Assembly (NCBI GenBank): GCA_014240385.1
Contig: JAAZXA010000068.1
Coordinates: 29,090-93,089, forward strand
Source of the DNA: Methanobacteriota archaeon
GTDB taxonomy: Archaea > Thermoplasmatota > Poseidoniia > Poseidoniales > Poseidoniaceae
DNA length: 64,000 bases
Direction of reading: 5' to 3'
The notes under the pieces are model-generated. The model made no database searches. It worked only from the letters and a program-made list of their open reading frames with translations, and was not told the origin of the DNA. Positions 1 to 64,000 of this stretch are shown here, piece after piece. A program made the translations under genes and the position numbers. Within the stretch, counting starts at the first letter, position 1. Each line of letters opens with the position of its first letter.

Positions 1-152
1 TTTCCAGTTATGGTCGGTAGGTCTACTCGTTCCAACGGAGTCCATTCTGGTTTCCTGCGCTGTAATTCATTGATGAGGTGTTCATCTGAGTATCTTTTCA
101 ATCTCTTCCGGTCACCCTGACTGAGACCTCTAATTTTGTGCTGTTTAGTCAT
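1..152 (-). CDS. hypothetical protein, N-terminal part (continues past window start)
   Basis: ATG (cat 150-152) directly preceded on coding strand by AACCGCTC; reads MTKQHKIRGLSQGDRKRL...; open to window edge. Confidence 0.5.
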   Translation of the reverse strand, partial: MTKQHKIRGLSQGDRKRLKRYSDEHLINELQRRKPEWTPLERVDLPTITG

Positions 153-163
153 GAGCGGTTCAA

Positions 164-379
164 TCATTCAGGGGAGATGGTCTTTGCCCAGCGGATTAGT
201 GCAAGTTCTCTTGCAACTTTGTCGCTGAGTAACATGCACCCAATGTATTGGTCTAGGGCTTGAAATTCCTCTTTTGCTTTTTCACAAAATAATTCATTTT
301 CCTTATTGCCTGCACAGATCGTTCTTATTTTGTGTAGGCTGTAGCGTAAATCAATCACTTCTTCCTCGATTTCCTTCAT
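164..379 (-). CDS. hypothetical protein, 71 aa
   Basis: ACCGCTC-ATG start (cat 377-379); track ORF 164..625 over-extended, motif visible as ..KPLM KEIEEEV.. Confidence 0.6.
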   Translation of the reverse strand: MKEIEEEVIDLRYSLHKIRTICAGNKENELFCEKAKEEFQALDQYIGCMLLSDKVARELALIRWAKTISPE

Positions 380-387
380 GAGCGGTT

Positions 388-1104
388 TCAATTGGGTTTC
401 ATTTGAATCCAATTGTAGAGTCTCAAGAACTCGTACATCACATTTCCAGTTGGGTTTTCTGGATCGTGTGTTGAGGTTCCTTTGATTCCAAAATATTTCT
501 TCACATCCTTCACCCTCCAATTTGAGTTTGGTTGGATATGTGGCCCACCTGGACGGATTTCCTCCGTTTTGGGGTCGTAGCCAGTCCATAGGGACAGGTC
601 TCGGTGACTGATTATGAGGTTCCACATGGCTCCCCCCATTGGGTTGCCATTGACGGAAAGGATGTCTTCGCCGTTTTGACGGGCTATCATTTCCTTTTCG
701 AACTGTTCCATGAAAGGGCTTACGCGCATTTCATGGGTTAGGGGTGTTGCATCATCTTCTTCTCGGGGATCTTTCCCGTTAAAGTGATATTCAATGTGTT
801 CATCCGTTAGTTCGTCGTAGAAATCGTAGGTTCTCCATGTTGCTGTAATTACCAGCCCCATGAACCACCCATCTTTTTCGTCATCATAACATTCATGTTC
901 CCACCAAGTAATGAGATTCTTCCGATACAGACAACTTAGAATTGTGTCCATCTGTTCTTCGGTTTTGTTCATATTGGTAGGCATATCGTGACCGAAGACA
1001 TCGGAGTAATAGGGTTCTCCGATGCCCCAGTTGTACCATCCTGTCTCCTTGAGCCAATCTAGTGTTTCTTTTTCTGCTTCCGTAAGGTGCATTTTGTTTT
1101 TCAT
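388..1104 (-). CDS. hypothetical protein, 238 aa
   Basis: ACCGCTC-ATG start at 1102-1104 (..NKPLM KNKMHLTEAEK.. in track ORF 388..1329); stop 8 nt before next start. Confidence 0.6.
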   Translation of the reverse strand: MKNKMHLTEAEKETLDWLKETGWYNWGIGEPYYSDVFGHDMPTNMNKTEEQMDTILSCLYRKNLITWWEHECYDDEKDGWFMGLVITATWRTYDFYDELTDEHIEYHFNGKDPREEDDATPLTHEMRVSPFMEQFEKEMIARQNGEDILSVNGNPMGGAMWNLIISHRDLSLWTGYDPKTEEIRPGGPHIQPNSNWRVKDVKKYFGIKGTSTHDPENPTGNVMYEFLRLYNWIQMKPN

Positions 1105-1231
1105 GAGCGGTTTGTTGATAGACCGGCTACCTTTGTTGAAGGTTGCCGGATATAATGTCACCTCCAAGTGAAGGGGGGCAGGGGGATTTCCGGTGAGGCT
1201 TGGGTGGCCTCCCTCTACCCCCTGTCTCCAC

Positions 1232-1429
1232 TTATTCTTCATAGCGTTCTTCATAATCATGAATCTTCCAAGAGCCAACGGTATTTCCGTTGATATCTTT
1301 GATTCTTCCTTCCCCGTGTCCGTTGGCAATCATATCGCAGATGTCTGCGAAAATGCGCCTTGTCTCTGGTAAAGGGGTTTCATTGAACGCTGCGTTGTCT
1401 ATGTTGTATTCGATTTCAATTTTCGACAT
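1232..1429 (-). CDS. hypothetical protein, 65 aa
   Basis: ACCGCTC-ATG start 1427-1429; matches track ORF. Confidence 0.55.
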   Translation of the reverse strand: MSKIEIEYNIDNAAFNETPLPETRRIFADICDMIANGHGEGRIKDINGNTVGSWKIHDYEERYEE

Positions 1430-1601
1430 GAGCGGTGGATGGTGTGTAGGTCTGACATGAAGACAAATGTTCCCATACTATCTTCAATATTTTGATTTTC
1501 ATTTCTTTCCTGATGGATCTGTTATTCTGGACATAGTCTCGAATCTCATCCCATCTGCTTTCGTTTTTCCCTAGTTTGTTTCTAGCGTGTTGTTCTAGCA
1601 T
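1416..1601 (-). CDS. hypothetical protein, 61 aa
   Basis: motif start at 1599-1601 (catgagcggatt); overlaps downstream gene by 14 nt. Confidence 0.5.
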   Translation of the reverse strand: MLEQHARNKLGKNESRWDEIRDYVQNNRSIRKEMKIKILKIVWEHLSSCQTYTPSTAHVEN

Positions 1602-1608
1602 GAGCGGA

Positions 1609-1773
1609 TTAGACATCCCAACAAAGGGGCGTTCGGTTCTCCTTTGCAATTCTCCTGCAAGTTGCACAGGGGATTTTTCCCCCGTCTTTGACTATCTTTC
1701 GTTCCTTCTTGCTAAGATATGAAGTAAACGGTTTCTCTCTGTTGCATATTGAACAGTTGTACCATCGTGGCAT
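1609..1773 (-). CDS. Zn-ribbon protein, 54 aa (CxxC...CxxC); not in ORF track
   Basis: motif start 1771-1773; MPRWYNCSICNREKPF...CATCRRIAKEN; stop TAA abuts next ACCGCTCATG. Confidence 0.5.
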   Translation of the reverse strand: MPRWYNCSICNREKPFTSYLSKKERKIVKDGGKIPCATCRRIAKENRTPLCWDV

Positions 1774-1951
1774 GAGCGGTAATGATGGATCGACTTGTCA
1801 TGAAGGAGATCGCAGCGTTTAAGGGTTGCAGACTATCCGATTGTCATAGGCTTCTCGAATAGTCGAGAGCGAATCATCTTCTTGGCCCTCCTTTCCTTGA
1901 CTTAATATCCTGCATCTTACCCAGCTACTAATTACTGAGATTACTCGCTTT

Positions 1952-1975
1952 GGTGTCGTCCAAGGATTGGACACC
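1952..1975. repeat. conserved hairpin element GGTGYCGTCCAAGGATWGGACACC, copy A
   Basis: 6-bp perfect stem GTCCAA/TTGGAC, loop GGA, extended arms; 4 copies in window; followed 30-45 nt later by start-less motif variant CTGTGAGCGG (2003). Confidence 0.7.
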
Positions 1976-2013
1976 TATTGCTTCAATCCGTTCATATTCG
2001 CTGTGAGCGGTGT

Positions 2014-2382
2014 TCAGATGTAGTCATCTGAACCTTCTTCTCTGATGCCCCATCGACCAACTTCAATCTTAATTGAAGGTAGGTAATGTTCATGGCAATT
2101 CTGTATCTCGAATGCAAGCATTCCATCGGGTTCGGAATCATAAGCACCATATTTGCGCCAGACAGACAATAATGCTCGCATTTGTGTCTGTAGGCTCTTT
2201 GCAAGAAGTATTGCATTCTCTGTGTCGATATCATATCCCAAGTTGGTGGTTGCCTCGCTGTAGGTGTCCTTCGCCATGATGGTGAAAGATTCACTCAACA
2301 TTGCTCCTACTGTTTCACAATCCATGCTTGCAGTATACAGTTGCCATGTTTGGGCATCTAGTTTACACTTGTAGTGTTTCAT
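2014..2382 (-). CDS. hypothetical protein, 122 aa
   Basis: motif start 2380-2382; matches track ORF. Confidence 0.6.
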   Translation of the reverse strand: MKHYKCKLDAQTWQLYTASMDCETVGAMLSESFTIMAKDTYSEATTNLGYDIDTENAILLAKSLQTQMRALLSVWRKYGAYDSEPDGMLAFEIQNCHEHYLPSIKIEVGRWGIREEGSDDYI

Positions 2383-2393
2383 GAGCGGTGTTG

Positions 2394-2900
2394 TTATGGT
2401 CCTTCCACATCAACTGTGTCGTTCCAAGTGCAACTGGTAATGTGGTCCCATTCAACTCTTTCAGCGTCTTCACCATCAACATTCCAGGTATGCTCCGTTA
2501 GAGCATTTCTGAAATCGTAGGATGCATACGATAGAGCGTTGTAAGCTTCTTCGGTAGCATCGCTGTTGGCTTTCACGCCTTTGGCGTTCGCATCTCCACT
2601 GCAGTACAGGCGACTTAACGCCCTGAATAGTAAGATTTCCAACGGTGATGGTGTCCAACTCATTGCTCGTTGGATCTCTTCTTCTATCTCTAACTCTGCT
2701 TCGTTGCGGCTGTGCGGTGAGCCTGTTTCGTTGTGGGCGACATGCAGTTGCCAGTCGTTGAGCGCCTCTAGCGCATCAGCGGGTCTATCTTTTTCTCCTA
2801 AGATGTCGCTTAATCTGTTCAAGGCCTCAGTCAAACTTGGAATCGTATGATTCGCAAGATGTTGTCCTGCCCTTGTGTTTAACCAATTTCTATTAGTCAT
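2394..2900 (-). CDS. hypothetical protein, 168 aa
   Basis: motif start 2898-2900 (..HMKPLM TNRNW.. in track ORF 2394..2957). Confidence 0.6.
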   Translation of the reverse strand: MTNRNWLNTRAGQHLANHTIPSLTEALNRLSDILGEKDRPADALEALNDWQLHVAHNETGSPHSRNEAELEIEEEIQRAMSWTPSPLEILLFRALSRLYCSGDANAKGVKANSDATEEAYNALSYASYDFRNALTEHTWNVDGEDAERVEWDHITSCTWNDTVDVEGP

Positions 2901-2908
2901 GAGCGGTT

Positions 2909-3856
2909 TCATGTGGGTCCATTGGATTCTCCGTATGCGCCACTTGGTAGAGTCCATCCTCCCCTGGAACGAATCAATTGTCTTTCTTCAATCCATGCCT
3001 CGACGAGGTATGTGACGCCTTCGTATGGTGTTCCTTTCTCTACCAATTCTCGGACACTCACGCCTTGCTTGATTGTAAAACCGAATTCTTCTTCGTATTT
3101 CGCAATCTTCTCCACCATTGCTGGATAGAGTTCGGCGGCTGATGCCCATTGATTCGCATTTCCGAATATGCAGGTAATGCATGACAGTCTGCCCCATCCT
3201 AGCCAGTATGCTGGATGAGCCATGATTCTGTGTTTTTCCATGATTTCCCACACTTGTTTTTCTGTCCAATCGTGAATTGGCCTCCAATGATGCACCGTTC
3301 TCAATTTTCCATGACAACGGTGATTCTCGAAGGTGTTGTAGTTGGATCGTGATTTGCTTTCTCCTGCTCTCTCACCAGTCACAACAAGGGTCTTCTTGCC
3401 CTTGAATCGTTCTTGGTTGTTGATTGCTGCGCTCATCACATCGATTTTCAAATAGGCACTGCACCATCTTACCCGCAGATCTGCGGAGACTTGTGGAAAC
3501 TTGCGCCTTGTACCATCAGGGCCTTTACCCCCTGATGAATCGATTGTTCCGTCTGGGTTCTCCCAGAACACCTTGCCTGTCGGGCTGTTATCTCGTAGCA
3601 TCTCTTGCTCGAATCCGCCATCTCTCCAACTGAAGTAGATGGGAACATTGAATTCCTTTGCGAATTCCCGACAGTAATCTTCTGTTATCGGCCAATCCAT
3701 GAATGGATCGCTTCCTGGCGCACCATCAATGAGATGGTGCCACAGTTCTATTTTCTCTTTGTCAACACCGTTGTCTAGCAGGTCAAGGAAACAAGCTGTT
3801 GAGTCCTTTCCTCCGCTAAAGGCAACGATGATGTAATCGTATTCATTTAGGTTCAT
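2909..3856 (-). CDS. PP-loop ATP pyrophosphatase (PAPS reductase / DndC / QueC-like superfamily)
   Basis: N-terminal YIIVAFSGGKDSTACFL = SGGxDS PP-loop; motif start 3854-3856; 315 aa. Confidence 0.6.
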   Translation of the reverse strand: MNLNEYDYIIVAFSGGKDSTACFLDLLDNGVDKEKIELWHHLIDGAPGSDPFMDWPITEDYCREFAKEFNVPIYFSWRDGGFEQEMLRDNSPTGKVFWENPDGTIDSSGGKGPDGTRRKFPQVSADLRVRWCSAYLKIDVMSAAINNQERFKGKKTLVVTGERAGESKSRSNYNTFENHRCHGKLRTVHHWRPIHDWTEKQVWEIMEKHRIMAHPAYWLGWGRLSCITCIFGNANQWASAAELYPAMVEKIAKYEEEFGFTIKQGVSVRELVEKGTPYEGVTYLVEAWIEERQLIRSRGGWTLPSGAYGESNGPT

Positions 3857-3892
3857 GAGCGGTTCATTCCGACAAGGGAATTTCCTTGTTGG

Positions 3893-4126
3893 TTATTGTA
3901 GTTGTGAAACTGTTGTTACTGCGCGTTCGCCTTTAATCACCTTCTGTAAAGCATGAAGGCTGATTACAAGGGGGATGTAGGTTTGCCCATCCCCTGTTGT
4001 GTATGTTTCACAGTTTCCCATTTCGTTTACATTGATGGAGATCTTGATTGCTCCACCTTGGTTGCTTCTTCGGGCGTAGCCCACTAGCCTAGCGGGTGCC
4101 GTATCATCTTTTTCTTCAATAGACAT
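3893..4126 (-). CDS. hypothetical protein, 77 aa
   Basis: motif start 4124-4126. Confidence 0.5.
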   Translation of the reverse strand: MSIEEKDDTAPARLVGYARRSNQGGAIKISINVNEMGNCETYTTGDGQTYIPLVISLHALQKVIKGERAVTTVSQLQ

Positions 4127-4136
4127 GAGCGGTAAA

Positions 4137-4586
4137 TCACATTTCGAATTTAGTGATGCCATCATCTTCCGATAATCTCACTTTACGGCCAATCATTGTA
4201 GCCTGTTTTCGAAGTGCTTTGATTTTAGCGTGTTGTTCTAGCAGTCCTTCTCCATCTAGCATTGCTATGATTTGGAAGGCTTTTTTGTGCGAACGAATAC
4301 TATCCAGAATATCGTCAATCTTCGACAATAGTTCCCACATCTCGGGGCTTATCGTCATCTTGACTGCAGTTCTGTAATCGTCTGCACAGAATCCCTTTCC
4401 ATTAGTTTCTCTTCCTTTGACGAAGTGTCCGTGGCCGATGTGACCGGGGACTGGGAGTTTCGCAAAAATATTCTCTCTAAGGGTTGAGTCGTTTCTGCAT
4501 ATACAGAGGGGATTAGCCCTCATTCTCTCTCTCCCGCCAATACTCCAAGAAGCGGGGGAGAACTGTAGTGTAAATTCAGTTTTCAT
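4137..4586 (-). CDS. 6-pyruvoyl-tetrahydropterin synthase / QueD-like protein (putative)
   Basis: FSPASW near N-terminus (cf. FSAAH) and PGHIGHGHFVKG (cf. PTPS/QueD NGHGHNY / RLHGHSF Zn-site motif); motif start 4584-4586. Confidence 0.4.
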   Translation of the reverse strand: MKTEFTLQFSPASWSIGGRERMRANPLCICRNDSTLRENIFAKLPVPGHIGHGHFVKGRETNGKGFCADDYRTAVKMTISPEMWELLSKIDDILDSIRSHKKAFQIIAMLDGEGLLEQHAKIKALRKQATMIGRKVRLSEDDGITKFEM

Positions 4587-4597
4587 GAGCGGTCCCT

Positions 4598-4849
4598 TTA
4601 GGCTAGGGGATTTAATCCTTCTTTCCTGATTATTTCAGTCACTTGAAATTGGTGCCGGTGTTTGGTACAGGTTTCGTTAAGAAGGGGTTCCCAATGGGGT
4701 GCTAAAAGGGCGTTTTTGTTTCCTGGACATACTCCAGTATGTCCTTTGGTAATATTCTCTAATTCTTCCTCTGTTGCCCAGCCTTCTTCGGGCCAGGTGT
4801 GCTCTGCTTTACAGAACTTGCATCGGAAGATTGCTTTTATCTCTGCCAT
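4598..4849 (-). CDS. Cys-rich Zn-binding protein, 83 aa
   Basis: CKFCKAEH...CPGN; motif start 4847-4849. Confidence 0.55.
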   Translation of the reverse strand: MAEIKAIFRCKFCKAEHTWPEEGWATEEELENITKGHTGVCPGNKNALLAPHWEPLLNETCTKHRHQFQVTEIIRKEGLNPLA

Positions 4850-4856
4850 GAGCGGT

Positions 4857-5087
4857 TCAATTTGTTACTTGCCAAATTGATTCTTTCCATCGTCGGCCTC
4901 TGTCGTAACATCTCTTTGTTTCGACCTTGACGAACTCTGGGTTCTTTCCCAAGACATTGTTCAATGTTTGGATTGAGGTTCCTTCTTTGGTATTCATATT
5001 GATGTGCTCAAGTATCTCATGTGTTGAGGCATTTCCTTTCTCTTGCACATACTCTATTGCCATTTTCTTGATTCTAATGGAGACCAT
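4857..5087 (-). CDS. hypothetical protein, 76 aa
   Basis: motif start 5085-5087 (track ORF 4857..5156 over-extended). Confidence 0.5.
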   Translation of the reverse strand: MVSIRIKKMAIEYVQEKGNASTHEILEHINMNTKEGTSIQTLNNVLGKNPEFVKVETKRCYDRGRRWKESIWQVTN

Positions 5088-5095
5088 GAGCGGTT

Positions 5096-5251
5096 CTATT
5101 CGGGCTGTAGAATTTTGTATTGTAACAGGCCCACTTTCAGGAAGTGCCTGATACAATCTGATCTAGATAACCCGTGCGTATCTGCGATTTCATCAATTTG
5201 TTTCAATTGACCTTTGCTTATTCTGAGACTCACCATCCCTTTTGTTGTCAT
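5096..5251 (-). CDS. ribbon-helix-helix (CopG/Arc-like) DNA-binding protein, 51 aa; not in ORF track
   Basis: motif start 5249-5251; MTTKGMVSLRISKGQLKQIDEIADTHGLSRSDCIRHFLKVGL shows beta-strand/helix/helix RHH pattern. Confidence 0.5.
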   Translation of the reverse strand: MTTKGMVSLRISKGQLKQIDEIADTHGLSRSDCIRHFLKVGLLQYKILQPE

Positions 5252-5260
5252 GAGCGGTGT

Positions 5261-5470
5261 TCAGGAAAAGTCTGCTCCGCAATTGTAGCATTGATCTATT
5301 CCTGTGTTTGCATGGTGGTCGCAACATTTCGGGCAGATTTCATTTTCTGCACAAGGGCAACCGTTCAAGATTCTTCGCATCTCTTTAATCCAGCAATTTA
5401 CCAAATAGCGTTGGGTTTCTGTAGTAAAGGTGTCGATGTTGTTTTCCATGTCTTCAAGTATTGTTTCCAT
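5261..5470 (-). CDS. Cys-rich protein, 69 aa
   Basis: motif start 5468-5470; CPCAENEICPKCCDHH...CYNCG. Confidence 0.5.
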   Translation of the reverse strand: METILEDMENNIDTFTTETQRYLVNCWIKEMRRILNGCPCAENEICPKCCDHHANTGIDQCYNCGADFS

Positions 5471-5478
5471 GAGCGGTT

Positions 5479-6354
5479 TCAAACTGGAACCCATAGTTTC
5501 CTGCCATTAGATGAACAGGCTCGGACTAGAGAGGCTGCAGCACTTGGAGAATTGAAGGTCACATCTCGAGTAAATCGTAAATGTTTGCCGTCTTCAATTA
5601 TTGCTCCTTTTTCAAGGAGTTCTTTTCTCCATCTTTGCTCGCTTAACCTCCATGAGTCTCGGGGTTGCTTGTTTGCTGTAGATCCACGAAATACCACGAA
5701 CTTCTCGTTGCGGTATTGGCCTGTTGCTTCAACACCATTTGTTAGTGCAAGCTTCAGCATATCGTTGTCCCAGTATTCTTCTGATAGCCAGTTTCCCTTG
5801 TTATCCATGCATAGAACCTGCTTACCGCCGGCTCCTTCCCATGGACTGTTTGAAAATACGACTGATACTGACGGCCATCTTGACGCTCCGCCCTTAACAT
5901 GTGCAGGGCCGGTGAAGTCAAGTCTCCCTTTGAAGAAAACCAAATGCGAAGCATGAGGAAAAATCCAATTATGCCACATCAGGGTTTCACAGTTGGTAGG
6001 TCGGATTAGCAAGACGACGATTTCTGCATCGCCATTCTGCACAGAATCAAATGCCTTCTTTACGAACGGTTTGATTCCGTGGCTTGTTTTGCTGGAGTAT
6101 GGCGGGTTGCACCATACTATTCCTTCCCACTTCTGTTCTAGGGAGTCCATCTCAATATCGTAGTAATTCTCGCATAGGGCGTTTTCTTCGCTTGCAGCCG
6201 CATCCAATGTGAATGGGCCGAATCTGGCATTTAGAGAATCGAATATTGCTGTCGGAGTGCGCATGTCGTTTTCATCGCTATTCTTCTGCTTTCGATTCTT
6301 ATGCCAGGAGCGAACTTCCTCTGGCGTCATTTCAATTGATATCTTTTCAGACAT
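5479..6354 (-). CDS. DNA N6-adenine methyltransferase (phage Dam-like family)
   Basis: IVWCNPPYS catalytic NPPY motif; motif start 6352-6354; 291 aa. Confidence 0.7.
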   Translation of the reverse strand: MSEKISIEMTPEEVRSWHKNRKQKNSDENDMRTPTAIFDSLNARFGPFTLDAAASEENALCENYYDIEMDSLEQKWEGIVWCNPPYSSKTSHGIKPFVKKAFDSVQNGDAEIVVLLIRPTNCETLMWHNWIFPHASHLVFFKGRLDFTGPAHVKGGASRWPSVSVVFSNSPWEGAGGKQVLCMDNKGNWLSEEYWDNDMLKLALTNGVEATGQYRNEKFVVFRGSTANKQPRDSWRLSEQRWRKELLEKGAIIEDGKHLRFTRDVTFNSPSAAASLVRACSSNGRKLWVPV

Positions 6355-6361
6355 GAGCGGT

Positions 6362-6652
6362 TCAAGGAGGGGAAGGCCATGTTGGGCAATGTTCTCTCAA
6401 CATTGCTGCCAATATCTCAGTAGCCTCTGAAGCTACTTCTCGGCTAATCCCTCGTTCAGTCCATTGGTCGTAATTGCCTTCTAGATTTTCGTAGTCCAGA
6501 AGTTTCAAGCATTCGTATGCTGCAATTGCAACGCTTTGATCATATTTGCATGTACCCTGTAATCCACAGCATGGACAACAGACGCACATTCCTTCACCAC
6601 CATTCCATGTGGCTGCTCCGCAAGTGCAGGGGTATGTTTTCTTTTTTGTCAT
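6362..6652 (-). CDS. Cys-rich protein, 96 aa
   Basis: motif start 6650-6652; CTCGAATWNGGEGMCVCCPCCGLQGTC. Confidence 0.5.
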   Translation of the reverse strand: MTKKKTYPCTCGAATWNGGEGMCVCCPCCGLQGTCKYDQSVAIAAYECLKLLDYENLEGNYDQWTERGISREVASEATEILAAMLREHCPTWPSPP

Positions 6653-6766
6653 GAGCGGTGTCCTCGATTATGAGGATGATTTCGGTTATTTCTCCGTTGT
6701 TGTCTCTCTTTACATCATGTGGTGTGCAAAGTCCGTATTTGGGGTGCATGTAATGCATGAGCGGTT

Positions 6767-7237
6767 TCATTCATCGAATGAAAGTTTGTCAAAACCGAAG
6801 TTCATCGTGTAGTAGTAACCATCATAAATCTCACCATATCCCTCGATGACAACTATGTCACCAATGGACATTGATGTGTGTCCGACTTCGTTTTCACTCA
6901 TCCAGTTCTGTCCGAATCTTGGATTATCTGGTTCGAGCGGTATTGCGTTGTCGAACTCGTCATAGCAGTTAATCCTGCCTTTGCCGTCCCAATTACGATA
7001 TTCTTCTGCAAGTGGGTTTGTTGCGTATGAGTTCATTCTTCGGAAGATGGCTTCAAGGGTGATTTTTGGTTCGTTATCCTGTGAAGGAACCAAGCACAAG
7101 CCGTCTTCCTCAAGGTTGAATACGACCCAACTGGGCAACTCAGCCCATTGTTCTTCGATTTCTTGCTTTGTTTGTAGTTTCCTGTCTCGGAACATAAATT
7201 CACAGTTCCTCTTTCCGTACAAGATCTTAATCTTCAT
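6767..7237 (-). CDS. hypothetical protein, 156 aa
   Basis: motif start 7235-7237. Confidence 0.55.
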   Translation of the reverse strand: MKIKILYGKRNCEFMFRDRKLQTKQEIEEQWAELPSWVVFNLEEDGLCLVPSQDNEPKITLEAIFRRMNSYATNPLAEEYRNWDGKGRINCYDEFDNAIPLEPDNPRFGQNWMSENEVGHTSMSIGDIVVIEGYGEIYDGYYYTMNFGFDKLSFDE

Positions 7238-7246
7238 GAGCGGTAT

Positions 7247-8152
7247 TCAGTCTCGGTAATTCGGGAACTTGTAGTACATAAGCCACCATGTTCCTCTAAT
7301 CTCATCGCCACAATTACTGCAGCATTGAGCCTTGCCGATACTTTTCTTCGTTTGTGTTCCGTAACAGTAATCGATTGGTTCTCCTGCTTCGCTACGGAAT
7401 AGTTTCTCGATAACTGACTTTGGAATATCATTTTCAGCCCATTTGAACACAAGTGTTCCATTGGTTTTCAATAATCTCCATAGTTCTCGGAATCCCTTAG
7501 CGAGGTTTTCTTGCCAATCATGTCCTAGATACCCATACTTCATTGTGATGAATCCTGTGCCTTTCTTTTTCACATGGGGTGGATCCCATACGATGTGATT
7601 GAAGGTCTCGTCATCAAATTGAGGTAAGTAGGTGAAGTCCCCCAGAATATCTGGTTTGCATTCCCATCCGGGTTGGGATGGTATAGGCACACCGTCTGGG
7701 TCTTTTCGAGGCATCATTACTCCTTGAGAGCCTTCGCCTTTGACTTCTATCCTTTGATCTAGGAACAATACATTCGGATTGTTTTTGTGGTTTTTGTGCC
7801 AAATCGACCTTGAACCTGCTGTTGCATCGAGGATCAATAATTCATTGGCAGTTGGTATAATGGTTGAGTTGATGGTGATTCTCCACCATCCTCTGTCTAA
7901 ACCATCTTTTTCCACATCTCCTTTTCCTTTCAAGGAACCAAGTGCTGTTCTTACTCGGTGTTTCCATTCGGGTTGATTAGTTCCACATGTGCAGCATTGG
8001 CTGCAGAGATAATCGTCATCGCATAGGTGAGGGAAAGAATCCTTCACATATTCGTAAATGACGGTTATTTTGTGGATTCCCTCTGGAACCACTTTCGTTA
8101 TTCCACCGTCCATTAGTTCCTTTTGCAATTTTCTGTGTTGCAATTGTTGCAT
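7247..8152 (-). CDS. DNA methyltransferase (N6A/N4C class) with Cys cluster
   Basis: IVWDPPHV (DPPY-type motif IV); motif start 8150-8152 (..EEPLM QQLQH.. in track ORF 7247..8209); 301 aa. Confidence 0.55.
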   Translation of the reverse strand: MQQLQHRKLQKELMDGGITKVVPEGIHKITVIYEYVKDSFPHLCDDDYLCSQCCTCGTNQPEWKHRVRTALGSLKGKGDVEKDGLDRGWWRITINSTIIPTANELLILDATAGSRSIWHKNHKNNPNVLFLDQRIEVKGEGSQGVMMPRKDPDGVPIPSQPGWECKPDILGDFTYLPQFDDETFNHIVWDPPHVKKKGTGFITMKYGYLGHDWQENLAKGFRELWRLLKTNGTLVFKWAENDIPKSVIEKLFRSEAGEPIDYCYGTQTKKSIGKAQCCSNCGDEIRGTWWLMYYKFPNYRD

Positions 8153-8162
8153 GAGCGGTTCC

Positions 8163-9002
8163 TCAGTTCCATCGCATTGCAAACCTGATAAGGTACTTGC
8201 GTTTTGCACATGAGGTCCTTATTGTAACAAACATAGTTCCATATCCGTTAGGATGGCCGTCGTTGACGGTTAGGTCTGTTGGACAATAGATTTCGATTCG
8301 GGCATTGTTCAATACCCAATTCGGCATTTTTGCTAATTGATCTAAGCGGTAAGCTTCTAGCGTCCCCGACATCTTAATTCCCCCTGGGTTATCAATGGGA
8401 ATAATGACGGTGTTGCTTTCCGATTCGCCTGCGGTTCTGCTTAATTTGAATTCGTTCTCATCAATTGCAAATTGTGTTTGCTGGAATGATTGTGCCAATG
8501 ATTTCAATTTCATCTTCAAGTTTTTGTCTTGGATAGTGAAATTCCTATTAGGCCCCCTCATCCTCTCGAGTTTGGGGTTCATCAAGGATTGAGATGAAAA
8601 ATCGTTGCGGGAATTTTTCCATTTGGAGTTGTTTCCCCAACGCATGGTGAATTCACCATCTTCATCTTCTAATTCAACGGTTGATTTGCCTGCAATTGAG
8701 GCTCCACTCATTCCTTTGAATGTTTTCCATTGCGTCTTGGAGAAATTTCTTCCAACTTCTCCATTGGCAATTTCGTGATTAGAATAGTCAATCCGGTTCA
8801 AACTGAGAAGTGGCATTATCTCTTCATTGCCTATACTCCACCATTCATGCTCCTGTGAATTGGGGTCAATTACAGGTGCCGTTGATGAAAGGAGGAGGCC
8901 TTGTTCACAAAATCCGATTCTAATCGAATCCTCGTTTCCAATTAAGCGATTGGCTATGCCAATTATCTGTCTATTTGCTGTAGCATCTAGTGTTGCTTTC
9001 AT
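8163..9002 (-). CDS. hypothetical protein, 279 aa
   Basis: motif start 9000-9002. Confidence 0.55.
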   Translation of the reverse strand: MKATLDATANRQIIGIANRLIGNEDSIRIGFCEQGLLLSSTAPVIDPNSQEHEWWSIGNEEIMPLLSLNRIDYSNHEIANGEVGRNFSKTQWKTFKGMSGASIAGKSTVELEDEDGEFTMRWGNNSKWKNSRNDFSSQSLMNPKLERMRGPNRNFTIQDKNLKMKLKSLAQSFQQTQFAIDENEFKLSRTAGESESNTVIIPIDNPGGIKMSGTLEAYRLDQLAKMPNWVLNNARIEIYCPTDLTVNDGHPNGYGTMFVTIRTSCAKRKYLIRFAMRWN

Positions 9003-9008
9003 GAGCGG

Positions 9009-9107
9009 TCAAATGATTTTTCCACATTTCTGACAAGACTGGGGGTGAACCCCTGAATGTCTAGGACATGGGTTTTCGCAAATACAATCTTCTGATTCAT
9101 CAGTCAT
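9009..9107 (-). CDS. Cys-rich micro-protein, 32 aa (not in ORF track)
   Basis: motif start 9105-9107; MTDESEDCICENPCPRHSGVHPQSCQKCGKII; stop abuts next motif. Confidence 0.3.
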   Translation of the reverse strand: MTDESEDCICENPCPRHSGVHPQSCQKCGKII

Positions 9108-9133
9108 GAGCGGTTTAGGATTACGAGTGTATT

Positions 9134-9376
9134 TCAACTCTTGGGGCGAAAATGTGCCTCGACTCCAGCCCAAATCCATACGGTTTCATGATCTCCATAA
9201 GTGACGATTACTATGTCTTGGGGTTTGTACCCGTCTTGCAATAAATGCTCAATGTTTTCGTCTGGTCCGCTTGAGGCGAACATTTTGAATCCAGGGTAGG
9301 GTGGATCTAGTTCATCTCTTGCGTTCCATAAGACGGTTTCACAAAACCAGCCTTCTACTCTATCTATTTCGGTCAT
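9134..9376 (-). CDS. hypothetical protein, 80 aa
   Basis: motif start 9374-9376. Confidence 0.5.
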   Translation of the reverse strand: MTEIDRVEGWFCETVLWNARDELDPPYPGFKMFASSGPDENIEHLLQDGYKPQDIVIVTYGDHETVWIWAGVEAHFRPKS

Positions 9377-9384
9377 GAGCGGTC

Positions 9385-9951
9385 CTATTGTTCAATCCAA
9401 TGCCCATCAGAATCGTATTCCTTTGGGTCAATGGTTGTCTTTTCATAGGCTTTGTGTGGGTTGATGTACCAGAATGATTCTTTGTTGATGTAAATCACGG
9501 CTTGTTCTAGTTGCCTTCCTTTCTCAGAGTTTCCTCGTAAGATTTCTTCCGGCCTCCAGGTATGTCCATGTTCATCAACCATAGAATCATCACCATGTTT
9601 CGAACGGTGGTCTGAAAGTAAATGGTAGCTTAGGTTCACGGCAAATTGCATTTCACTATGCCAACCTGCAGCGTTTGTGCTCCATCCTGCTTCTTTCATT
9701 CTTTCAATCAATTCGATGGTGACGAATTCTGGTAGTTTCTGTCCTTCACCAAAAGTTGGTGATTCCTTATCGTAATCTTTGTTGAAGTTAGGCCAAACAA
9801 TCTTGAGTCTGTTCAAAAACACAAGAGGGTCTCGGCAGTCCCCGCAACCTGTTACTGCACTGACGCTTCCAAGAGTATATCCGCAAGCGAATCCAATTTC
9901 TTCGTCAGTAAAGTTTTCTTTATCCATATAGTATCCTACTAGTAGTGGCAT
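9385..9951 (-). CDS. hypothetical protein, 188 aa
   Basis: motif start 9949-9951. Confidence 0.55.
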   Translation of the reverse strand: MPLLVGYYMDKENFTDEEIGFACGYTLGSVSAVTGCGDCRDPLVFLNRLKIVWPNFNKDYDKESPTFGEGQKLPEFVTIELIERMKEAGWSTNAAGWHSEMQFAVNLSYHLLSDHRSKHGDDSMVDEHGHTWRPEEILRGNSEKGRQLEQAVIYINKESFWYINPHKAYEKTTIDPKEYDSDGHWIEQ

Positions 9952-9958
9952 GAGCGGT

Positions 9959-10222
9959 TTATTCGTGGATCCAGAATACCCTGATTATGTGCGTTTCTGC
10001 ACTTGTTTCATCTGGTTCAAGGTGTATCTTGGTTATTGTCCTCATTCTTTTGGTTCTCTTTGCTCCTGAATATGTTTCAAGTGACTTTTCTTCCATGTGA
10101 ATAATTTTCCAACGGGAATAGATGTCGAGAAGCCCGTGCTTCTTGCTGCTCATCTTTTTCCTTAGAGTGCTTGAAGCTACCTTTCCTCCAATTTTGGGGT
10201 TTTTCAGTGGTTCAATCTTCAT
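9959..10222 (-). CDS. hypothetical protein, 87 aa
   Basis: motif start 10220-10222. Confidence 0.5.
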   Translation of the reverse strand: MKIEPLKNPKIGGKVASSTLRKKMSSKKHGLLDIYSRWKIIHMEEKSLETYSGAKRTKRMRTITKIHLEPDETSAETHIIRVFWIHE

Positions 10223-10409
10223 GAGCGGTTTCTCCTAAATCTATTATTCCAAGTTCGACTGCAGCAAGTTCAATTGCCACATCTAGCGGCAGTATGTTGC
10301 CGCCTACGCAGTGTCTGTTGTGTTCCATGTAAATGGAGACAACTCGTGAACTGAATTCTGGGGTGTGATTTTCTTCAACTAATTTTCTTGCTTTTGTTGC
10401 TAAATCCAT
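10212..10409 (-). CDS. hypothetical protein, 65 aa
   Basis: motif start 10407-10409 (..KKPLM DLATK..). Confidence 0.5.
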   Translation of the reverse strand: MDLATKARKLVEENHTPEFSSRVVSIYMEHNRHCVGGNILPLDVAIELAAVELGIIDLGETAHED

Positions 10410-10422
10410 GAGCGGTTTCTTT

Positions 10423-10593
10423 TCAGTAGTCCCAATACCACCTATCATTGCCTGCCGCCAGATATTCTGCGCCACGCACAGCCGTATCGAACTTTCGTTC
10501 TAATTCGATTATCCGTTCTTCTAGTTTTTGGATTAAGGCGAGTAATTGGGTTTCTCTATCAATATCTTGCTTTTCAGCATGTTTTGATTTCAT
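10423..10593 (-). CDS. hypothetical coiled-coil protein, 56 aa
   Basis: motif start 10591-10593. Confidence 0.45.
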   Translation of the reverse strand: MKSKHAEKQDIDRETQLLALIQKLEERIIELERKFDTAVRGAEYLAAGNDRWYWDY

Positions 10594-10600
10594 GAGCGGT

Positions 10601-10807
10601 TTATTCACTTCGGACGAAGGAGTCGCCTCCCATGATGCCGAATACCCATTTGGGTGGACACCACGAACCGTTTTCTTCTGATTCTGGCTTCAATAGCAAA
10701 TACATCTGCATTGCGCCTACAAGGAAATCGGCTTCACTAACAAGTGAGCCGTTCTTGTGCCTTGCAGACAATACTTCGATGATTTTTTCTTGTATTTCTT
10801 GTTCCAT
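10601..10807 (-). CDS. hypothetical protein, 68 aa
   Basis: motif start 10805-10807. Confidence 0.5.
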   Translation of the reverse strand: MEQEIQEKIIEVLSARHKNGSLVSEADFLVGAMQMYLLLKPESEENGSWCPPKWVFGIMGGDSFVRSE

Positions 10808-10814
10808 GAGCGGT

Positions 10815-11144
10815 TCATTCCGCATTCCAAAGATGGGGGTTTCCTGAACGAATTATCGTCAGTATTTCCCACCTTTGGAATGTTATGTCGTTAATTGTTA
10901 GTTGTTCGGGTATCTTCTTCATGTCTGGCCTGTATGTAGGAACAGTTCCATTTTCCAACCTTGTCCGAGTCATTAGATCTCCAAAGTGTTCTTCTGCGAA
11001 ATTCTTCCTAATCGCACCGTTCCTTGCGGAACGATAGTATAGGGTTTCGTCTGAATCTCGCATTTTTCCCATTAGAGTTGTCCAATATTCAGGATCGTTC
11101 CAGACTTCAATGTCCATTCCGAGTTCTCTGTTAATTAGAGTCAT
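10815..11144 (-). CDS. hypothetical protein, 109 aa
   Basis: motif start 11142-11144. Confidence 0.55.
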   Translation of the reverse strand: MTLINRELGMDIEVWNDPEYWTTLMGKMRDSDETLYYRSARNGAIRKNFAEEHFGDLMTRTRLENGTVPTYRPDMKKIPEQLTINDITFQRWEILTIIRSGNPHLWNAE

Positions 11145-11332
11145 GAGCGGTTAGGCCATTTACATCTCTTCCTTCTGTCCATGTTTCTCTGAACTCAAAC
11201 TCCTACCATCAGGTCGTCCGAACTGCGGATTTGCTCCTGTCTCGTTCAATGTAGGTTCTCAAGCAAAGGCCATTTTGGACTAGGTAATTATGTTCCATTG
11301 GCCGTCCCCCGGCTACTTGTTGACTTTGCGTT

Positions 11333-11356
11333 GGTGCCGTCCAAGGATAGGACACC
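11333..11356. repeat. conserved hairpin element, copy B (GGTGCCGTCCAAGGATAGGACACC)
   Basis: same element as 1952-1975; followed by CCGTGAGCGG (11375-11384) just after stop of upstream gene. Confidence 0.7.
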
Positions 11357-11405
11357 TTTTGCTTATCGTCGTATTGAGCCGTGAGCGGTTGGCCGAAGTT
11401 GATAT

Positions 11406-11702
11406 TCAAGCCATAGGTGGCGAGACAATCTTGTTGCACTTCGCCGGTATCTTCGTGCAGCGCAAAAAGTCAACATTCTTCTCGGGCATCATAAAGGGGG
11501 CTGTCGTATATGTTGTGCGCTTGTATTCCTTCACGCCATCATGTCCGATGATTAATGCTCCCTCTTCGTTCTTATGCTTCTCAAACCATTCTTTGCATTT
11601 TGCTTCCAATGTCTTGATGTCTTCTTCCATTGCTTTCTTAGCTTCTTTCATTTTTGCCAAATGTACGAATTTATCTCGTATTCTTTTAGGTGCTTTTGCC
11701 AT
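11406..11702 (-). CDS. hypothetical lysine-rich protein, 98 aa
   Basis: variant start context CCCCTC-ATG (catgagggg 11700); MAKAPKRIRDKF... Confidence 0.45.
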   Translation of the reverse strand: MAKAPKRIRDKFVHLAKMKEAKKAMEEDIKTLEAKCKEWFEKHKNEEGALIIGHDGVKEYKRTTYTTAPFMMPEKNVDFLRCTKIPAKCNKIVSPPMA

Positions 11703-11785
11703 GAGGGGTGGGAGACAGGTGGATCCTATAGGGATGGGATGCCAACAGGAGGTTGTGAACACCTGTCCCCCGTGAGCGGTTTCTA

Positions 11786-12142
11786 TCACAACTTCATCAA
11801 CTTTCCCCGAAGGGATTCGAATTTGATGATCCTTTTGATAGCGTTTTGAAATTCCTTGTTCAGTTTTTCATCATCTGATTCAGATAGATGGAATTCAGGG
11901 TTTTTCATATTCAGTAATTTGTATCTCATCACAGAATTGACGAGGAATTTCTGTTCTTCTTCACTCAATTCAGACCTTGGGCGGTTGATTTTGTAATTGT
12001 TAATCAGCCGTTCCAGAACAAACATTTGTTCTCTATGGTCGTATGAGCATGTTTCAAGCCATTGTTTTGCTTCGATTCGTAATTGCTTTCGAAGATCAAT
12101 AACCCTTTCAGTTTTTTTCCTCAAGTGGGTTAGGTTCGTCAT
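11786..12142 (-). CDS. hypothetical protein, 118 aa
   Basis: variant motif catgagtggtt, start 12140-12142. Confidence 0.5.
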   Translation of the reverse strand: MTNLTHLRKKTERVIDLRKQLRIEAKQWLETCSYDHREQMFVLERLINNYKINRPRSELSEEEQKFLVNSVMRYKLLNMKNPEFHLSESDDEKLNKEFQNAIKRIIKFESLRGKLMKL

Positions 12143-12419
12143 GAGTGGTTAAGTCCCATACGCACACTTGATATCCACCTGATAGGATTCCTCCTCTAAA
12201 GGCGGAACCAACCTTCTTGAAACGCTTGTCTTTGGACAAACAGTTGCCGAGTTGTTGGCTTGTCGTCCCGTGCCTCATGGTTTCATTGATGTAATCTTGA
12301 ATTGCATAAGTTGGCTGGGGGCCGTTATCTTCTAGGTACTGGACTATCTTGATTCGTATTCTTTGTGTCTTCATGGAAATCACCCTACGGGGGTTCCCTT
12401 GATGAAGTCTTTGCTTCAT
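12108..12419 (-). CDS. putative winged-helix DNA-binding protein, 103 aa
   Basis: motif start 12417-12419 (..KLPLM KQRL..). Confidence 0.45.
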   Translation of the reverse strand: MKQRLHQGNPRRVISMKTQRIRIKIVQYLEDNGPQPTYAIQDYINETMRHGTTSQQLGNCLSKDKRFKKVGSAFRGGILSGGYQVCVWDLTTHDEPNPLEEKN

Positions 12420-12429
12420 GAGCGGTAAT

Positions 12430-12684
12430 TTATGCCAGCATTCCTCCCAGCATCTTATCGAGTTCCATATCATCTTTCACAGTAACCCAATGGGCTGATT
12501 CTGTGCAGTATCTCTTGAGTACATTGGTTGGATAGCCGATTATGTCTACAATCTTCCATTTCGGTCCATCAAAATTTACCCAGAATAGAGCTTCTTCCGC
12601 ATCTATTCTGGTTTTGATGGCTTTTCCCGAAGGGAGTGTGTAGATCATTTGGTTTCCATTTGAGATTGCATACTTTGCTTTCAT
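12430..12684 (-). CDS. hypothetical protein, 84 aa
   Basis: motif start 12682-12684. Confidence 0.5.
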   Translation of the reverse strand: MKAKYAISNGNQMIYTLPSGKAIKTRIDAEEALFWVNFDGPKWKIVDIIGYPTNVLKRYCTESAHWVTVKDDMELDKMLGGMLA

Positions 12685-13075
12685 GAGCGGTGTTTTTTAC
12701 CTCATGGTAATAGATGATGTAATGCTCTGCGTAAAGCATCAATTCACCTTTCTTCCAAGACTCGTATTCATCTTTTGTTGGCTCCATCCATCCTCCGTTT
12801 TGGGCTTCGGAATGGTCTGCAACTGTTTTTGTTGTCTGTAAAGTCCAGCGTTCGAATTCGTCGTCTTCCTTTTGTTTATCTTGATGATAGTCTACGAGTT
12901 CATCGGACAAGTTGTGGTGTGCTTTCAGATATGTAAGCATCGTTGGGATGTTGGGGAAATTTCTCCCAATTGCCCAAGTTGCTCCGCATCCCGTGTACTT
13001 TCCTTCTCCTTCTTCCCATGTGTCTTCGTAAATTTCAGACATTATGCTAGTGCAATGAAATAATTTCTTTTCCAT
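12569..13075 (-). CDS. hypothetical protein, 168 aa (overlaps downstream gene by ~116 nt)
   Basis: motif start 13073-13075 (..IKPLM EKKLFH..). Confidence 0.45.
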   Translation of the reverse strand: MEKKLFHCTSIMSEIYEDTWEEGEGKYTGCGATWAIGRNFPNIPTMLTYLKAHHNLSDELVDYHQDKQKEDDEFERWTLQTTKTVADHSEAQNGGWMEPTKDEYESWKKGELMLYAEHYIIYYHEVKNTAHESKVCNLKWKPNDLHTPFGKSHQNQNRCGRSSILGKF

Positions 13076-13082
13076 GAGCGGT

Positions 13083-13268
13083 TTAATCGTATTCAAGTTC
13101 GTAATAGCCATGTTCTTTGATCTTCTCGAAGATGATTTTCAACTTCTTGACTTCTCTGCGAACATCGTGATAATCTTGTTTGGATAGAATACGACCATAG
13201 TACATTCTTGCTACTACTTCGAAGAGTATCTCAAAAGCCTCTTCTTCCGTAGGTATTTCTTCATCCAT
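13083..13268 (-). CDS. hypothetical protein, 61 aa
   Basis: motif start 13266-13268. Confidence 0.5.
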   Translation of the reverse strand: MDEEIPTEEEAFEILFEVVARMYYGRILSKQDYHDVRREVKKLKIIFEKIKEHGYYELEYD

Positions 13269-13280
13269 GAGCGGTTCCCA

Positions 13281-13733
13281 TCAAATGTGGGGGGACTGTG
13301 TATCTCCATCGATTGGCATCGGTTGAATGCTAATCCATTTCTCAGTCCTGTAATGCATGTGGTCGTATAGCCATTCTTTCAATGGCGTAATACCTTTGCC
13401 GTAGACTGAAAGGGAATATTGTTGCAAGATAAATCGCTTGCGTTCCTCTGCAGCCTTGAGGTCTGGCAGTAATTCGTTCCAGTAGCCAGCCTTCGCATCA
13501 CCCCATTCGAGGATGTAACCTCCAAATGGTTTGTCGATACGCCAGGCTACAATTCGAGTCCACATATTCCCAAATTCATGTTCGTTGTTTTCAATAGTAA
13601 ATATCACTGGACCCTCGACATCGTGGCCTCCTTCTCTTAGTGTTCGAAGTTCTGTATCTCGCAGATTGAGGTTTTCGTCTGGTGTTCCTGTGTATTCGTT
13701 TATTTCCATCGGTTTATTTGGTCTTTTAACCAT
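13281..13733 (-). CDS. hypothetical protein, 150 aa
   Basis: motif start 13731-13733. Confidence 0.55.
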   Translation of the reverse strand: MVKRPNKPMEINEYTGTPDENLNLRDTELRTLREGGHDVEGPVIFTIENNEHEFGNMWTRIVAWRIDKPFGGYILEWGDAKAGYWNELLPDLKAAEERKRFILQQYSLSVYGKGITPLKEWLYDHMHYRTEKWISIQPMPIDGDTQSPHI

Positions 13734-13740
13734 GAGCGGT

Positions 13741-13923
13741 TCAATAACATCTACATATAATGCATGTAGTTGAAAAATATTCGACTACTGGGCATTCAGG
13801 TAAGCATCTTTGCTCATCTGCGTTTAGATTGCCCCAGCAGTGTTCTTCTGCATATTCTAGGACTGTTTCGTAGTCATATCCCTCATCTCCATTAATGATG
13901 AGCCAGTCGTCTTTGTTTTGCAT
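13741..13923 (-). CDS. Cys-rich protein, 60 aa
   Basis: motif start 13921-13923 (..MKPLM QNKDDW..). Confidence 0.5.
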   Translation of the reverse strand: MQNKDDWLIINGDEGYDYETVLEYAEEHCWGNLNADEQRCLPECPVVEYFSTTCIICRCY

Positions 13924-13931
13924 GAGCGGTT

Positions 13932-14006
13932 TCATTCGTAGGCACAATCGCATGTAGGATATCCTTCATCGTCGTACTCTTCTTCGCAGATTAGGCACCA
14001 GACCAT
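13932..14006 (-). CDS. Cys-rich micro-protein, 24 aa (not in ORF track)
   Basis: motif start 14004-14006; MVWCLICEEEYDDEGYPTCDCAYE; stop abuts next ACCGCTCATG. Confidence 0.25.
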   Translation of the reverse strand: MVWCLICEEEYDDEGYPTCDCAYE

Positions 14007-14015
14007 GAGCGGTGT

Positions 14016-15149
14016 TCAACTTGTCGAGACCCGATGAAAATTGGTAATCAGTCCTGCTTGAGAACTCCCTGTTCGAGCGTTCCAAGCCTTCTCTAATATC
14101 TTCTTATTCATTGAATGGTGGTAACTTGTCCTGTTCCATTGTTTCATGATGTGCTTGTAAAGCCCATCCGGGTCGTCATTGTAAGTTGAGAGTTCAAGAG
14201 CATCTTGATCCTGTTCCCAGACATTGTGTAATCCCCTGGCACTAGTTCCCCCAGCACCATCGGAACGAAGTAAATCCATCATTTCCTTGAAGGTAAATCC
14301 TGCAGCCTTACTGAATGGGTATGAATCTGTATTCCAGACCTTCTTCATGTGGTTTGCTGCCCAAGGCTTGTGTAGGTTGTTTTTCTTTCCAACTTTGATA
14401 AATCTTCCAGATTCACAATCCATAAGTTGCCGTAGCATGGCATTGAGTCTCCAACTAGTTGCATCTACGCATTTAGCACCAAGCATTGATGCTACCTTGG
14501 TTGCGTTCATTCCACCTGCGCCAAGAAGGAAGAAGTCTTTGTCTGCTTCTCTTAATTCTTGACTGGTGTTTAGAACGACATTCCAAAGTTTCGCCTTTGA
14601 GACGATGGTAGTTTCATTCTTGATGTCGGCATTTCCAATGCGATCCATTACTCTAAAAGTTGATTGAGCCAAATTACTACCGTAGCCAACCATAATGTCG
14701 TTGTCTATGTCGTATTGGTTCAAATGATGGATTGCTTCTTCTGCGTTCCTTCCGTGAATTACGGGTATTGTCTGCGGAATCTCTTCGTGCATCTCGCTAA
14801 ACCAGTCGCAACTTGTCTGTTGCCGTTCCACTACCTCATTTTCGGTGAGGCCTGTGAATCTCGGTATCGGGAAATCTGCTGCAATGATGATGTCATTGTC
14901 TTTGATTCCGATTCTCCTATGGTTTGCGACTAGATCTTCAACTTTGAATGTTGAAGCTAGTTCGGGATTCTGTAGGAAATTGAATCCTCCTGAATCCTTA
15001 GCGACTTGATGCTTTGTTGTGAACTCTTGATGGCTAAAGCCATCTCCGATTCTATCATTTATTGTGATGAGCATACTGTCGGTCAATTCCCTAACATCGT
15101 AGGGTCGTTTACCGATGTATTCTGCGTTTTCACTTGTAAAATTCTGCAT
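14016..15149 (-). CDS. tRNA-guanine transglycosylase-like protein (DpdA-like 7-deazaguanine DNA transglycosylase candidate)
   Basis: VAKDSGGFNFLQN matches TGT family DSGGFQ catalytic motif; FLLGAGG; 377 aa; motif start 15147-15149. Confidence 0.55.
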   Translation of the reverse strand: MQNFTSENAEYIGKRPYDVRELTDSMLITINDRIGDGFSHQEFTTKHQVAKDSGGFNFLQNPELASTFKVEDLVANHRRIGIKDNDIIIAADFPIPRFTGLTENEVVERQQTSCDWFSEMHEEIPQTIPVIHGRNAEEAIHHLNQYDIDNDIMVGYGSNLAQSTFRVMDRIGNADIKNETTIVSKAKLWNVVLNTSQELREADKDFFLLGAGGMNATKVASMLGAKCVDATSWRLNAMLRQLMDCESGRFIKVGKKNNLHKPWAANHMKKVWNTDSYPFSKAAGFTFKEMMDLLRSDGAGGTSARGLHNVWEQDQDALELSTYNDDPDGLYKHIMKQWNRTSYHHSMNKKILEKAWNARTGSSQAGLITNFHRVSTS

Positions 15150-15157
15150 GAGCGGTA

Positions 15158-15550
15158 TTATTGTTCATACACGATCCATTCGTTCTGTTCTGTAGACCAA
15201 ACCCAATACTGGCCGTAGCCCTGCATGTGCCATTGCCCTGAACCGGGCGGCATTTCAAAGGGTTCCCCCCAACCTGTCTGTCCAACTGTCGAAGGTTGTT
15301 CGAACTGTTGCGCAGGTGCAGGGGTTAGATCTACTGTTCTTCGGCTTGGTATTGTTACTAGTACTGGTAGCCAGCACCAGACCGTTATCAACAGGTAAAC
15401 TCCGTAGAATACAGGAGAATGAACCCATTGGGGTAGGTCGAATTGTGGTATGTTGTAATTTTGTGTGTTTGCATAGTAGTATGCAATTCCGAGCAACACC
15501 AATATGATGCCCGATATTCTGCGAACTGCCATTCCAATTATGTTCGTCAT
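15158..15550 (-). CDS. membrane protein, 130 aa
   Basis: motif start 15548-15550; two hydrophobic helices (GIILVLLGIAYYY, VFYGVYLLITVWCWLPVLV). Confidence 0.55.
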   Translation of the reverse strand: MTNIIGMAVRRISGIILVLLGIAYYYANTQNYNIPQFDLPQWVHSPVFYGVYLLITVWCWLPVLVTIPSRRTVDLTPAPAQQFEQPSTVGQTGWGEPFEMPPGSGQWHMQGYGQYWVWSTEQNEWIVYEQ

Positions 15551-15576
15551 GAGCGGTGCGGGGTGGTTCGACTACT

Positions 15577-15912
15577 TCAAACCCCTGCGATTGCTTCTTG
15601 TATCAACTCCATTCTTTCAGCGAGGAGTTCTCTTGCGTCTATATCCACAATTGCTGATACATCGACCTTGCCACCTTCAACTATTGTTAATCTGGTTCTC
15701 GGTTTGATGTACAGTTTTTCGTCATCGTTTATTTCAACATGGAAATCACCTGATGTCGTCAATAATGCAATTGCTTGTTTCTTGTTATTCGCTAGGTCTT
15801 CAAACTCAAAGCGGATGTCGGTTCCGCAAGTAGATAGAAGGTATTCTTGCAGTTCCCTTTCGGAACCGTTCCATTCAATGATTTCGTCTCCTTCGATGTA
15901 TTTCAAGTCCAT
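15577..15912 (-). CDS. hypothetical protein, 111 aa
   Basis: motif start 15910-15912 (..NEPLM DLKYIEG..). Confidence 0.5.
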   Translation of the reverse strand: MDLKYIEGDEIIEWNGSERELQEYLLSTCGTDIRFEFEDLANNKKQAIALLTTSGDFHVEINDDEKLYIKPRTRLTIVEGGKVDVSAIVDIDARELLAERMELIQEAIAGV

Positions 15913-15919
15913 GAGCGGT

Positions 15920-17191
15920 TCATTCCAGTATTTTCTGCATCTCCTTTTCGAGCAAAGCATCATTTCTTCGTGCTATGTGCTCTTTCATGGAGTATCGCAG
16001 ACCGTCATACTTGAGGCTGTTCAGCGTAGCCTTGCCAAGATTGGCAACAGGCTTACGCTCATACCAGTCTTTTCGCTTCATCATCTCGCCTGTAACGGGA
16101 TGAGGAACGATTTCATTTCCTTCTGGGCTTTCAGCGAGTTTCAACCATTGGAAGGGCATCAATTTCCATGCGCCTATCTTCTCAGTATATGGCTTGAATT
16201 CTTTCTTGTAGCCCGAAAGTCCTGATTTCTTATCGGGTTCTGGTGTCATCTTGTAAACATGAGTACAGTTAGGATCTTCGCACCATCCACTAGCCATAGG
16301 AGTCCTATGGTAGCCTCGGTTGCATCTACCTCCCTTGTTGAGAGGCATTCCATCTCTGTGCCATTTCTCATGCTTGTCTTCTGAGTAGAAGCGTTCTTCG
16401 ATTCCTAGAGCTTCTTGCAGCCCTATACCATCAGCGTCAATCAAACGGTCAACTTCCCATTCTTTGCAGAATGGACACCACATGCATGAACTCTTCTGGA
16501 CTGGGGAGCCATCTCCCCTGTAATCCCATCCAAGTATCTGCAACATGGCGAGGCATTCTTTCCTATTCATGTCCAATTCCTGGAGAGGATAGGAGTATTC
16601 ATGCCCTTTGACTTTGTTTTGACCGTGGTTTGCTGTGAATCTGTCAGTTCTTCCACCTTCGTTGGCTTCGATGCCAAGCATCCACCATTTTTCCGATACA
16701 GTATGGTCTCCAAAGGTTTCTTCTGCCCATTTCTGTTGGACATTTCCCTTGAATCTCATGCTGCAGGTATGTTGTTGTCCTCCAATTACTGGAAGCATTC
16801 CTCCATCCATCAACCATTCATAGATCTTGTAGACCTTTTCTCCCTTGGTGTAATCATCCTTCTCTGATTTGGGCAAACTTCTCCATTCTTCATAGCGGAG
16901 TTCTTCGCCTGTATCATTGTGATGATAAACGGGGATTGTGTGTCTAACGGTAACTACTGGCAAGCCTACTTCTGCGCATCGCTTCTCTGCGTATGCAAGG
17001 TTTTCGTAGGTTTCAGGCCATTCGCTACCGGGATCCGAGAATACGGCTGCAACGAATGGAGGAAACTTTTCGTCTAGTTCTTGTCGAGTTATCCCCAACG
17101 CTTCGGCTGAGGTGTCTCTGTCTAAGTGCATGGCTAGAAGGGCTGTTGAATCAACCCCTACGCCAAATGATAACAAGTCTATTCGTTTCAT
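15920..17191 (-). CDS. PP-loop-like / PAPS-reductase-like domain protein, 423 aa
   Basis: N-terminal LLSFGVGVDSTALLA resembles SxGxDS PP-loop; motif start 17189-17191. Confidence 0.4.
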   Translation of the reverse strand: MKRIDLLSFGVGVDSTALLAMHLDRDTSAEALGITRQELDEKFPPFVAAVFSDPGSEWPETYENLAYAEKRCAEVGLPVVTVRHTIPVYHHNDTGEELRYEEWRSLPKSEKDDYTKGEKVYKIYEWLMDGGMLPVIGGQQHTCSMRFKGNVQQKWAEETFGDHTVSEKWWMLGIEANEGGRTDRFTANHGQNKVKGHEYSYPLQELDMNRKECLAMLQILGWDYRGDGSPVQKSSCMWCPFCKEWEVDRLIDADGIGLQEALGIEERFYSEDKHEKWHRDGMPLNKGGRCNRGYHRTPMASGWCEDPNCTHVYKMTPEPDKKSGLSGYKKEFKPYTEKIGAWKLMPFQWLKLAESPEGNEIVPHPVTGEMMKRKDWYERKPVANLGKATLNSLKYDGLRYSMKEHIARRNDALLEKEMQKILE

Positions 17192-17198
17192 GAGCGGT

Positions 17199-17954
17199 TT
17201 ATTCCATAGATGCAATCTTTTGCTCTATGGCTGTGTGCTTTCGAAAGATGCTTAGGCATCTAATTCGTGTGTTTGGGCCACAGGTGATTGATACCACACC
17301 ACATCTTGTTGCCCCTTTGGGCTGAATGTAAACCAAATGGTGTAAGGCGAGGAGATATCCTCCTGGCTTTAGCACCCTGATGGCTTCTTTGACCCATGAA
17401 TAGGGCTTGATGTATTCTGTTTTCCATAACTTGTCGGAGTAATCTATCTTGACTCCGTCTGTTGTTTGCATGTCGTAAGGTGGATCTGCAATAACCATGT
17501 CGTATGAATCAGTTTCAATAGGGAACTGTTGTCTGGCATCAGCTACGAATGTAGGATTATTCGCTTCGCTAATGTCCATTGTGTCTTCATTCTCCCTTCC
17601 TTGGATGCTTCCCGAGAATAGGTGTAATACCTTGGTTTCATCGGTGACTTCCATTAGGGCGTCTACTCTACGAAGGAACCCATTTGGGTAGGCTCCCTTG
17701 TATTTCGCCATTGGTCGGCCACAAGCCCACCCTAGACGGAGTGATTTTTCCGTCATGTGGGTCAATGAGGCGTCTTTCTGTTTCAATTTGTTGTAATGCC
17801 TAGCGATTCGATGAATCGTCCCTTTCGAAACTGTTTCACCAATCCTATCGCCTGCCATCTTAGCAGCATCGTCATACGAGTTATTGCTAAGATCGTTGAT
17901 TACTTGCATATGGTCTAGCAATTCAACCTTTCTTCCTTTCAATGTTAAGGACAT
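17199..17954 (-). CDS. DNA methyltransferase (DPPY, N6A/N4C class)
   Basis: MVIADPPYDM motif IV; motif start 17952-17954; 251 aa. Confidence 0.6.
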   Translation of the reverse strand: MSLTLKGRKVELLDHMQVINDLSNNSYDDAAKMAGDRIGETVSKGTIHRIARHYNKLKQKDASLTHMTEKSLRLGWACGRPMAKYKGAYPNGFLRRVDALMEVTDETKVLHLFSGSIQGRENEDTMDISEANNPTFVADARQQFPIETDSYDMVIADPPYDMQTTDGVKIDYSDKLWKTEYIKPYSWVKEAIRVLKPGGYLLALHHLVYIQPKGATRCGVVSITCGPNTRIRCLSIFRKHTAIEQKIASME

Positions 17955-17961
17955 GAGCGGT

Positions 17962-18249
17962 TCAGTCTTTCATATCTTCGACTGCTGCTATCATTTGATA
18001 GAAGCGAGCATTCCTTTGATTGGGGCTCCCCATACCATACTCGTGTCCGTAGATTAGAGGGGTACAGGCCTTGTGCGTATCAGTTAGATGTTTTTCAATT
18101 TCATCAAGAGATACCCCTGCTTCCAATAGGAACTCGGTCCAGTTGCTAAATCTTTCATAACCATCGTGCTTTCTCAACATTCTCAATGATTGTTTCCATC
18201 GTTTCAGATCTGCTTCTTTGTCATCTGTCGTCATTTCTATTTCTGCCAT
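17962..18249 (-). CDS. hypothetical protein, 95 aa
   Basis: motif start 18247-18249. Confidence 0.5.
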   Translation of the reverse strand: MAEIEMTTDDKEADLKRWKQSLRMLRKHDGYERFSNWTEFLLEAGVSLDEIEKHLTDTHKACTPLIYGHEYGMGSPNQRNARFYQMIAAVEDMKD

Positions 18250-18256
18250 GAGCGGT

Positions 18257-18532
18257 TCAGTAATATTTTCTGTTTTGTATCAACCATTCCCATACGAGGG
18301 GTATTCTTTCCCTCATTTGTGGGTTTTTGCCGAATTTAGCGAGGTATTCAATGTATTCTTCAAGGTATGGGATTAGGTCGCTTCTTTCAATCCCTGCGTC
18401 TTGTAGAAGTTCCTCTACTCCTTCCAATATTGTGATTAGTGATTTGTAGCATCCCACTTGTTTCAAGTAGGTAATTGCCTTCTTTGTCTCACCAACCGGT
18501 TTAATGGTTGCTGCGGTCATAAATTCTGCCAT
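18257..18532 (-). CDS. hypothetical protein, 91 aa
   Basis: motif start 18530-18532 (..TPPLM AEFMTAA..). Confidence 0.5.
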   Translation of the reverse strand: MAEFMTAATIKPVGETKKAITYLKQVGCYKSLITILEGVEELLQDAGIERSDLIPYLEEYIEYLAKFGKNPQMRERIPLVWEWLIQNRKYY

Positions 18533-18543
18533 GAGCGGTGGGG

Positions 18544-19476
18544 TTATTCTGTTCCACATTGGTTCGGGCATACCCCGCAAGTTGTTACGCATCCGATAGC
18601 CCATGAGTCCTTCTCTCGATAGGGATCCCCATGGAAATACAATGCTCCTGCGGTTTCTTTCCGACTTTTCTTGCTCCAATCCGCATAACTGTGGGCCTTA
18701 TCGTAGGCAGTTTTGTCTACATACGGCCATCTTGGGTCATTAGGTTCCATCTTCCATGGTGTTTCAATAATTCTCCAATTGTTCTTCTTTGCGGTGTCTG
18801 CAAAATATTCCTGTGCTTCCCAGAGTAGCCTTCCTTCTTCTTGATTTGCATCGAATAAGAAGGTACACAATCTAATGAAAGTGTTTTCGTGTTTTGTCAT
18901 TCGATTGAACTTCTGCAGTGTCTGGATAATTCGCCTTGATCTCGATGAGACTTCGGGGTGTTCATCATATCCAGGAATGACCGACCAGTGTATTTTTACA
19001 CCTGCGATAGCCATTCGTGTCAATGTTTCTTCCGAGGGTATTTTCCAAAATTTTGTGATTACAACGGGAGTTAACCCAGTCTCGGCAATTATTTCTGCCG
19101 TTGCTGCGGTCAAGTCCCAATCAAATGATGGATCACCCATTACCCCGATTCTAACCCATCGGATTTTCGGTTCGTTCCAAATTAACTGCATACAATCCCA
19201 TCGAAGTAAGGCGGGATTCAGGATTTGCGATACTGGTATGTCGAAATCAATTCTCCCGAACATTACTCCTTGAGAATTCTTTGCGTAACAACCAGAACAT
19301 CTTCCTGCGCATCCCTTAACCGTATCACAGATGTTGGCATCTGTCTTTGTGTTGCCCCCAAGTCTGATTTCCTTTGCTTCATAGGGCCGTAGTGGCGCTC
19401 CTGTTGAAGTGTGGGTTTTTCTTGGACTGAGGGCAATTTTCGGTCCAAATCTTCGTTTGGTTTTCTGTATAGCCAT
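18544..19476 (-). CDS. radical SAM domain protein (QueE-like candidate)
   Basis: GCAGRCSGCY = CxxxCxxC-aromatic radical-SAM cluster motif; second CxxC cluster at C-terminus; motif start 19474-19476; 310 aa. Confidence 0.5.
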   Translation of the reverse strand: MAIQKTKRRFGPKIALSPRKTHTSTGAPLRPYEAKEIRLGGNTKTDANICDTVKGCAGRCSGCYAKNSQGVMFGRIDFDIPVSQILNPALLRWDCMQLIWNEPKIRWVRIGVMGDPSFDWDLTAATAEIIAETGLTPVVITKFWKIPSEETLTRMAIAGVKIHWSVIPGYDEHPEVSSRSRRIIQTLQKFNRMTKHENTFIRLCTFLFDANQEEGRLLWEAQEYFADTAKKNNWRIIETPWKMEPNDPRWPYVDKTAYDKAHSYADWSKKSRKETAGALYFHGDPYREKDSWAIGCVTTCGVCPNQCGTE

Positions 19477-19491
19477 GAGCGGTTTGTTGGT

Positions 19492-19716
19492 TCAGCAATG
19501 GACATAGCCCTTGCGAACCTTTTCCTCTACTTTCTTCTCGATGAAGCTGAGAGCTTCTTCTGCAGTTCCGAAGTTTCGGGGTTTGGCCTTTTGGCCTTTG
19601 CTGCCGATTCTCCCCCATGATACCCACACAATATCTTCGAGTGTGGTTTCATTGTCTGCTTGCCAGAACTTGTGGGAGTTCTCTTCTTCATCATGGTATT
19701 CCATGTATACTCGCAT
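19492..19716 (-). CDS. WGR-domain protein, 74 aa
   Basis: KFWQAD...WVSWGRIGSKGQ...FGTAEEALSFIEKKVEEKVRKGY fits WGR signature; motif start 19714-19716. Confidence 0.5.
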   Translation of the reverse strand: MRVYMEYHDEEENSHKFWQADNETTLEDIVWVSWGRIGSKGQKAKPRNFGTAEEALSFIEKKVEEKVRKGYVHC

Positions 19717-19768
19717 GAGCGGTGTCGATTCTCATTATTACTGAGTTGCAATAGTGCCATGAGCGGGC

Positions 19769-20035
19769 TTAATCATCGTAGCCTCTATCTGAATTGTAAA
19801 TGCTAGCGAACTCGCTGAATATTCTTTCGGTATCTCCTAGATCTCCAAAGTGCATCAGCAAGTTCCATGCATTCCATACTTCACCTGAAGGAGAATTGTT
19901 GATTGCTCCCCCAATTTGTTTTACTTCGATTTCGCCATTCTCGGCTGCTTTGATGCCAGCCGCTAGAAAGTCCTCGACCAAATCAACGGCTTTCTCTAGC
20001 GAATCCTCTTCCAATTTTCCAATGTTCAATGACAT
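19769..20035 (-). CDS. hypothetical protein, 88 aa
   Basis: motif start 20033-20035. Confidence 0.5.
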   Translation of the reverse strand: MSLNIGKLEEDSLEKAVDLVEDFLAAGIKAAENGEIEVKQIGGAINNSPSGEVWNAWNLLMHFGDLGDTERIFSEFASIYNSDRGYDD

Positions 20036-20045
20036 GAGCGGTGAT

Positions 20046-20486
20046 TCATTTGCGAATCAGCCAGTTGAAGAATAACTTCTCGTCGTCTGCCAAGTGATAT
20101 TGGCATACGGTGAGGAATCTGTCGTGTCCTTCAAACCATCTTCGATATTGTTCTTGAATCCAAGTGTCAGAAGCGCAAGCGATAATTTCGCTTCGGTTCT
20201 GCTTTGCGTATTTCCAAAGATTCTTGGGTTTCATGTCCACGAAGTTATCGTCTGTTATCATAATCACGATTTCAGCGAATGGAAAGAGTGTTAGGGATTT
20301 AATGCTTACCATTTCCTCGAGTGTTCGTTCATCAAATCGGCAGGCTGGGTGAGTTGCATAGAACTCAGCAAAACCAGCCGAACCATTATTCATGTGCCAT
20401 TTCTCAATGAGCATTTCTAACGACTTGTAGATTACTCTGTCGAGCAGTTTTCCTGCTTCTTGTATTTGTTCAACGAATGTTGTCAT
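20046..20486 (-). CDS. hypothetical protein, 146 aa
   Basis: motif start 20484-20486 (..KQPLM TTFVEQ..). Confidence 0.55.
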   Translation of the reverse strand: MTTFVEQIQEAGKLLDRVIYKSLEMLIEKWHMNNGSAGFAEFYATHPACRFDERTLEEMVSIKSLTLFPFAEIVIMITDDNFVDMKPKNLWKYAKQNRSEIIACASDTWIQEQYRRWFEGHDRFLTVCQYHLADDEKLFFNWLIRK

Positions 20487-20512
20487 GAGCGGTTGTTTTT
20501 GCCGAGGGTATT

Positions 20513-21271
20513 TCAAGCCTTCTTCTCAACCCAGTTAGCGAGTTCACGCATCATTTCGTTCCTAACGCTGTTCAGGGCGGCATTTACCACCCTGATTCCG
20601 GTTTTCAAACTCTTCCGGTGCGCCTCGCTGTTAAATGTGTTATCTGCAGCCTGTAGTTGAGTTTCAAGAACTCTTGATATTTGGGACTCCAAAGCCCCAT
20701 TGAGTGTTGAGTACCCTTGGGCTTCGTAAGTTGAGCCAAAGGGGTTTACTTCTTCTCGGTTTTCCCTAACACGAAATGTGGCTTCCTTACGATTTCTACT
20801 GATTTCTTGTTTGATCCAGTCTATATCGTTGTACCAAACATCTCGGTTTTGCCTGCCATTAATGAACAGGCGAGGGTACCAACGGTGGCCGTATTGTGAT
20901 ATTATTTCAACTTCACAATATTCTCGGTGGTTTTCGTTGTTTTTATCATAGCCCCACCTTTTCCATTCTTTTCGGAAATTGGGTAGGTGTCTGCTGACAC
21001 CCCCTCCAAAACCTGAGTCTTTGGTTGAATAGGATAGGCTGCTCAAATATCGTTCTTGATCCGTTCTAGCCACGCTAATTCTGGCGTAGTTAGAGCGGCC
21101 AAATGATTTTGGGTATTTGATTTCGTAAACATCCGGGTTCAGGTAAACACCATGCTTGTTGTAGGTATGGTATTTCGTATTCGTACAACCTTCCTCTTTC
21201 AAATTCTTTTCGAAAGGGCAGGTGTATGGGATTACTCCCTCAACCGGTAATTTCCATTGCATTTCTGCCAT
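20513..21271 (-). CDS. hypothetical protein, 252 aa
   Basis: motif start 21269-21271. Confidence 0.55.
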   Translation of the reverse strand: MAEMQWKLPVEGVIPYTCPFEKNLKEEGCTNTKYHTYNKHGVYLNPDVYEIKYPKSFGRSNYARISVARTDQERYLSSLSYSTKDSGFGGGVSRHLPNFRKEWKRWGYDKNNENHREYCEVEIISQYGHRWYPRLFINGRQNRDVWYNDIDWIKQEISRNRKEATFRVRENREEVNPFGSTYEAQGYSTLNGALESQISRVLETQLQAADNTFNSEAHRKSLKTGIRVVNAALNSVRNEMMRELANWVEKKA

Positions 21272-21280
21272 GAGCGGTGT

Positions 21281-21832
21281 TTATTCCTCTTTTGAGAGGA
21301 TTGTTGTTGTTGAGTTCACCCAGTCTTGCCAGTTGTCGTCAAAAACGACTGTTCTCTCGACTGCGTTAACACAAACATATCCGTGAACGCTTGATTCTGT
21401 AGCGAATCCTCCGTATTCAGCGTAGATTTGTTGTGCAAACAAGTTTCTAACCTCCGTGGGTTCTTCCATTTCTTCTGGTGGAATTTTTCTGTAAGAGCCA
21501 TTCTCACCGTTGAAATCGTATGTGCGAACTGCTCCGTTGTCTTCATCATAGTCATCAGTTCCAATTAGAATCACCAAGTCTTGCTTGAGTGTTGGCATTC
21601 CATCTTTCTGTTCCCATTTCTTAGTCTCGGGGTTTAGATATGTTCCTTCTCCAACGACCAAGCCCTCTTTGAAGGTCTTGTGACCTTTGCCGATTATAGC
21701 TTGGATGTCGTCACAATATCCTTCATCGTGACCTCCGTTGAAATTAACGGTTATCTGTTCGTAGCCTAATTCTGTCATTCTGTCCATTAGGGCATTCCAA
21801 TCTTCTTCTGGTATCACACTTTTTGTGTTCAT
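21281..21832 (-). CDS. hypothetical protein, 183 aa
   Basis: motif start 21830-21832 (..ETPLM NTKSV..). Confidence 0.55.
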   Translation of the reverse strand: MNTKSVIPEEDWNALMDRMTELGYEQITVNFNGGHDEGYCDDIQAIIGKGHKTFKEGLVVGEGTYLNPETKKWEQKDGMPTLKQDLVILIGTDDYDEDNGAVRTYDFNGENGSYRKIPPEEMEEPTEVRNLFAQQIYAEYGGFATESSVHGYVCVNAVERTVVFDDNWQDWVNSTTTILSKEE

Positions 21833-21842
21833 GAGCGGTGTC

Positions 21843-22385
21843 TCATCCAAAGACAACTTTTCCCATTGTTATGCATTGAAGCATTACATCGGAAGTAATT
21901 GCATCGCCAGATTCGCTGACGAAATCTTCGAAGTGCCTTTGGTAACTTTCAGACATTGTTTGAAGTCCAGATTCAATGGTCTGTTGATTGACAACTCCGA
22001 GAACCTCTGCGTATATCCAGTCATCCTTCTCTTCACTCCATTCTCTCGATTCTAAGTCGTAAATGGTGATCTCGCCTCCCAAGAATGGGATTTGGTGATG
22101 GTAGATGTATCGCTTATTTTCTCTAAGCCAGTCGAAATCTTCTTCACACTTCTTTCCGTAAGGTAAGAAATTAGTTTCTTGGTGGTGTGAATTTTTATGC
22201 TCAACTAATCGTCTTGCGTTCTCCTCTTTGATTAGAGGGTCTCCATGATTGATTCGTGCGCATCCTGCGTGGTTTGTTACGCTTGATCTAGCCCAGTAAC
22301 CTGAGCCTCCTTCAAACGCACCACTAAGGCACGACCATGTATCTCTGTCTTCAACTTCTTTTTCGATAGTAACATTGTACTTCAT
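21843..22385 (-). CDS. hypothetical protein, 180 aa
   Basis: motif start 22383-22385. Confidence 0.55.
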   Translation of the reverse strand: MKYNVTIEKEVEDRDTWSCLSGAFEGGSGYWARSSVTNHAGCARINHGDPLIKEENARRLVEHKNSHHQETNFLPYGKKCEEDFDWLRENKRYIYHHQIPFLGGEITIYDLESREWSEEKDDWIYAEVLGVVNQQTIESGLQTMSESYQRHFEDFVSESGDAITSDVMLQCITMGKVVFG

Positions 22386-22400
22386 GAGCGGTATATGGTT

Positions 22401-22904
22401 TCATTCTGTGTTTGGTTCCCAATCGTCGAAGGTAACCTTTGTCGGTTGGCTTTCGCTCCATGATTCACCATGAACCTCAATCTTGATATCTTCAATCTTG
22501 ATATGTTCTAGGTTTGATTGGACGCACCAAACACCGTGGACTCCCATGTTCTCCGTGATACTGACTCTCCACAATTTATTGTGTAGTTTCACAATGTATT
22601 CGTAGGATTCGTGTATTGAATCTTCAACTGGGGGGAATCTGTCTGTGCTTGTGAAGCTTAGACTGCTTTCGCAGTTCCATGCGTTGTGTAGCACAAGGAA
22701 CTCTTCTTCACCGATATTATCGGATGATGAGAAGGTCCAAGGTATGAGTTCATCATATTCTTCTCCTGCCCACTCCCATTCTGGGTCATTTTTTTCATAT
22801 GGGTTGGGGCATCCCTCATACCATATCTTTCCTTCATGTCGGTAGTGGGTTCTTCCCGGGTAGTATTCGTTCAGAAGTTCTTCTTCTGCTGGTGTATATT
22901 CCAT
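22401..22904 (-). CDS. hypothetical protein, 167 aa
   Basis: motif start 22902-22904, inside 45-bp repeat. Confidence 0.55.
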   Translation of the reverse strand: MEYTPAEEELLNEYYPGRTHYRHEGKIWYEGCPNPYEKNDPEWEWAGEEYDELIPWTFSSSDNIGEEEFLVLHNAWNCESSLSFTSTDRFPPVEDSIHESYEYIVKLHNKLWRVSITENMGVHGVWCVQSNLEHIKIEDIKIEVHGESWSESQPTKVTFDDWEPNTE

Positions 22905-22945
22905 GAGCGGTGTTATTTGGATCAGTTATTCTAGATCTTCGGTGG
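22901..22945. repeat. 45-bp gene-junction repeat, copy 1 (CCATGAGCGGTGTTATTTGGATCAGTTATTCTAGATCTTCGGTGG)
   Basis: near-identical to 27796-27840 (one indel, one substitution); spans start motif of downstream gene, intergenic spacer and last codons of upstream gene. Confidence 0.75.
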
Positions 22946-23137
22946 TTCCAGCCCGTACACTACATGAGTAATCCTGATTTGGATTTCTCCTTCACAGTTG
23001 TTGCAGAAGTAGTAGTAGGTGTCGTGTTCGACGCTCTCCGTGTCTAGATCGCCGTCATCTTTGCACCAGGGGCATTCTCCGAATCCTTGCGGATCCAGTT
23101 CTTCTCCCACTTTGATGCTAATCTCTTTTGATGTCAT
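22931..23137 (-). CDS. Zn-ribbon protein, 68 aa
   Basis: CPWCKDDG...CNNCEGE; motif start 23135-23137. Confidence 0.55.
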   Translation of the reverse strand: MTSKEISIKVGEELDPQGFGECPWCKDDGDLDTESVEHDTYYYFCNNCEGEIQIRITHVVYGLEPPKI

Positions 23138-23160
23138 GAGCGGTGTTTTGAGTCTAAACT

Positions 23161-23349
23161 CTAAACAATGTAGGTGCCTAGGGCTACTGCTGCAGTAAGT
23201 ACAACGAAATTTATCGCTACCATGAGGGCGAGAAACGATCCACTTCGGGCTGTCTTCTTTTCCTCAATGTACTCATTCAATGCTGTTGTGTTTCCCTTCA
23301 CGATTAGGTTGAAGGTTTCTGTTGGCATACAAACTGTTTTGTCAGTCAT
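23161..23349 (-). CDS. small membrane protein, 62 aa
   Basis: motif start 23347-23349 (..RLPLM TDKTV..); C-terminal TM helix. Confidence 0.5.
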   Translation of the reverse strand: MTDKTVCMPTETFNLIVKGNTTALNEYIEEKKTARSGSFLALMVAINFVVLTAAVALGTYIV

Positions 23350-23366
23350 GAGCGGTAGTCGTCCCG

Positions 23367-24494
23367 TCACTTGAGTTCGGTTACAGCGTGAAGGCTGACC
23401 GTGTTCAAATTTGTAGTTTCATGGTACAATATTAGTTGCTTCGATTTGAAGCCTAACCATAATTGTCCCTTTCTGTCTGTAGGGGCGATTAAATCATTCA
23501 GCGTGTCTGTACACACGGACAACGATGAAACCTTCTTTCTGATGGCAACTTCGTCGGTGTCGAATTTCAATCTGAATACTTCGCCATCCTTCTTGCTGCC
23601 ATTGTAGGCTACCATTGTAAGTTCTCCGTTTTGTGTTCCCTCGAAGTAAACCCTCGAGGTCAAGGACGCTGCTGTTTTCACATGTCCAGCAAATTCTTTC
23701 AAATCAAGGATTTCAACATTGTAATCCTCTTCGTCAAATGTTGGAATTTCAACCCTATAGCCCTTATTGGCGTAGGTTGTCGAGTAAGGTTCATATTTGA
23801 CCTTCTCTGATTCCATCGAAAAAGTGTATTCGATTCTGTCGCCGGTTTCCTCTTTGAGGTGGAATGTCAATTCCTTTGAGTTCCTGGCAGCTTCAGCAAT
23901 TTTCTTGTTGCTTGATTCTGCGCCGGTACTTAACCGGAATGGCATGTTTTCAATAACAACGGGTGTGCTATCCTCTGCCGCACATGTTAATCTCCACTCA
24001 AGTGCTGATGTGGATCTGTAGTGCGATGTCTTGGATTGCTTCCCAATGCCATTGAAGTCCATTATTGAATCTGCGGCGTATTCTCCTGCGGATAATTTCT
24101 TATCAATGATTGTGAATCGTTTAACCGATTCGGAATCGAGTGTTATTGCGAATGATTTGGTTGAATTAGGGGTCATCCCGGCACTATCCCTACGGGCGGC
24201 GGCGGGGTGTTTTGGTCTATATTCAACCGGTTCTTCGTCATCCTCTTCATCCTCTTCATCATCTTCTTCATAGATGTCTGAGTCATTGATTTGTTCCCAT
24301 TCTTCATCCGTGATTAATATTGAGTCATCTTCTTCATGTTCATCATCTTCTTCGGATAAGGAGTCATTAACTCCTGTGAATGATTCTGGATCTGTGTCCT
24401 GTTCTGTCTCTGATTCACTTGCGCCCAGTTTCTCTTCCGATACTCCTAGTGATTCGGCAAGTAATCTTCGGGTTGTTTCCCAATCTAGAGTCAT
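23367..24494 (-). CDS. hypothetical protein with acidic N-terminal region, 375 aa
   Basis: motif start 24492-24494 (..DTVPLM TLDWETT..); DE-rich low-complexity stretch. Confidence 0.55.
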   Translation of the reverse strand: MTLDWETTRRLLAESLGVSEEKLGASESETEQDTDPESFTGVNDSLSEEDDEHEEDDSILITDEEWEQINDSDIYEEDDEEDEEDDEEPVEYRPKHPAAARRDSAGMTPNSTKSFAITLDSESVKRFTIIDKKLSAGEYAADSIMDFNGIGKQSKTSHYRSTSALEWRLTCAAEDSTPVVIENMPFRLSTGAESSNKKIAEAARNSKELTFHLKEETGDRIEYTFSMESEKVKYEPYSTTYANKGYRVEIPTFDEEDYNVEILDLKEFAGHVKTAASLTSRVYFEGTQNGELTMVAYNGSKKDGEVFRLKFDTDEVAIRKKVSSLSVCTDTLNDLIAPTDRKGQLWLGFKSKQLILYHETTNLNTVSLHAVTELK

Positions 24495-24705
24495 GAGCGG
24501 TACAGTATCTTTCCCCCGGTTGCGCAGGACATATTTCCAATTCAACCGTGTCGGTATCAAATCTGTGTTCTCTGCCACAATGTCCACATTCCAAACGCCA
24601 GTCTACATCGTAGATTTCAGCTCCCAGTATTCTTGGGTGTTTGATTTTGGATAATGGCACCCATATTGTAGGAAGTCTTGCTTGCAGGATATCTAATTTG
24701 TCCAT
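24415..24705 (-). CDS. Cys-containing protein, 96 aa
   Basis: motif start 24703-24705; CGHCGREH...C. Confidence 0.45.
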   Translation of the reverse strand: MDKLDILQARLPTIWVPLSKIKHPRILGAEIYDVDWRLECGHCGREHRFDTDTVELEICPAQPGERYCTAHDSRLGNNPKITCRITRSIGRETGRK

Positions 24706-24717
24706 GAGCGGTGCGTG

Positions 24718-25596
24718 TTAAACGCGTCTTTTGATAGCCTCATTAACTGACTTCAACCTTTCAAGGAAAGTGTCGAGGTTTTCGATTGTGTCGTCAAATT
24801 CGTTCACAATCTCGATAATTTTCCTCTCCATCTTTTTCTCCTTTACGAAGATGCTTACCATTTCAGGGGGGTCTTCACTTTGCTGGACTTGTGCTGGCAC
24901 AGGTCCTGTGGATTTCTTTCCCTTTTCTTTGCGGTGTTCAGTAAACGGTTCTATTCCGTCTTCATCTACCCAAATGGTTTCCTTCTCGGTATGCAGGATA
25001 TCCGTTTCAATGAGTCCTTCGTACATCGGCTTTTCATCGTCGTATTCTTCGATTAACTCATTTTGTAGTTCGGATTCTAATACATCCACGAAGTTTGAAT
25101 CTAATTCACGAACTTCTGTGGTTTCTTCGGTTTCCTCTGCATCTGGAACGGGTTCGGAGCAATCGAAATTACTTGAGATGTAGTCTAGCATTGCTTGTTT
25201 GGGGTCTTTCCCCTCAGCAATTGCTTTTCCTGCTACATCGAAAATATTCTCTGAATTCTCTAGTACCTGTTCGTTGTCCTTGACCCATTCCAATGCCAAT
25301 ACTTCTTGCATTAATTCTACAATGTCGGCTGGAGGGTCTTCGGGCTCTTCGGTAGTAGGTTCCTCTTCGGTTTCAGTCTCAACCTTGACTTTTGGTTCTG
25401 AAAACTTGGCTGTAAGGTAGGACGCCATTTCAAATCTCCTCTTCTGGGATGAATCGATGTCGTTAAACTGTCCTCCATCGATTGCATTGTTGAGGTAATC
25501 TTCGGCGGCTACCATGTGCCGGTCTCTCCACCCTTCGTCTGTTAGGTCGGTTAATTTGTTTATCACATAGTTCATATCATCTATGATCTCTTGCAT
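24718..25596 (-). CDS. highly acidic protein, 292 aa
   Basis: motif start 25594-25596; ETEEEPTTEEPEDPPAD. Confidence 0.55.
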   Translation of the reverse strand: MQEIIDDMNYVINKLTDLTDEGWRDRHMVAAEDYLNNAIDGGQFNDIDSSQKRRFEMASYLTAKFSEPKVKVETETEEEPTTEEPEDPPADIVELMQEVLALEWVKDNEQVLENSENIFDVAGKAIAEGKDPKQAMLDYISSNFDCSEPVPDAEETEETTEVRELDSNFVDVLESELQNELIEEYDDEKPMYEGLIETDILHTEKETIWVDEDGIEPFTEHRKEKGKKSTGPVPAQVQQSEDPPEMVSIFVKEKKMERKIIEIVNEFDDTIENLDTFLERLKSVNEAIKRRV

Positions 25597-25606
25597 GAGC
25601 GGTTCA

Positions 25607-25813
25607 TTATTCCATTATCCTCACGAAACTTCCGAATGGTTTGCGGCATTTAGCGTGAATCCAAAGGTTCTTGGTGATGCTCAATTGGCTTCCGGGCTTA
25701 TTCTTCATTGAAATTGCCCTTTCTCCTTTTGTCATCAATTCTCCACACCATACGCAAATTTGTTGTTCTGTTTGTGAGGTTCTCCATACAATTCTGTCGT
25801 GTATTTGGGTCAT
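25607..25813 (-). CDS. Zn-binding protein, 68 aa
   Basis: motif start 25811-25813 (..HRQPLM TQIHDR..); CVWCGE...HAKC. Confidence 0.5.
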   Translation of the reverse strand: MTQIHDRIVWRTSQTEQQICVWCGELMTKGERAISMKNKPGSQLSITKNLWIHAKCRKPFGSFVRIME

Positions 25814-25823
25814 GAGCGGTTGT

Positions 25824-26096
25824 CTATGGCAATGGTGCAACCATTTGAGCCATAGGTGGGCTTGGCGGAACAATCTCAATTAATCCTTCAATGCCTGTTG
25901 CAAGGGCTAAGAGGACCTTTCGGTGGATGGTTAAGCGGTGGATTAATTCGTCCAATACATCTGCGCCTTCCAACTCTGCTATGTTTTCCGCCAGACCATT
26001 AGTTGGATTCCACCTGTCTTGGTGCTTTTCCATTAGGTCTGCTTCGTATTTCACTAGGTCAATTCCTAGTAATTCGTGTTGATATTCTTCTAACAT
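25824..26096 (-). CDS. hypothetical protein, 90 aa
   Basis: motif start 26094-26096. Confidence 0.5.
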   Translation of the reverse strand: MLEEYQHELLGIDLVKYEADLMEKHQDRWNPTNGLAENIAELEGADVLDELIHRLTIHRKVLLALATGIEGLIEIVPPSPPMAQMVAPLP

Positions 26097-26274
26097 GAGC
26101 GGTTCTTTTCATTCCAGCGGGGGATGTTTCGTCACCTTGAACTTGAGCCGACCCCCATCACTTGATTCTTGCCTACAAGCAGTGGGGAGGTATCTTTCAG
26201 TGGTGGGCGAGTATCGAGCCCCTTGTTTCAAAGAACCCGGTTATATCATTGGTTGTCTCCTTTCGAGTTTCTTC

Positions 26275-26298
26275 GGTGTCGTCCAAGGATTGGACACC
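26275..26298. repeat. conserved hairpin element, copy C
   Basis: GGTGTCGTCCAAGGATTGGACACC; followed by CCGTGAGCGG (26327-26336) directly after stop of gene 26343..26711. Confidence 0.7.
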
Positions 26299-26342
26299 TA
26301 CTTTCTCTACTTTGGACTGCAATAAGTCCCCGTGAGCGGTAT

Positions 26343-26711
26343 TCACAAATCTCTGTCCAGCAGTAAGGACCTTAATTCACTCCAACAGTCTTGGATTGCT
26401 CCAGGGTCGGTATGTCCTTCAATTGGCCTTACTTCTGCTAAGATTGTGCTGATTAGGTCTCTTACTCGTTCATAATCTACAGTTTTGATTTCATTGTATG
26501 CATCGGCAATCTCATTTTGAATCGACTCATCGATAAACGATGATGTTGCGTCCATAGCGAGCGTTTGCAATATTATCTCTGCTGCTGATTCGGGTAAAAT
26601 CCAAATCGTTTTGGCGTGTCTTTTGCCGAGGTCGATGTAATCGACTCCTTCCTCTAGTTCATCTAGTCTTTTGGCAAATTCTTTTCCATCTACAAGATCT
26701 TCTCTTGGCAT
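26343..26711 (-). CDS. hypothetical protein, 122 aa
   Basis: motif start 26709-26711 (catgagcggatt; ..CNPLM PREDLV..). Confidence 0.5.
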   Translation of the reverse strand: MPREDLVDGKEFAKRLDELEEGVDYIDLGKRHAKTIWILPESAAEIILQTLAMDATSSFIDESIQNEIADAYNEIKTVDYERVRDLISTILAEVRPIEGHTDPGAIQDCWSELRSLLLDRDL

Positions 26712-26753
26712 GAGCGGATTACACAAGTTAGGTGTTTCAAACTGGGGCATCGT

Positions 26754-27338
26754 TCATCCTCCACGGATGCACTCCAGTTCGCACCTTTCCCATGCTTTCT
26801 CTGAGATTCCGAGTTCCATAGCCTTCTTTCGGCTCTTTTCCTCATCCATCTCCCATTCATCTTCGTTGTGCCATACGATGTAATCTGACATGTTTCCGTC
26901 TTCTACTTCTTCTCCGTTTACCCACCAACCCCAGAAATCCATGCCGGCTTCCATAAAGGAAGCATCGACTTCGAATCCGTTGTTGTATAGGTGTTCATAG
27001 ATTGGGAAGGTAGGACTCCATGCTGAATCAAATCTGATTTCCAGTATGTTTTCGTCTGGGTCTAAATGGCAATGAGTCCGTCCGTAGTTGTTTTCGTCAA
27101 CTTCTGCGGGTATGGCCCATTTGGTTCCCCAATTGTTCACATTCCAATTTCTCCACCAAGTCGGGTCGCTATGAAGCTCCTGCTGTGATGTTTCATATTC
27201 ATCACGGTAAGCAGGTGTGTCCGGCGGTGGGATTAGGAATTGGAACAATCCAGTTTCCTTTGTTGCTTTTTCTATTTCAATTAATTTCTGTCTATCATCG
27301 TGTTTGATGATGACATGGTTGTTTGTCCAATTAGGCAT
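26754..27338 (-). CDS. hypothetical protein, 194 aa
   Basis: motif start 27336-27338. Confidence 0.55.
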   Translation of the reverse strand: MPNWTNNHVIIKHDDRQKLIEIEKATKETGLFQFLIPPPDTPAYRDEYETSQQELHSDPTWWRNWNVNNWGTKWAIPAEVDENNYGRTHCHLDPDENILEIRFDSAWSPTFPIYEHLYNNGFEVDASFMEAGMDFWGWWVNGEEVEDGNMSDYIVWHNEDEWEMDEEKSRKKAMELGISEKAWERCELECIRGG

Positions 27339-27346
27339 GAGCGGTT

Positions 27347-27799
27347 CTAAATGATGAGTTCTGCAATTTTGATAATTTCATGTTGTAAATCAACTTGATT
27401 GTTGATTTCCAAGACTTCTTCCTCGTGAATTATTCGGTCAGTCTTTGCTTTGAGGGCTTGAAGGGATTGGTCTGCTAAAACCAAACCAATCTTCAAAGCC
27501 TCAACTTCTGGGAATCCATATTCCTTCAAGTAGCCTGTAATCCAAACGACACTTCGGTTGAGGTCGTGATTTAGAGAATTGCAATAAACCATATCTGAGT
27601 ATTGTTCTAGGGATAGGTTCAAAGCTTCTCTTTTTGACAGACAGACATCTTTCATGATGAGTTCACCATCAATTATGTCATCTTCCTCTGTGTGCATGAT
27701 TTTCTCATTCCAGTAATCTTGGTAGTTTTCTTCGCCTTTTTCGTGTAAGCCGATCCAAGCGCCATACCATTCATCGATTTCTCCGGTTTCGTTTTCCAT
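27347..27799 (-). CDS. hypothetical protein, 150 aa
   Basis: motif start 27797-27799, inside 45-bp repeat copy 2. Confidence 0.55.
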   Translation of the reverse strand: MENETGEIDEWYGAWIGLHEKGEENYQDYWNEKIMHTEEDDIIDGELIMKDVCLSKREALNLSLEQYSDMVYCNSLNHDLNRSVVWITGYLKEYGFPEVEALKIGLVLADQSLQALKAKTDRIIHEEEVLEINNQVDLQHEIIKIAELII

Positions 27800-27840
27800 G
27801 AGCGGTGTATTTGGATCAGTTATTCTAGATCTTCGGTTGG
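27796..27840. repeat. 45-bp gene-junction repeat, copy 2
   Basis: see 22901-22945. Confidence 0.75.
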
Positions 27841-28146
27841 TTCGATTTCTACGATGTAGATTTCGATGCCTTTGGCCTCCAACCAGTCTAATGTGTCGTC
27901 AAAACTCCGATGGTCTTGTTTGAACTCTTCTGTCAAATCAACCATCATGCCTTGCATACATTCATGTGCAATTGCATCAGAGTTGAACGACCAATCCATA
28001 TCTCTCCAACCCATTCCGAATCCAGAACCACCATCGGTCATGTATTCGTCATATTTGTTGGCTATCTCATCCATTCGTTTGCTACGGTTGCTGAAAGTCT
28101 CGATGTTTCCATCGTCCTTCCATCTGAGCATTACTCTGTATTCCAT
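27820..28146 (-). CDS. hypothetical protein, 108 aa
   Basis: motif start 28144-28146. Confidence 0.5.
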   Translation of the reverse strand: MEYRVMLRWKDDGNIETFSNRSKRMDEIANKYDEYMTDGGSGFGMGWRDMDWSFNSDAIAHECMQGMMVDLTEEFKQDHRSFDDTLDWLEAKGIEIYIVEIEPTEDLE

Positions 28147-28155
28147 GAGCGGTTT

Positions 28156-28443
28156 TTAGAACTCGTTTGTAGTTCCTGTTTTGAGTAATGTGATGATTAT
28201 CCGATTAACGGCAATCATCCTATTTGTAATCGCCTTATCGTCAAAATTCTCAAAGTAAGCCATGAGCATTTCATAGTGAGGCATGTTCCATTGATGTGTC
28301 GGTAAAATAAGTTTTTCAACTGCTTCTACATCTGTTGGTTTCAAATTGTCTGATTGTCTGAGGATAGTTGAAGGGAGTTGTCCTGTTTGGTCGTTGAAAC
28401 CCCATGTTGCTTCTAACATCTTTCTAATCCATTTATCTTCCAT
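28156..28443 (-). CDS. hypothetical protein, 95 aa
   Basis: motif start 28441-28443. Confidence 0.5.
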   Translation of the reverse strand: MEDKWIRKMLEATWGFNDQTGQLPSTILRQSDNLKPTDVEAVEKLILPTHQWNMPHYEMLMAYFENFDDKAITNRMIAVNRIIITLLKTGTTNEF

Positions 28444-28530
28444 GAGCGGTTAATCCTCTTCGTATTCTTCGAAGATGTATTCTTCTGTTTCAATGCGTAA
28501 TATCAATGTCGGCATGAGCGGCTCAAACCA

Positions 28531-28797
28531 TCAAGATGGTTTGTAGCAGTTTGATTCGTTTGTTGTTATTCTGATTGTTGAATCTGATATTGACTCGAGC
28601 AATACATCTCCATCATCCTTGACCTTAATTACTATGCAGAAATCTCCGGGCTCGATTATCTCGTCCTCGCTATTTGTTTCTGCAGCATAAAGGCTCACGA
28701 AGTCTCCGACTTCGAAGTTGTTTTGTGAAGTTGTGTAGTTCTGTTCGTATGCGTCTTCAATCAGTTTCTTTAACCGGGTTGCTACTCTTCTTCCCAT
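28531..28797 (-). CDS. hypothetical protein, 88 aa
   Basis: motif start 28795-28797. Confidence 0.5.
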   Translation of the reverse strand: MGRRVATRLKKLIEDAYEQNYTTSQNNFEVGDFVSLYAAETNSEDEIIEPGDFCIVIKVKDDGDVLLESISDSTIRITTNESNCYKPS

Positions 28798-28806
28798 GAG
28801 CGGTGT

Positions 28807-29073
28807 TCATTCTTCTTCAAGATCATCCCAGTGGATAAAATCTCTTTTCATTGTCCTTCTTTTGAATTTAGGGGTGTTTTCTACAAATGGGTCGGGTATT
28901 GTATTTGTCTCTTCTGGTTTGCCAAAAATATAGGCGAACCAGAAATACATCAATATCCCCATAAGAATTATCGTATAGGGGTCTTGCAGCCATTCGTAGA
29001 TGAGTGCGCATAGCAATCCTGTGCAAATTGCTGCTAGTGCGTTTCTTACATTCAATTCAATGTATTGTTCCAT
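28807..29073 (-). CDS. membrane protein, 88 aa
   Basis: motif start 29071-29073; two predicted TM helices. Confidence 0.55.
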   Translation of the reverse strand: MEQYIELNVRNALAAICTGLLCALIYEWLQDPYTIILMGILMYFWFAYIFGKPEETNTIPDPFVENTPKFKRRTMKRDFIHWDDLEEE

Positions 29074-29310
29074 GAGCGGTTTGTACCGGCATACTCTTGC
29101 TTAGACTGTTCGCTGGACAGTTGGCCTGTGAATCTAACTGCAACACTCCGTCTTCCCGTTTCTGTCTCCGTAGATACAATTGAGGGAAGCTGCGGGTTTG
29201 TCAATTGACTCGATGGCATCGTGGCCGAAGCCGCAGGATGCCCTAAGCAGTATCTTACCGTAGGTACTTACCCGACTCGCCAATTAGGGGTCACACCATC
29301 CATGACTGTT

Positions 29311-29334
29311 GGTGCCGTCCAAGGATTGGACACC
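29311..29334. repeat. conserved hairpin element, copy D
   Basis: GGTGCCGTCCAAGGATTGGACACC; followed by TCGTGAGCGG (29369-29378) abutting stop of gene 29379..29585. Confidence 0.7.
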
Positions 29335-29378
29335 GTAAGCGTATTGGTTCTGCCCCGGTTAGGTCTGTCGTGAGCGGT

Positions 29379-29585
29379 TTAATCATTTCTAACAAGGTTG
29401 TAGACATATTCGAATAAATCTCTTCCTTGTTCTGTGAAGCCAGATGGATCATCGTCGTTTTCAACGATGTTTCCTTCTGCATCTAGGTTGTATAGTAACT
29501 TGCGTTCAATAAGTCCTTCATCAATTAAATATTCGATTACTGAATCTCCTGCATCGCAAGCTTCTCCTATGTTGTTTTCTTCCAT
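29379..29585 (-). CDS. hypothetical acidic protein, 68 aa
   Basis: motif start 29583-29585. Confidence 0.5.
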   Translation of the reverse strand: MEENNIGEACDAGDSVIEYLIDEGLIERKLLYNLDAEGNIVENDDDPSGFTEQGRDLFEYVYNLVRND

Positions 29586-29592
29586 GAGCGGT

Positions 29593-30459
29593 TTATGTCC
29601 AAAGACTCCTCGTCATCCTCCATATCCCTGCTTTTGCGAAGTCAGGGTGTTTTTCTATCCCTACTGCGTGTCGCCCTGTGAGCATCGCAGCCAATCCTAG
29701 GCTGTATGATCCTGCAAACGGGTCGAGCACTACATCTCCAGGATAAGTGGAGAAGCGAATAAGTTCAATCAAGAGTTCAACAGGCTTTTCTGTCTGGTGA
29801 ACCTTCTTCCTACCCATCATTCTAGAGTGGGTTTGAACATCTGCTATGCTGTTATTGATTCTTCTGCGCTTCCCTTTCGAGAAGAACAGAATTAGTTCGT
29901 GTCGTGGCCGACCATTGTAGCCAAGTGATATGACTTTCTTATCCCATACCCATTGGCTATTGAATGTGAAACCTGCGGCTTCTGCAATCTTGATTTGATT
30001 GTAGATGTAGTCGTAGGTGTCGTGCTTTGCTGCAGGCATGAAGCAAAAGAAGTGTCCATTGGGCTTCAAGACCCTAAGCATCTCCGAATACAAATCCGAA
30101 TCGATGTCTTTGGTCTCAAAATCCCATCCCTTCTTGAGATTCCTTGCTCGGGTAGTTCCCGTCTGCATTTGAGCATTCAAGATTGAATACGGAGGATCTG
30201 TGATGATAGCATCGAAGCTGTTATCTTCTAACTTTGCTAATTCATCCCAACTGTCTCCTTCAATCAAAGCGCATTGTGTGTCGCCAACTGTGGCGATGTA
30301 TATGCCTCTTGATACTCTGCGAAAGCACTTGTCTATGTTTTCATTGAGTCTTCCACGAATTGTTGTTTCCTTTTCATCAGGCAATGCTTCGTATATCTCC
30401 TTGAGATTCGATTCATTGTCTGCTAGAAATTCAACCAATCTTTCTTTCAATGTTTTCAT
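29593..30459 (-). CDS. DNA methyltransferase (beta-class N6A/N4C, DPPY with C-terminal FxGxG)
   Basis: AIITDPPYS motif IV and VVLDPFAGSYSLGLAA motif I; motif start 30457-30459 (..TEPLM KTLKERL..); 288 aa. Confidence 0.65.
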   Translation of the reverse strand: MKTLKERLVEFLADNESNLKEIYEALPDEKETTIRGRLNENIDKCFRRVSRGIYIATVGDTQCALIEGDSWDELAKLEDNSFDAIITDPPYSILNAQMQTGTTRARNLKKGWDFETKDIDSDLYSEMLRVLKPNGHFFCFMPAAKHDTYDYIYNQIKIAEAAGFTFNSQWVWDKKVISLGYNGRPRHELILFFSKGKRRRINNSIADVQTHSRMMGRKKVHQTEKPVELLIELIRFSTYPGDVVLDPFAGSYSLGLAAMLTGRHAVGIEKHPDFAKAGIWRMTRSLWT

Positions 30460-30480
30460 GAGCGGTTCAGTTTGGGTCAA

Positions 30481-30774
30481 CTAATCTTCAGTTTGATGAG
30501 ACCAGTTTTCGGGTTGTTTGAGCCAAAGTCCAAAAAGCACCTGGGCTCCGTAGTAGGTTCCGAAAGTTTCCAAATCCGATTCCTCGTAGCCGTCTTTTGA
30601 TTCGTGAATGACATAGAACAATTGTTCCATGGTTAGATCTTCTGGTATTTTCCATTCATCTCCGTAATCGTCATTACATTCCAACAAATCGTCGTTTGCG
30701 ATTTTATCTGAGGGTGCTTCCTTAACGATTCCCGATATTGGGTTCCAGAAAGTTCCTGATATTGTTTTAGTCAT
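30481..30774 (-). CDS. hypothetical protein, 97 aa
   Basis: motif start 30772-30774. Confidence 0.5.
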   Translation of the reverse strand: MTKTISGTFWNPISGIVKEAPSDKIANDDLLECNDDYGDEWKIPEDLTMEQLFYVIHESKDGYEESDLETFGTYYGAQVLFGLWLKQPENWSHQTED

Positions 30775-30783
30775 GAGCGGTGT

Positions 30784-30858
30784 TCAAATTTCGTGACAAC
30801 AAGCCATGCACTTGTTTCTGCACATGGCGTATAGTCTGCATACTCTGCATTGTTCCAT
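30784..30858 (-). CDS. Cys-rich micro-protein, 24 aa (not in ORF track)
   Basis: motif start 30856-30858; MEQCRVCRLYAMCRNKCMACCHEI (8 Cys). Confidence 0.3.
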   Translation of the reverse strand: MEQCRVCRLYAMCRNKCMACCHEI

Positions 30859-30865
30859 GAGCGGT

Positions 30866-31207
30866 TTATTCACCATGATGCCATTTGAGAGCCTTTTCAT
30901 CCCAAGGCCCCCAATGCAGGTGATTTAGTACATTCTCAATTACTTCTTCATAGGTGTATTCAATAATCTCATCGGGATTGATTTTTCCTCGTCTGAAGTA
31001 AATCTCCCATGCCATCTTCACCATTCCATTTGGCCCCGATGGGTCAAAAACCCATTCGGTTAGCCATTCATCTGTGAATCTGACAAAGGCGTGGCCGTAT
31101 CGAATTCCTTCGATTTCTCCCTCGCCTGTTACTTCGGCGTGGACTAATCGGTATTCTGGATTCTCTTGAGCCAATTGAGCTGCTAATCGATAGCATTCTC
31201 CTTTCAT
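30866..31207 (-). CDS. hypothetical protein, 113 aa
   Basis: motif start 31205-31207. Confidence 0.5.
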   Translation of the reverse strand: MKGECYRLAAQLAQENPEYRLVHAEVTGEGEIEGIRYGHAFVRFTDEWLTEWVFDPSGPNGMVKMAWEIYFRRGKINPDEIIEYTYEEVIENVLNHLHWGPWDEKALKWHHGE

Positions 31208-31214
31208 GAGCGGT

Positions 31215-31502
31215 TCAGAATGGAAGATCTAATGCAATCTGCTTTGCGTGTTCTGGTGCATGTTTCGCTATTACTTCCCAAAATGGGCTTTCTGTAATTG
31301 CGTCTTTGCCTCCCGTATCACTCCAAGTTGGAGGAAGGGTTGTTTGGTTTCCATTCTTGTCGAGAAGCCATGCTTGAATGAAATAACTTGTTTCGCCTGT
31401 TATTCCCCCACGGTCAAATCCGTAGGCGAGGTTCCAGTTTTGCTGTTCTTCTATGTTTTTCAATACATTCAGGTTCTCTGCATATCCTAGATATCTAGTC
31501 AT
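31215..31502 (-). CDS. hypothetical protein, 95 aa
   Basis: motif start 31500-31502 (..TNEPLM TRYLGY..). Confidence 0.5.
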   Translation of the reverse strand: MTRYLGYAENLNVLKNIEEQQNWNLAYGFDRGGITGETSYFIQAWLLDKNGNQTTLPPTWSDTGGKDAITESPFWEVIAKHAPEHAKQIALDLPF

Positions 31503-31509
31503 GAGCGGT

Positions 31510-31581
31510 TCATTGGTTCGGGCATTTGCCGCATCCATTGTCTGGACAATCGTTGCATGTCCTTGCTTCATCTTCTTCCAT
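31510..31581 (-). CDS. Cys-rich micro-protein, 23 aa (not in ORF track)
   Basis: motif start 31579-31581; MEEDEARTCNDCPDNGCGKCPNQ. Confidence 0.3.
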   Translation of the reverse strand: MEEDEARTCNDCPDNGCGKCPNQ

Positions 31582-31589
31582 GAGCGGTT

Positions 31590-32003
31590 TTACCAGTCAT
31601 ACACCTCAATGATGTTCTTGACTGCGTGTGATTTCATCGTTGTGAAACTGTTTGGGTCAAGATTCTCTTCAAGTGTTTCGACCAATAATCCAAGTAGTTT
31701 GTTGGTGTCCTCTCTCAACTTGTTACTGCGTCTTTTGAGAGCAATATTGATTTCGTCAATCTCATGTTGAGGGCGTGGCCTCCATGCTTGTGCCTTTCTG
31801 AGTTGTTCCTTGAGCGACTCGACTTCAACTTGTAGTTCGTAAATCGGGTTGCCTTCGTCCAACGGTTCACCGTAGTTTTGAGTTGTTAGTTTCTCTTCGA
31901 GCCTTTGCTCAGCGTCTTCAACCCAACTTGGATCTTCTTCCTTTTGGCCTAATGCATTTGCATCAGGGTTTAGTCCTTCAATCTGTTCTTTCAATGATTG
32001 CAT
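31590..32003 (-). CDS. coiled-coil protein, 137 aa
   Basis: motif start 32001-32003. Confidence 0.55.
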   Translation of the reverse strand: MQSLKEQIEGLNPDANALGQKEEDPSWVEDAEQRLEEKLTTQNYGEPLDEGNPIYELQVEVESLKEQLRKAQAWRPRPQHEIDEINIALKRRSNKLREDTNKLLGLLVETLEENLDPNSFTTMKSHAVKNIIEVYDW

Positions 32004-32011
32004 GAGCGGTT

Positions 32012-32368
32012 CTAAGGCGTCAACTCTATTTTCTTTGAGAGTTTTTCTGCACCATTAGTCATCCAAGGTTCAGGTTTGACTGATTGTAGCCACTTATCGG
32101 GAGTTGGAATGAATCCAAAGTCTTCCATAAGGTGCTGTTCAACAATCAACCTCGTCAATACCTGCTTGCCGTTGCTGTTTTCGATTGTTAATCCGAATAT
32201 AGCTTCAGCGTCTCCTATCGCTAAGGTGCTGTGCCTAAATATTCTAGACACGAAATGCCATCTGTGTTCTTTGGGAGCATCTATCCATTTGTGGATATCG
32301 ATGTAATCTTCCATTTTTCCTCCGTATTTTCTTGCTGATGATTCAGCATGATGTACATAAGTTGCCAT
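32012..32368 (-). CDS. hypothetical protein, 118 aa
   Basis: motif start 32366-32368 (..AYLPLM ATYVHH..). Confidence 0.5.
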   Translation of the reverse strand: MATYVHHAESSARKYGGKMEDYIDIHKWIDAPKEHRWHFVSRIFRHSTLAIGDAEAIFGLTIENSNGKQVLTRLIVEQHLMEDFGFIPTPDKWLQSVKPEPWMTNGAEKLSKKIELTP

Positions 32369-32667
32369 GAGCGGTAAATAGGCATTACACCATTGCGCCA
32401 GCACAAGGCCTGCACTTATCCTAGACTTTCTGAGATGTTGAGGCCAAACCGACCAGTTCATCATCGAGGGCTTTCGGGGGGGCGTGTCGACTTCCTTGCT
32501 TGGAGCCACTTTACCCTAGCCCACCGATTTGGGAACGGTATGTCCTGTTCATGCCTTTAGCCGTCCAAATGGAACTAACTGCCGATCCGTAGATGGGTCT
32601 GGGCTTTGGCAATCCTTTGGATTCCGTCATTCCACTCAGCGTGGGTCTAGTGAGAGGTAAGTTGGGG

Positions 32668-32720
32668 GAAACCAAAAAGAAAACCCAACCGCCGTTGCAG
32701 TTGGGTTTGTTTGATTTGTG
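32668..32720. terminator. bidirectional intrinsic-terminator-like hairpin
   Basis: AAACCCAACCGCCGTTGCAGTTGGGTTT stem-loop flanked by A-run on one side and T-rich run on the other; lies after stop of gene 32736..33203 (minus-strand sense); followed by start-less TTGTGAGCGGCTC. Confidence 0.5.
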
Positions 32721-32735
32721 AGCGGCTCTTATGCC

Positions 32736-33203
32736 TTATGCCATTATCTCGCTTGGGTCGTCTTCCCATCGGTTACTCATCGCAATGATTCCTTCAAGAG
32801 GAACGCCATGGACATTTGACTCGAATAAGAATTGGTCTGTAATGTCGTGGCCTTGTTTCTTCCTGTATTGGTTCGTGTTGACGATTTTCACTCGATAGTC
32901 AAAGATCTTAGCGAGTTTAGCGTGATTTTCATATTCCCATCTTTGAGTGTTGGTGTTGTCTACAACGATGTATTCGTCGCCAGAGGCTAGAGCATCGATG
33001 AAGGAGCCCCAACATGATTGATGGGCCATAGGGATTTGCCAGGGGACAAAGTTGTAATTGCCGTCCTTGTCCTCGAAATAGAAATCTGCAGAATGCCAAC
33101 TGGTAGTTGCATTTGCTAGGTCTGTTTTCAAGCGCAAGTAGTGTTTAGCGTAGTAACTTTTGCCGGTTCCGGGTTTTCCCCTAAGAATTAATACTTCTTT
33201 CAT
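32736..33203 (-). CDS. P-loop kinase-like NTPase (polynucleotide/nucleotide kinase-like)
   Basis: LILRGKPGTGKSYYAKHY Walker A at N-terminus; 155 aa; motif start 33201-33203. Confidence 0.45.
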   Translation of the reverse strand: MKEVLILRGKPGTGKSYYAKHYLRLKTDLANATTSWHSADFYFEDKDGNYNFVPWQIPMAHQSCWGSFIDALASGDEYIVVDNTNTQRWEYENHAKLAKIFDYRVKIVNTNQYRKKQGHDITDQFLFESNVHGVPLEGIIAMSNRWEDDPSEIMA

Positions 33204-33228
33204 GAGCGGTTCTTATCGGGTGTTTGCA

Positions 33229-33525
33229 CTATTCGAATTGTGCAATCAAGTTGGTAAACCCATCATTCTGATCCCCATCAACAGTCCTTACGGCGTTGAT
33301 GAATCGTAGTCCACAAGATTGAGCATACCAATCCTTCAATTGTAGGAGGGCTGATTCAACACCAATAGATTCGATGCGAATCAAGGGATCATAACCGTAT
33401 GATTCCATCTGTTGATGTTGTCCTTCGTCCTGTAAGACATAGATCTTGTGACATGTATCGAATGCTATCGATACAGCGTCTTCCAATGTCTTTTCAATTG
33501 CTTTCCAAGTTTTCTTGTTTGGCAT
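33229..33525 (-). CDS. hypothetical protein, 98 aa
   Basis: motif start 33523-33525 (..NLPLM PNKKTWKA..). Confidence 0.5.
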   Translation of the reverse strand: MPNKKTWKAIEKTLEDAVSIAFDTCHKIYVLQDEGQHQQMESYGYDPLIRIESIGVESALLQLKDWYAQSCGLRFINAVRTVDGDQNDGFTNLIAQFE

Positions 33526-33535
33526 GAGCGGTAAA

Positions 33536-33910
33536 TTATATCCACGACATGTGGTTATTCTCAACCCATTCAAACAAAACCGAGTTATGCGGACCTTCTA
33601 ATCCGTCTAAGTCGGTGGCCTTTACGCCGTGTCTGATGTCGTTGATTCCAATCCAAGCCGGGGTTTTGTCATCTCGGGTCAGCATAACTGACCTGAGAAC
33701 TAGCCTGACTTGGCTATGATAGCCTCCGATGTCGATTCTGTCGGCTACGACTCGTTGCCCTATTGAAAGGGCCGCATCCAGGGGATGTGCTTCGTATACG
33801 ACTTTCTTTTGTTCCGAATCCCATCTCTTTGAGCCGGTGTAGCGGAGAGTAAATCTCCCTTCATGGCGTCCAATCTGGTGTCCGAATGCTTCTACAATGT
33901 TTGTAGTCAT
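33536..33910 (-). CDS. hypothetical protein, 124 aa
   Basis: motif start 33908-33910. Confidence 0.55.
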   Translation of the reverse strand: MTTNIVEAFGHQIGRHEGRFTLRYTGSKRWDSEQKKVVYEAHPLDAALSIGQRVVADRIDIGGYHSQVRLVLRSVMLTRDDKTPAWIGINDIRHGVKATDLDGLEGPHNSVLFEWVENNHMSWI

Positions 33911-33919
33911 GAGCGGTTC

Positions 33920-34651
33920 TCAGAAGTTCAACTTCGAGATTCGTCCGTGTTCATCGCATTGCTGCTTGATACGGAGCAATTCGCAGGCACCACGCCTTAT
34001 CCAAGCGTAGGCCTTCTTGCCCATACTCTCGCCATGAGGGATGTCAAGTTCACTCCACTCAGGCCAGTCCCAAGCGTCAAGTCCTTCGACTTGCGGCTTT
34101 AGGAAATCTGGTATGGTGGTTTTTCCTTGTTCATCCATAGCTGAAAGTTGGTGAGCATTCATGTGCTCCGCTACAATCCAAAGGATTGCATCGTACCCTG
34201 AAGAATCATCTCCGAGGTGTTCTAATGCTTCCTCAAGCATCTTTGCAGATGCCTTGTCGTGTCCAAATGCAGTGCTTTGTGGCGTTCCATCCGGCCATGT
34301 CTTCTTCGGGCTGTCCTTTAATGTGGACAACTTTCCAAGATCCGACCAGAAAATAGCCATCTCAAGAATGTGGTATTTACTCCACTCATTATCCATAAGG
34401 ATAACAGGCGTATCTTCCAGATGTTGAAGCATCCCGATGATGTGGTTGTAAAGCCAACCTTCCTCGTGGTGCTCGTTGTTCTGGAAACAGTAGAGCGTCT
34501 CGGTGTCAAACACCAATCCGTCAATACTTGCCTTTCCGTTCTCGAGTAAGACGATCTCAGTAGTGTGTAGGTGCTTGTTGATAGCACCAATCACTTCTTC
34601 GATTTCTGTTCTTTCAATTCTGCCCGTAGGCAGACAATTTTTTTCTAACAT
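33920..34651 (-). CDS. DEDD-family 3'-5' exonuclease-like protein
   Basis: LVFDTETLY resembles Exo I motif (FDTETTG) of DnaQ-like exonucleases; 243 aa; motif start 34649-34651. Confidence 0.4.
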   Translation of the reverse strand: MLEKNCLPTGRIERTEIEEVIGAINKHLHTTEIVLLENGKASIDGLVFDTETLYCFQNNEHHEEGWLYNHIIGMLQHLEDTPVILMDNEWSKYHILEMAIFWSDLGKLSTLKDSPKKTWPDGTPQSTAFGHDKASAKMLEEALEHLGDDSSGYDAILWIVAEHMNAHQLSAMDEQGKTTIPDFLKPQVEGLDAWDWPEWSELDIPHGESMGKKAYAWIRRGACELLRIKQQCDEHGRISKLNF

Positions 34652-34681
34652 GAGCGGTCTTTTTGCGTAGTCCTATTTGAA

Positions 34682-34882
34682 CTATGCAAGATATCCTCGT
34701 CCCATGAAATGCTTTCTACAGCCTCGAAAGCCGCACTTGTGGCATTCGCCAGGGTCGTGGGTATCTGGCTCTTGAGTTCCTTTTGGGACGAGTGGATCAT
34801 CATCATTGTGAATTGTAATGTTCTGCGTCCCGCAATGGGGGCAGTGCATTCTTGGTGGTTCGATGAATATTATCTGATTCAT
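34682..34882 (-). CDS. Zn-ribbon protein, 66 aa
   Basis: motif start 34880-34882 (MKPLM NQIIF..); CPHCG...CHKCG. Confidence 0.5.
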   Translation of the reverse strand: MNQIIFIEPPRMHCPHCGTQNITIHNDDDPLVPKGTQEPDTHDPGECHKCGFRGCRKHFMGRGYLA

Positions 34883-34890
34883 GAGCGGTT

Positions 34891-35118
34891 TCAATTCTTG
34901 ATAGGCATCAGCTTAAATCTGCAGCCTAGCATCAATTCATACATTACACCCCAATAAGGATGGGGTCTCCGTAGAGTCCACCATATATCGCAAAAGCGTT
35001 CAACCCCGACTGATTCAAGCCACTTTATTGCGGCTTTGCTGTTCTTGAATTTCGGGGATTTGAATCGGATTCTCTTTCGATCCTTGTAAAGGTGGATTGT
35101 GTATCTCTTTTCGGGCAT
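34891..35118 (-). CDS. hypothetical basic protein, 75 aa
   Basis: motif start 35116-35118 (catgagcggattt). Confidence 0.5.
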   Translation of the reverse strand: MPEKRYTIHLYKDRKRIRFKSPKFKNSKAAIKWLESVGVERFCDIWWTLRRPHPYWGVMYELMLGCRFKLMPIKN

Positions 35119-35126
35119 GAGCGGAT

Positions 35127-35408
35127 TTAATCCAGTGGATGTTCAGCCTTCGTGTTAAGGATCCATTCCAGCGTCTTGACTACGCCCCGAAGGGCATTGT
35201 AGTTTCGGACTGCTTCGCTGAATTTCTTCTCACGGGGGCTTACTCTCATCTCTTTCAGTTTATGGAGGTGGTTCAACCACCAATCCCTTCGTTCCTTCGC
35301 TTCGTGATACATTTCAATAATGTCATCCCAATTGCGATTAAAATCGAAGGGTGAACTTACTTGGGTCAGTCTGGGAGTTGTCATCATGGGTGGCGCATCA
35401 ATTCTCAT
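35127..35408 (-). CDS. hypothetical protein, 93 aa
   Basis: ATG 35406-35408 lies 9 nt downstream of start-less motif ACCGCTCAC (gtgagcggtg 35416-35425) that abuts stop of upstream gene; MRIDAPPMMTTPRL... Confidence 0.4.
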   Translation of the reverse strand: MRIDAPPMMTTPRLTQVSSPFDFNRNWDDIIEMYHEAKERRDWWLNHLHKLKEMRVSPREKKFSEAVRNYNALRGVVKTLEWILNTKAEHPLD

Positions 35409-35428
35409 ATTTGATGTGAGCGGTGTGT

Positions 35429-35842
35429 TCACGACCAGCAATTAAACTGGTCGATGCGAACACGCTTTTGGTCCTTATCGGCTCCACGCCCGATAGAATC
35501 GGGTGTGGGGACAGTCGAAACAACAGGGTAGCCATAGGCTTCTGCTGCGACTGCTGAACCAACTACAAGTACTCCTTCGGGGACAGTTGCTAGGAAAGCA
35601 AGTCCATCCTCTCGGGGTAGCTTCGTTGGTGTTACGAAATCGACATCCACTTCAACCTCAAGGTCGAGCGGGTTCCCTCCAAAATCTGCATTCAGCATAA
35701 CTCCAGAAGGCTCTACTTCGGTTTCATCCTCAAAGATGAACGAATGCCATGTTGTGCTAAGCACTTTGACTCCGTTACTCAAGGTGTAAACCATGCTGTC
35801 GTCGTATTCGTTTGTTTTCTCCATATTATTGTCTGTTGACAT
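35429..35842 (-). CDS. hypothetical protein, 137 aa
   Basis: motif start 35840-35842 (..NIPLM STDNNMEK..). Confidence 0.55.
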   Translation of the reverse strand: MSTDNNMEKTNEYDDSMVYTLSNGVKVLSTTWHSFIFEDETEVEPSGVMLNADFGGNPLDLEVEVDVDFVTPTKLPREDGLAFLATVPEGVLVVGSAVAAEAYGYPVVSTVPTPDSIGRGADKDQKRVRIDQFNCWS

Positions 35843-35865
35843 GAGCGGTATATTCCTTTCGGAAT

Positions 35866-36765
35866 TCAACTGAACACAGTCAAGAGTTCCTTCCACTCCT
35901 TTGGAGCACCCATTCTTAGCCGAATTGCCCTGTCGAGGGTTCGGAATGTAACGGCATCGCCATTGGCGTGAGTCTCTTTCAAATGTTTCAATACGCCCCT
36001 TTTGATGTTAATATCAACGCCAGGGTACATATTGGGTAGAATTGTGTTCATTCGTTCAAAAACCTCTGTAGTTGTAAGAACAACAGGGACCAACCAAGAC
36101 CTGTCGACCAGGGGTTGAGGCATTTCATGTTCCATCTTGTTTGTGATGAAGATTACCTGTCCCTTGAAATCGAACTTTCTCGGTAGTCCGTTGTTATCAG
36201 CCCATGAACTGTTCCATGAGATGACTCTTTGTCCATATGAGTCAAGTGCAGCCTTGCACAGTTCCATCATAGTCTCCCCAGACCAGATATCCACATCGTC
36301 TAGCACTAGCACTCCACCTTCTTGGCGGTCGTGCATAGCGGTGTAGACTCCGGTAGGAGCAATGTGTCCGGCAACCCAAGTGAATCCTTGCTTGCCTTTC
36401 TTGTCCTCTACGAGGTTCATTCGCTTGAGTGCTTCCTTTACCATGTGAGATTTTCCTAGTCCGCCTGTTCCACAGACGATTACTGAGGGACTAAATCTTC
36501 GAATTACCATCAACACAATTGATTCCATCATTTCGAATCTTTTGTTGACTGAGTGTTTGCTCATTTTATCGGTAATCGATTGGTTTCGCGCTTTCATTTC
36601 TCGGATTTTGGTATTTTCCTCGATTGATTGCGTTTCTGCTGTTGTTGCTGTACTTGCAATTGGTGTTACAACTTCGTTAGTCACACTTGAGGGGTTCGTA
36701 AAATTGATGTTCTCAAGTGTGCCGTTTTTGATATTTGTTTCTCCTTGCAAGTTATTCGTTTGCAT
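35866..36765 (-). CDS. P-loop ATPase (AAA-like)
   Basis: VIVCGTGGLGKSHMVKEAL Walker A and VLVLDDVDIW Walker B; 299 aa; motif start 36763-36765. Confidence 0.5.
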   Translation of the reverse strand: MQTNNLQGETNIKNGTLENINFTNPSSVTNEVVTPIASTATTAETQSIEENTKIREMKARNQSITDKMSKHSVNKRFEMMESIVLMVIRRFSPSVIVCGTGGLGKSHMVKEALKRMNLVEDKKGKQGFTWVAGHIAPTGVYTAMHDRQEGGVLVLDDVDIWSGETMMELCKAALDSYGQRVISWNSSWADNNGLPRKFDFKGQVIFITNKMEHEMPQPLVDRSWLVPVVLTTTEVFERMNTILPNMYPGVDINIKRGVLKHLKETHANGDAVTFRTLDRAIRLRMGAPKEWKELLTVFS

Positions 36766-36776
36766 GAGCGGTGTGT

Positions 36777-37151
36777 TTAGAACACGGGGCAGTCATTCCA
36801 TTCTGCCCAAAAGGCAGACGATTCATCCTTTGCCAGCACAGGGCCGACTAGGACTTTGAATATCTCAAAGCGCATTCCCTCCAATTTTAATGGCAGGGTA
36901 ACATACCTGAGTATTGGAATTGCCTCACGGCCTTCATTCAGGGTATACCTTCTTTGAATAGCCATTAGTGATGATATCAACACTCGGCCTACAACCTTAG
37001 ATGCCGATTCATCGCTGGTGCTGCTTTGATGGGCAGTCCACGCTTTCCAAATCGGGATCCATAGGTAGTCATCCGTGTGTTCATCTGGTTGTATTGACCT
37101 CAACTTAGAGAAGAGGCTGTCTGCAACCGGGTCATTTGTTTGTTCTTGCAT
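36777..37151 (-). CDS. hypothetical protein, 124 aa
   Basis: motif start 37149-37151 (MLIQPLM QEQT..). Confidence 0.5.
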   Translation of the reverse strand: MQEQTNDPVADSLFSKLRSIQPDEHTDDYLWIPIWKAWTAHQSSTSDESASKVVGRVLISSLMAIQRRYTLNEGREAIPILRYVTLPLKLEGMRFEIFKVLVGPVLAKDESSAFWAEWNDCPVF

Positions 37152-37162
37152 GAGCGGTTGGA

Positions 37163-37429
37163 TTAGCAAATTTCAAGCCATGCTTGTGTAGCCATTTCGG
37201 CTTCCTTTTTGCTAATCGCTATCCGGTTTCCACCCTTTGTGGTGGATGTGAGGACTGTTCCTCCTTTAGCCCATTCTTGGGCCTGTCTTTGTGCGTTTTT
37301 CTTGGCCTTTCGACCTCGTTTTCCATTTTCATGGATTTGTGTTGCTGTATCTTCGTAATATTGAGTCGTTCTGTTGAAATCTATTGAGCCTGTTTTGCGG
37401 CTGATTTTCCACGGAAAGATCCTAGACAT
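37163..37429 (-). CDS. basic (K/R-rich) protein, 88 aa
   Basis: variant start context CCCCTC-ATG (catgaggggtgc 37427); GKRGRKAKKNAQRQAQ. Confidence 0.45.
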   Translation of the reverse strand: MSRIFPWKISRKTGSIDFNRTTQYYEDTATQIHENGKRGRKAKKNAQRQAQEWAKGGTVLTSTTKGGNRIAISKKEAEMATQAWLEIC

Positions 37430-37449
37430 GAGGGGTGCAAAATGGGTAA

Positions 37450-37497
37450 TTCAAAACAAAACGCCCAACCGCATTGTCGCGGTTGGGCTTTTTGAAT
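37450..37497. terminator. bidirectional intrinsic-terminator-like hairpin
   Basis: GCCCAACCGCATTGTCGCGGTTGGGC stem-loop between A-run and TTTTTGAAT; shares CCCAACCGC with 32668-32720 hairpin. Confidence 0.5.
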
Positions 37498-37695
37498 ATG
37501 ACTTTGCGTGGGGGGTGCTCGAGATTTTTACTAGCCGCCTGCCTGCTGTATGGCTCTCGAGGGTCCGTGAGGACACGGCTCCTAACACAACTGATTTCCT
37601 TCTTCAAGATCCAGTTGGCCTCATCCCTGAATTAGGGATTACATTCCTCATTACCTATTGAAGCCGTTTCCGGCCTCTGCTGTAATTTTTTCGTA

Positions 37696-37777
37696 CATGT
37701 GGGGTTATCGTTATGTCCATCTCGATTCATGGCTCCATTGCCGACCTCTAATAGGCGGAGCGGGATTTTTTTCGGTG
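37696..37777. repeat. ~82-bp repeat, copy 1 (CATGTGGGGTTATCGTTATGTCCATCTCGATTCATGGCTCCATTGCCGACCTCTAATAGGCGGAGCGGGATTTTTTTCGG)
   Basis: ~97% identical to 40303-40383; upstream (minus-strand sense) of basic-protein gene 37163..37429. Confidence 0.75.
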
Positions 37778-37788
37778 TGTTGAAAGGT

Positions 37789-38067
37789 TCAACGCTTTGC
37801 CTTGAGCATTTCTAGTTGCTGCAAGTGCTGGTTGTCTCTGAGTTGTTGCGCTGCATCCTTCATAACGAGTATTGTTGTCTGGGCATTTCCAATCACTCTA
37901 TCGATTGCTGCCTTTGACGCCTCGTCAATGAGAAGTTGCTCAACGCAATTACTTGCTTCCCTTGCTATCATCTTAATCTCTGATTTTTCACAGTTTTTGA
38001 TGTTTCGGGGGCGACGGTTTCGCTGGTTTCCTTTTCCTTTTCTTGGTTTTATACATTTATCGTGCAT
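37789..38067 (-). CDS. basic protein, 92 aa
   Basis: motif start 38065-38067; KPRKGKGNQRNRRPRNIKN. Confidence 0.5.
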   Translation of the reverse strand: MHDKCIKPRKGKGNQRNRRPRNIKNCEKSEIKMIAREASNCVEQLLIDEASKAAIDRVIGNAQTTILVMKDAAQQLRDNQHLQQLEMLKAKR

Positions 38068-38090
38068 GAGCGGTTTGCTTTGGAACGGGA

Positions 38091-38124
38091 GCCCCGCTCA
38101 ATATCCGCAGATATTGGGCGGGGC
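38091..38124. terminator. 15-bp-stem hairpin (GCCCCGCTCAATATC/GATATTGGGCGGGGC)
   Basis: near-perfect inverted repeat with CGCA loop directly after stop of gene 38145..39071 and upstream of gene 37789..38067; stem contains CCGCTCA. Confidence 0.4.
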
Positions 38125-38144
38125 GTTCTAGATTTTGAACTCGT

Positions 38145-39071
38145 TCATACTCCGACGGATTTTGCTTTCTTGCTGTTTGTGATTGTTACAGCCAAGTTTG
38201 GTAATCCATCTTCATCTGTGCGTAGGTCAATGAAGTAGCCACGGATGCTTTCGTTGCAATCTAATGCTAAACGCCAGACACTTTGTTTTCCTGTTGGAGG
38301 TGCGGCAATTGGTATGCCTGCTCCCTCAACTAGGGTGTGAACAGAGTAATCAGCCTCATTCATTGGGTTTGAAGCTGCTCGTCCGGACAAGATGTAACCA
38401 GGGGTGATTCCCTGTCCATCATGGCGGGTTAGGCTCATCAAGTTGGCTGGACCGTTTAGGTCGCCAAGAAAGTTGATGAGCCCGATTCCGATTTGTCCTC
38501 GAGTAACTTTCCCATTTGATTGTGGGGTTGAGTCCTGTCCTTCCATGAAAAATGGAATAGATCTGATGCGTAGAGCACTATTGATTAGTGCAACGAATCC
38601 TTGAACCATGTTCAGACTGTTGGAGTTGTAAAGCTGCCATCTGCTGAGGCCATCCACTGATGGGGTAGGCCAGTAGTCCAATTTTTCGTGATACTCACAT
38701 TCTGCCATTCGCACGAATACCGTGTTCAGCCCGATGATTGTTGGGCTTGGTGCGGTTACGATGTCTGAGATGATTCCTGCATCTTTGAGGATGCTGAGTT
38801 CATCAACGAGGGCTTGCTTATCAAGTCCGAAGGCCAGCATGTCGCATCTGACTTCGTAGACTGGTCCGTCTCCGTCAGTATTTGGGACATAGATGAAGCG
38901 AGTTCCACCGTTTACAATGTATCGGGTGAAGTTCTTCTTTCCTTTTTGCTTGGTCTTCCTTGTGACTTCTACTCCTTCCAAGTGTTGTTCTGCTGCTTGG
39001 AGGGTATTGATTAAGTCCTCTGGGTCTATCTTTTCGTTCGTTTTGGTTTCTGTTTGCATGTTTGTTTGCAT
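38145..39071 (-). CDS. hypothetical protein, 308 aa
   Basis: motif start 39069-39071. Confidence 0.55.
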   Translation of the reverse strand: MQTNMQTETKTNEKIDPEDLINTLQAAEQHLEGVEVTRKTKQKGKKNFTRYIVNGGTRFIYVPNTDGDGPVYEVRCDMLAFGLDKQALVDELSILKDAGIISDIVTAPSPTIIGLNTVFVRMAECEYHEKLDYWPTPSVDGLSRWQLYNSNSLNMVQGFVALINSALRIRSIPFFMEGQDSTPQSNGKVTRGQIGIGLINFLGDLNGPANLMSLTRHDGQGITPGYILSGRAASNPMNEADYSVHTLVEGAGIPIAAPPTGKQSVWRLALDCNESIRGYFIDLRTDEDGLPNLAVTITNSKKAKSVGV

Positions 39072-39095
39072 GAGCGGTTGATAGTTGAGTTAAAC

Positions 39096-39422
39096 TCAAC
39101 GGTATGCACCATACTTCAAACCGGGGATTGGGTGGTTTCCGGCTCCACGACGCCTCATTGTGGCAATCATGGAATGAAGGACTTGGTTCGCACGGAACGC
39201 AAGTTCATTTGGTCCCTTTGAAGGATCCAAATTTCCTTTGAAGTCGAATGCACCTGCTTCTTGAATGTCTGTCTCGCATAGGAGGCAGAGCCATTCAGGA
39301 GCTTTTCCAATTGTTAGCACCTTGCGGTGTCCAACAGAGGAGAACTCCTCGCTGTTCAGGTTGCAGTTGCATATAGCGCATGTTCTTGTTATCAATTTCT
39401 GCTTCGTTTGTGTTTGTAGCAT
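39096..39422 (-). CDS. Zn-binding protein, 108 aa (first gene of leftward block)
   Basis: ATG 39420-39422; upstream context ACCGCAC 9 nt from ATG rather than abutting; CAICNCN...CLLCETD. Confidence 0.5.
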   Translation of the reverse strand: MLQTQTKQKLITRTCAICNCNLNSEEFSSVGHRKVLTIGKAPEWLCLLCETDIQEAGAFDFKGNLDPSKGPNELAFRANQVLHSMIATMRRRGAGNHPIPGLKYGAYR

Positions 39423-39840
39423 GTGTGGTGTGTGCGGTTTGGGTTCTGGCAGAGCATTACCTTCACCTACTACGGTCTCGATTCTCCCTTGTTTCTCAAA
39501 TCCTAACCGGAAAGTCCGGTAGTCGGGTAGGTTAAATCCACCTATGATGGTGAATTAGTCCTCTTAATTGAGAATCGGCCTGCGTGGAACTCTGCTTCCT
39601 CTACGGCCATGGGGGAGTCGGCTCTAAGCAACATCAAGTCAAAGTAAGCATCCCCGATGGATTGCTCCATCTTCGTCTGCTTAGATCATGCTATGATATC
39701 GTTCGTAGCGACGCTTTGACTTGAATCGGCTTCGAGCTATCGATTCAGTAGTTGGTGGCCTCTACCACTGCTCGCTATCCGTTAAGGATGAGCATGTGGT
39801 TTTGGCCGTTATACGAGCGGTTGCGTAAACATTGGCAATC

Positions 39841-40305
39841 TCATTGAGCGACCTGCCGCTTTCGTCTTGCTAAAGGAACTGGTGTTCTTTTGGGCTTGAC
39901 GGTTTTAGCGGCAGGTTGTACTCGGCTTCTGGACGCCTGATTAAACAGGTTAGTCGCAGATGATGTTCTTGCCTTATTCTTCTGCCCCTTGAACTGGGAT
40001 TTCTTGGCATGTGGCTTTGACGCCTTTGCCTTGACAGTTTTCATGTGCTTTCTCCAAGCCTTGATGTGATTATCATAGATTGGATCTGCGAAAACTGCTT
40101 CTGGCACATACCGAGAGACCATACTTCCGATTCGATTCCAGCCACCAAAACTCAATGAATCATTCATTGCGTTTTTGATTTTGGAAACATAGGATGCTGG
40201 AGCATTCTTATTCAGTTTGCTCCAGTGTTCGGAACCCATCTTGGTAACCCAAGTTGGGATGTAGAGTTCTTGCGGGGTTTCGATGTTCTTATTTTGCATA
40301 TTCAT
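39841..40305 (-). CDS. basic protein with K/R-rich tail, 154 aa
   Basis: ATG 40303-40305 inside 82-bp repeat copy 2 (context CCCCCC-ATG); C-terminal KKSQFKGQKNKAR...KPKRTPVPLARRKRQ. Confidence 0.5.
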   Translation of the reverse strand: MNMQNKNIETPQELYIPTWVTKMGSEHWSKLNKNAPASYVSKIKNAMNDSLSFGGWNRIGSMVSRYVPEAVFADPIYDNHIKAWRKHMKTVKAKASKPHAKKSQFKGQKNKARTSSATNLFNQASRSRVQPAAKTVKPKRTPVPLARRKRQVAQ

Positions 40306-40383
40306 GGGGGGTTATCGTTATGTCCATCTCGAATCATGGCTCCATTGCCGACCTCTAATAGGCGGAGCGGGATTTTTTTCGGT
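40303..40383. repeat. ~82-bp repeat, copy 2
   Basis: see 37696-37777; abuts start codon of gene 39841..40305. Confidence 0.75.
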
Positions 40384-40400
40384 AGTGTTGATGGGAGAAT

Positions 40401-40778
40401 TTAGTCCTCAGCGATTGTGGGATCTTGAAGCGAATCATTTGCTTCTGCTGTTCCCTTTGCTGGGGACAGAACTTTGGACTCATTGAAGGTCCAACCTAAT
40501 TCCATCATCATGGATAGAATCCATTCAGGTGCTTGACTCCAGTTGCCATGGAACTTGATGTTGCACATGTTGGCGAATTCAATTATCTCGCTTTCTAATG
40601 TGCTTTGTGTTTTGCCATGGGTTGCTGCTGTCGCTGCAATTGCCTGATTAATGGATGCTCCAGATGCTTCTACTTCGAGCAATACTGTGTCCCAAAGGGT
40701 CATCATTGCTGAGTATAGGCTCAGGTATATTCGTTCTGCCATCGTGCTTGTTTGCTTGCTAACTTGTGTGTGTTGCAT
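40401..40778 (-). CDS. hypothetical protein, 125 aa
   Basis: ATG 40776-40778 in CCCCAC-ATG context (catgtggggtatgg). Confidence 0.45.
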   Translation of the reverse strand: MQHTQVSKQTSTMAERIYLSLYSAMMTLWDTVLLEVEASGASINQAIAATAATHGKTQSTLESEIIEFANMCNIKFHGNWSQAPEWILSMMMELGWTFNESKVLSPAKGTAEANDSLQDPTIAED

Positions 40779-40802
40779 GTGGGGTATGGGAAGACTTTGT
40801 CT

Positions 40803-40860
40803 TCCTCATTAGCATAGGTCATAGGGGCCGTAGGCCCTGACCGTTTTAGTCATGTTTTGG
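40803..40860. repeat. two-hairpin element, copy 1 (..CCTCATTAGCATAGGTCATAGGGGCCGTAGGCCCTGACC + T/GT-rich tail)
   Basis: hairpin GGAAGAC-tttg-TCTTCC then GGGCC-GTA-GGCCC; 3 copies (40803, 41195, 42041). Confidence 0.65.
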
Positions 40861-41034
40861 TGCTAAGTTTTATTCTACCTCTCGATAGAAACGGCGCAAA
40901 GCAACCTTTGGACTCCTCCCGTAAAGGGTGGTGTGTGTGGTGTTACGGGTGTCCATGGGTCTCTCTCGCCAATAAAGCGAGTTGTAGGCGTACTCCAACG
41001 CCTCGTTGTTCGTCAATGATTTGACTACACCTCA

Positions 41035-41168
41035 TGGTGGACCGTGCTGGATTCGAACCAGCGGCCTCCTAAGACAGACAACTTCGACTCCTTCCGTCCT
41101 GCCCGGGACAGTTCGGTTTTTGTCTTATTCTGTTTCTTAGGCGCTCTTCCTGACTGAGCTAACGGCCC
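41035..41168 (-). tRNA. archaeal-type tRNA with ~57-nt anticodon-loop intron and encoded CCA; isotype unresolved
   Basis: revcomp reads GGGCCGT-TA-GCTC-AGTCAGGAA-GAGC-G-CCTAA[64 nt]TTAGG-AGGCC-GCTGG-TTCGAAT-CCAGC-ACGGTCC-A-CCA: all four stems canonical; loop+intron between CCTAA/TTAGG. Confidence 0.7.
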
Positions 41169-41194
41169 GTAACGGTGTTTTGAGGAAGTATTTC

Positions 41195-41250
41195 TTCCTC
41201 ATTGGTATAGGTCATAGGGGCCGTAGGCCCTGACCCATTTGTGTGTGGTT
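41195..41250. repeat. two-hairpin element, copy 2
   Basis: GAGGAAG-tattt-CTTCCTC then ATTGGTATAGGTCATAGGGGCCGTAGGCCCTGACC, GT-rich tail, then start-less TGTGAGCGGTTT (41261-41272). Confidence 0.65.
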
Positions 41251-41376
41251 TTTGTGTGTTTGTGAGCGGTTTAGCCTGATTTCCAATCCATACTGACGAA
41301 CTTCCTCGTAAACCAATTCTGGCCTTTCGGCACTCTCGGTTTGCGTAAGAGAGCGAGATCGTTCCCCGTGAGGGGC

Positions 41377-41646
41377 TTAGATCTTCGTAGCTCGCCTTCT
41401 GTTCACCTGGAACCATTGCTGGTACAGGTGCTCTCCAATAACTACTGCTGCAGGGTCGAGCATCGGGTTTCCGCTTGCTAGTGGACGGTCAAAAGACCAA
41501 TCCATGTGCTTACGGTGTTGCCGATATTGCTGTCGCCTGTAACTCAAATAGGGGTGTCCTTCACCGTCAAAGCGGTGTCGGTAACGATATTTTCTTATTT
41601 TTCCCCTCTTCCCAGCATTGGAAATCGTTTGTTGGCTAATTTGCAT
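41377..41646 (-). CDS. basic R/Q/Y-rich hypothetical protein, 89 aa
   Basis: ATG 41644-41646, no motif and no SD; in control region; weak. Confidence 0.25.
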   Translation of the reverse strand: MQISQQTISNAGKRGKIRKYRYRHRFDGEGHPYLSYRRQQYRQHRKHMDWSFDRPLASGNPMLDPAAVVIGEHLYQQWFQVNRRRATKI

Positions 41647-42040
41647 TTATCATACAAGCCCTGAACTACCTCATGTCCGTGGGGCTAATCCACATTGTCC
41701 TTTCGGAGCGTAGAATCACCTAAGCAGCAACCAGCCGCTTTTGCTTCGTAACATATCGGACCAACTGACTAATGCCAGTAGTGATTAAGTCACCAACGAG
41801 GTCTTTTCGTCAATGTTACGGTTTTCGGTGGACTACATGGGAAAGGAGCGATGATAGTCGCTACTTTCTCTCAATGTATATCCGTTAGCCGAGAAGAGGC
41901 ACCAAAAGGTGCGGGTATCTCTATTTCTCGACCCGGTGTCTCGGTGAAGTCCTCTTTCGAGGGATCCTCCGCCTTATCCCCTATCTCTAGGGTTTAGCAG
42001 ATACTTCGTGTAGGCCCTTGAGCCAACCGAGAGAGGGCAT

Positions 42041-42100
42041 TCCTGTCCTCATTAGATGAGGTCATAGGAGCCCTAGGCCTTGCCGTAGCAAGGTGGTGTG
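42041..42100. repeat. two-hairpin element, copy 3 (diverged: GGAGCCCTAGGCC)
   Basis: TCCTGTCCTCATTAGATGAGGTCATAGGAGCCCTAGGCCTTGCC + GTGTGTGG tail. Confidence 0.55.
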
Positions 42101-42101
42101 T

Positions 42102-42545
42102 GGTATAATTTCTTCGTGGTTTTAGGCCACAGGAGGTATATGAATAGGCCCTTTTACTCTCTTTCCTTTGGATCTAGAGGCCTCAAGCTGCTACTCTTGG
42201 CCTCTTTCTCTAGAAAGAGTGTATTTTGGGTATTTCTTCATGTTCTCCACTGTATTGTGCCACAGGGGGTATATGAATAGGCCACTTGCAGTCAATTTCA
42301 AGATCGCTGAAAGGGCATGATTAGCTTCTCATGCCTTCGCTTTCAATTATTGCTTCAATATGGGTATTTCTTCATGTTCTCCACTGTATTGTGCCACAGG
42401 GGGTATATGAATAGGCCATATTTCGGTAACATCTCCAGATCTCTCCTTCGAAAGCTACTCCTGGCATGGCCGTAGGCCAAACAGGGTGAAATATGGGTAT
42501 TTCTTCATGTTCTCCACTGTATTGTGCCACAGGTGTTATTTGGCA
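42102..42545. promoter_or_regulatory. periodic array: 4 direct ~56-bp units (period ~126-134 bp), each ending in GGTATATGAATAGGCC box, immediately upstream of TFB gene
   Basis: units at 42102-42150 (degenerate), 42228-42283, 42361-42416, 42495-42533 (last lost the TATATGAA box); unique ~75-bp segments between units. Confidence 0.7.
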
Positions 42546-42563
42546 AGGCCGTTTCCGTTAACC

Positions 42564-43694
42564 ATGGCGAGTAATGACGATACGGCCAATCAGATGGGGG
42601 CGACTGCTGATTTTTCGTCAATATCGTCTGTCCTTTGTCCTGCATTCGAACAGCCGCCTGGGTGTGCCGTCTCCCTTGCCAAGCAACAAAACTTTGATTC
42701 TTTGTCAGTCGACTCTATGACTGGGAGGGCGTATTGCGGATCATGCGGCGTGGAATTCGTTGTTGACCGTTATCAGGTTAGTCATGAGCAGAAAAAGAGT
42801 GATGATGGGATAGAAACCTACGGATCTGTTCTCTCCAAGTCTGGGAAGCAACGGAATAGGGAACAATCCTTTGACCGCCTGGGCTATCTTTGTATTAGCA
42901 AGTTGGACTTATCTCAAAGTGTGTTGGCACAAGCTACCCGCTACCTGTACGATATGATGGAAGGTGGAGCCGCTAAAGGAGGTCGGGGTTTTCCCCAACT
43001 CGAAGTGGTTGCGGCTTATGTGGCAGGTAGAATGCATAATCAATCCCTTACTCTCGAACATGTTGTTAATATCCATCGAGATTGGATTACAGAAGAAGGG
43101 GAGTTCAAATCGATAAAGGCGGCATCTATGAAATCAGTTAATCGATTGCTGCAGAATATGACTAGGGAAAACATTCTGCCTTACCCCCGCCCTTCTGCAG
43201 ATGATATCATTGGTTCTAATTCGTGGTGCTTGGCTAATCTAGATGAAGTCATTATTCAGAATGCTAAGGAGTTGTCTAATTGCGGAGTCCAAGGTTCCCC
43301 CGATTCTATTGCTGCAGCATCGGTGATGGTGGCTGCGAAGAATAAGCGTGTTGTGAAACCCGGAGATGACTTATCGCGGCCACGAACACAAATGGCCGGA
43401 GAGGAAGATGGGCAGCGTTTAACGCTCGAAGTGATTGCCAAATTGTTTCCTGGCACTACTGCTAGAACTGTAAGGCGAAGAATGAAAGAGATTAGGGATG
43501 TTTTGGAACTTAGGCTACCTCTAACACGAGAGCAAGTAGAGGTTCTTGAAAATCCTGATCCCCGCAAGGTGCGTGTCCGTAATACTGTTGAGGAAGTATT
43601 CAGTCAATTGGATTCGGAATTGGAAGGAAAGATACCATTGACTTCTAAGGATGTAGCAATTCTACGAAAATTGAAAGATTCAAACAAGAGGTAA
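42564..43694 (+). CDS. tfb: transcription initiation factor TFB/TFIIB homologue
   Basis: N-terminal Cys cluster (CPAFEQPPGC...CGSCGVEF), two cyclin-like repeats (LEVVAAYVAGRMHNQSLTLEHVVNI), C-terminal BRE-recognition-helix-like TTARTVRRRMKEI; ATG 42564 (track ORF starts earlier inside repeat array). Confidence 0.65.
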   Translation: MASNDDTANQMGATADFSSISSVLCPAFEQPPGCAVSLAKQQNFDSLSVDSMTGRAYCGSCGVEFVVDRYQVSHEQKKSDDGIETYGSVLSKSGKQRNREQSFDRLGYLCISKLDLSQSVLAQATRYLYDMMEGGAAKGGRGFPQLEVVAAYVAGRMHNQSLTLEHVVNIHRDWITEEGEFKSIKAASMKSVNRLLQNMTRENILPYPRPSADDIIGSNSWCLANLDEVIIQNAKELSNCGVQGSPDSIAAASVMVAAKNKRVVKPGDDLSRPRTQMAGEEDGQRLTLEVIAKLFPGTTARTVRRRMKEIRDVLELRLPLTREQVEVLENPDPRKVRVRNTVEEVFSQLDSELEGKIPLTSKDVAILRKLKDSNKR

Positions 43695-44135
43695 TGTGAT
43701 TTCCCTTTTGGTTTTCTTGGAATCTTTTCTGTATTGCAACAGAACATAATGGATGTCTCTGCGATTGTAGCTTCCGTTTTCATCTGGTTCTGCGGACCAA
43801 CAGGCATACCTTAGTGAGCGGTTTTCTTCCTGCATTAGTTCCAACATGGTTTCAGGGCCAACGCTGTACACTTCCTTGACTTCTCTGAGAGATAATTGCT
43901 CATCTGGAACTAATCGCCAAAGTGTTCGTCTGTATTCTCCTGTTCCATCCTTTGTTCTTTCAACACCTGCTGGATCAAACCTTTCTGGGTATGATGAAAG
44001 GATCCCAGCAATTACTGATTTCCGTTCTTTACCCATTTTGTCTAGTATTCGGTCAAAAGGGAGAATTTCATCTTTGGACTCATGGAAGATTTTCTCAATC
44101 TTTGGGACAAGGCGGTTTTTTGCCTTCCTTGCCAT
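43680..44135 (-). CDS. hypothetical protein, 151 aa (possible wH regulator)
   Basis: ATG 44133-44135 preceded by GAGGGGGATGAGG SD-like purine tract; no ACCGCTC motif. Confidence 0.45.
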   Translation of the reverse strand: MARKAKNRLVPKIEKIFHESKDEILPFDRILDKMGKERKSVIAGILSSYPERFDPAGVERTKDGTGEYRRTLWRLVPDEQLSLREVKEVYSVGPETMLELMQEENRSLRYACWSAEPDENGSYNRRDIHYVLLQYRKDSKKTKREITLPLV

Positions 44136-44428
44136 CAGGCCTCATCCCCCTCGTCCTTCCTAAGTTGTGTGAGTTCTTGCACCAGCCGCCAGACTATGTC
44201 GTCCATTGTCTCGCCCCTGTTGCCGAGGCTATTCAAGATTTCATGCGTTCTTTGCTTAACATTGATGTGTTTCAACTTTGAGCCGTCTGCCGCAATGTTC
44301 CCCATGAGACCAACTGTGTGTATCTGTCGTATAAGCGACTCGGAGGGATTGGGATGGGATGTGAAAGGCTGTGATACTTGGGCAAGAGGGGAGAGAGTTT
44401 ATGCACCGTGCGCTGAAAGGCGCCCATA

Positions 44429-44635
44429 ATGAAAGCAGAAGATCCTCTAGTGCAAACCTTACTCAAGACCCTGATGGAGTTAGAAAAGGTGGATGAAAAA
44501 GACTTGAGACACATGATTGAAGTTGCTGGACAACTATGTACCCAACTCGAGCGGCCGGAGAGTATTGCGGCCTTGATGTTTCAGGTGATGGATGTTTCCA
44601 AAGCGGTTGATTCCTCGATTACTGGTTATGCCTGA
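44429..44635 (+). CDS. hypothetical protein, 68 aa
   Basis: track ORF; weak RBS; stop 34 nt before GT gene start. Confidence 0.3.
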   Translation: MKAEDPLVQTLLKTLMELEKVDEKDLRHMIEVAGQLCTQLERPESIAALMFQVMDVSKAVDSSITGYA

Positions 44636-44642
44636 ATCCTTC

Positions 44643-44655
44643 ATACGACTGAACA
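44643..44655 (+). promoter_or_regulatory. TATA-like box CATACGACTGAACA ending exactly 14 nt before ATG 44670
   Basis: member of ATAYGRCTGAACC-N14-ATG family (5 copies). Confidence 0.5.
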
Positions 44656-44669
44656 CCTTCGGCTCTCAC

Positions 44670-47111
44670 ATGAGAGTAGGTTTTCTCCTGTTAGGCAACG
44701 CCCCGTTTTACTTGACTGGGTATGGTACGCAATTGAAAATTCTAGGCGACAAATTAATTGAAGAGGGTTACCCTGTAGGTCATGTTGTTGACTTTGGATA
44801 TGCTGGACAACATATGGAATGGGAAGGGCGAACTGTTTACCCCCATGATAAGTTGCCAGGAACTCTGACTGCTGATACAATGAAATCGCACATCCTGTCT
44901 TTTCAACATAAACACGGTTTAGATCAAGTCGTTGTTTGGTCTTTGGGTGATACATGGAAATTGAGTAAGTTGAATCAAGCCATCAAGCACCCGTATTGGA
45001 TTTGCATGACTCCTGTTGATTCGGATAGGATGGATGGCGGTTCAATTACCGCTCACAATAATTCATGGTTGCAAGCCGCAATATCGAAACATGGTGTTGA
45101 AATTATGAGGGCTGCTGGATTAACTGGCATCAATTACCTCCCCCACATGGTCGGAGATTCCTTTGTGCCAATAAATCAAGAGTATGCTAGAGCCGCATGT
45201 GGTTTGCCTCAAGATCCCTTTGTCGTTGGTTTCTTTGGAGACATGAGTATGCGTAAATGCCCTCATGAGAATCTAGAGGCTTTTGCAATTTTCAAGCAGT
45301 CCGTACCGAACTCCCTCCTCTTCATCAAGACTAGTAACCATGTCCAACAGGTTCAATTCCATGAATTAATTCATAGGCTGGGTTTGCAGAATTCGGTTAT
45401 CACAATTCCCCCCTATGATTCCCTTCTAGGGCTAACGGATTATGAGATGGCACGAGCCCTCTCCAGTTTGGATGTGCTTCTTCATGTGAGTTCCCAAGAG
45501 GGTTTTGGAATCATACAAGTTGAAGCCCAAATGTGCGGAGTACCTGTTATCAACATGGATTTTGGTTCCCAAAGAGAGCTTCAAGGAAATCCCGAACTGT
45601 TGGTTCCTGTGGAACAGATGAATCGTGTTGATGGTGGAATGAAGGTTCCATTTGCGGCACCTGAGAAGATAGCGGAGAAGTTGATGTCTGTTTACAACCA
45701 TCTCAATAAAGTCAGCAGTCTTTCCGATGGTTTTATCGTCAAAAGGGCAATCGAACATGCAGAAACATACAGGGTTGATAAGGTGTGGGACGAGTATTAC
45801 AAGCCATTCCTCAAAGGGATGATTGGATCTATTGATGCGGTTTCTAGAGTTGTTATTCCCCCCCGTTCATTGAAGAAGGTGGGCATTGTTTCTACATTCG
45901 ATACTGAATGTGGAATTGCTACTTACACCCACATGCTTGCTACAAAATTGGTAGAGCAGGGAATGGAAGTTGTTGTCTTTTCGGAAACAGACGGTGAGTT
46001 TGAAGAAGTTCTTGAACATGAAGGTATTCGGCACCATCGATGTTGGAATCGAATGAATCCAAACACCAAATTATTCCGTGAACTTGTTGAGAGGGAGGGT
46101 TGCGATATTATCCACTTCCAGCACGAATGGCAGTTGTTCAAGAGTACGGGGTTGATTGAGGAACTTCGAGATGTACAAGTTAAGAAAGCCATCACATATC
46201 ATACCCCTCAGCCCGACCAAATGCGTAAATTGCTAAGGATTACTGATTCAACCGTTGATGCCCACATAACGCACTGGCCGGAGACTACCCAGTTGTTGCC
46301 AATGGTTTGTGAACATGGGATGTTGAATGGTGTCCAAACCATCAAACATGGTGTCCTTGAGCATTCACTTGTCCAGGACAAGTCTGTTCTGGGCATTCCT
46401 GAAAAGGTTCCAGTATTCTTCACCTTTGGTTTTGCTTCTTCAAGCAAGGGGTTGGATTATTTCATTGATGCGGCCATCCAAGCTTCTAAGAATCCAAATT
46501 GCCGGTACTTCGAAGTTGTAATTGCAATGTCCTATCATCCCGATTGGGATATGAGCGACTTGGCGAAGGAGATTAGAGCGAAGGCTGGTTCTGTTGATTT
46601 CATTACGCTTATTGAAGGATGGATGGATGATGATTCACTTGATGTTCATGCGGCTGCTAGTGACTACCTTGTTTTCCCCTACCGTTGGTACCAACAGATC
46701 CATAGTGCGTCTGGCGCAGTTAGACGCGTTTTGGGTCATGGTAAGCCCGTCTTGGTTACAGATGAGGGAAGGCTTCGAGATTTGACTGGAGGCGTACACG
46801 GTTGGAAGTTCGGCCAATACGATGTAGATGGCTTCGCTGCTGCTATTGTTGATGCGTCTTCATTACTTGGCAGTCCTCGGTATCAAAAGATGGCCCAAGC
46901 GGTCAAGGATTACTCTTCTTTGACCTCGTGGGATAATATTGCTGCGCAACACATTCAACTTTACGATAAGGTCTGTGGCTTGTGGTCGGTGGTTCCAGAG
47001 GGTATGTCACGAGCCCAAAGAGTTGAGATTGATTTACCATTCCCAGAATTACTTGATTCGGATGTTCAAGTGGATCGTTGGCATTTGCATAGGGGTGACG
47101 AAGAAGAATGA
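44670..47111 (+). CDS. two-domain glycosyltransferase (GT-B / GT4-like in both halves)
   Basis: EGFGIIQVEAQMCGVPVI (E-x7-E GT4 signature) in first half, SASGAVRRVLGHGKPVLVTDEG in second; 813 aa from ATG 44670. Confidence 0.6.
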   Translation: MRVGFLLLGNAPFYLTGYGTQLKILGDKLIEEGYPVGHVVDFGYAGQHMEWEGRTVYPHDKLPGTLTADTMKSHILSFQHKHGLDQVVVWSLGDTWKLSKLNQAIKHPYWICMTPVDSDRMDGGSITAHNNSWLQAAISKHGVEIMRAAGLTGINYLPHMVGDSFVPINQEYARAACGLPQDPFVVGFFGDMSMRKCPHENLEAFAIFKQSVPNSLLFIKTSNHVQQVQFHELIHRLGLQNSVITIPPYDSLLGLTDYEMARALSSLDVLLHVSSQEGFGIIQVEAQMCGVPVINMDFGSQRELQGNPELLVPVEQMNRVDGGMKVPFAAPEKIAEKLMSVYNHLNKVSSLSDGFIVKRAIEHAETYRVDKVWDEYYKPFLKGMIGSIDAVSRVVIPPRSLKKVGIVSTFDTECGIATYTHMLATKLVEQGMEVVVFSETDGEFEEVLEHEGIRHHRCWNRMNPNTKLFRELVEREGCDIIHFQHEWQLFKSTGLIEELRDVQVKKAITYHTPQPDQMRKLLRITDSTVDAHITHWPETTQLLPMVCEHGMLNGVQTIKHGVLEHSLVQDKSVLGIPEKVPVFFTFGFASSSKGLDYFIDAAIQASKNPNCRYFEVVIAMSYHPDWDMSDLAKEIRAKAGSVDFITLIEGWMDDDSLDVHAAASDYLVFPYRWYQQIHSASGAVRRVLGHGKPVLVTDEGRLRDLTGGVHGWKFGQYDVDGFAAAIVDASSLLGSPRYQKMAQAVKDYSSLTSWDNIAAQHIQLYDKVCGLWSVVPEGMSRAQRVEIDLPFPELLDSDVQVDRWHLHRGDEEE

Positions 47112-47335
47112 CTGAATGGAAGAAGGAAGATGTTGGCAAGGAAACTCCCGTTTTTATCGAGGGAGTGAAGGTGATTGATATGATTGTTGAAGTAATGTTG
47201 CCAGATGGGCAGGTTATTATTGGGCCTCAATTGGCGTGTGCTCATATTTTTGCTCGTTATTCAATGGTTCCTGCAATGGAGATGGTTAGCGAAGCTACAC
47301 AGAAAACAATTGAAAGCATGGAGGGGGATGCATGA
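47108..47335 (+). CDS. hypothetical protein, 75 aa
   Basis: ATG overlaps upstream stop (ATGA); purine-rich upstream. Confidence 0.35.
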   Translation: MTEWKKEDVGKETPVFIEGVKVIDMIVEVMLPDGQVIIGPQLACAHIFARYSMVPAMEMVSEATQKTIESMEGDA

Positions 47336-47418
47336 CGCCAGGAGTGGTATACAAGTGTGTGAAATGTGGTGTTTGGAGTATGGGTACTCACAAATGCGTT
47401 CAAGAGGAGGAAGAGTAG

Positions 47419-48177
47419 ATGTTATCCGTAATCTGTTGTACTGCCCGTCAAGAGGCAGGTATCAAAGAGATGTTGAAGAGTTTGGAAAAGCAGACGCATA
47501 CTGATTTCGAGTTTGTTTTGGTTGATAAGGCATGGGAATCTCGCAACGGGGCTTTCATCCTGATGCTGGATAATTCGTCGGTTAATTGCAAATACATCAA
47601 AGACGAATCCAAACATGGATTTGTTTCGATTGCCTCTGCTCGGAACCTAGCAGTTGAGTCCTCCGATGGAGATTGGATCGTTTCAGTTGATGATAGGACG
47701 CTGTTCTACCCCGATACCTTGGAACTACATGCGCAAGCATTTGAGGAAGGTTGGGATGGTATGGCGGGTTTTTCTGATTTCCACCACGAAGGCGTTTTTG
47801 CTGAGAAAGAACCAGACAAAGAGGATGAGAGGGGAGATAACCCCCAGTCAGGACATGGGAAATATGCATCAAGTAATTTCTTTGGCTATCACATGGGGTT
47901 CTCGAAGAAGGCTTGGGCTAAGGTCCGGGGTTTCGATGAGAACTATGATGGTGTTTACGGGTGGGAAGATTGTGATTTTGGTTTGAGGCTCGGTAATGCG
48001 GGAGCGGTTGTGAAATTGGGAACCCAATGTCGTGTGCTGCAGATTCGAGACGCTGCACATGGCGAGGTTTTCCAGAAGGATGATGCGCCACATGCAATTA
48101 CTGGAGGTCACATCAGATGGCGTAATGACCGAATGTATAGGCTCACATTAATGAACAGGGGCAGGTGCAGGTGGTAA
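47419..48177 (+). CDS. glycosyltransferase family 2-like protein
   Basis: LSVICCTARQEAGIKEMLKSLEKQTHTDFEFVLVD pattern; GAGGAGGA SD 47404-47411; 252 aa. Confidence 0.5.
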   Translation: MLSVICCTARQEAGIKEMLKSLEKQTHTDFEFVLVDKAWESRNGAFILMLDNSSVNCKYIKDESKHGFVSIASARNLAVESSDGDWIVSVDDRTLFYPDTLELHAQAFEEGWDGMAGFSDFHHEGVFAEKEPDKEDERGDNPQSGHGKYASSNFFGYHMGFSKKAWAKVRGFDENYDGVYGWEDCDFGLRLGNAGAVVKLGTQCRVLQIRDAAHGEVFQKDDAPHAITGGHIRWRNDRMYRLTLMNRGRCRW

Positions 48178-48178
48178 T

Positions 48179-48313
48179 ATGAAAACAAATGGACGCAGAT
48201 ATCGCAGATTAATGGCGGCTTGGAAGAAGAATAGAAGAGGGCGTTCGAAGCCTGTAGCTTCTAAGCGTCAAGGCCGTCCGGTAAGCAAGAAGAGAACCCC
48301 TCGGAGGAGATGA
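48179..48313 (+). CDS. extremely basic 44-aa peptide (not in ORF track)
   Basis: MKTNGRRYRRLMAAWKKNRRGRSKPVASKRQGRPVSKKRTPRRR; AGGTGG upstream; start overlaps upstream stop (TAATATG), stop overlaps next start. Confidence 0.35.
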   Translation: MKTNGRRYRRLMAAWKKNRRGRSKPVASKRQGRPVSKKRTPRRR

Positions 48314-48314
48314 A

Positions 48315-48950
48315 ATGGTTGATGGTCTTCTGCAGCATGATGAATATTCTGATGTTTGTCCAATCTGCAAGGAAATTGTCACCGAAGAAGAATGGCCTGT
48401 GCCGATTTCGAGAATGGAAGAACGGACAGGGCAGAAGTTTCCCCCTTGCGTAGTATGTGGTTCTGATGAAGACATCCATTACAATTACCTGACTATGCCT
48501 CAGAAGGATGGAAGAGGATTCAATCACAATCTTTTGCTGTGGTGCGAATCCTGCGGAAGTGGTACGCAACATGATGGGTTTGATGTATTGACAGGTAAGC
48601 CCAAGATCGCCCTGCGATTACCGAATGAGTTTTCCAATGATTCGATGGAGAAGGCGAAGGAACGGCTTGAAGCGGCTTTGGCCGCAGGTGAACAGGATGA
48701 AGAACTCGCCCAGGAGATCCAAGCAATGTTAGTCATGCGTGGTTTTTTCCGAGTCCACCATTACCCTTGCTTAGATGATGGTTGGGATGCGATGGGGCAT
48801 GGAGTCCGACCACTAGAAAGAAACGAGATTATGAAGAGGTTCTATGAATGGTCTAATGATGAGGCCATAGGTGTGGCCGAACTGTCTGACAATCCTTTGA
48901 CGAAGAATAAATCTCCTAGGACTCGAAAGCGTGGGAAGCGTTGGTGGTAA
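48315..48950 (+). CDS. Zn-finger protein, 211 aa
   Basis: GGAGGAG SD 48303-48309; CPICKEI...CVVCGSD...CESCGSG. Confidence 0.55.
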   Translation: MVDGLLQHDEYSDVCPICKEIVTEEEWPVPISRMEERTGQKFPPCVVCGSDEDIHYNYLTMPQKDGRGFNHNLLLWCESCGSGTQHDGFDVLTGKPKIALRLPNEFSNDSMEKAKERLEAALAAGEQDEELAQEIQAMLVMRGFFRVHHYPCLDDGWDAMGHGVRPLERNEIMKRFYEWSNDEAIGVAELSDNPLTKNKSPRTRKRGKRWW

Positions 48951-48960
48951 CGAACTGATT

Positions 48961-48973
48961 ATATGACTGAACC
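48961..48973 (+). promoter_or_regulatory. TATA-like box ATATGACTGAACC, 14 nt before ATG 48988
   Basis: ATAYGRCTGAACC-N14-ATG family. Confidence 0.5.
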
Positions 48974-48987
48974 ACTTGAACCAAATC

Positions 48988-49146
48988 ATGCGAGACCCAA
49001 CCTACAAAATCGCCCTAGTCTTTGAAGATGCAGAAGGAAACAATGTTACTCTGGCAACAGATGTACCTGAGAACCAAGTCGGATTGGCACATGCTTCAAT
49101 GTTGAAGCTTGCTGCTGGACTCAAAGGCAAGAGCGACGACGAGTGA
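48988..49146 (+). CDS. hypothetical protein, 52 aa (not in ORF track)
   Basis: MRDPTYKIALVFEDAEGNNVTLATDVPENQVGLAHASMLKLAAGLKGKSDDE; start defined by N14 box. Confidence 0.35.
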   Translation: MRDPTYKIALVFEDAEGNNVTLATDVPENQVGLAHASMLKLAAGLKGKSDDE

Positions 49147-49189
49147 TTAAAAGCGTAAATGCTAAGGGGCAGAGCCTCTTCGCCTGTTC

Positions 49190-49729
49190 ATGCTCAGCCA
49201 ACCGCATTCTGCTGTAAATCACATGAATTACAGTATTCTTGGTTCACATACTGTTCAAGATGCGGCCAATAATGCGAAGAATAATTTCTCTCCTTCGCAG
49301 AGATCTAGACATGCTCGAACCGCATATCAGAATAATCATCAGAATCTAATGCAACCGGCTATTGCTAACAATCCTCATCTTGCAGATGTTTTGAGAGGTT
49401 CTCAAGATCCAATGGGCGCCTCTTGGAATACTGGCGCTTTTCTCATCGCCGCAGGCGTGGGTGGGTTATTGTCGGTGGTGTCGTCGTCGAAGGACTTGAA
49501 GAGTTTTGGGAAATCGAAGAAGACACAAAGGAGAAACATTACCATTGGTACTATGATTGCTGCTTGTGGGCTGCTTGCAGTTGGATATTCGAAGAATTCT
49601 GAATTAATTCCCGCAGGTATCGGACTTCTTTCTGGCAATGTGGTTGGCAACAACTTGTGGTCTATCGGCTCCCGCGATTCTGGATTCGACTTTACGCCTT
49701 CGAAGTCCCTATTTGAGTTGGACTACTAG
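49190..49729 (+). CDS. Gly-rich membrane protein, 179 aa (alternative start 49223)
   Basis: track ORF; AACCGC 19 nt upstream of ATG 49223; TM segments. Confidence 0.45.
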   Translation: MLSQPHSAVNHMNYSILGSHTVQDAANNAKNNFSPSQRSRHARTAYQNNHQNLMQPAIANNPHLADVLRGSQDPMGASWNTGAFLIAAGVGGLLSVVSSSKDLKSFGKSKKTQRRNITIGTMIAACGLLAVGYSKNSELIPAGIGLLSGNVVGNNLWSIGSRDSGFDFTPSKSLFELDY

Positions 49730-49742
49730 ATGGGAATGGTTC

Positions 49743-49755
49743 AAACGGCTGAACC
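49743..49755 (+). promoter_or_regulatory. TATA-like box CAAACGGCTGAACC, 14 nt before ATG 49770
   Basis: ATAYGRCTGAACC-N14-ATG family. Confidence 0.5.
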
Positions 49756-49769
49756 GGCTGGCATTGTCT

Positions 49770-50195
49770 ATGTCGGCAGAAGATGACTCGCACACATTAC
49801 GCATCTTTGGGTTACTTTTCGTAAACTCATTTCTGATTGGTGCGGCAGTTGGGATCCACCAGCAGGGGCTTTGGTTCCCTGAAGAAAGTAATTGGGCTAA
49901 GATTGCAGGCCTCTATATGATGAGTGCTACATTTATTCAAATGGTTGCATTTATGATTTACAAATTGTTCTTCCAGGAGCGACTTGAAGATCAATCGTAT
50001 ATTCAAGGGCTTCATTCCTCTATGCGTCGTAGTATGAAGAAAATTAATGCGGAGACTCAACAATTCCAAGTGGGTCTCGAATTGGAAGCTAAGAGAGCCC
50101 AACAGCAGAAGCAGATGCAATTGCTACGAAATAAGGTCATGGAAGATGATGATGAGTCTGGCCTTAGCGAGAAGATGATGATTGAACTTCGGTGA
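49770..50195 (+). CDS. membrane + coiled-coil protein, 141 aa
   Basis: MSAEDDSHTLRIFGLLFVNSFLIGAAVG...; start fixed by N14 box (track ORF 49638 over-extended). Confidence 0.5.
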   Translation: MSAEDDSHTLRIFGLLFVNSFLIGAAVGIHQQGLWFPEESNWAKIAGLYMMSATFIQMVAFMIYKLFFQERLEDQSYIQGLHSSMRRSMKKINAETQQFQVGLELEAKRAQQQKQMQLLRNKVMEDDDESGLSEKMMIELR

Positions 50196-50204
50196 GGCTA
50201 CCTT

Positions 50205-50414
50205 ATGCGAGGGCTTCTTTTTCCAAGTGAATCTGCTCATCAAGCAGAGATAATGGCTGAGGCTTTTGCCAATAAATCGATATGGGACATGCGATGGTAC
50301 AAATTCAAACTTTGGTTCTACACTAGCGTAACTGCTTTCATCTTCATGTTCTTTACATCCCTTATTGAATGGTTCTTTGATTTCAGTCTTTTCAAGTGGA
50401 TGTTCGGGCTGTAG
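50205..50414 (+). CDS. small membrane protein, 69 aa
   Basis: GGTGAGG upstream; hydrophobic C-terminal half. Confidence 0.4.
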   Translation: MRGLLFPSESAHQAEIMAEAFANKSIWDMRWYKFKLWFYTSVTAFIFMFFTSLIEWFFDFSLFKWMFGL

Positions 50415-50419
50415 GTTTC

Positions 50420-50432
50420 ATACGGCTGAACC
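50420..50432 (+). promoter_or_regulatory. TATA-like box CATACGGCTGAACC, 14 nt before ATG 50447
   Basis: ATAYGRCTGAACC-N14-ATG family. Confidence 0.5.
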
Positions 50433-50446
50433 GTCTCACATTGTCC

Positions 50447-51211
50447 ATGACGCTAAGCGGATTCATTGCAATGCCTCGAAAACCGGGGAAAACAAAGATT
50501 GGGCAGATCCTCAAGAATATTGGATTCAAGGATAAGGGAGCAGCAGGAAATATGTGGGTCTTTGGTAAGACTCGGTTCCGTGTAGATGTGGTTGATTTTA
50601 GGGATGATTTGAGAGATCATGACGCTGAATGGGTTGAAGAAGTTGGATGGGATGATAATTGGGCCGTCCGTATTGCTGTCAATCATTCTAACAGAACAGA
50701 TGAAAATTACATCTTGTGGCATTCGATTCTAGTCATAGCCGCTGAGTGCTTAGGCGTTAGAGAAATTTGGTTAGATGGCGGCACAGGCATTCCACAGCAA
50801 CCGTACACACTTCGAGAGTTGTTTCCTGAATTGAAATCTGATGAAGGAGAAGACTTGATTGAAGAATCCGAAGCCGCCCCTGTTCTAGTCGACAAGGCAG
50901 AAGTCTTGGAGCTTCCAGATATTGAAACACCTGCTGAGCCTGTTTTGGTTCCATCTGAGCCTGAGCCTGAGCCTGAGCCTGAACCTGTGCCTGAGCCTCA
51001 AACAGAATCGTCCGAAGAGGATTACGATTCCTGGGGATGGGATGAGGATGAGGATGAGGATGAGGATGAGGATGAGGATGAGGACGATTCATGGAATGAG
51101 GATGAGGATGAGGATGAGGATGAGGATGAGGACGAGGATGAATCCGAAGAAGAGAATGAATCCGAAGAGAATGAATCCGAAGAAGGTGTTGATGTAATCA
51201 CTGAATGGTGA
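50447..51211 (+). CDS. acidic tandem-repeat protein, 254 aa
   Basis: (PE)n then (DE)n low-complexity runs encoded by GAGCCT and GAGGAT hexanucleotide repeats at 50953-51180. Confidence 0.55.
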   Translation: MTLSGFIAMPRKPGKTKIGQILKNIGFKDKGAAGNMWVFGKTRFRVDVVDFRDDLRDHDAEWVEEVGWDDNWAVRIAVNHSNRTDENYILWHSILVIAAECLGVREIWLDGGTGIPQQPYTLRELFPELKSDEGEDLIEESEAAPVLVDKAEVLELPDIETPAEPVLVPSEPEPEPEPEPVPEPQTESSEEDYDSWGWDEDEDEDEDEDEDEDDSWNEDEDEDEDEDEDEDESEEENESEENESEEGVDVITEW

Positions 51212-51234
51212 GTTCTTTGGTTGAAGGGGGTGCA

Positions 51235-51948
51235 ATGGCGTGGGGAGGCCTCCTTTACCTCAAGCACCTTTGGGATTCTTGGAAAAGTCACCGAATAGGA
51301 ATATATGGCCTGTGGGCGTGTGGTAAGACCACCCTGAATCGTTATTTGAATACCTCTGGGGATCTCGAAGAAGATACTGCCCGTATGACTAGCACCGCTC
51401 ACCCCTATGATAAGAAGAAGAAGCAGTATGTTCCACCAAATGCAACCCGCAAGAGAATTCATGTTTTGTCCGAAGCAAATCAGTCATTCCGTAGAACCAT
51501 TCTCTCGTCTGATATTGGAGGCCAGTCCGAATATTTCAATCTCTGGGTTCGAGATTTGGTGTTGCGTGATGTTGAAGTAATCATCTATCTGGTTGATTCA
51601 AGGGATGATCCAGATGGGCTTCAAGAGGCAACATTTCGAGACTTTACGAGAATTATTGCCGAGAGAGATTTCCGTTTTACTGAACGAAAATTGAGGAAAA
51701 AGGCCAGAAATTATCAGCCGAAGGTGGTAGCCCTTGTTGCCAATAAATCGGACCTTTGGCTCAATCCAGACGAACGGGCGTATTACGAGGGGTCTGGCAT
51801 TGGCAGGCATCCAATTTTTGATGCTTACAGGCCGCACTTGGTACGGCTACAGAGAGCCGGTATTCCTACTTTGAAGCGAAGTATTTCAGCCCTCCATGGG
51901 TATGATGTGGAGCGATTAATATGGGATTGCTTGAAGGCGAAGTCGTGA
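51235..51948 (+). CDS. Arf-like small GTPase (Ras superfamily)
   Basis: GLWACGKTTL (P-loop G1), DIGGQ (G3, Arf/Galpha-type), IIYLVDSRDD, NKSDL (G4) with ~50-aa insert between G3 and G4; GAAGGGGGTG SD before ATG 51235. Confidence 0.6.
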   Translation: MAWGGLLYLKHLWDSWKSHRIGIYGLWACGKTTLNRYLNTSGDLEEDTARMTSTAHPYDKKKKQYVPPNATRKRIHVLSEANQSFRRTILSSDIGGQSEYFNLWVRDLVLRDVEVIIYLVDSRDDPDGLQEATFRDFTRIIAERDFRFTERKLRKKARNYQPKVVALVANKSDLWLNPDERAYYEGSGIGRHPIFDAYRPHLVRLQRAGIPTLKRSISALHGYDVERLIWDCLKAKS

Positions 51949-51960
51949 TATGACTAAACC
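51948..51960 (+). promoter_or_regulatory. TATA-like box TGATATGACTAAACC, 14 nt before ATG 51975
   Basis: ATAYGRCTGAACC-N14-ATG family. Confidence 0.45.
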
Positions 51961-51974
51961 ACTTGGCAACTACC

Positions 51975-52748
51975 ATGTCGATGTTTGGCGATGAGGCTTC
52001 GAGTGGTCTGGAGGATTCTCATTTTATGTCGAATGTGAGGTTCACCTTCGATGACAATCCGGATCCATACAAACGAAGAAAGATAAATATGAAAAACGCG
52101 TATGGCGTTTTGAAACCAAAGCGTAGATGGAGGATTGGTTCCCCCGTCCATAACAATGCAGGACAATGTTGTGTTACTGGTATTGATTTGAGGGCTTTGG
52201 GTGCTGAAGCTTACAACAGGGCTTTACTTGACCCGCATACCCTGCAGCCTGTGGATGATGGTCGAACATTGATGACTGAGTTCTTTCTAGATCATTTGAC
52301 GGGCAAACCAGTTCAGTTTGCGGCTCAATCTGGAGTTACTACTGGTTTGCCGCTTCGTTCGTCTTATTGTCCAGGATTATTGCAGATTTATTGGTTGTAT
52401 ACTCAATGGAAATATGAAACCGATATGGAAGAACAGGGTAGGAATAGTTCATTCCTTAGAAGTAGAGGTATTGAATTAAAGCCTTTGAGAAGAAAGGATG
52501 TCAAAAAGCGCAATAGACCCTTGTTAGTCGATGAAATTGAGCCTTTTTTTGCTAAGGTCAAAATGCATGAAGGGCAGGGCATAACCATTGTTGAGTATTC
52601 TAATCCTGATGAAAATTCTAACTTCTTCGGAGAGATTGATTTAGTACACATAACATTGGATTTGCGGAAGATGCGAAGCGAGGAATTAAATAGGGAAAAG
52701 ACAAAGGGGGGCAACCCCTCCGATAATCAAAGCGAGGTTATACCATGA
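51975..52748 (+). CDS. hypothetical protein, 257 aa
   Basis: start set by N14 box (track uses TTG 51963). Confidence 0.5.
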   Translation: MSMFGDEASSGLEDSHFMSNVRFTFDDNPDPYKRRKINMKNAYGVLKPKRRWRIGSPVHNNAGQCCVTGIDLRALGAEAYNRALLDPHTLQPVDDGRTLMTEFFLDHLTGKPVQFAAQSGVTTGLPLRSSYCPGLLQIYWLYTQWKYETDMEEQGRNSSFLRSRGIELKPLRRKDVKKRNRPLLVDEIEPFFAKVKMHEGQGITIVEYSNPDENSNFFGEIDLVHITLDLRKMRSEELNREKTKGGNPSDNQSEVIP

Positions 52749-53449
52749 GCTTCTACAATCCAAACCCCACACCACAAAATACGAACGCTAATGTCGGTAA
52801 TCCGTTCTCTAAGGCACCTCCAGTGCCAACTGGAGCACCAATGGGTATGCAGGGTATGCAGCCAATGGGACAACAAAACCCCTATGGTATGTATCAACCA
52901 ACGCCACAGGCTTTGTGGGCTCAACTTGGTTATCAAACCGAGCCCTCTTTGGTTGAACTCATTCGAGATTTAGTTGTACAGAATTCTTTGGATTCTGCGC
53001 GATTCGCCGTTGAGGGGGGTTTCTTCGCTGATATTGCAATTATGGAGCAACTGATTGATTATCGCTTGAAGGAGTTCTTCACCAATTTCCGATTAGAAAT
53101 ACACCAAGACGCTACGCAAGAAGGTGCTATGTTCATCAAACCTGCTCCAGAGCAGCCTACGGATGAAGGAAAGAGATTGGCAACCCTCACCCAAAGTGAT
53201 TTGACTGCGAAGGTTGAGGAAATCAAGGGTGCAATTCGAGATAATCTATTGCAGACTGCGGATCAGAAAATTGAGTTGCATATCCAGGCGTCTGCTTTGG
53301 CTACGCAACAAGGATTCATGGGCTCTCTTCTAGCAGAGGACGCTAATGGGCAAAGAGGCGGCATTCTTTCTGCTACTGCAGGAGTTGCAGGAGGCATTCT
53401 AAGATCTGCTGCAGGTCTTCCACCTGCGCCAAAACCACCGGGGGCTTGA
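52745..53449 (+). CDS. protein with P/Q/M-rich N-terminus, 234 aa
   Basis: ATG overlaps upstream stop (ATGA); GMQGMQPMGQQNPYGMYQ low complexity. Confidence 0.5.
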   Translation: MSFYNPNPTPQNTNANVGNPFSKAPPVPTGAPMGMQGMQPMGQQNPYGMYQPTPQALWAQLGYQTEPSLVELIRDLVVQNSLDSARFAVEGGFFADIAIMEQLIDYRLKEFFTNFRLEIHQDATQEGAMFIKPAPEQPTDEGKRLATLTQSDLTAKVEEIKGAIRDNLLQTADQKIELHIQASALATQQGFMGSLLAEDANGQRGGILSATAGVAGGILRSAAGLPPAPKPPGA

Positions 53450-53453
53450 TTAA

Positions 53454-53753
53454 ATGAGTGTTGAAAGAGTTGATGAATTGCTAACAGAGATGGCGTCCGG
53501 TTCGAAGTCAAGAAAGAAAGAAATAGATGTTTATTCGATTATGGATGATTGGTTTCAACCTAAATCAGAATTGATGAAGCATGTGATTATTATTCAAATG
53601 ATTGCTTGTATTATCGTATCGATGTTCCTTTTGATTACTGTCGGAGATTCTCTGAGTAGTGAGGGCTTGCTCTTTGCAGTCATGGCTTTCATGTTGTTTG
53701 TTGGCGGATCCTTCCAATTTTACAATCGAATGACGGGTGGAGGGAGATACTGA
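53454..53753 (+). CDS. membrane protein, 99 aa
   Basis: two TM helices; tight coupling to upstream gene. Confidence 0.45.
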   Translation: MSVERVDELLTEMASGSKSRKKEIDVYSIMDDWFQPKSELMKHVIIIQMIACIIVSMFLLITVGDSLSSEGLLFAVMAFMLFVGGSFQFYNRMTGGGRY

Positions 53754-54017
53754 TGCCTTCGGCTAACCATCCTGCATTGTTGATTCCCAAGGTTGCACCA
53801 GTAGCACCTATGAGCCTTTCACTATACTACCTCTACAAACGACCATCAGATTGGAAGGTTGCAGTATCTACGCTGATATTTTCATCGGCCTTGTTGGTTG
53901 CAGGTCTAAGGTGAGGTTTTGATACATTGTACCCAAGTTTGCCCTGAATGTGGCAAAGTTGCATGTGTTGGGCATATGCGATGTCATTCATGCGGGTATT
54001 TTCTTCGCGTTGAAGAT

Positions 54018-54995
54018 CTAGTTCGGTAGTCCATATTCCAGAACTTCATCTAGAAGCTTCTCGTAATCAGCATCATACTCTTCTGCGTCTGGCCTTCCCT
54101 TTCTGCCGCTATTGACGAAATACACACCGTAAGGAACACGGCCTTGAGATACCATGTATTCTGCGACTCTGTGATTAGAGAGCAGCAAAGCAAATGAATG
54201 TGTTAAACCCGCATTGCGTCCCATCGTTTTATTGAAGCGAGGGCCTTTTGGCCGTCCCCTTGTATTTTTCTCCAACTTACGAACCCAATTTTGGTATGAA
54301 GTGTAACGAACATAGGGAATCCCTCGTTCTTTGATCTGCTCAATCACTTCCCAACAAGAGCCAAAACCATGATTTGAGACTCGGGTATCATCATAACCGT
54401 AAGTAACTGAAAAATCATTCCGCCCAGGGGCTATCTCAATGTTAGAATTCAAAACTTGACCGCCATGAGTTCTGGATTCAACTTTGACCCATTCTCCCTT
54501 AATTTGCTTTGGACGGCCATGAGCAGTCCAACACCACAACGAAAAAGGAGTCCTATGCATTTCATTGATACTTGGATCTCTTTTGTAATCCTTCCAATCC
54601 TTGAATCTGCAAAGAACGGTGATGTCGCCCCCATTGACCGCTCTATCAAACGAGTTTGCTTGAATAGAGATTAACGCCCGAGTAAATCCGAGTTCTTCTT
54701 CATATCGAGGCGTAGTTCTTGGTTCTCGATTATTGAATGGCCCCCGATTAAGTCGAACTGGGTGCTCATCAGGAAGATGGCCGATGAAATTTGATGCTTC
54801 CACATCAGGTTTGAGCAACATGGATATTGTACCCACGCGCTTGTTGATTTCCAATCTCACTTTTTCTTCGCCATCCCATGTAGGGTTGCGCTTAGGACAA
54901 CAGTAGCAAGCAACAGTGGCTCTACTCAGCCCGTCCAAACACCATTCAAATTCCCAATCGTCATTTCCTTCTAATTCACGCACTATTACTCGCAT
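54018..54995 (-). CDS. hypothetical protein, 325 aa (possible nuclease / homing-endonuclease-like; unassigned)
   Basis: ATG 54993-54995; no motif or SD; basic, Cys pair CYCCPK; sits between plus-strand block and tRNA-Arg. Confidence 0.45.
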   Translation of the reverse strand: MRVIVRELEGNDDWEFEWCLDGLSRATVACYCCPKRNPTWDGEEKVRLEINKRVGTISMLLKPDVEASNFIGHLPDEHPVRLNRGPFNNREPRTTPRYEEELGFTRALISIQANSFDRAVNGGDITVLCRFKDWKDYKRDPSINEMHRTPFSLWCWTAHGRPKQIKGEWVKVESRTHGGQVLNSNIEIAPGRNDFSVTYGYDDTRVSNHGFGSCWEVIEQIKERGIPYVRYTSYQNWVRKLEKNTRGRPKGPRFNKTMGRNAGLTHSFALLLSNHRVAEYMVSQGRVPYGVYFVNSGRKGRPDAEEYDADYEKLLDEVLEYGLPN

Positions 54996-55297
54996 AAGGA
55001 AAATAAGGGTGGTCTCGGCTCATAAACCCCACGATGGGGGAAGACTAAACCGAATGATCCCCGTAGGGCCAAGTGGACGGCAGGAGGGGCATCGGAGAGG
55101 TCGACACACGCAAATGTGCAGACTCCGATACTCCTGTCGTCCACCTGAGCATTAGAAATAAATGGCGGCGGTATATGTGATCTTCGCTGACCCCCCCCCC
55201 ATGAAAGTGAAAGTGTTGAATATGAATTGAGCCCCGGCGATACTGAGGGTATATGAACTATGCATAGTGGAAGAATTTCCTTGCGGCAGTAATGAAG

Positions 55298-55371
55298 CGG
55301 CCCCACGGGGATTTGAACCCCGGTTACTGGTTCCGCAAACCAGTGTGATATCCAAGCTACACTATGGGGCC
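55298..55371 (-). tRNA. tRNA-Arg (anticodon GCG), archaeal-type, no encoded CCA
   Basis: revcomp GGCCCCA..CTGGT-TTGCGGA-ACCAG..GGGG-TTCAAAT-CCCC-G-TGGGGCC-G; 7-nt loop TTGCGGA. Confidence 0.7.
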
Positions 55372-55839
55372 TTAATCTTCCCATTCATCTTCTCTGTAGT
55401 GGCATTCTACGGAATAGTTGTCCATTTCTATGTCGTCGATCTCCGCCTTCTCGCGTTCCTCTACCAATTTTTGCGTTAGGGCTACGGCCAATACGCCATC
55501 ATCCATAGAGAATCTCCAGAACATTGTTACAAGGCTTACCTTTCCCGGCCCTCCAACCATAGGTACAAGTTCTAGATTGTGTCCTTCGTATTGTTCTTCC
55601 CACCCTGGCACTAATTTCTGAATTTCACCCATTACAGATTCAGCATTGCCGAGGCCGTCAACTTCGAAGGTCACTTCAACCATCCAACATCTTAGGTTGG
55701 AAAGTTCCTCTTGTACAATTTCTGCTAATTCATTAGACAGTTTTTCATTATCTATCTTAATCTCGGTTGAGTCGCAGTTCGGACATTCCTTTTGTCCATC
55801 GACCCATGGTTTTCCACATATTGCACATTTCTTTTTCAT
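55372..55839 (-). CDS. N-terminal Zn-ribbon protein, 155 aa
   Basis: CAICGKPW...CPNCDS; GAGGCGG SD-like upstream. Confidence 0.5.
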   Translation of the reverse strand: MKKKCAICGKPWVDGQKECPNCDSTEIKIDNEKLSNELAEIVQEELSNLRCWMVEVTFEVDGLGNAESVMGEIQKLVPGWEEQYEGHNLELVPMVGGPGKVSLVTMFWRFSMDDGVLAVALTQKLVEEREKAEIDDIEMDNYSVECHYREDEWED

Positions 55840-55971
55840 CTTAATCCGCCTCGTATTGGTGGTGTCCGCATTGGAGGCAGATTACAATTACCCCCGCCCC
55901 ACAGAACTGGTTGCTCGGAACCTCATTCATAATTACATCCATTGATTCGCACTCCCTACACCGCATTGGGA

Positions 55972-56559
55972 TCACGACTTCATCAATTTCTTGATTTCTC
56001 GTACCCCATCTTCCATGTTATGAGGTTCCCAATCGCCATATTTCCATGTGAAGTCTTTCACTATGGCCCCTTGACGATTTCTCTTGTCCACCTTGACCCA
56101 GAGGATCTTAGCGAAGCAGAAGGGGTATTTTCCGTATTCTTCGAAATATTTACTGATGTACCAGAAAGCAGTCTCTGGGTCTTTGGTGATAGCTTCGATG
56201 CCGAAGTTCACGCCTTCTCTCCTGGTAGGACATTTTTTCAAATGACAATATACAGGTAGATTGTGATTGTAGACAATGAATAAATTGTCGGTTTTTCGTC
56301 TGAATATCGCTTTCCAAAACGGCATCTTTGGGGCTTCTTCCTTCATGCCATCGAGCGCATTCTGTAGTTCTCTTTTGTGAAAATCTTTGAGTTTTCGGAT
56401 TTCCCGCTCATGGCTATTTTTCATTTCTTGGTCTCTTTTTTGCAGGGCCATTTCTCTTTCGAGAGATGTTCCGTCATTCACCAATGGAAGGTTTGCCTTC
56501 GCTTTTTCGTTCATATCTCTATGTTTTTGTTTTCTGCCTTCGGAACGCTTTTCGCCCAT
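55972..56559 (-). CDS. hypothetical protein, 195 aa
   Basis: strong SD GAGGTGA (plus-strand tcacctc 56564-56570) 7 nt upstream. Confidence 0.55.
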   Translation of the reverse strand: MGEKRSEGRKQKHRDMNEKAKANLPLVNDGTSLEREMALQKRDQEMKNSHEREIRKLKDFHKRELQNALDGMKEEAPKMPFWKAIFRRKTDNLFIVYNHNLPVYCHLKKCPTRREGVNFGIEAITKDPETAFWYISKYFEEYGKYPFCFAKILWVKVDKRNRQGAIVKDFTWKYGDWEPHNMEDGVREIKKLMKS

Positions 56560-56747
56560 TTCTTCACCTCATTTTCTTTGTGTTAGCAAGTCGGTTACAG
56601 TAAGAGCAACAAGGCCGAATCCGAATACCACTAGGGATCTTTGCATGATTCCTGTTTCCAACATCATGCCCAATCCTGCGCAGAGCATTCCAATTAGTGC
56701 TGCCCTTCTCTTGAATGCGTTTTCTATTGTTTCAATCATTGTCCCAC

Positions 56748-57239
56748 CTATTGGAATTTCTTGTCCCAGTCTCGAATCTCTACAGTCTTAACGAACTTGG
56801 TTCCTTTGCCCTTGCATACATGGCATGAGCCCTTGTAATGTTGGTGGCCTTTGCATTCAGGATAGGTTGAGCATACGAATACCTTCTTTACAGTCCACAC
56901 TGGTTCTTGGTATTCTTTGAAAGCCATGGGCAATAATAGAAATGCCCATTGGTTGCCAAAGAAATCTTTGTGTTCATCGTTAAGATCTGATGGCGGCATT
57001 GTTCGGGCGTGTGTTGAGCGTTCAAAGGGGCCGAATGCTGCCTCTTTCCGTTCTAAATGGCCCAATGTAGAGATGCCGTATGGGGTTTTCTTGCTTATTT
57101 CATCAACTATTTCTTTCATCATCTTCTCTACATTCTCTACTGTTCTTTCGTCTGAATCTTCGATGGATTTGTTCAGGTTGATGGCCCAATGCATCTTCAA
57201 CTCAGGTTTTTCCTTTTGTTGGTTTTTTCTTACAGTCAA
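56748..57239 (-). CDS. hypothetical protein with C-terminal Cys cluster, 163 aa
   Basis: TTG start with GAGGAGGA SD 6 nt upstream (overlaps stop of upstream gene); alternative ATG at MHWAINL. Confidence 0.45.
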   Translation of the reverse strand: MTVRKNQQKEKPELKMHWAINLNKSIEDSDERTVENVEKMMKEIVDEISKKTPYGISTLGHLERKEAAFGPFERSTHARTMPPSDLNDEHKDFFGNQWAFLLLPMAFKEYQEPVWTVKKVFVCSTYPECKGHQHYKGSCHVCKGKGTKFVKTVEIRDWDKKFQ

Positions 57240-57547
57240 GCTTCATCCTCCTCTTGGTTTAGAACTTCTGTGTCGTTAAGTGTGATTTTCCCATCTCCAT
57301 CGTTGTCTTCAAGAGATAGTATGCCTGTTGGAGACCCCATCGTTAGACGCCATATTTTCTCATTTACAATAATATCCCCAGCAATGGTTGGCCCTTCGAA
57401 TATTGTGATAACCCACCAGCCTACGGTTCCTCCGATAATTATCAGTCCTAGGTAATTTATGGGCGTTGATGGGTCAAATATGATGAAACATAGCATCGTA
57501 GCAATAATTGAAGCGAATATTGGCCTACCTAGATCTCGGTTATTCAT
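57236..57547 (-). CDS. membrane protein, 103 aa
   Basis: GGTGAG SD-like; two TM helices. Confidence 0.5.
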   Translation of the reverse strand: MNNRDLGRPIFASIIATMLCFIIFDPSTPINYLGLIIIGGTVGWWVITIFEGPTIAGDIIVNEKIWRLTMGSPTGILSLEDNDGDGKITLNDTEVLNQEEDEA

Positions 57548-57563
57548 GTGCTCACCGAACCTT

Positions 57564-58385
57564 CTACTCTTCCTCAGTCGCTTGATTGTTTTGGAAAGGA
57601 ATGGTTATTTCAGGTTCGGCCACAAGGGTTGGATGTATGCCTTCTACTACCTCTCCATCAACATCCATCATGCCATAGATGTACAAATTCTTTTTCTCGA
57701 GAATGTTCTTGATTGTCTGTCTGTGCCAGACCACCTTTCCCTTCCTTGTTTTGATGGCTTTTGTTGCTAGTTCATTGATTATGTCGGATATTGTGTAGCC
57801 TTGAGTTTCCATATTGAAGATTATGTTTACTACGCTTGCTTCTTCTTCGTTTGGTACAAGCAAACCTTTCTTGGATCTCTTTCCTGTATCATCGATTTCA
57901 ATATTCATGTCATACCCATAGGGGGGTGTTCCAAGCCAAATTCCTTTCAACTTTGCACCTGCCATGCCCATTTTGACTCTTTCTTTGATTTCATTTCGCC
58001 TTAGTTCAGCCAATGCTGCGAATACTATGTAGAAGAAGCGGCCTTGAACCGTTGTAGTGTCCATTTGTTCAGAGATACATGCAATATGGCAGTTGTTTGT
58101 ATCAATTGTGTTTACAAATTCAATTGCGTTCATGGTGTTGCGATGAAACCGGTCTAGTTTGTAACCAACTACTGCGTCCCATTCTTCGCCCATGGTTTCC
58201 ATCATCGCACCATATCCAGGCCTGTTGTCTGTGAATCCACCTGATCCTGTATCTGAGTAGCTTCGAATGTAAGTCCAACCTTGCATTTCGATGTAGTTCT
58301 GGCAAAGCCTCAACTGTTCCTCTAGGCTGTGGCCTTTTGCTTCTTGCTTCTCGGTTGAAACTCTTGTGTAGATTATTGCTCGCAT
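57564..58385 (-). CDS. serine recombinase (resolvase/invertase family) with C-terminal extension
   Basis: N-terminal MRAIIYTRVSTEKQ catalytic-Ser motif; GGAGAGGAAG SD; 273 aa. Confidence 0.7.
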   Translation of the reverse strand: MRAIIYTRVSTEKQEAKGHSLEEQLRLCQNYIEMQGWTYIRSYSDTGSGGFTDNRPGYGAMMETMGEEWDAVVGYKLDRFHRNTMNAIEFVNTIDTNNCHIACISEQMDTTTVQGRFFYIVFAALAELRRNEIKERVKMGMAGAKLKGIWLGTPPYGYDMNIEIDDTGKRSKKGLLVPNEEEASVVNIIFNMETQGYTISDIINELATKAIKTRKGKVVWHRQTIKNILEKKNLYIYGMMDVDGEVVEGIHPTLVAEPEITIPFQNNQATEEE

Positions 58386-58703
58386 TTACTCTTCCTCTCC
58401 CCTGTCCCAATTTTGGAAGTCAACTGGAGCACCGTTTGATTCAATAAGGGGGGTGTCGGACTCGCTCTTGAAAACTGCTTGAAGGCGTAAATGTTGCCGC
58501 CATACCCTCATTTGGTCGTTTTCGATGGGTATAGGCTCATCACATTCACATTCAGGGGCAGGCACATCCAAATAGTCTGCTGTTGCCATCACGCAATCAG
58601 CGATTAGGTCAATTTTCCCGTTGATCTGGTCGATTGATGATTTGATTATCCAGAAAAAGATTGATGCAAAAATAATTGCAACTGTCAAGTGAATTTCGTG
58701 CAT
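58386..58703 (-). CDS. membrane protein, 105 aa
   Basis: N-terminal TM helix; ATG in ..GAACGAACC-ATG context. Confidence 0.45.
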   Translation of the reverse strand: MHEIHLTVAIIFASIFFWIIKSSIDQINGKIDLIADCVMATADYLDVPAPECECDEPIPIENDQMRVWRQHLRLQAVFKSESDTPLIESNGAPVDFQNWDRGEEE

Positions 58704-59082
58704 GGTTCGTTCACCATAACCTTGGTTAATTGTCGCTATGAAGGGTCAGTCGTATTACACCTTCGCCCTGTGAACCGAATTATCACCCGTTTAACACGCT
58801 ATTCCCCCCCACATAGGGGGTATGTTGACGATGAAGGAGTTCCTTTGCGCTCAACCCCCCCACCTTCATAGTCAAAAACGGGTATTTTTCACCTCATAAC
58901 TTCTCATTGAATCGCAAGTCCTCACATCACATCTCAATTGTAAGGTTGGGGTGGAATGAACCTCATGTGGTTCTGCGCTTCTAACCTTCGTTCACAGGCA
59001 ATTCCAATTCCTATCTACACATTAGGGGTGAATTACCTACTTCGTGCAACAAGGGATCTAGATGAAACAATAGGAAACAAGG

Positions 59083-59156
59083 CGGGTCATGCAGGGTTCG
59101 AACCTGCGGCCTACTGGTTAAGAGCCAGTCGCTCTACCTGACTAAGCTAATGACCC
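59083..59156 (-). tRNA. tRNA-Lys (anticodon CTT), archaeal-type
   Basis: revcomp GGGTCAT-TA-GCTT-AGTCAGGTA-GAGC-G-ACTGG-CTCTTAA-CCAGT-AGGCC-GCAGG-TTCGAAC-CCTGC-ATGACCC-G(CC). Confidence 0.75.
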
Positions 59157-59263
59157 AGTTGTTAGTGTGGTGTCCGACTTCGCAGAAGTCATAGGGTTAG
59201 TATGGTGTGAGGACCGTTGTTCGCTCCATCGGACGGACCAAGCGAAGTGTTTTAGTCGGATAA

Positions 59264-59572
59264 TCATTTCCAAGGATTTAGGCTATTTATGTTGTAATCA
59301 ACCAACAGATCAGTCTTCTTCGAAGAGGATTTGTCGTTGATGTACCAACCGAGGGCGGTGCAAGCAAAGTCTCCAAGGATGTTTAGGGCTGTGTCTTTGG
59401 AGTTATCGGGGAATACGCTGCTGAGTTTTTCCTTGAGGTAGTAATTTTCAAGCAGTTCGAAGGCAGTATGGAGAACCAATGTGGTTCCAAGAGTTAGGCC
59501 TACCCCTCTGGCGATTACGCCCATGGCAGCGTGTCCGATTGAGTATGGATCAATGAAGCCCTGGTTGCTCAT
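59264..59572 (-). CDS. hypothetical protein, 102 aa
   Basis: ATG 59570-59572 with AGGAGGGAG SD 4 nt upstream (track ORF extends further to 59680). Confidence 0.5.
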   Translation of the reverse strand: MSNQGFIDPYSIGHAAMGVIARGVGLTLGTTLVLHTAFELLENYYLKEKLSSVFPDNSKDTALNILGDFACTALGWYINDKSSSKKTDLLVDYNINSLNPWK

Positions 59573-60015
59573 TAATCTCCCTCCTTGAATTTCAATAATG
59601 GTGTACCGTAGGAGCTTTCCCGGAATACATCCAGGTCTTTGTGCCTCAGTAGTGCTCCACTGCCCATCTTGGAGTACCACATTCCCTCAATCTTTCTAGA
59701 TCCATGCTTTACCGTGATGTCGCCTATGGCGTTAATTTCTCCGTATATGCAAACTGTGGCTTTATCGTCCTCAAAGGTAGGGGTATAACCGTGTTTTTTG
59801 TAAAACCTGATGAACTCTAGATAAGATGATGTTCCATCTTTGTTAAGATCTATTTCATTCCATACCCATCTGTCCTTTACACCGATGGTGAATGCTATGC
59901 AATTGTAGGCTTTGGTGTATCTATCGATTACCTCGTATTTGAGGTGTGGGAATTGGTTTCTGTAAGTTGTGAGCAACCGGGGTCGATGTGGATGAGGCCC
60001 TCTCAGTTCATGCAC
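59572..60015 (-). CDS. hypothetical protein, 147 aa (GTG start)
   Basis: track ORF; AGGGGG ~9 nt upstream of GTG. Confidence 0.4.
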   Translation of the reverse strand: MHELRGPHPHRPRLLTTYRNQFPHLKYEVIDRYTKAYNCIAFTIGVKDRWVWNEIDLNKDGTSSYLEFIRFYKKHGYTPTFEDDKATVCIYGEINAIGDITVKHGSRKIEGMWYSKMGSGALLRHKDLDVFRESSYGTPLLKFKEGD

Positions 60016-60026
60016 TTAGAGGCCCC

Positions 60027-60656
60027 CTAGAATCCATACGGTTGCCCTAGTAGCCCTCTCGCATTACTGTGTCCGTCTAGGTTAGTGTATCTTCGTCTCG
60101 ATATCTCAACGAATTTCAAGAATATTGTTCCTGTTGTCTGGAGGTTTTGAACCTTCAAACGGATTCTATGCCTGTATGGCCTAAGACCTCGGAACATTGC
60201 TACTTTGAGTGTGGCTGTATCTTTCTTCAAGAACCAATTTCCATACTGCTCAGGCATTCCTAAATCAGATACATCTTCAAGGATGATTCCTTGGTATGAT
60301 GATGATGATGTCGTGTCGTAATGGCTTTCCAATCCGCCTTGAGCGAATCCGTCTAATTGTAAGAAGACTGCGAGTTTCTCAGGGTTTGCAGGGGTGCTTC
60401 CGTCTGGAAGGTCGCCTGCATCTGCTGTAGCTTGAATAATCACATAGTTCAATTCCCCGGATTCTCTGTCATCGAGAATTGTTAGGGTTTCGCCAGCCGC
60501 TATTTCGATTTTGTTTCTGCGGATGGTGATGTCTCGAAGATCTTGTTGGTCTGCTCTGCCGCCATCCATACCTGCCATCGGATCTATGATTAGAGGTATT
60601 TCCATTGGCGGTGCTGAGTCAATTATATCGCTAATTCCATCTGGTTCGTGTTCCAT
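60027..60656 (-). CDS. hypothetical structural-module protein, 209 aa
   Basis: track ORF; start coupled to stop of upstream large gene. Confidence 0.5.
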   Translation of the reverse strand: MEHEPDGISDIIDSAPPMEIPLIIDPMAGMDGGRADQQDLRDITIRRNKIEIAAGETLTILDDRESGELNYVIIQATADAGDLPDGSTPANPEKLAVFLQLDGFAQGGLESHYDTTSSSSYQGIILEDVSDLGMPEQYGNWFLKKDTATLKVAMFRGLRPYRHRIRLKVQNLQTTGTIFLKFVEISRRRYTNLDGHSNARGLLGQPYGF

Positions 60657-63511
60657 CAGTAATCCCTCCGATGTGTTGAGCGTGGGTCTCTGCGTTGTTT
60701 ATGCCTTCTCCTGGATGTGCCGTTAAGGATTACTTCTGTCTGAGGTGTTATTTGGTTCGTGGCATTGTCGAACTCTTGTTTGTTCATTGGAGTTCCTTTG
60801 TGGTTCCTTACATGCTCATGCCAACCCTCAGCAGGTCCAGCAGGCCCAGCAGTTCCTCTACCGAGTCCTTGTTTCTTGTATGCATCTAGAGCGTGTGGGA
60901 TTACTTCGTATTTGAATCCGCCAGATCTCTTAGTCATTCGTCTGACTTCTGGGTCTGGGACTGGTCGAAGTTTGTATTTGTAGCCAACAATGGTGAGCAC
61001 AGGATCTAAGATGTCTTCATCATTACCTGCAATCTGGAATTCGGGTAGGTTCTCTTCACCAACTCCGACCCAGAGCATGTAGGTTGGGTTCGGAGCAATT
61101 GCTGGAGATTCATTGGCTGTTATCCATCCTGTTTTGTTAATCATCAGGGCATCATTGTTATCCATTCCTACATCGTCTCTGAATGCTACTCCTTGAGCCG
61201 CGAACTTTGGTACTCCTTTTGGTTGGTATACTCGAAGTCTTGCGCTTGTGTAGCCAACGAATGTTTTCTGCATTTTCCCTCGAGTTGTTGTTGGTGCAGT
61301 CCAGTCGCATTGGTAGGCTGTTCCGTTGTCTGGTAGTTTACCAAGTTGGTCTCTCATGACACCTCCGAAATGCGTTGATTTAGGACCTGTTTCGGTAGTC
61401 CCAGCATTGAGGACAGTTAATTGTTCATCAGTATCAAAAAGGTATGTTGTTGGGGAGAAGGGTACATCGCTTCGGGTAGCCTTGGCGAAACCACCTGCTG
61501 CAGTAATGAATTTGGGTGTGTGATTCAAACCAACGCCTACATGATATACGACTGACTTGTCTTTTTTGGATAAGGTGTCCAATATTGTGGCTTGGAATTT
61601 GTTTAGCATTGTTTGCGTTCCTGCGGCTTCTGAACCAGCATGTCCAGGAATGAATTGGATTCGAACAGGATCTCCTGCTACGAATCCTTGGTGAGTAAGG
61701 GCTGCTGTGGTGAAAGTACCTTGTTTGTTGCTCAATGTAACTGCCCCTGTAATTTTTGCTACCTCACGGACGGCTCCGTTTTGCCCTCCAAATATGATGT
61801 CGGTTCCTACAGGTATTACGAGGCTGTCCCATGAGCTTCCAGCAATGGCCTCATTTTCTGTTACATTGATTACAAATGATGTCATCCCTACATTCAATGA
61901 AACCAATTCTGCCTCGAGACCCACTGGGAGTGCAACCGTCAATGAATCAACGCCGGTTACCCTGTGTAACCCTGCGCCCGTCATTACCAATTGTCCTGGC
62001 ATCAACTTCTGCGGGACTCTTCCTCCTTGAGCGAGGGCGGCTCCTGCTGGTTTTGTGTTGGGTGCGGTCTTCCTCGTTACTTTGATGGTTTGGAGACCTC
62101 CTCGAGTCACTACTGCATTCTTGTTGTAGTTGTTCAATGTTGAAGTGGCTGTTGCCTTGGTTGATGAGCCACCTCCAGTGAATGTGATTGGGGGCGGGGT
62201 TCCATAACCTGCTCCGGGATTGGTAATATCAACTGATTCAACAGTTGTTGAGGTTAATGTGGCGGTCATGGTTTCTGCGGCGCCACAGTTGGCTTGACCT
62301 GCTAGGAGCGCAGTAGATGAGGCAATTGCGTATGCTCCCGTTCCGCCTGAATCTGCTGCTATGGGAAGGACTGCTGCCCCGAACTGGTCGCAGAATGGAT
62401 CTGCTGGTAATACAGTTAATGTCGGGGGTGCGGTGTAACCTGCTCCTGGCGTTGATACTGTAACTGAAGCTATTGTGGTTGGAATGAGGCTGGCGACTGC
62501 AGTGGCACCGCTTCCTGCAAACCCCGTAAGGCCTGATAAGTCGATGGTGGGTGCTGATGTGTAACTTCCACCTGCTGATGTTATGGTTACTACTGTGATT
62601 GTATTGCCTGCGACATCTACTGTTGCAGTACCAGATCCACTTACTGTAATGCTTAGGCCGGTCCCATTGGTTAGGCCTGTTCCTGCATTGGTGATTGTAA
62701 TTCTTCCTAGAGTGGTTGCGGTTAATACTGGAACACATACTGCTGCAGTTGTTGGTGTGTCGTCATTTGACGGGGTGACTACGAGTGTTGGAACCTTCGT
62801 ATACTTCGCTGTAAGGGCGCTGCCCTCAGAACGGGCTACTGCTGAACCTGCTACGGCGACTGATGCTACGCTAGTGCCTGTTAATTTGGCAACTGCGGTA
62901 GCACCGCCCCCAGTATCAATCCAAGCCTCTGCTTCTGCTGAATAGGTTGGGTCACTTTGAGCACTACTGGAACCTGTTGAATCTGTAAGGGCGACCGTAG
63001 GCGGTGTTGTATACCCACTTCCTCGAGAATTGGCATCGGTTGTATCGCCTTGAGGGAATATGATTTGTTGGATTGTACCATTGCGAATGTAAGCAAATGC
63101 TAGGGCTCCAGAACCTGCGCCTCCGGAGAAGGCGATTTTAGGCCCGATTTCATACCTGCTAGTGGTATCGGGGTTTGTACCCCATGTAGACACCGTAGCA
63201 GACTTTGTAGCGCCCGTGTAATCCGTTATTTCACGGACTTGCCCTGCGCCCGTCCCAGATTCGATGTAAATGTATGCGCCATTGTAGTAATCGTCAGCGG
63301 CATTTGCTGTTCCTGCTAGAACTATTGTAGTTCCGCTTCCGCCTGTTGCCATTCCGTTTGTGTGATTGTCATAGATGAAGCGTCCTGCACCGCTTGAACC
63401 GTCATTGAGGATGTTCAATTTGGTTATGAAGCCCGAAACAACGGCAACTGTCGGAACAGTTTCATAACTGACTCCTGCGCCCGTTATTTCGATTGATTTT
63501 ATACCTGCCAT
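60656..63511 (-). CDS. large repetitive T/G/A/S-rich protein (tail-fibre / receptor-binding-like structural protein, inferred)
   Basis: 951 aa; AAGGTGAT SD 6 nt upstream; three GxGY[TG]xPPxx repeats (SGYTTPPTVAL, GAGYTAPPTLTV, GAGYGTPPPITF). Confidence 0.45.
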   Translation of the reverse strand: MAGIKSIEITGAGVSYETVPTVAVVSGFITKLNILNDGSSGAGRFIYDNHTNGMATGGSGTTIVLAGTANAADDYYNGAYIYIESGTGAGQVREITDYTGATKSATVSTWGTNPDTTSRYEIGPKIAFSGGAGSGALAFAYIRNGTIQQIIFPQGDTTDANSRGSGYTTPPTVALTDSTGSSSAQSDPTYSAEAEAWIDTGGGATAVAKLTGTSVASVAVAGSAVARSEGSALTAKYTKVPTLVVTPSNDDTPTTAAVCVPVLTATTLGRITITNAGTGLTNGTGLSITVSGSGTATVDVAGNTITVVTITSAGGSYTSAPTIDLSGLTGFAGSGATAVASLIPTTIASVTVSTPGAGYTAPPTLTVLPADPFCDQFGAAVLPIAADSGGTGAYAIASSTALLAGQANCGAAETMTATLTSTTVESVDITNPGAGYGTPPPITFTGGGSSTKATATSTLNNYNKNAVVTRGGLQTIKVTRKTAPNTKPAGAALAQGGRVPQKLMPGQLVMTGAGLHRVTGVDSLTVALPVGLEAELVSLNVGMTSFVINVTENEAIAGSSWDSLVIPVGTDIIFGGQNGAVREVAKITGAVTLSNKQGTFTTAALTHQGFVAGDPVRIQFIPGHAGSEAAGTQTMLNKFQATILDTLSKKDKSVVYHVGVGLNHTPKFITAAGGFAKATRSDVPFSPTTYLFDTDEQLTVLNAGTTETGPKSTHFGGVMRDQLGKLPDNGTAYQCDWTAPTTTRGKMQKTFVGYTSARLRVYQPKGVPKFAAQGVAFRDDVGMDNNDALMINKTGWITANESPAIAPNPTYMLWVGVGEENLPEFQIAGNDEDILDPVLTIVGYKYKLRPVPDPEVRRMTKRSGGFKYEVIPHALDAYKKQGLGRGTAGPAGPAEGWHEHVRNHKGTPMNKQEFDNATNQITPQTEVILNGTSRRRHKQRRDPRSTHRRDY

Positions 63512-63530
63512 CTAGATCACCTTCGTGATC

Positions 63531-63944
63531 TCAGACTGCGAAATCATCTTGCATTGTTCCTGCATGAGGCAGGCCGTAGTCCGTGATGATTTTGTAGTGT
63601 AGCTTCCCGTTGTTCGATGCCCTCATTTCTTCTACCTTTGCTCTGCTTAGAGGCGTTACGCGAATTTTGTAGCCTTCGAGATAGATGACTGGGTCGTAGC
63701 AAACTTCACCCGATACATTCAAAAATCTGAAATTTGGCAAATTGCTCTCGCCTTCGGAAATCCAAATACCAAACGCAGGGTTAGGGTCGTCCTGTGGACT
63801 GTTGTTTACATCAATCCATCCTGTCTTGTCGTCTCCGGGACTCTCATCAGCGGACCATCTTGGGATTCCAGAGGGATGCTGTAGGAAGCAACGGCCTGAG
63901 ATATCTCCGACCTTCATTCTCTGTGCTGCACCTACTGTCTTCAA
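63531..63944 (-). CDS. hypothetical protein, 137 aa (ATG alternative start at ~63917)
   Basis: track ORF uses TTG; in-frame ATG 9 codons downstream. Confidence 0.4.
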   Translation of the reverse strand: MKTVGAAQRMKVGDISGRCFLQHPSGIPRWSADESPGDDKTGWIDVNNSPQDDPNPAFGIWISEGESNLPNFRFLNVSGEVCYDPVIYLEGYKIRVTPLSRAKVEEMRASNNGKLHYKIITDYGLPHAGTMQDDFAV

Positions 63945-64000
63945 TGCTGCAGAAAGTGTGATTTCAGTTGTGTCGTTAGGGAATCCTACTCCGTTGTAAG

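Follow-up and report, generated by a model that had tools for sequence, protein, structure and literature searches.

A start-phased upstream element as a probable virus-specific promoter class in an undescribed clade of tailed archaeal viruses

Introduction

What is a short sequence doing when it recurs, at a fixed distance, in front of the start codons of a virus, and which step of gene expression would it set? The question is raised by the window analysed here, a 64-kb stretch of DNA from an uncultured tailed virus of ~128 kb, which has a marine archaeon as its host and belongs to an undescribed clade. Searches of GTDB genomes, IMG/VR and GenBank phage records returned no relatives; 63 related loci were recovered from metagenomes, and the synteny of a gene module is kept across ~60 loci. 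An archaeal host is supported by the presence of a TFB-like gene and of a tRNA with a 57-nt intron. We argue below that the element is best read as a virus-specific class of archaeal-type promoter, and that it probably starts leaderless transcripts, with a start site placed by the geometry of the sites.

Motif copies and gene units in the window

An earlier note on this DNA had described five plus-strand genes in which CTGAAC[CA], preceded by CATACGR or TATATGA, ends exactly 14 nt before the ATG. Its coordinates and ends were exact for all five, but the wording of the box called for three corrections, since the site of 49770 reads CAAACGG instead of CATACGR, while that of 51975 reads CTAAACC instead of CTGAAC[CA] and is preceded by GATATGA instead of TATATGA. 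The consensus of the five copies in the window is T-Y-A-W-A-C/T-G-R-C-T-R-A-A-C-M, ending exactly 14 nt 5′ of the ATG. The first copy, TTCATACGACTGAACA (44640-44655; 13-mer ATACGACTGAACA at 44643-44655; 22.4 bits), precedes ATG 44670 of a double GT4 glycosyltransferase gene (44670-47111), and the second, ATTATATGACTGAACC (48958-48973; 13-mer ATATGACTGAACC at 48961-48973; 17.7 bits), precedes ATG 48988 of a 52-aa gene (48988-49146). Copy 3, TTCAAACGGCTGAACC (49740-49755; 13-mer AAACGGCTGAACC at 49743-49755), has the highest score, 24.5 bits, and stands before ATG 49770 of a 141-aa membrane-protein gene (49770-50195). It is followed by TTCATACGGCTGAACC (50417-50432; 13-mer ATACGGCTGAACC at 50420-50432; 20.0 bits) before ATG 50447 of a 254-aa gene (50447-51211), and by GTGATATGACTAAACC (51945-51960; 13-mer ATATGACTAAACC at 51948-51960; 14.9 bits), which overlaps the stop codon of the upstream GTPase gene and precedes ATG 51975 of a 257-aa gene (51975-52748).

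Two minus-strand copies had been missed. Copy 6, CTTATACGACAGATAC (44335-44320; 19.2 bits), sits in the divergent intergenic region 44306-44428, 14 nt 5′ of ATG 44305 of a 56-aa gene (44135-44305) whose product, judged by eye, looks like a ribbon-helix-helix (RHH) regulator; a 151-aa gene (43680-44135) comes after it. Copy 7, ATTATCCGACTAAAAC (59264-59249; 13.8 bits), is followed by no ORF, and its predicted +1 falls near 59234, 78 nt upstream of a tRNA-Lys gene (59156-59081). The six strong copies of the window (14.9-24.5 bits) each have an ATG at offset 0. The pattern CTRAACM-N14-ATG was observed 8 times in the window versus 0.63 expected, five of these 8 being the reported sites, and none of 100 dinucleotide-preserving shuffles contained at least 8 matches.

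The conserved gene module (44670-53914, plus strand) is split into five units by the five putative plus-strand promoters: GT4 (44670), 47108, GT2 (47419), 48179 and 48315 in the first, 48988 and 49190 in the second, 49770 and 50205 in the third, 50447 and an Arf-like GTPase gene (51235) in the fourth, and 51975, 52745, 53454 and 53753 in the last. Within the module, the motif was found only at unit-first genes, and the internal genes have Shine-Dalgarno (SD) sites. Matches of at least 5 nt to the SD sequence preceded motif genes in 1/20, 1/14, 4/30, 0/30 and 0/17 cases, as against 18/20, 14/23, 19/21, 4/4 and 10/15 for internal genes, so that the two signals have a complementary distribution; the SD sites previously reported at 47.4 kb, 48.3 kb and 55-64 kb are indeed present. 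The start codons had also been placed correctly (44670, 48988, 49770, 50447 and 51975), as the orthologues of related viruses begin there, with the N-termini MRVGF, MRDPT, MSAEDD, MTLSGF and MSMFG. Longer ORFs, from 44592, 49638, 50396 and 51963, cross the motif.

Conservation of the element across the clade

When the motif was compared within the clade, at protein identities of 43-88%, the conserved element extended over ~20-22 bp, from -30 to -9. Counted from the start codon, a TTYAWACG core spans -30 to -23; it is made up of a TATA-like TTYAWA (-30 to -25) and the beginning of an extension, CGRCWGARMC...TGG (-24 to -9). Conservation continues beyond the positions of the scoring matrix, with T-11 at 0.85 and G-10 at 0.72. 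The consensus CTGAAC[CA], present in the window, proved too narrow for the clade, where the heptamer varies (CTGAACC, CAAGAAC, CTGAGAC and TTGAAAC). Nor could we retain the proposed link, through a shared AACC, between the box and the heptamer of the left block, since AACC is not a constant part of the box in relatives and the left-block heptamer changes from lineage to lineage (ACCGCTC, ATTGAAC or ACTGACC).

With a match of at least 10 bits required, the motif was present before 16/23 orthologues of GT4, 19/19 of g48988, 34/43 of g49770, 37/45 of g50447, 43/60 of the 51975 family and 3/4 of the RHH-like gene. Before the other genes it was found in 0/25 (GT2), 0/28 (g48315), 1/44 (g50205), 0/53 (GTPase) and 2/47 (g53454) cases. 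The same loci served first to train the position matrix and then to be scored by it, so that its 236 matches versus ~30 in shuffles are inflated. The sequence of the spacer diverges, but its length, the distance to the start codon, stays at 13-15 nt across the clade (13 nt in 33, 14 nt in 59 and 15 nt in 7 of 99 distinct phased sites). At a spacing of 15, the base preceding the ATG is almost always an A after a C, which keeps the CA dinucleotide in register.

A signal for transcription or for translation

In three related lineages (L005, L012 and L015), the predicted +1 falls exactly on G1 of a tRNA-Lys (motif 15-21 bits), and in L012 it also falls on nucleotide 1 of a tRNA-Arg (12.5 bits); about 0.002 such coincidences would be expected by chance. 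The motif thus stands at the same distance from the predicted +1 in tRNA and in protein-coding genes, and because it is phased to nucleotide 1 of the tRNAs, it would set the start of transcription and not that of translation. This phasing is the strongest evidence that we can offer for the promoter reading. The tRNA-Lys copy of the window predicts a 78-nt leader and not a leaderless tRNA, an arrangement shared by the close relative L009 (motif 13.4 bits). Among protein-coding genes, several GT4 orthologues use GTG at the phased position, and in one sub-clade of g49770 orthologues the ATG lies 5-9 nt downstream of the predicted +1 while the motif has not moved, both of which one would expect if it is the start site, and not the start codon, that the motif fixes.

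These observations weigh heavily on the idea that the motif acts in RNA, which we consider highly improbable. The intergenic spacers are only 27-41 nt long and the genes co-directional, so that read-through RNA would include the motif; a fixed spacing of 13-15 nt would also suit an RNA-RNA interaction, and SD-like runs stand in the spacer of some relatives. However, untranslated tRNA genes have the same motif at the same distance, the start codons of the g49770 sub-clade drift away from a fixed motif, and copy 6 (44320-44335) heads a divergent unit with no co-directional gene upstream of it, so that transcription must begin there. Moreover, a search for a consensus structure returned 0 pairs, and the motif is, by inspection, not complementary to the universal 16S 3′ end GAUCACCUCCU.

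The earlier note had proposed an archaeal-type promoter with its box at the TATA position and a transcript beginning at the AUG. This proposal gains support from the position of the core, which matches the canonical archaeal box-A distance (~26 nt from the start in leaderless promoters; PMC6028130, PMC3491384), and from the retention of motif and spacing before the same orthologues; the SD pattern, the phasing to tRNA nucleotide 1 and the divergent intergenic copy further favour the leaderless start. TBP would bind the TATA-like core, T(-30)T(-29)Y-A-W-A(-25), followed by the conserved extension C(-24)G(-23)R-C-W-G-A-R-M-C(-15) and then by C(-13) and T(-11)G(-10)G(-9), and RNA polymerase would start at a purine after a pyrimidine, 23-24 bp downstream of the invariant G(-23). 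In the window this purine is predicted to be the A of the start codon, in which case the first gene of each unit would be made as a leaderless mRNA and the downstream genes would be translated via their SD sites. Six units of the window would be driven in this manner, five on the plus strand and the divergent one on the minus strand, as would the tRNA genes of relatives.

Candidate readers of the promoter extension

Near-invariant C-24 and G-23, together with a frequent C at -28, make the core a poor TATA box, and no purine-rich BRE is evident upstream of it. Adjoining the module is a divergent TFB/TFIIB-like gene (42564-43694, plus strand; 376 aa), whose Pfam TFIIB repeat match of 21.4 bits lies under the 23.6-bit cutoff, a threshold that remote relatives of the protein pass. 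Its AlphaFold model (mean pLDDT 66.5) has as best Foldseek matches in the PDB human TFIIB (E 5.6e-8) and Pyrococcus woesei TFB (1ais_B, E 2.6e-6). The gene keeps this place next to the module in the rest of the clade; it was found in 11 related loci, two of which (L005 and L011) are duplicates of each other. We tentatively suggest, though we would sooner expect otherwise, that this protein reads the promoter extension as a virus-encoded specificity factor. The TFB-like gene itself has the motif upstream neither in the window nor in any of 9 orthologues and has a separate, different TATA-like box, TTATTTGG, at -28 to -21; its being under a different promoter would fit a cascade. Bacteriophage T4 provides a functional analogy, as its late promoters are read via the phage-encoded specificity factor gp55: in both cases genes that are regulated together share one short consensus, and a homologue of an initiation factor is encoded by the virus. 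T4 relies on a bacterial sigma system, however, whereas here the system would be that of TBP and TFB, and the TFB-like protein is only a candidate reader.

Alternatively, the motif could be an ordinary basal promoter for host TBP and TFB in which the extension CGRCWGARMC...TGG serves as an operator, bound by a small viral regulator that switches the gene class on or off together. The RHH-like protein (44135-44305) or the 151-aa protein (43680-44135), and not the TFB-like protein, would then be the reader. The transcription factors best known from archaeal viruses are RHH-type regulators acting at promoters (PMC5569661), a motif copy precedes the RHH-like gene itself, as is typical of autoregulation, and some copies are partly palindromic, such as ACGG-CTGAA-CCGT at 50422-50434. 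Still, the palindrome is not general, the would-be pairing positions having A/C (-16) and N (-14) in the clade consensus. A dimeric operator would also not be expected to be asymmetric or to run without a break into the TATA-like core, as the conserved block does, and a sequence pattern is the sole basis of the RHH assignment. We regard an operator as rather unlikely.

The polymerase reading the motif need not be that of the host, given that the 130.6-kb contig of one relative (L072) has an 881-aa gene with the Pfam domain RNA_pol_Rpb1_5, convergent with the end of its early block. A promoter dedicated to an RNA polymerase of the virus itself, acting alone or together with the viral TFB-like factor, would also agree with the G/C at -24 and -23, unusual in a TBP site, and with a virus family that encodes its own TFB-like factor. 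We nevertheless find it improbable: the case is a single domain match on a single contig, neither the 64-kb window nor any of the ~21-kb related loci yielded a polymerase gene (ORFs of at least 450 aa; NADFDGD motif search), and the geometry, with a box at -30 to -23 and a pyrimidine-purine start, is the very one used by the cellular machinery of archaea. Surveys also report archaeal viruses as being without RNA polymerase (PMC5569661).

Comparison with known promoters

Leaderless promoters with a box A or TATA box characterize the GeneMarkS-2 'group D' genomes, which include Halobacteria and Thermoplasmata (PMC6028130, PMC2151090). The viral element resembles them in its box ~26 nt from the start codon of the operon-first gene, in its pyrimidine-purine start and in first genes without an SD site followed by internal genes with one. 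However, its box is not a plain AT-rich octamer, as the ACG at -25 to -23 is near-invariant, its conservation runs 14 bp farther downstream, to -9, with no visible BRE, and its consensus is confined to a single gene class in a single virus clade. In Nanoarchaeum equitans, as far as the account in PMC3491384 (citing Randau et al. 2008) goes, leaderless tRNA genes have a box A, TTTAAA, 26 nt upstream and start at tRNA nucleotide 1, which is comparable to the predicted starts on tRNA-Lys or tRNA-Arg in L005, L012 and L015, except that the tRNA genes here are viral, that only some lineages have this arrangement and that a 78-nt leader is predicted in the window.

Among archaeal viruses, the promoters of SIRV1 and SIRV2 contain GTC, a virus-specific motif immediately 3′ of the TATA box that has been proposed as a cis-regulatory signal (Kessler et al. 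2004, as summarized in PMC5569661). Judged by that summary, in both systems an element conserved throughout the virus adjoins the TATA box on its downstream side, but the block described here is ~14 bp instead of 3 bp and marks only a subset of units. Unlike the rudiviruses, which are without a TFB-like factor, the present virus encodes one. The intergenic repeats of halovirus HF2 are AT-rich, 29-58 bp long and promoter-bearing, as tested with reporters (PMC8707807). They likewise place short repeated promoter sequences before successive units of a tailed archaeal virus, whereas the motif described here, known from its sequence, is conserved throughout a deep clade, in phase with the start codon.

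We also observed an SD-like GGAGG between motif and ATG at some sites, for example before a 76-81-aa minus-strand gene in L005, L012, L014 and L015. Such a sequence would serve no purpose if the transcript were strictly leaderless, except where read-through RNA is an additional template for translation of the gene.

Phased copies of the motif in the window

The five plus-strand motifs that the earlier note had placed exactly 14 nt before an ATG were all found when we read positions 44400-52400. The 13-mers are ATACGACTGAACA at 44643-44655 (ATG at 44670, the GT4 gene), ATATGACTGAACC at 48961-48973 (ATG at 48988), AAACGGCTGAACC at 49743-49755 (ATG at 49770), ATACGGCTGAACC at 50420-50432 (ATG at 50447) and ATATGACTAAACC at 51948-51960 (ATG at 51975). 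The motif as originally worded stands except at two sites, where it is off by a base or two: CAAACGG at the 49770 site, and GATATGA followed by CTAAACC at the 51975 site. The pattern CTRAACM-N14-ATG occurs eight times in the window against 0.63 expected, a count reached in no shuffle. With a position matrix we identified two more copies. The sixth is CTTATACGACAGATAC (44335-44320, minus strand), 14 nt ahead of the ATG at 44305, and the seventh, at 59264-59249, is upstream of tRNA-Lys.

Conservation across related loci

[quoted passage not shown] We then scored the motif at a threshold of at least 10 bits before the orthologues in all related metagenome loci. It was present for GT4 in 16 of 23 loci, for g48988 (window genes are named by their start) in all 19, for g49770 in 34 of 43, for g50447 in 37 of 45, for the 51975 family in 43 of 60 and for the RHH-like gene (44135-44305, minus strand) in three of four. 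The corresponding fractions were 0/25 for GT2 (47419), 0/28 for g48315, 1/44 for g50205, 0/53 for the GTPase gene (51235), 2/47 for g53454 and 0/9 for the TFB-like gene (42564-43694, plus strand). Thus the orthologues preceded by the motif in relatives are the same ones as in the window, and elsewhere the motif is absent at this threshold. Raw matrix matches numbered 236 against about 30 in shuffles, which overstates significance because the matrix was trained on the same loci; the orthologue-specific pattern is independent of this training bias.

The consensus of 99 distinct phased sites reads T-30 T-29 Y A-27 W A-25 C-24 G-23 R C-21 W G-19 A R M C-15 N C-13 N T-11 G-10 G-9. G-23 is invariant among them, and T-11 and G-10 are conserved despite lying outside the scoring matrix. 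The motif ends 13 nt before the ATG in 33 of these sites, 14 nt in 59 and 15 nt in seven. At a spacing of 15 the ATG is preceded by CA, so that the CA step stays in register with the motif.

A probable transcription-start signal rather than a translation signal

An element so close to start codons might be a ribosome-binding signal, a reading ruled out by its occurrence at the same distance before tRNA genes. ARAGORN identified tRNA-Lys and tRNA-Arg genes in several relatives. In L005, L012 and L015, a motif of 15-21 bits lies such that the position equivalent to the A of ATG is nucleotide 1 of tRNA-Lys, and nucleotide 1 of the L012 tRNA-Arg likewise falls at the motif-predicted +1 (sites at 1421-1452 in L005, 1660-1691 and 2704-2735 in L012, and 1702-1733 in L015). 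With 13 tRNA genes examined and about 1.5e-4 matrix matches per position, only about 0.002 such coincidences would be expected. Since the motif sets +1 on the first tRNA nucleotide, these viral tRNAs appear to be made without a 5′ leader. In L005, the end of the TFB-like gene, with its last codons and its stop codon, lies within the stretch covered by the tRNA motif.

Other observations agree with the tRNA phasing. The minus-strand copy at 44320-44335 is at the head of a divergent unit, where transcription must therefore start. A Shine-Dalgarno match of at least 5 nt was found at 6 of 111 motif-preceded gene starts, and at 65 of 83 starts of GT2, g48315, g50205, g52745 and g53454. In one sub-clade the g49770 start codon has moved 5-9 nt downstream; the position of the motif is unchanged. 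The GT4 orthologues of L005 (at about 2572), L015, L028, L032, L035, L044 and L054 start with GTG at the phased position, which would give them GUG starts without a leader. For 23 diverse sites, RNAalifold returned 0 conserved pairs. Taken together, the tRNA phasing, the divergent copy, the Shine-Dalgarno pattern, the GTG and drifted starts and the lack of conserved pairing indicate that the motif fixes the start of the RNA.

Further identities were considered and set aside. By inspection, the motif has no complementarity to the 16S 3′ end (GAUCACCUCCU), which excludes Shine-Dalgarno-type pairing; its likeness to the sense strand of helix 45 we take as coincidence. A palindromic operator or RNA hairpin could be drawn from ACGG-CTGAA-CCGT, an arrangement present in some copies only and with 0 pairs in RNAalifold. 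Bacterial sigma-70 promoters were fewer than expected (12 found against 18.7), none of them at the motif. A T7-like promoter (TAATACGACTCACTATAG) was also weighed: the matching stretch ATACGACT is shared only by the copy at 44643, the other window copies reading ATATGACT, AAACGGCT or ATACGGCT at that position and the clade consensus being WACGRCWG. The large ORFs of the window, which covers only half of the ~128-kb genome, gave no polymerase domain; in the related loci we found neither an ORF of at least 450 aa beyond GT4 and structural proteins nor an NADFDGD motif. The 951-aa ORF, tried as a polymerase, had no match in PDB or Pfam, and its PHROG matches are virion and baseplate proteins. At 58757-58743 on the minus strand, TAATACGACTGAC equals 12 of the first 13 T7 promoter bases and is followed by a degenerate second motif copy, TTCATAGCGACAATTAAC, with a GGTGA Shine-Dalgarno site between the latter and the ATG at 58703; this T7 likeness is taken as coincidence too.

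Comparison with archaeal leaderless promoters

The TTYAWACG box lies at -30 to -23, counted from the first base of the start codon and from tRNA nucleotide 1. In leaderless archaeal genes, box A is about 26 nt away from the start (PMC6028130), and the box of the leaderless tRNAs of N. equitans lies 26 nt upstream (PMC3491384); the TTYAWACG core thus shares its position with box A. Occupancy in the 99 distinct sites is 0.98 for T-29, 0.98 for A-27, 1.0 for W-26 and 0.94 for A-25. Upstream, from -38 to -31, there are only weak preferences (C-37 0.58, G-36 0.64), and a BRE signal there is inseparable from coding conservation because conserved upstream genes reach into the region with their 3′ ends and stop codons. 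Most sites have C or T immediately before the phased ATG, and the predicted +1 is the A of ATG, the G of GTG starts or, after a T, G1 of the tRNAs, so that initiation would occur at a pyrimidine-purine step. Internal genes have Shine-Dalgarno sites but the first gene does not, as expected of leaderless promoters. The earlier note's interpretation of the box as an archaeal-type promoter giving leaderless transcripts is supported by these features, at the level of sequence.

We propose that TBP binds the TTYAWACG core and that RNA starts at the pyrimidine-purine step 23-24 bp past G-23. The motif differs from an ordinary archaeal leaderless promoter in its conserved block from -24 to -9, hereafter the extension, and in having no clear BRE. 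When TFB is bound with TBP on DNA, its N-terminal cyclin repeat covers the DNA immediately past the TATA box, and the transcription bubble opens near -10. A factor of altered specificity could read the bases from -24 to -9. Among viral promoters, the closest parallels are those of SIRV1/2, with a GTC element downstream of the TATA box (PMC5569661), and those of halovirus HF2, which are carried on intergenic repeats (PMC8707807). Judged from its sequence, the motif is a promoter of a familiar archaeal type in a new form peculiar to this clade.

In the accepted view, archaeal viruses use host TBP, TFB and RNA polymerase together with small repressors. To our knowledge, nearly all that is known of their transcription comes from a small number of cultured viruses of hyperthermophiles and halophiles. 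[quoted passage not shown] What makes this class interesting is its long extension past the TATA box, the viral TFB-like gene next to the module and the apparently leaderless tRNAs. In practice, the motif corrects gene starts (automatic callers ran several genes through the promoter), marks operon boundaries and offers a search handle for more members of the clade.

A TFB-like gene as candidate reader

The ORF at 42564-43694 scored 21.4 bits on the Pfam TFIIB repeat, below the 23.6-bit cutoff; its remote relatives scored 23.8-29.5 bits on Pfam TFIIB, above threshold. A structural model of moderate quality (pLDDT 66.5) had as its top Foldseek matches the TFIIB chains of Pol II pre-initiation complexes (E 5.6e-8), followed by P. 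woesei TFB (1ais_B, E 2.6e-6), with cyclins lower-ranked. On this model, the protein appears to contain the two cyclin-fold repeats of the TFIIB core. In the N-terminal part, where a TFB would have its zinc ribbon and B-reader/B-linker, four cysteines are invariant (C25, C34, C58 and C61), but their spacing is not the canonical CxxC...CxxC. Residues 47-92 contain beta strands, in a region for which the model has low confidence. The family is rare, with 16 clusters at E <= 1e-3 among 1.84 billion representatives.

The gene lies beside the module in all loci that extend far enough. In the window and L008 its own TATA-like box is TTATTTGG, spanning -28 to -21; L031, L057 and L058 have TTTCATAA instead, at about -30. 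We regard the TFB-like protein as a candidate reader of the promoter extension. Since its gene adjoins the module and is expressed from a different TATA-like box, a regulatory cascade is plausible but unproven. If the protein does read the extension, the result would be a sigma-factor-like switch built from archaeal/eukaryotic initiation machinery. Co-variation of the TFB-like protein with the motif variant would fit co-divergence but is inseparable from shared phylogeny, and we gave it no weight. The RHH-like protein, whose gene is itself under the motif, may read the extension instead or as well. Judged by eye, this 56-aa product (44135-44305, minus strand) has a ribbon-helix-helix-like pattern; a 151-aa protein is encoded at 43680-44135 on the same strand, its start overlapping the stop codon of the 56-aa gene upstream. 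Both genes are kept in relatives and together form the divergent unit behind the sixth motif copy.

Just upstream of the TFB-like gene, at 42190-42551, a unit of about 133 bp occurs in three tandem copies. Copies 1 and 2 contain GTATATGAATAGGCCACTTG, a close variant of the promoter motif, and copy 3, which extends to the start codon of the gene, contains GTTATTTGGCAAGGCC. The array may be a promoter array or an origin.

The start-abutting heptamer of the left block

The left block is more unusual than the phased promoter. Within window positions 1-41646, CCGCTC stands immediately ahead of 87 minus-strand ATGs, usually as ACCGCTC and 0-3 nt downstream of the preceding stop codon. A further ten copies precede AC, so that the motif is ACCGCTC followed by A. 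On the plus strand CCGCTC occurs only five times, once before an ATG. Nothing is conserved around -27 upstream of the left-block copies. The earlier note had linked this heptamer to the promoter box through a common AACC, a link that we do not uphold, as the AACC of the box is not conserved across relatives. A single genome (contig Ga0209709_10000034, with loci L028 and L074) has CAAAGMC or CAATAAC as box heptamer and ACTGACC as left-block heptamer.

The start-abutting heptamer varies by lineage. The window and L070 share ACCGCTC, L072 and L075 have ATTGAAC (with TGA as the upstream stop), and L074 has ACTGACC. These differences suggest a virus-encoded reader, or a minimal promoter or cleavage site co-evolving with one. 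Hybrid sites with both motif types occur in L070 (16558 and 20961) and L074 (16232). At 20806-21050 on the minus strand of L072 (ERZ27251036 k141_947462, 130.6 kb) lie the last 81 codons, all that falls within the locus, of an 881-aa gene with the Pfam domain RNA_pol_Rpb1_5, convergent with the end of the left block. The virus may thus encode a subunit of a multisubunit RNA polymerase, which one would not expect of an archaeal virus.

A speculative scheme, to which we give rather little credence, is that this undescribed clade of marine archaeal viruses of ~125-130 kb runs its own two-part initiation programme, with a promoter class read by the TFB-like protein and a separate early-block signal. 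The TFB-like factor would read the extension in the manner of a phage sigma factor, switching on the glycosyltransferase/membrane-protein/GTPase module as leaderless mRNAs, and would also start the viral tRNAs at nucleotide 1. The early block of about 40 kb would use the lineage-variable heptamer, always followed by A and abutting the start codon, as the minimal promoter of a virus-encoded polymerase. Alternatively, the heptamer could be a cleavage site turning polycistronic RNA into leaderless mRNAs.

The virus and its relatives

The gene content of the window, its tRNAs, including an intron-bearing tRNA-Gln, and the TFB-like protein point to a tailed virus of an archaeon. In favour of an archaeal host are the TFB/TFIIB-like gene, the intron-bearing tRNA-Gln and the count of sigma-70-like promoters (12 against 18.7 expected). 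About 90 small minus-strand genes occupy 1-41.6 kb, including genes for Dam, N6 and N4 methylases and PAPS-reductase-like proteins. They are followed by the plus-strand module at 42.5-53.9 kb and by a minus-strand block at 54-64 kb with classical Shine-Dalgarno sites, two tRNAs, a serine recombinase and the 951-aa protein with PHROG matches to virion and baseplate proteins.

Proteins identical to those of the window are encoded on a 128,049-bp contig. No relatives were found in GenBank phage records (DNA or protein), IMG/VR or GTDB genomes. A metagenome scan recovered 63 marine loci (Tara, Red Sea-type MDS*/MDT* records and JGI), several on contigs of 118-129 kb; synteny of the entire plus-strand module holds throughout this set. 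Homologues of the 51975 protein are at 41-88% identity. Magroviruses, which also carry an annotated TFB, are a different group of marine archaeal viruses with 31.5% G+C and genomes of 90-100 kb (PMC10768690).

The tRNA-Gln(CUG) gene at 41035-41168 on the minus strand, the third tRNA of the window, has an encoded CCA end and a 57-nt intron in the anticodon arm at the non-canonical position 32/33 (ARAGORN). In the fold, a 4-bp helix is flanked by a 2-nt bulge, unlike a textbook bulge-helix-bulge. A 48-nt repeat at 40800-40847, 41193-41240 and 42043-42090 contains a GC hairpin, GGGGCCGTAGGCCC, and after it, on the minus strand, CCTATGACCTATACCAATGAGG. Either a minus-strand gene or tRNA-Gln lies downstream of each copy, and the repeat may combine a terminator with a promoter of a second class. 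In the module, the C-terminal third of the 50447 product (50930-51190, plus strand) is a low-complexity acidic tract with PEPEPE, DEDEDE and ESEEN repeats. The gene at 51235-51948 (plus strand) encodes an Arf-family-like small GTPase (Pfam Arf, 24.9 bits) kept in all relatives, and its true start is probably the ATG at 51235 behind GGGGGTG, not 51205.

Follow-up and report, generated by a model that had tools for sequence, protein, structure and literature searches.

An Arf/Sar1-like small GTPase within a conserved membrane-protein gene cassette of marine tailed viruses

Arf/Sar-type small GTPases are regarded as hallmarks of eukaryotes and Asgard archaea and, to our knowledge, virus-encoded Arf/Sar-type GTPases are known only from the giant viruses of eukaryotes. 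In phages such as P2 and lambda, lysis cassettes are located between head and tail genes or adjacent to the terminase gene, and we know of no report of a GTPase as a component of such a cassette. The Arf family is defined by an N-terminal amphipathic helix that is freed onto membranes via a GTP-driven interswitch toggle (bioRxiv 10.1101/2024.02.28.582541). A region of an Asgard genome that resembles a mobile element has been reported to encode Arf GTPases (PMC11529989), and a 2024 review describes the egress machinery of tailed archaeal viruses as completely uncharacterized (PMC10791045).

ArvA (also called OapA) of Haloferax volcanii is an archaeal small GTPase that drives vesicle formation (PMC10927574). 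Like the viral GTPase family described here, ArvA belongs to the archaeal world and has Arf as its closest Pfam family. Further likenesses are an N-terminal helix, amphipathic in ArvA and weakly so in the viral protein, an operon that includes two conserved partner genes, and a role in membrane budding (PMC10927574), the role being a proposed one for the viral protein. In contrast, and with the two systems compared by description only, ArvA is encoded on the chromosome and occurs widely among GTDB archaea (PMC10927574), where the viral family was not found. An ArvABC operon was considered for the present locus and rejected; no DUF2073 (ArvB) or DUF2072 (ArvC) domain was found in any ORF of the window, by which we mean the whole 64,000-nucleotide stretch of DNA that was analyzed. 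The giant viruses of eukaryotes likewise encode Ras-superfamily GTPases (the mimivirus Rab and the Ran/Ras proteins of pitho- and klosneuviruses). Giant-virus GTPases were the sole viral structural neighbors of the window GTPase in BFVD, and mimivirus Rab (5xc5) was among the PDB matches. However, those proteins are recent captures of recognizable eukaryotic Rab, Ran and Ras, whereas the GTPase reported here is of an orphan lineage carried by a tailed virus of prokaryotic type.

Gene, motifs and predicted fold of the GTPase

The features of the locus are given in Table 1. A sequence-only reading of this DNA had started the GTPase gene at 51235. The ORF is real, but 51235 encodes the internal Met11. 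Homologues reach 8-13 residues upstream of a conserved A-[YW]-G-G in the family alignment and the ATG at 51205 overlaps the stop codon of the upstream gene (ATGGTGA), making 51205 the likelier start. Met11 is also the start in one public gene call (237 aa), made on a near-identical scaffold, and an exact look-up of the 247-aa product gave no match, probably because public gene calls start at that residue.

Table 1 Features of the GTPase gene and its surroundings in the window
Feature	Position	Strand	Basis or remark
Viral TFB/TFIIB homologue	42507..43694	+	First gene of the + strand block containing the GTPase gene
839-aa GT4-family glycosyltransferase (Glycos_transf_1, Glyco_transf_4)	44592-47111	+	Context, upstream of GTPase
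GT2 glycosyltransferase	47419-48177	+	Context; 75-aa ORF between GT4 and GT2 genes
179-aa protein, at least one TM segment	49190..49729	+	First gene of tightly packed run
Holin-like 2-TM protein, 141 aa from Met45 of ORF 49638-50195	49770..50195	+	Two TM segments
Small single-TM protein, 69 aa	50205..50414	+	TM at 36-54
254-aa protein, conserved N-terminal domain and (PE)n / (DE)n acidic tail	50447..51211	+	ORF, synteny
Sar1/Arf-like small GTPase, 247 aa	51205..51948	+	ORF, Pfam Arf E=1.6e-5, 26 homologues, AF2 model
N-terminal hydrophobic, weakly amphipathic helix SLVEGGAMAWGGLLYLKHLWDSW	51214..51282	+	Residues 4-26, predicted (AF2 model)
G1 / P-loop GLWACGKTT	51307..51333	+	Residues 35-43
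G2 / switch I T64-A-H66-P	51394..51405	+	T64, H66 invariant; aligned by hhalign with Sar1 PTLHPT
G3 / switch II DIGGQ	51511..51525	+	Residues 103-107
W114 at +7 after switch II	51544-51546	+	Invariant in family
Family-specific basic insert helix RKLRKKARN, alpha3-beta5	51685..51711	+	Residues 161-169, helix in model
G4 NKSD, guanine specificity	51742..51753	+	Residues 180-183; N180, K181, D183 invariant
G5 SAL	51886..51894	+	Residues 228-230; S228, A229, L230 invariant in close family
Partner 1, 257 aa	51975..52748	+	Directly downstream of GTPase; alternative TTG start 51963
Partner 2, 234 aa	52745..53449	+	Start overlaps partner 1 stop; synteny, alignment A6
Small protein with two TM segments, 99 aa, after partner 2	53454..53753	+	TM at 44-62, 71-89
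53-aa protein, C-terminal TM segment	53753..53914	+	Last gene of + strand block

The window gene is a predicted Ras-superfamily (TRAFAC) small GTPase with all five G motifs. The P-loop, the DIGGQ, the Arf-like beta4 motif and the NKSD quoted in the sequence-only reading were each found in place (residues 123-134 are VEVIIYLVDSRD), and the G2 threonine motif and the G5 SAL, which had gone unmentioned, are present as well. The motifs occur in order (GLWACGKT, T64, DIGGQ, NKSD and SAL) and show little or no variation across 27 sequences. Across the 26 full-length homologues (45-86% identity) the invariant residues are G40, K41, T42, T43, T64, H66, D103, G105, G106, W114, N180, K181, D183, S228 and A229, and this invariance of G-motif residues puts the motifs far beyond chance. 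A functional GTP-binding switch is the best explanation of what the gene may encode.

The AF2 model of the protein (pLDDT 80) has a small-GTPase fold with the six-stranded beta-sheet and five helices of a G domain. It matched 761 PDB structures at E<=1e-3, the best 50 of which were small and other TRAFAC GTPases. Foldseek TM-scores were highest for Arl8 and Arl1 (0.71-0.75), those for Ras, Rho, Rab and Ran being 0.56-0.62.

The sequence-only reading had placed an insert of ~50 aa between G3 and G4. That is not the case: G3 and G4 are 77 residues apart versus 59 in ARF1 (~18 extra, which form the basic helix RKLRKKARN; the ARF1 sequence used for the spacing comparison was entered by hand). The extra length is instead spread over four places and totals ~66 residues relative to Sar1. 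Relative to ARF1, ~20 extra residues lie between G2 and G3 and ~15 between G4 and G5, in addition to a longer N-terminus, and the interswitch is thus ~20 residues longer than in Arf. The region of the basic RKLRKKARN helix is a gap in the hhalign alignments with Arl8B and ARF1.

The N-terminal helix has a mean hydrophobicity of 0.4-0.55 and a hydrophobic moment of 0.25-0.29, close to that of ARF1 (0.27) and lower than those of Sar1 and Arl8 (0.45-0.51). Four of its residues (A12, G14, W23 and W26) are invariant in the family alignment. A check for an N-terminal amphipathic helix had been proposed; a conserved hydrophobic helix of 23 residues is there, but its amphipathicity is weak (moment ~0.27). 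Some distant members (P0091 and P0092) have a true TM helix at the N-terminus. In the window GTPase no 19-residue segment attains a KD value of 1.6, and thus the protein has no TM-grade helix.

Relationship to Arf, Sar1, SRbeta and MglA

In profile searches the predicted family is closest to Arf, Arl, Sar1, SRbeta and Asgard ArfR rather than to Ras, Rab or MglA. Pfam Arf (PF00025) matched the window protein at 24.9 bits versus a gathering cut-off of 22.3, over model positions 5-111 of 174 only, and matched 26 of 27 family members at E<=0.1. When an extended profile was searched against PDB, all the GTPases among the top 60 matches were Arf, Arl, Sar1, SRbeta or Asgard ArfR proteins, with E-values of 3e-9 for GerdArfR1 (8oun), 2e-7 for Arl3, 6e-6 for Sar1, 4e-5 for SRbeta and 1e-4 for Arf1. 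The earlier designation as an Arf-like small GTPase therefore stands, in that Arf in the broad sense was the best and sole consistent family match. At the level of sequence these comparisons establish both the G-domain identity and the Arf/Sar profile affinity of the predicted product. Pfam also gave weak matches to DO-GTPase2 and STAND/KAP NTPases.

No single member of this group is a close counterpart. Arf proteins are marked by the Asp of GLDxxGKTT, the aromatic residue of wDxGGQ and the Arg of GGQxxxRxxW. In the window GTPase these are replaced by Trp37, by Ser/Thr and by Phe111, respectively, such that of the Arf signature only GKTT and the +7 Trp (W114) are retained. The Arf/Arl proteins, including Asgard ArfR (GerdArfR1 8OUN and HodArfR1 8OUK) and Arl8, gave the best Pfam, PDB-profile and Foldseek matches, and they share with the window protein the DIGGQ, a VDSxD beta4 motif and a helix ahead of the G domain. 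However, the viral family lacks the G2 myristoylation site and identity of the window GTPase to any Arf is at most 30% (hhalign). The DIGGQ itself had been read as an Arf/Galpha-type signature. It is present in the window protein, but it is the minority state among the relatives: the position is Q in 11 of 27 and H in 16 of 27 (DxGGH, mostly the DLGGH of Sar1).

Sar1, the COPII coat GTPase of eukaryotes, offers further likenesses: the family consensus DLGGH, T-x-H-P in switch I (T-L-H-P in Sar1), a Trp seven residues past the catalytic residue, the GKTTL end of the P-loop, NKxD and an N-terminal hydrophobic helix that is not myristoylated. The Sar1-like T-x-H(-P) is common to all family members. 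In contrast to Sar1, the window protein has Gln rather than His, the P-loop Asp is Trp or another residue in the viral family, and the gene is viral and lies in an operon with TM proteins. Moreover, local identity is only ~29% over 87 aligned columns (the Sar1 sequence in the hhalign comparison was entered by hand). Sar1 acts together with the Sec12 GEF and the Sec23/24 GAP-coat; no Sec12/Sec23-type partner domain was found by Pfam among the 118 window ORFs. SRbeta, the beta subunit of the signal-recognition-particle receptor, resembles the viral proteins in the His at the catalytic position of most members and in the TM anchor of some distant ones. Pfam SRPRB was matched by 2 of 30 family members (7.7e-7), SRbeta structures were among the PDB profile matches and one family member is annotated SRbeta by JGI. 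The window protein differs in its Gln, in having DxGG and not DxPG, and in lacking a TM-grade helix. The window domain search and the partner 1 structure search found no SRalpha/SRX/longin-like partner.

The bacterial-type alternative, the polarity GTPase MglA, is also a Ras-like GTPase of the prokaryotic world with a GKTT P-loop. However, its G3 is TxPGQ whereas that of the viral family is DxGG, its hhalign probability was 57% and it was absent from the top 60 PDB matches. The MglA score was 11.3 bits versus 25-32 for Arf, Sar1 and Arl8, and no Roadblock/MglB was found in the window, in agreement with the sequence-only reading, which had set switch II apart from the MglA type.

A neighbor-joining tree gave the suggested phylogeny in crude form, its reference sequences having been entered by hand. 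The viral family was monophyletic with 90% bootstrap support and Arf/Sar/Arl8 with 94%. The family thus forms its own deep branch, but its placement as sister to Arf/Sar had only 32% support, with RagA at 21%, MglA at 24% and Sar1 specifically at 1%. On this crude tree the viral proteins appear as a separate deep branch not nested within Arf.

Gene cassette, distribution and host

The GTPase gene lies in a conserved gene cassette. Four divergent virus groups share one gene order, namely 2-TM protein, small TM protein, GTPase, partner 1 and partner 2, which persists where identity between the GTPases is as low as 31-50%. Overlaps of start with stop codons occur inside the run, and the GTPase is flanked by six small proteins with predicted TM segments. 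The holin-like 2-TM protein carries a long charged C-terminal tail. Homologues of this protein precede the GTPase in the close, mid and 33%-identity groups, and a similar protein of 146 aa is found in locus L027. The 69-aa TM protein is conserved in L001 and L006-L008; in the distant groups ORFs of 62-82 aa fill its slot, as does, in a gap of L027, an unannotated TM ORF read as ~73 aa. The 254-aa acidic-tail protein, the stop of which overlaps the GTPase start, occurs only in the closer virus groups. Of the flanking genes, the 99-aa 2-TM protein is conserved in L001, L004-L008 and L015, and genes equal in size to that of the 179-aa protein occupy its position in L001 and L003. In the closer groups the run of GT4, 75-aa ORF and GT2 genes (44592..48177) lies upstream in the same block.

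Partner 1 is encoded immediately 3' of the GTPase in 14 of 15 related loci that have gene context, with homology in 12 distinct loci (family alignments A5 and A8), and its Arg35 is invariant. Its AF2 model (pLDDT 79) had no PDB fold match, and no PDB sequence match and no Pfam or NCBIfam match was found. A J-domain-like profile match (E=0.15) was rejected as noise, the model having no PDB neighbor. Partner 2 has an N-terminus rich in Q, P, M and G, a helical core, and a C-terminus with a Gly-rich hydrophobic segment and a Pro-rich end. It matched nothing in PDB, Pfam or NCBIfam, and in L027 an analogous protein holds its position. Assignment of the partners as GAP, GEF or effector would be purely conjectural, because they have no recognizable fold or family. 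Note that 82 window genes begin with the exact motif ACCGCTC|ATG.

The family is restricted to virus-sized contigs. It is small, isolated and unannotated, has no close cellular relatives and gave only 80 hits among 1.84 billion representatives. Every inspected family contig was virus-sized (95-130 kb or shorter), as were the contigs of all 13 loci found in IMG/VR. For a 951-aa protein, IMG/VR gave matches only with a two-sequence alignment and none with the protein alone. The INPHARED phage collection held no relative of the window GTPase, of a 223-aa relative or of a TerL-like fragment. PHROGs, NCBIfam and PADLOC had nothing for the GTPase or its cassette neighbors, and a search of the magrovirus and Poseidoniales virus literature found no mention of the family. 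A previously undescribed, virus-restricted GTPase family of the Arf/Sar1/SRbeta branch best explains these observations.

The sequence-only reading had placed the gene on a mobile element or virus, and the relatives bear this out: syntenic ones have terminase, and distant carriers of the cassette have MCP, prohead protease and tail genes. Taken together, genes for TerL, chaperonin, MCP, prohead protease and a tail tube are found in the relatives, and the MCP of one (halovirus-like, HK97-type) matched only archaeal tailed viruses. The window also encodes the TFB homologue, tRNA-Arg(GCG) and a tRNA-Gln with a 57-nt non-canonical intron at position 32/33. It belongs to a ~128-kb marine tailed virus that most likely infects archaea. 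The virus looks magrovirus-like, and its hosts would therefore be of the marine Poseidoniales type. This host assignment is indirect; GTDB gave no host, as neither the scan with the GTPase family nor that with the chaperonin fragment of a syntenic contig produced a confirmed match.

The TFB homologue matched TFIIB/TFB cores with profile E-values of 1e-10 to 1e-9 and its four Zn-ribbon-like Cys are invariant. A eukaryotic giant-virus origin, raised by the TFIIB match and by a gene-start motif reminiscent of EhV-86, was rejected because the relatives have terminase, HK97-type MCP and prohead protease, and because the spacers are operon-like (7-10 nt) and the tRNA features of archaeal type.

Possible roles of the cassette

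The sequence-only reading had suggested manipulation of the host membrane or cytoskeleton. Nothing points to the cytoskeleton, whereas manipulation of the host membrane by the viral GTPase is a reasonable inference. We tentatively favor a GTP-switched membrane-remodelling or egress cassette. The GTP-state protein would attach to the host cytoplasmic membrane via its hydrophobic N-terminal helix, in the manner of Sar1/Arf, and would work with the co-conserved small membrane proteins, including the holin-like 2-TM protein, and the two soluble downstream partners. The cassette, presumably expressed late, would deform or breach the membrane, either to release virus or in some other step of membrane remodelling, with GTP hydrolysis by the catalytic Gln or His giving timing or recycling.

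Such a cassette would resemble the phage lysis cassettes (holin/antiholin/spanin) in that small TM proteins are encoded in a compact run, one of them with two TM domains and a charged C-terminal tail, and in its location between head and tail genes or beside terminase. However, it has no endolysin: no lytic enzyme was found near the GTPase, and the cassette has no similarity to any PHROG lysis family. The conservation suggests a putative virus-owned device for membrane remodelling or cell exit. An orphan, deep GTPase family is held in a fixed five-gene membrane cassette by four divergent groups of abundant oceanic tailed viruses with apparently archaeal hosts, and this fixed setting makes it a candidate for the means by which tailed archaeal viruses exit or reshape their murein-less cells.

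An assembly role would account just as well for a place within the morphogenesis module. In L027 the cassette is found between the MCP/prohead protease genes and the tail-tube gene, in L010 it is beside terminase, between a 2957-aa protein and portal/terminase-sized genes, and in L030 it directly follows chaperonin. The GTPase and its partners might thus serve, in a GTP-dependent way, as chaperone, scaffold or checkpoint when heads are completed, heads and tails are joined or tails are assembled, the TM proteins being unrelated neighbors or membrane assembly sites. We consider this unlikely, since a conserved hydrophobic helix at the N-terminus and TM proteins that are adjacent in every case point to action at a membrane, and BFVD contains no such phage protein. 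Moreover, we know of no tailed virus that uses a Ras-superfamily GTPase in assembly.

The SRbeta affinities allow a different membrane role, in which the GTPase would dock or insert viral membrane proteins and, together with GT4 and GT2, alter the envelope, for example in superinfection exclusion. The SRPRB matches of two members, the SRbeta PDB structures, the JGI name and the TM anchor of distant members are consistent with such a targeting or surface-remodelling device, as is the presence of both glycosyltransferase genes in the same + strand block. However, the distant groups keep the GTPase cassette without glycosyltransferases and no SRX/longin-like partner was found, and we regard this role as quite improbable.

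Viruses commonly carry accessory defense or takeover cassettes, and the weak Pfam likeness to DO-GTPase2 and STAND/KAP NTPases could be taken to mean that the GTPase senses or blocks a host process, such as an ArvA-type vesicle pathway. A defense, counter-defense or host-takeover module is very unlikely, since the PADLOC anti-phage defense models matched neither the GTPase nor any of nine neighbors, and the fixed place of the cassette in the core/morphogenetic region of very divergent viruses is unlike that of accessory defense islands.

Recent capture of a eukaryotic or Asgard Arf from the host, which would mark an Asgard or eukaryotic host and imply manipulation of cytoskeleton or membrane traffic, agrees with Asgard ArfR as the best PDB profile match and with the Arf GTPases of the Asgard mobile-element-like region (PMC11529989), but is highly improbable given the low identity to any Arf, the 80 members with no cellular bridge and none in GTDB, and a family that is monophyletic and deep in the crude tree. 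As for the earlier hint at a host lineage, an Asgard host likewise runs against the lack of close cellular relatives, the deep branch and the magrovirus-like virus; the Caudoviricetes hallmarks and magrovirus traits exclude a eukaryotic host and lend no support to an Asgard one.

To return to the membrane-remodelling or egress reading, its boldest form would make the cassette the egress machine of tailed archaeal viruses, a GTP-timed scission or perforation device akin to a miniature eukaryotic coat-initiation system, and would make the GTPase an ancient viral Arf/Sar/SRbeta lineage that predates or parallels the Asgard/eukaryotic one. We think it unlikely that both parts hold. Through this family, the debate on the origin of membrane-trafficking GTPases gains a viral branch.

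Affinities of the GTPase family

The sequence-only reading had begun the GTPase at 51235, the eleventh codon of the ORF, a start shared by one public gene call (237 aa) from a near-identical ENA scaffold. We favor 51205 because homologues retain 8-13 residues ahead of the conserved A-[YW]-G-G in the alignment and because this ATG overlaps the stop codon of the upstream gene (ATGGTGA). The motifs quoted in that reading were all found: GLWACGKTT (residues 35-43), DIGGQ (103-107), VEVIIYLVDSRD (123-134), and NKSD (180-183). A G5 SAL (228-230) and a switch I T64-A-H66-P, which it had not mentioned, are also present. In contrast, its single insert of ~50 aa between G3 and G4 is absent, since the residues in excess of ARF1 are spread over several spacings: +5 from GKT to T, +20 from T to DxxG, +18 from DxxG to NKxD, and +15 from NKxD to G5. 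The ~18-residue G3-G4 excess includes a basic helix, RKLRKKARN. A conserved hydrophobic helix lies at the N-terminus; in some distant members it is replaced by a genuine TM segment.

A search of 5.8 billion proteins gave 26 full-length relatives (45-86% identity), all of them unannotated metagenomic proteins on contigs that reach ~130 kb, and the nucleotide-binding residues are invariant across their alignment. When 1.84 billion cluster representatives were searched exhaustively by HMM, no more than 80 proteins reached E<=1e-3, and many of these were fragments, indicating that the family is small and isolated. Distant full-length members keep G1, G3, and G4, with G3 being variable (DIGGQ, DIGGH, DLGGA, DVPGQ, or DYGGD).

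Profile comparisons agree with the description of the protein as Arf-like rather than MglA-type. Pfam Arf was the top match of the window GTPase (E=1.6e-5; 24.9 bits versus a cutoff of 22.3, over model positions 5-111 only) and matched 26 of 27 relatives; neither the window protein nor the relatives matched Ras, Roc, or SRPRB at that level. When the family profile extended with distant members was compared with the PDB, the GTPases among the top 60 matches were Arf-family proteins only: GerdArfR1 (8oun, 3e-9), Arl3, Arl8, Arl1, Sar1 (6e-6), Arl5, SRbeta (4e-5), and Arf1 (1e-4). The non-GTPase matches are P-loop artefacts. The identity of 8OUN as GerdArfR1 of Asgard archaea was confirmed (bioRxiv 10.1101/2024.02.28.582541). 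Scored against reference sequences, this extended HMM gave 31.8 bits for Arl8B, 27.2 for Sar1A, 25.2 for Arf1, 17.4 for HRas, 14.4 for RagA, 11.3 for MglA, and <7 for Ran, Rac, and Rab. The AF2 model (pLDDT 80) matches all small GTPases, with target-normalized TM-scores of 0.61-0.75 for Arf/Arl versus 0.56-0.62 for Ras, Rho, Rab, and Ran.

However, several Arf signature residues are missing: the family has neither the P-loop Asp nor the W of WDxGGQ nor the Arg of switch II. At the motif level the family looks closer to Sar1 than to Arf: switch II reads DxGGH in 16 of 27 members, the consensus being the DLGGH of Sar1, and the invariant T-x-H(-P) aligns with Sar1 T-L-H-P. A Trp seven residues past the catalytic residue is invariant in the family. 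A crude bootstrapped NJ tree recovered the viral family (90%) and Arf/Sar/Arl8 (94%) each as monophyletic; support for any sister of the viral family was low, at 32% for the Arf group, 24% for MglA, and 21% for RagA. We read the family as a probable separate deep lineage, neither nested in Arf nor MglA-like, with Arf, Sar, and SRbeta as nearest detectable relatives.

The magrovirus and Poseidoniales-virus literature searched does not mention a GTPase, that on small GTPases in archaeal viruses yielded nothing beyond the ArvA of hosts and the Arf genes of a mobile-like region in Asgard archaea, and the viral structural neighbors in BFVD were giant-virus Rab, Ran, and Ras only. We class the proteins as a family of Arf/Sar-related GTPases that is new and virus-specific, and the conserved gene context in which they lie is also new.

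The virus and its host

Placement on a mobile element held up. Thirteen IMG/VR viral contigs encode relatives, and the contigs inspected are all no longer than 0.2 Mb; in GTDB, searched with one genome per species, no relative was found. The window is densely packed with short genes, 118 in all (89% coding), most without a family; the recognizable ones are DNA methyltransferases, two PAPS-reductase-like proteins, a serine recombinase, and glycosyltransferases. Pfam N6_N4_Mtase was found in two of the methyltransferase ORFs and Dam in one; the methyltransferases and the PAPS-reductase-like proteins suggest extensive DNA modification by the virus. The recombinase has the same place in all closer relatives. 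The 951-aa repeat protein, kept at 46-51% identity in a 127.5-kb relative, is probably a virion surface or fiber protein.

Hallmark genes were found in relatives. The 127.5-kb contig, syntenic with the window, encodes a terminase-like ATPase and a Cpn60/TCP1 chaperonin. In the 33%-identity group, the gene for a large terminase of the T4 type follows 8 kb after that of the GTPase. In BCSF01000010.1 (~97 kb) the GTPase is surrounded by a DNA ligase, a prohead protease, an SU10/HK97-type MCP, and a tail-tube gene. This MCP matches only archaeal tailed viruses in INPHARED, namely Haloarcula HVTV-1, HCTV-1, and HCTV-5 and viruses of Methanomassiliicoccales and Methanofastidiosa. In the fourth group, on a 96.6-kb Tara contig, a chaperonin lies three genes upstream of the GTPase.

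The TFB/TFIIB homologue, which opens the plus-strand block and recurs in related contigs, matches TFIIB/TFB cores by profile at E=1e-10 to 1e-9, with four invariant Zn-ribbon-like Cys residues and both cyclin-fold repeats; it may steer the RNA polymerase of the host toward one class of viral genes. Two tRNA features are archaeal traits: short protein-spliced introns at non-canonical sites, and a G34 Arg tRNA, with which archaea read CGY codons. Among the three tRNAs of the window, the intron of tRNA-Gln suggests that the host has a splicing endonuclease of the archaeal type. For magroviruses of Marine Group II archaea, the published traits are chaperonins, ~100-kb genomes, and halovirus-like structural genes, and a thermosome and resolvase but no closed genome are reported for their "group D" (PMC5434244). 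Given the TFB homologue, the tRNA features, the hallmark genes, and these magrovirus-like traits, the element is best read as a tailed archaeal virus.

Features of the window
Feature	Position	Strand	Details
PAPS-reductase-like proteins (two) and several DNA methyltransferases	2909-3856, 15920-17215, 7247-8209	-	phrog_424, E=5e-38 and 3.5e-24 (PAPS-reductase-like)
tRNA-Gln(CTG)	41038-41168	-	57-nt intron at non-canonical 32/33, anticodon loop; CCA encoded
TFB/TFIIB homologue	42507-43694	+	
Extra small TM proteins	49190-49729, 53454-53753, 53753-53914	+	closer groups
2-TM protein	49770-50195	+	141-202 aa across groups; long charged C-terminal tail
Small protein	50205-50414	+	62-82 aa across groups; one predicted TM segment in window copy
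Acidic-tailed protein	50447-51211	+	closer groups only; stop overlaps GTPase start
GTPase ORF	51205..51948	+	247 aa
Partner 1	51975-52748	+	224-338 aa across groups
Partner 2	52745-53449	+	205-260 aa across groups; Q/P/G/M-rich ends
tRNA-Arg(GCG)	55297-55371	-	no CCA encoded
Serine recombinase/resolvase	57564-58385	-	Pfam Resolvase 2.9e-35; phrog_95 integrase
tRNA-Lys(CTT)	59081-59156	-	no CCA encoded
951-aa protein	60656-63511	-	repeated 'GGSGYTxxPTVxxxGG' units; weak PHROG matches to virion structural, baseplate, and head-closure families

A conserved cassette and its possible role

Gene order around the GTPase is identical in all four groups of viruses: 2-TM protein, small protein, GTPase, partner 1, partner 2. 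By BLAST or HMM, the 2-TM protein and partner 1 have homologues in three groups (close, mid, and 33%-identity), and partner 1 also has one in L027, the ~97-kb contig; the remaining slots of L027 and those of L030, the 96.6-kb Tara contig, match in position, size, and composition only. The acidic-tailed protein has a conserved N-terminal domain of ~150 aa followed by long (PE)n and (DE)n repeats. Glycosyltransferases and TFB upstream of the cassette are common to the closer groups only. Partners 1 and 2 matched nothing in Pfam, PHROGs, NCBIfam, PADLOC, or PDB profiles. As the model of partner 1 is confident (pLDDT 79; residues 20-165 mostly above 85) and has no structural neighbor in the PDB (the top Foldseek match has E=0.23 and a TM-score <0.2), the protein may have a new fold.

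The family is a GTP switch whose hydrophobic N-terminal helix is conserved. It is co-inherited with small membrane proteins and two soluble partners, and its carriers are tailed viruses that probably infect archaea. In Sar1/Arf the helix inserts upon GTP binding. ArvA of Haloferax drives vesicle formation (PMC10927574). By analogy with these proteins, the viral GTPase would attach to and remodel membranes in a GTP-dependent manner. In two respects the cassette resembles those for lysis in the phages P2 and lambda: the GTPase has a holin-like 2-TM neighbor, and the place is between head and tail genes or beside the terminase. How tailed archaeal viruses exit their cells is described as uncharacterized (PMC10791045). 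The holin-like neighbor, the location, and the Sar1/Arf/ArvA analogy lead us to favor, tentatively, a role in egress or membrane disruption. The same location among head and tail genes could be read as an assembly role, which we consider unlikely beside the membrane-protein neighbors. SRbeta-like targeting or surface remodeling, to which the SRbeta match and the upstream glycosyltransferases of the closer groups could be related, seems somewhat less likely still, and defense or takeover, with the partners matching nothing in PADLOC, is improbable. Recent capture from an Asgard or eukaryotic host is very improbable for a family that matches GerdArfR1 best in the PDB and yet appears to be a separate deep lineage.

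Gene-start motif and strand blocks

The exact 10-mer ACCGCTCATG (motif ACCGCTC-ATG) has 82 copies on the minus strand of the window, at positions 159-41270 plus outliers at 43822 and 48008, and none on the plus strand. In the 1-41 kb minus-strand block, most genes have it directly at their start codon, usually with the preceding stop codon 0-5 nt upstream and with A-rich sequence after the ATG; these gene starts have no Shine-Dalgarno-like or TATA-like signal. A 19-kb sample of the syntenic 127.5-kb contig contained 43 copies, and two more IMG/VR contigs also have the 10-mer. It may act in re-initiation, as a site of RNA processing that gives leaderless mRNAs, or as an initiator. The plus-strand block containing the GTPase lacks the 10-mer, a hint that its genes form a separate expression class. 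Over the minus-strand block (1-42000), AT skew is strongly negative (about -0.25) and GC skew slightly so, whereas GC skew flips to +0.1 to +0.2 in the plus-strand block (42000-54000), the strand switches lying near 42 kb and 54 kb.
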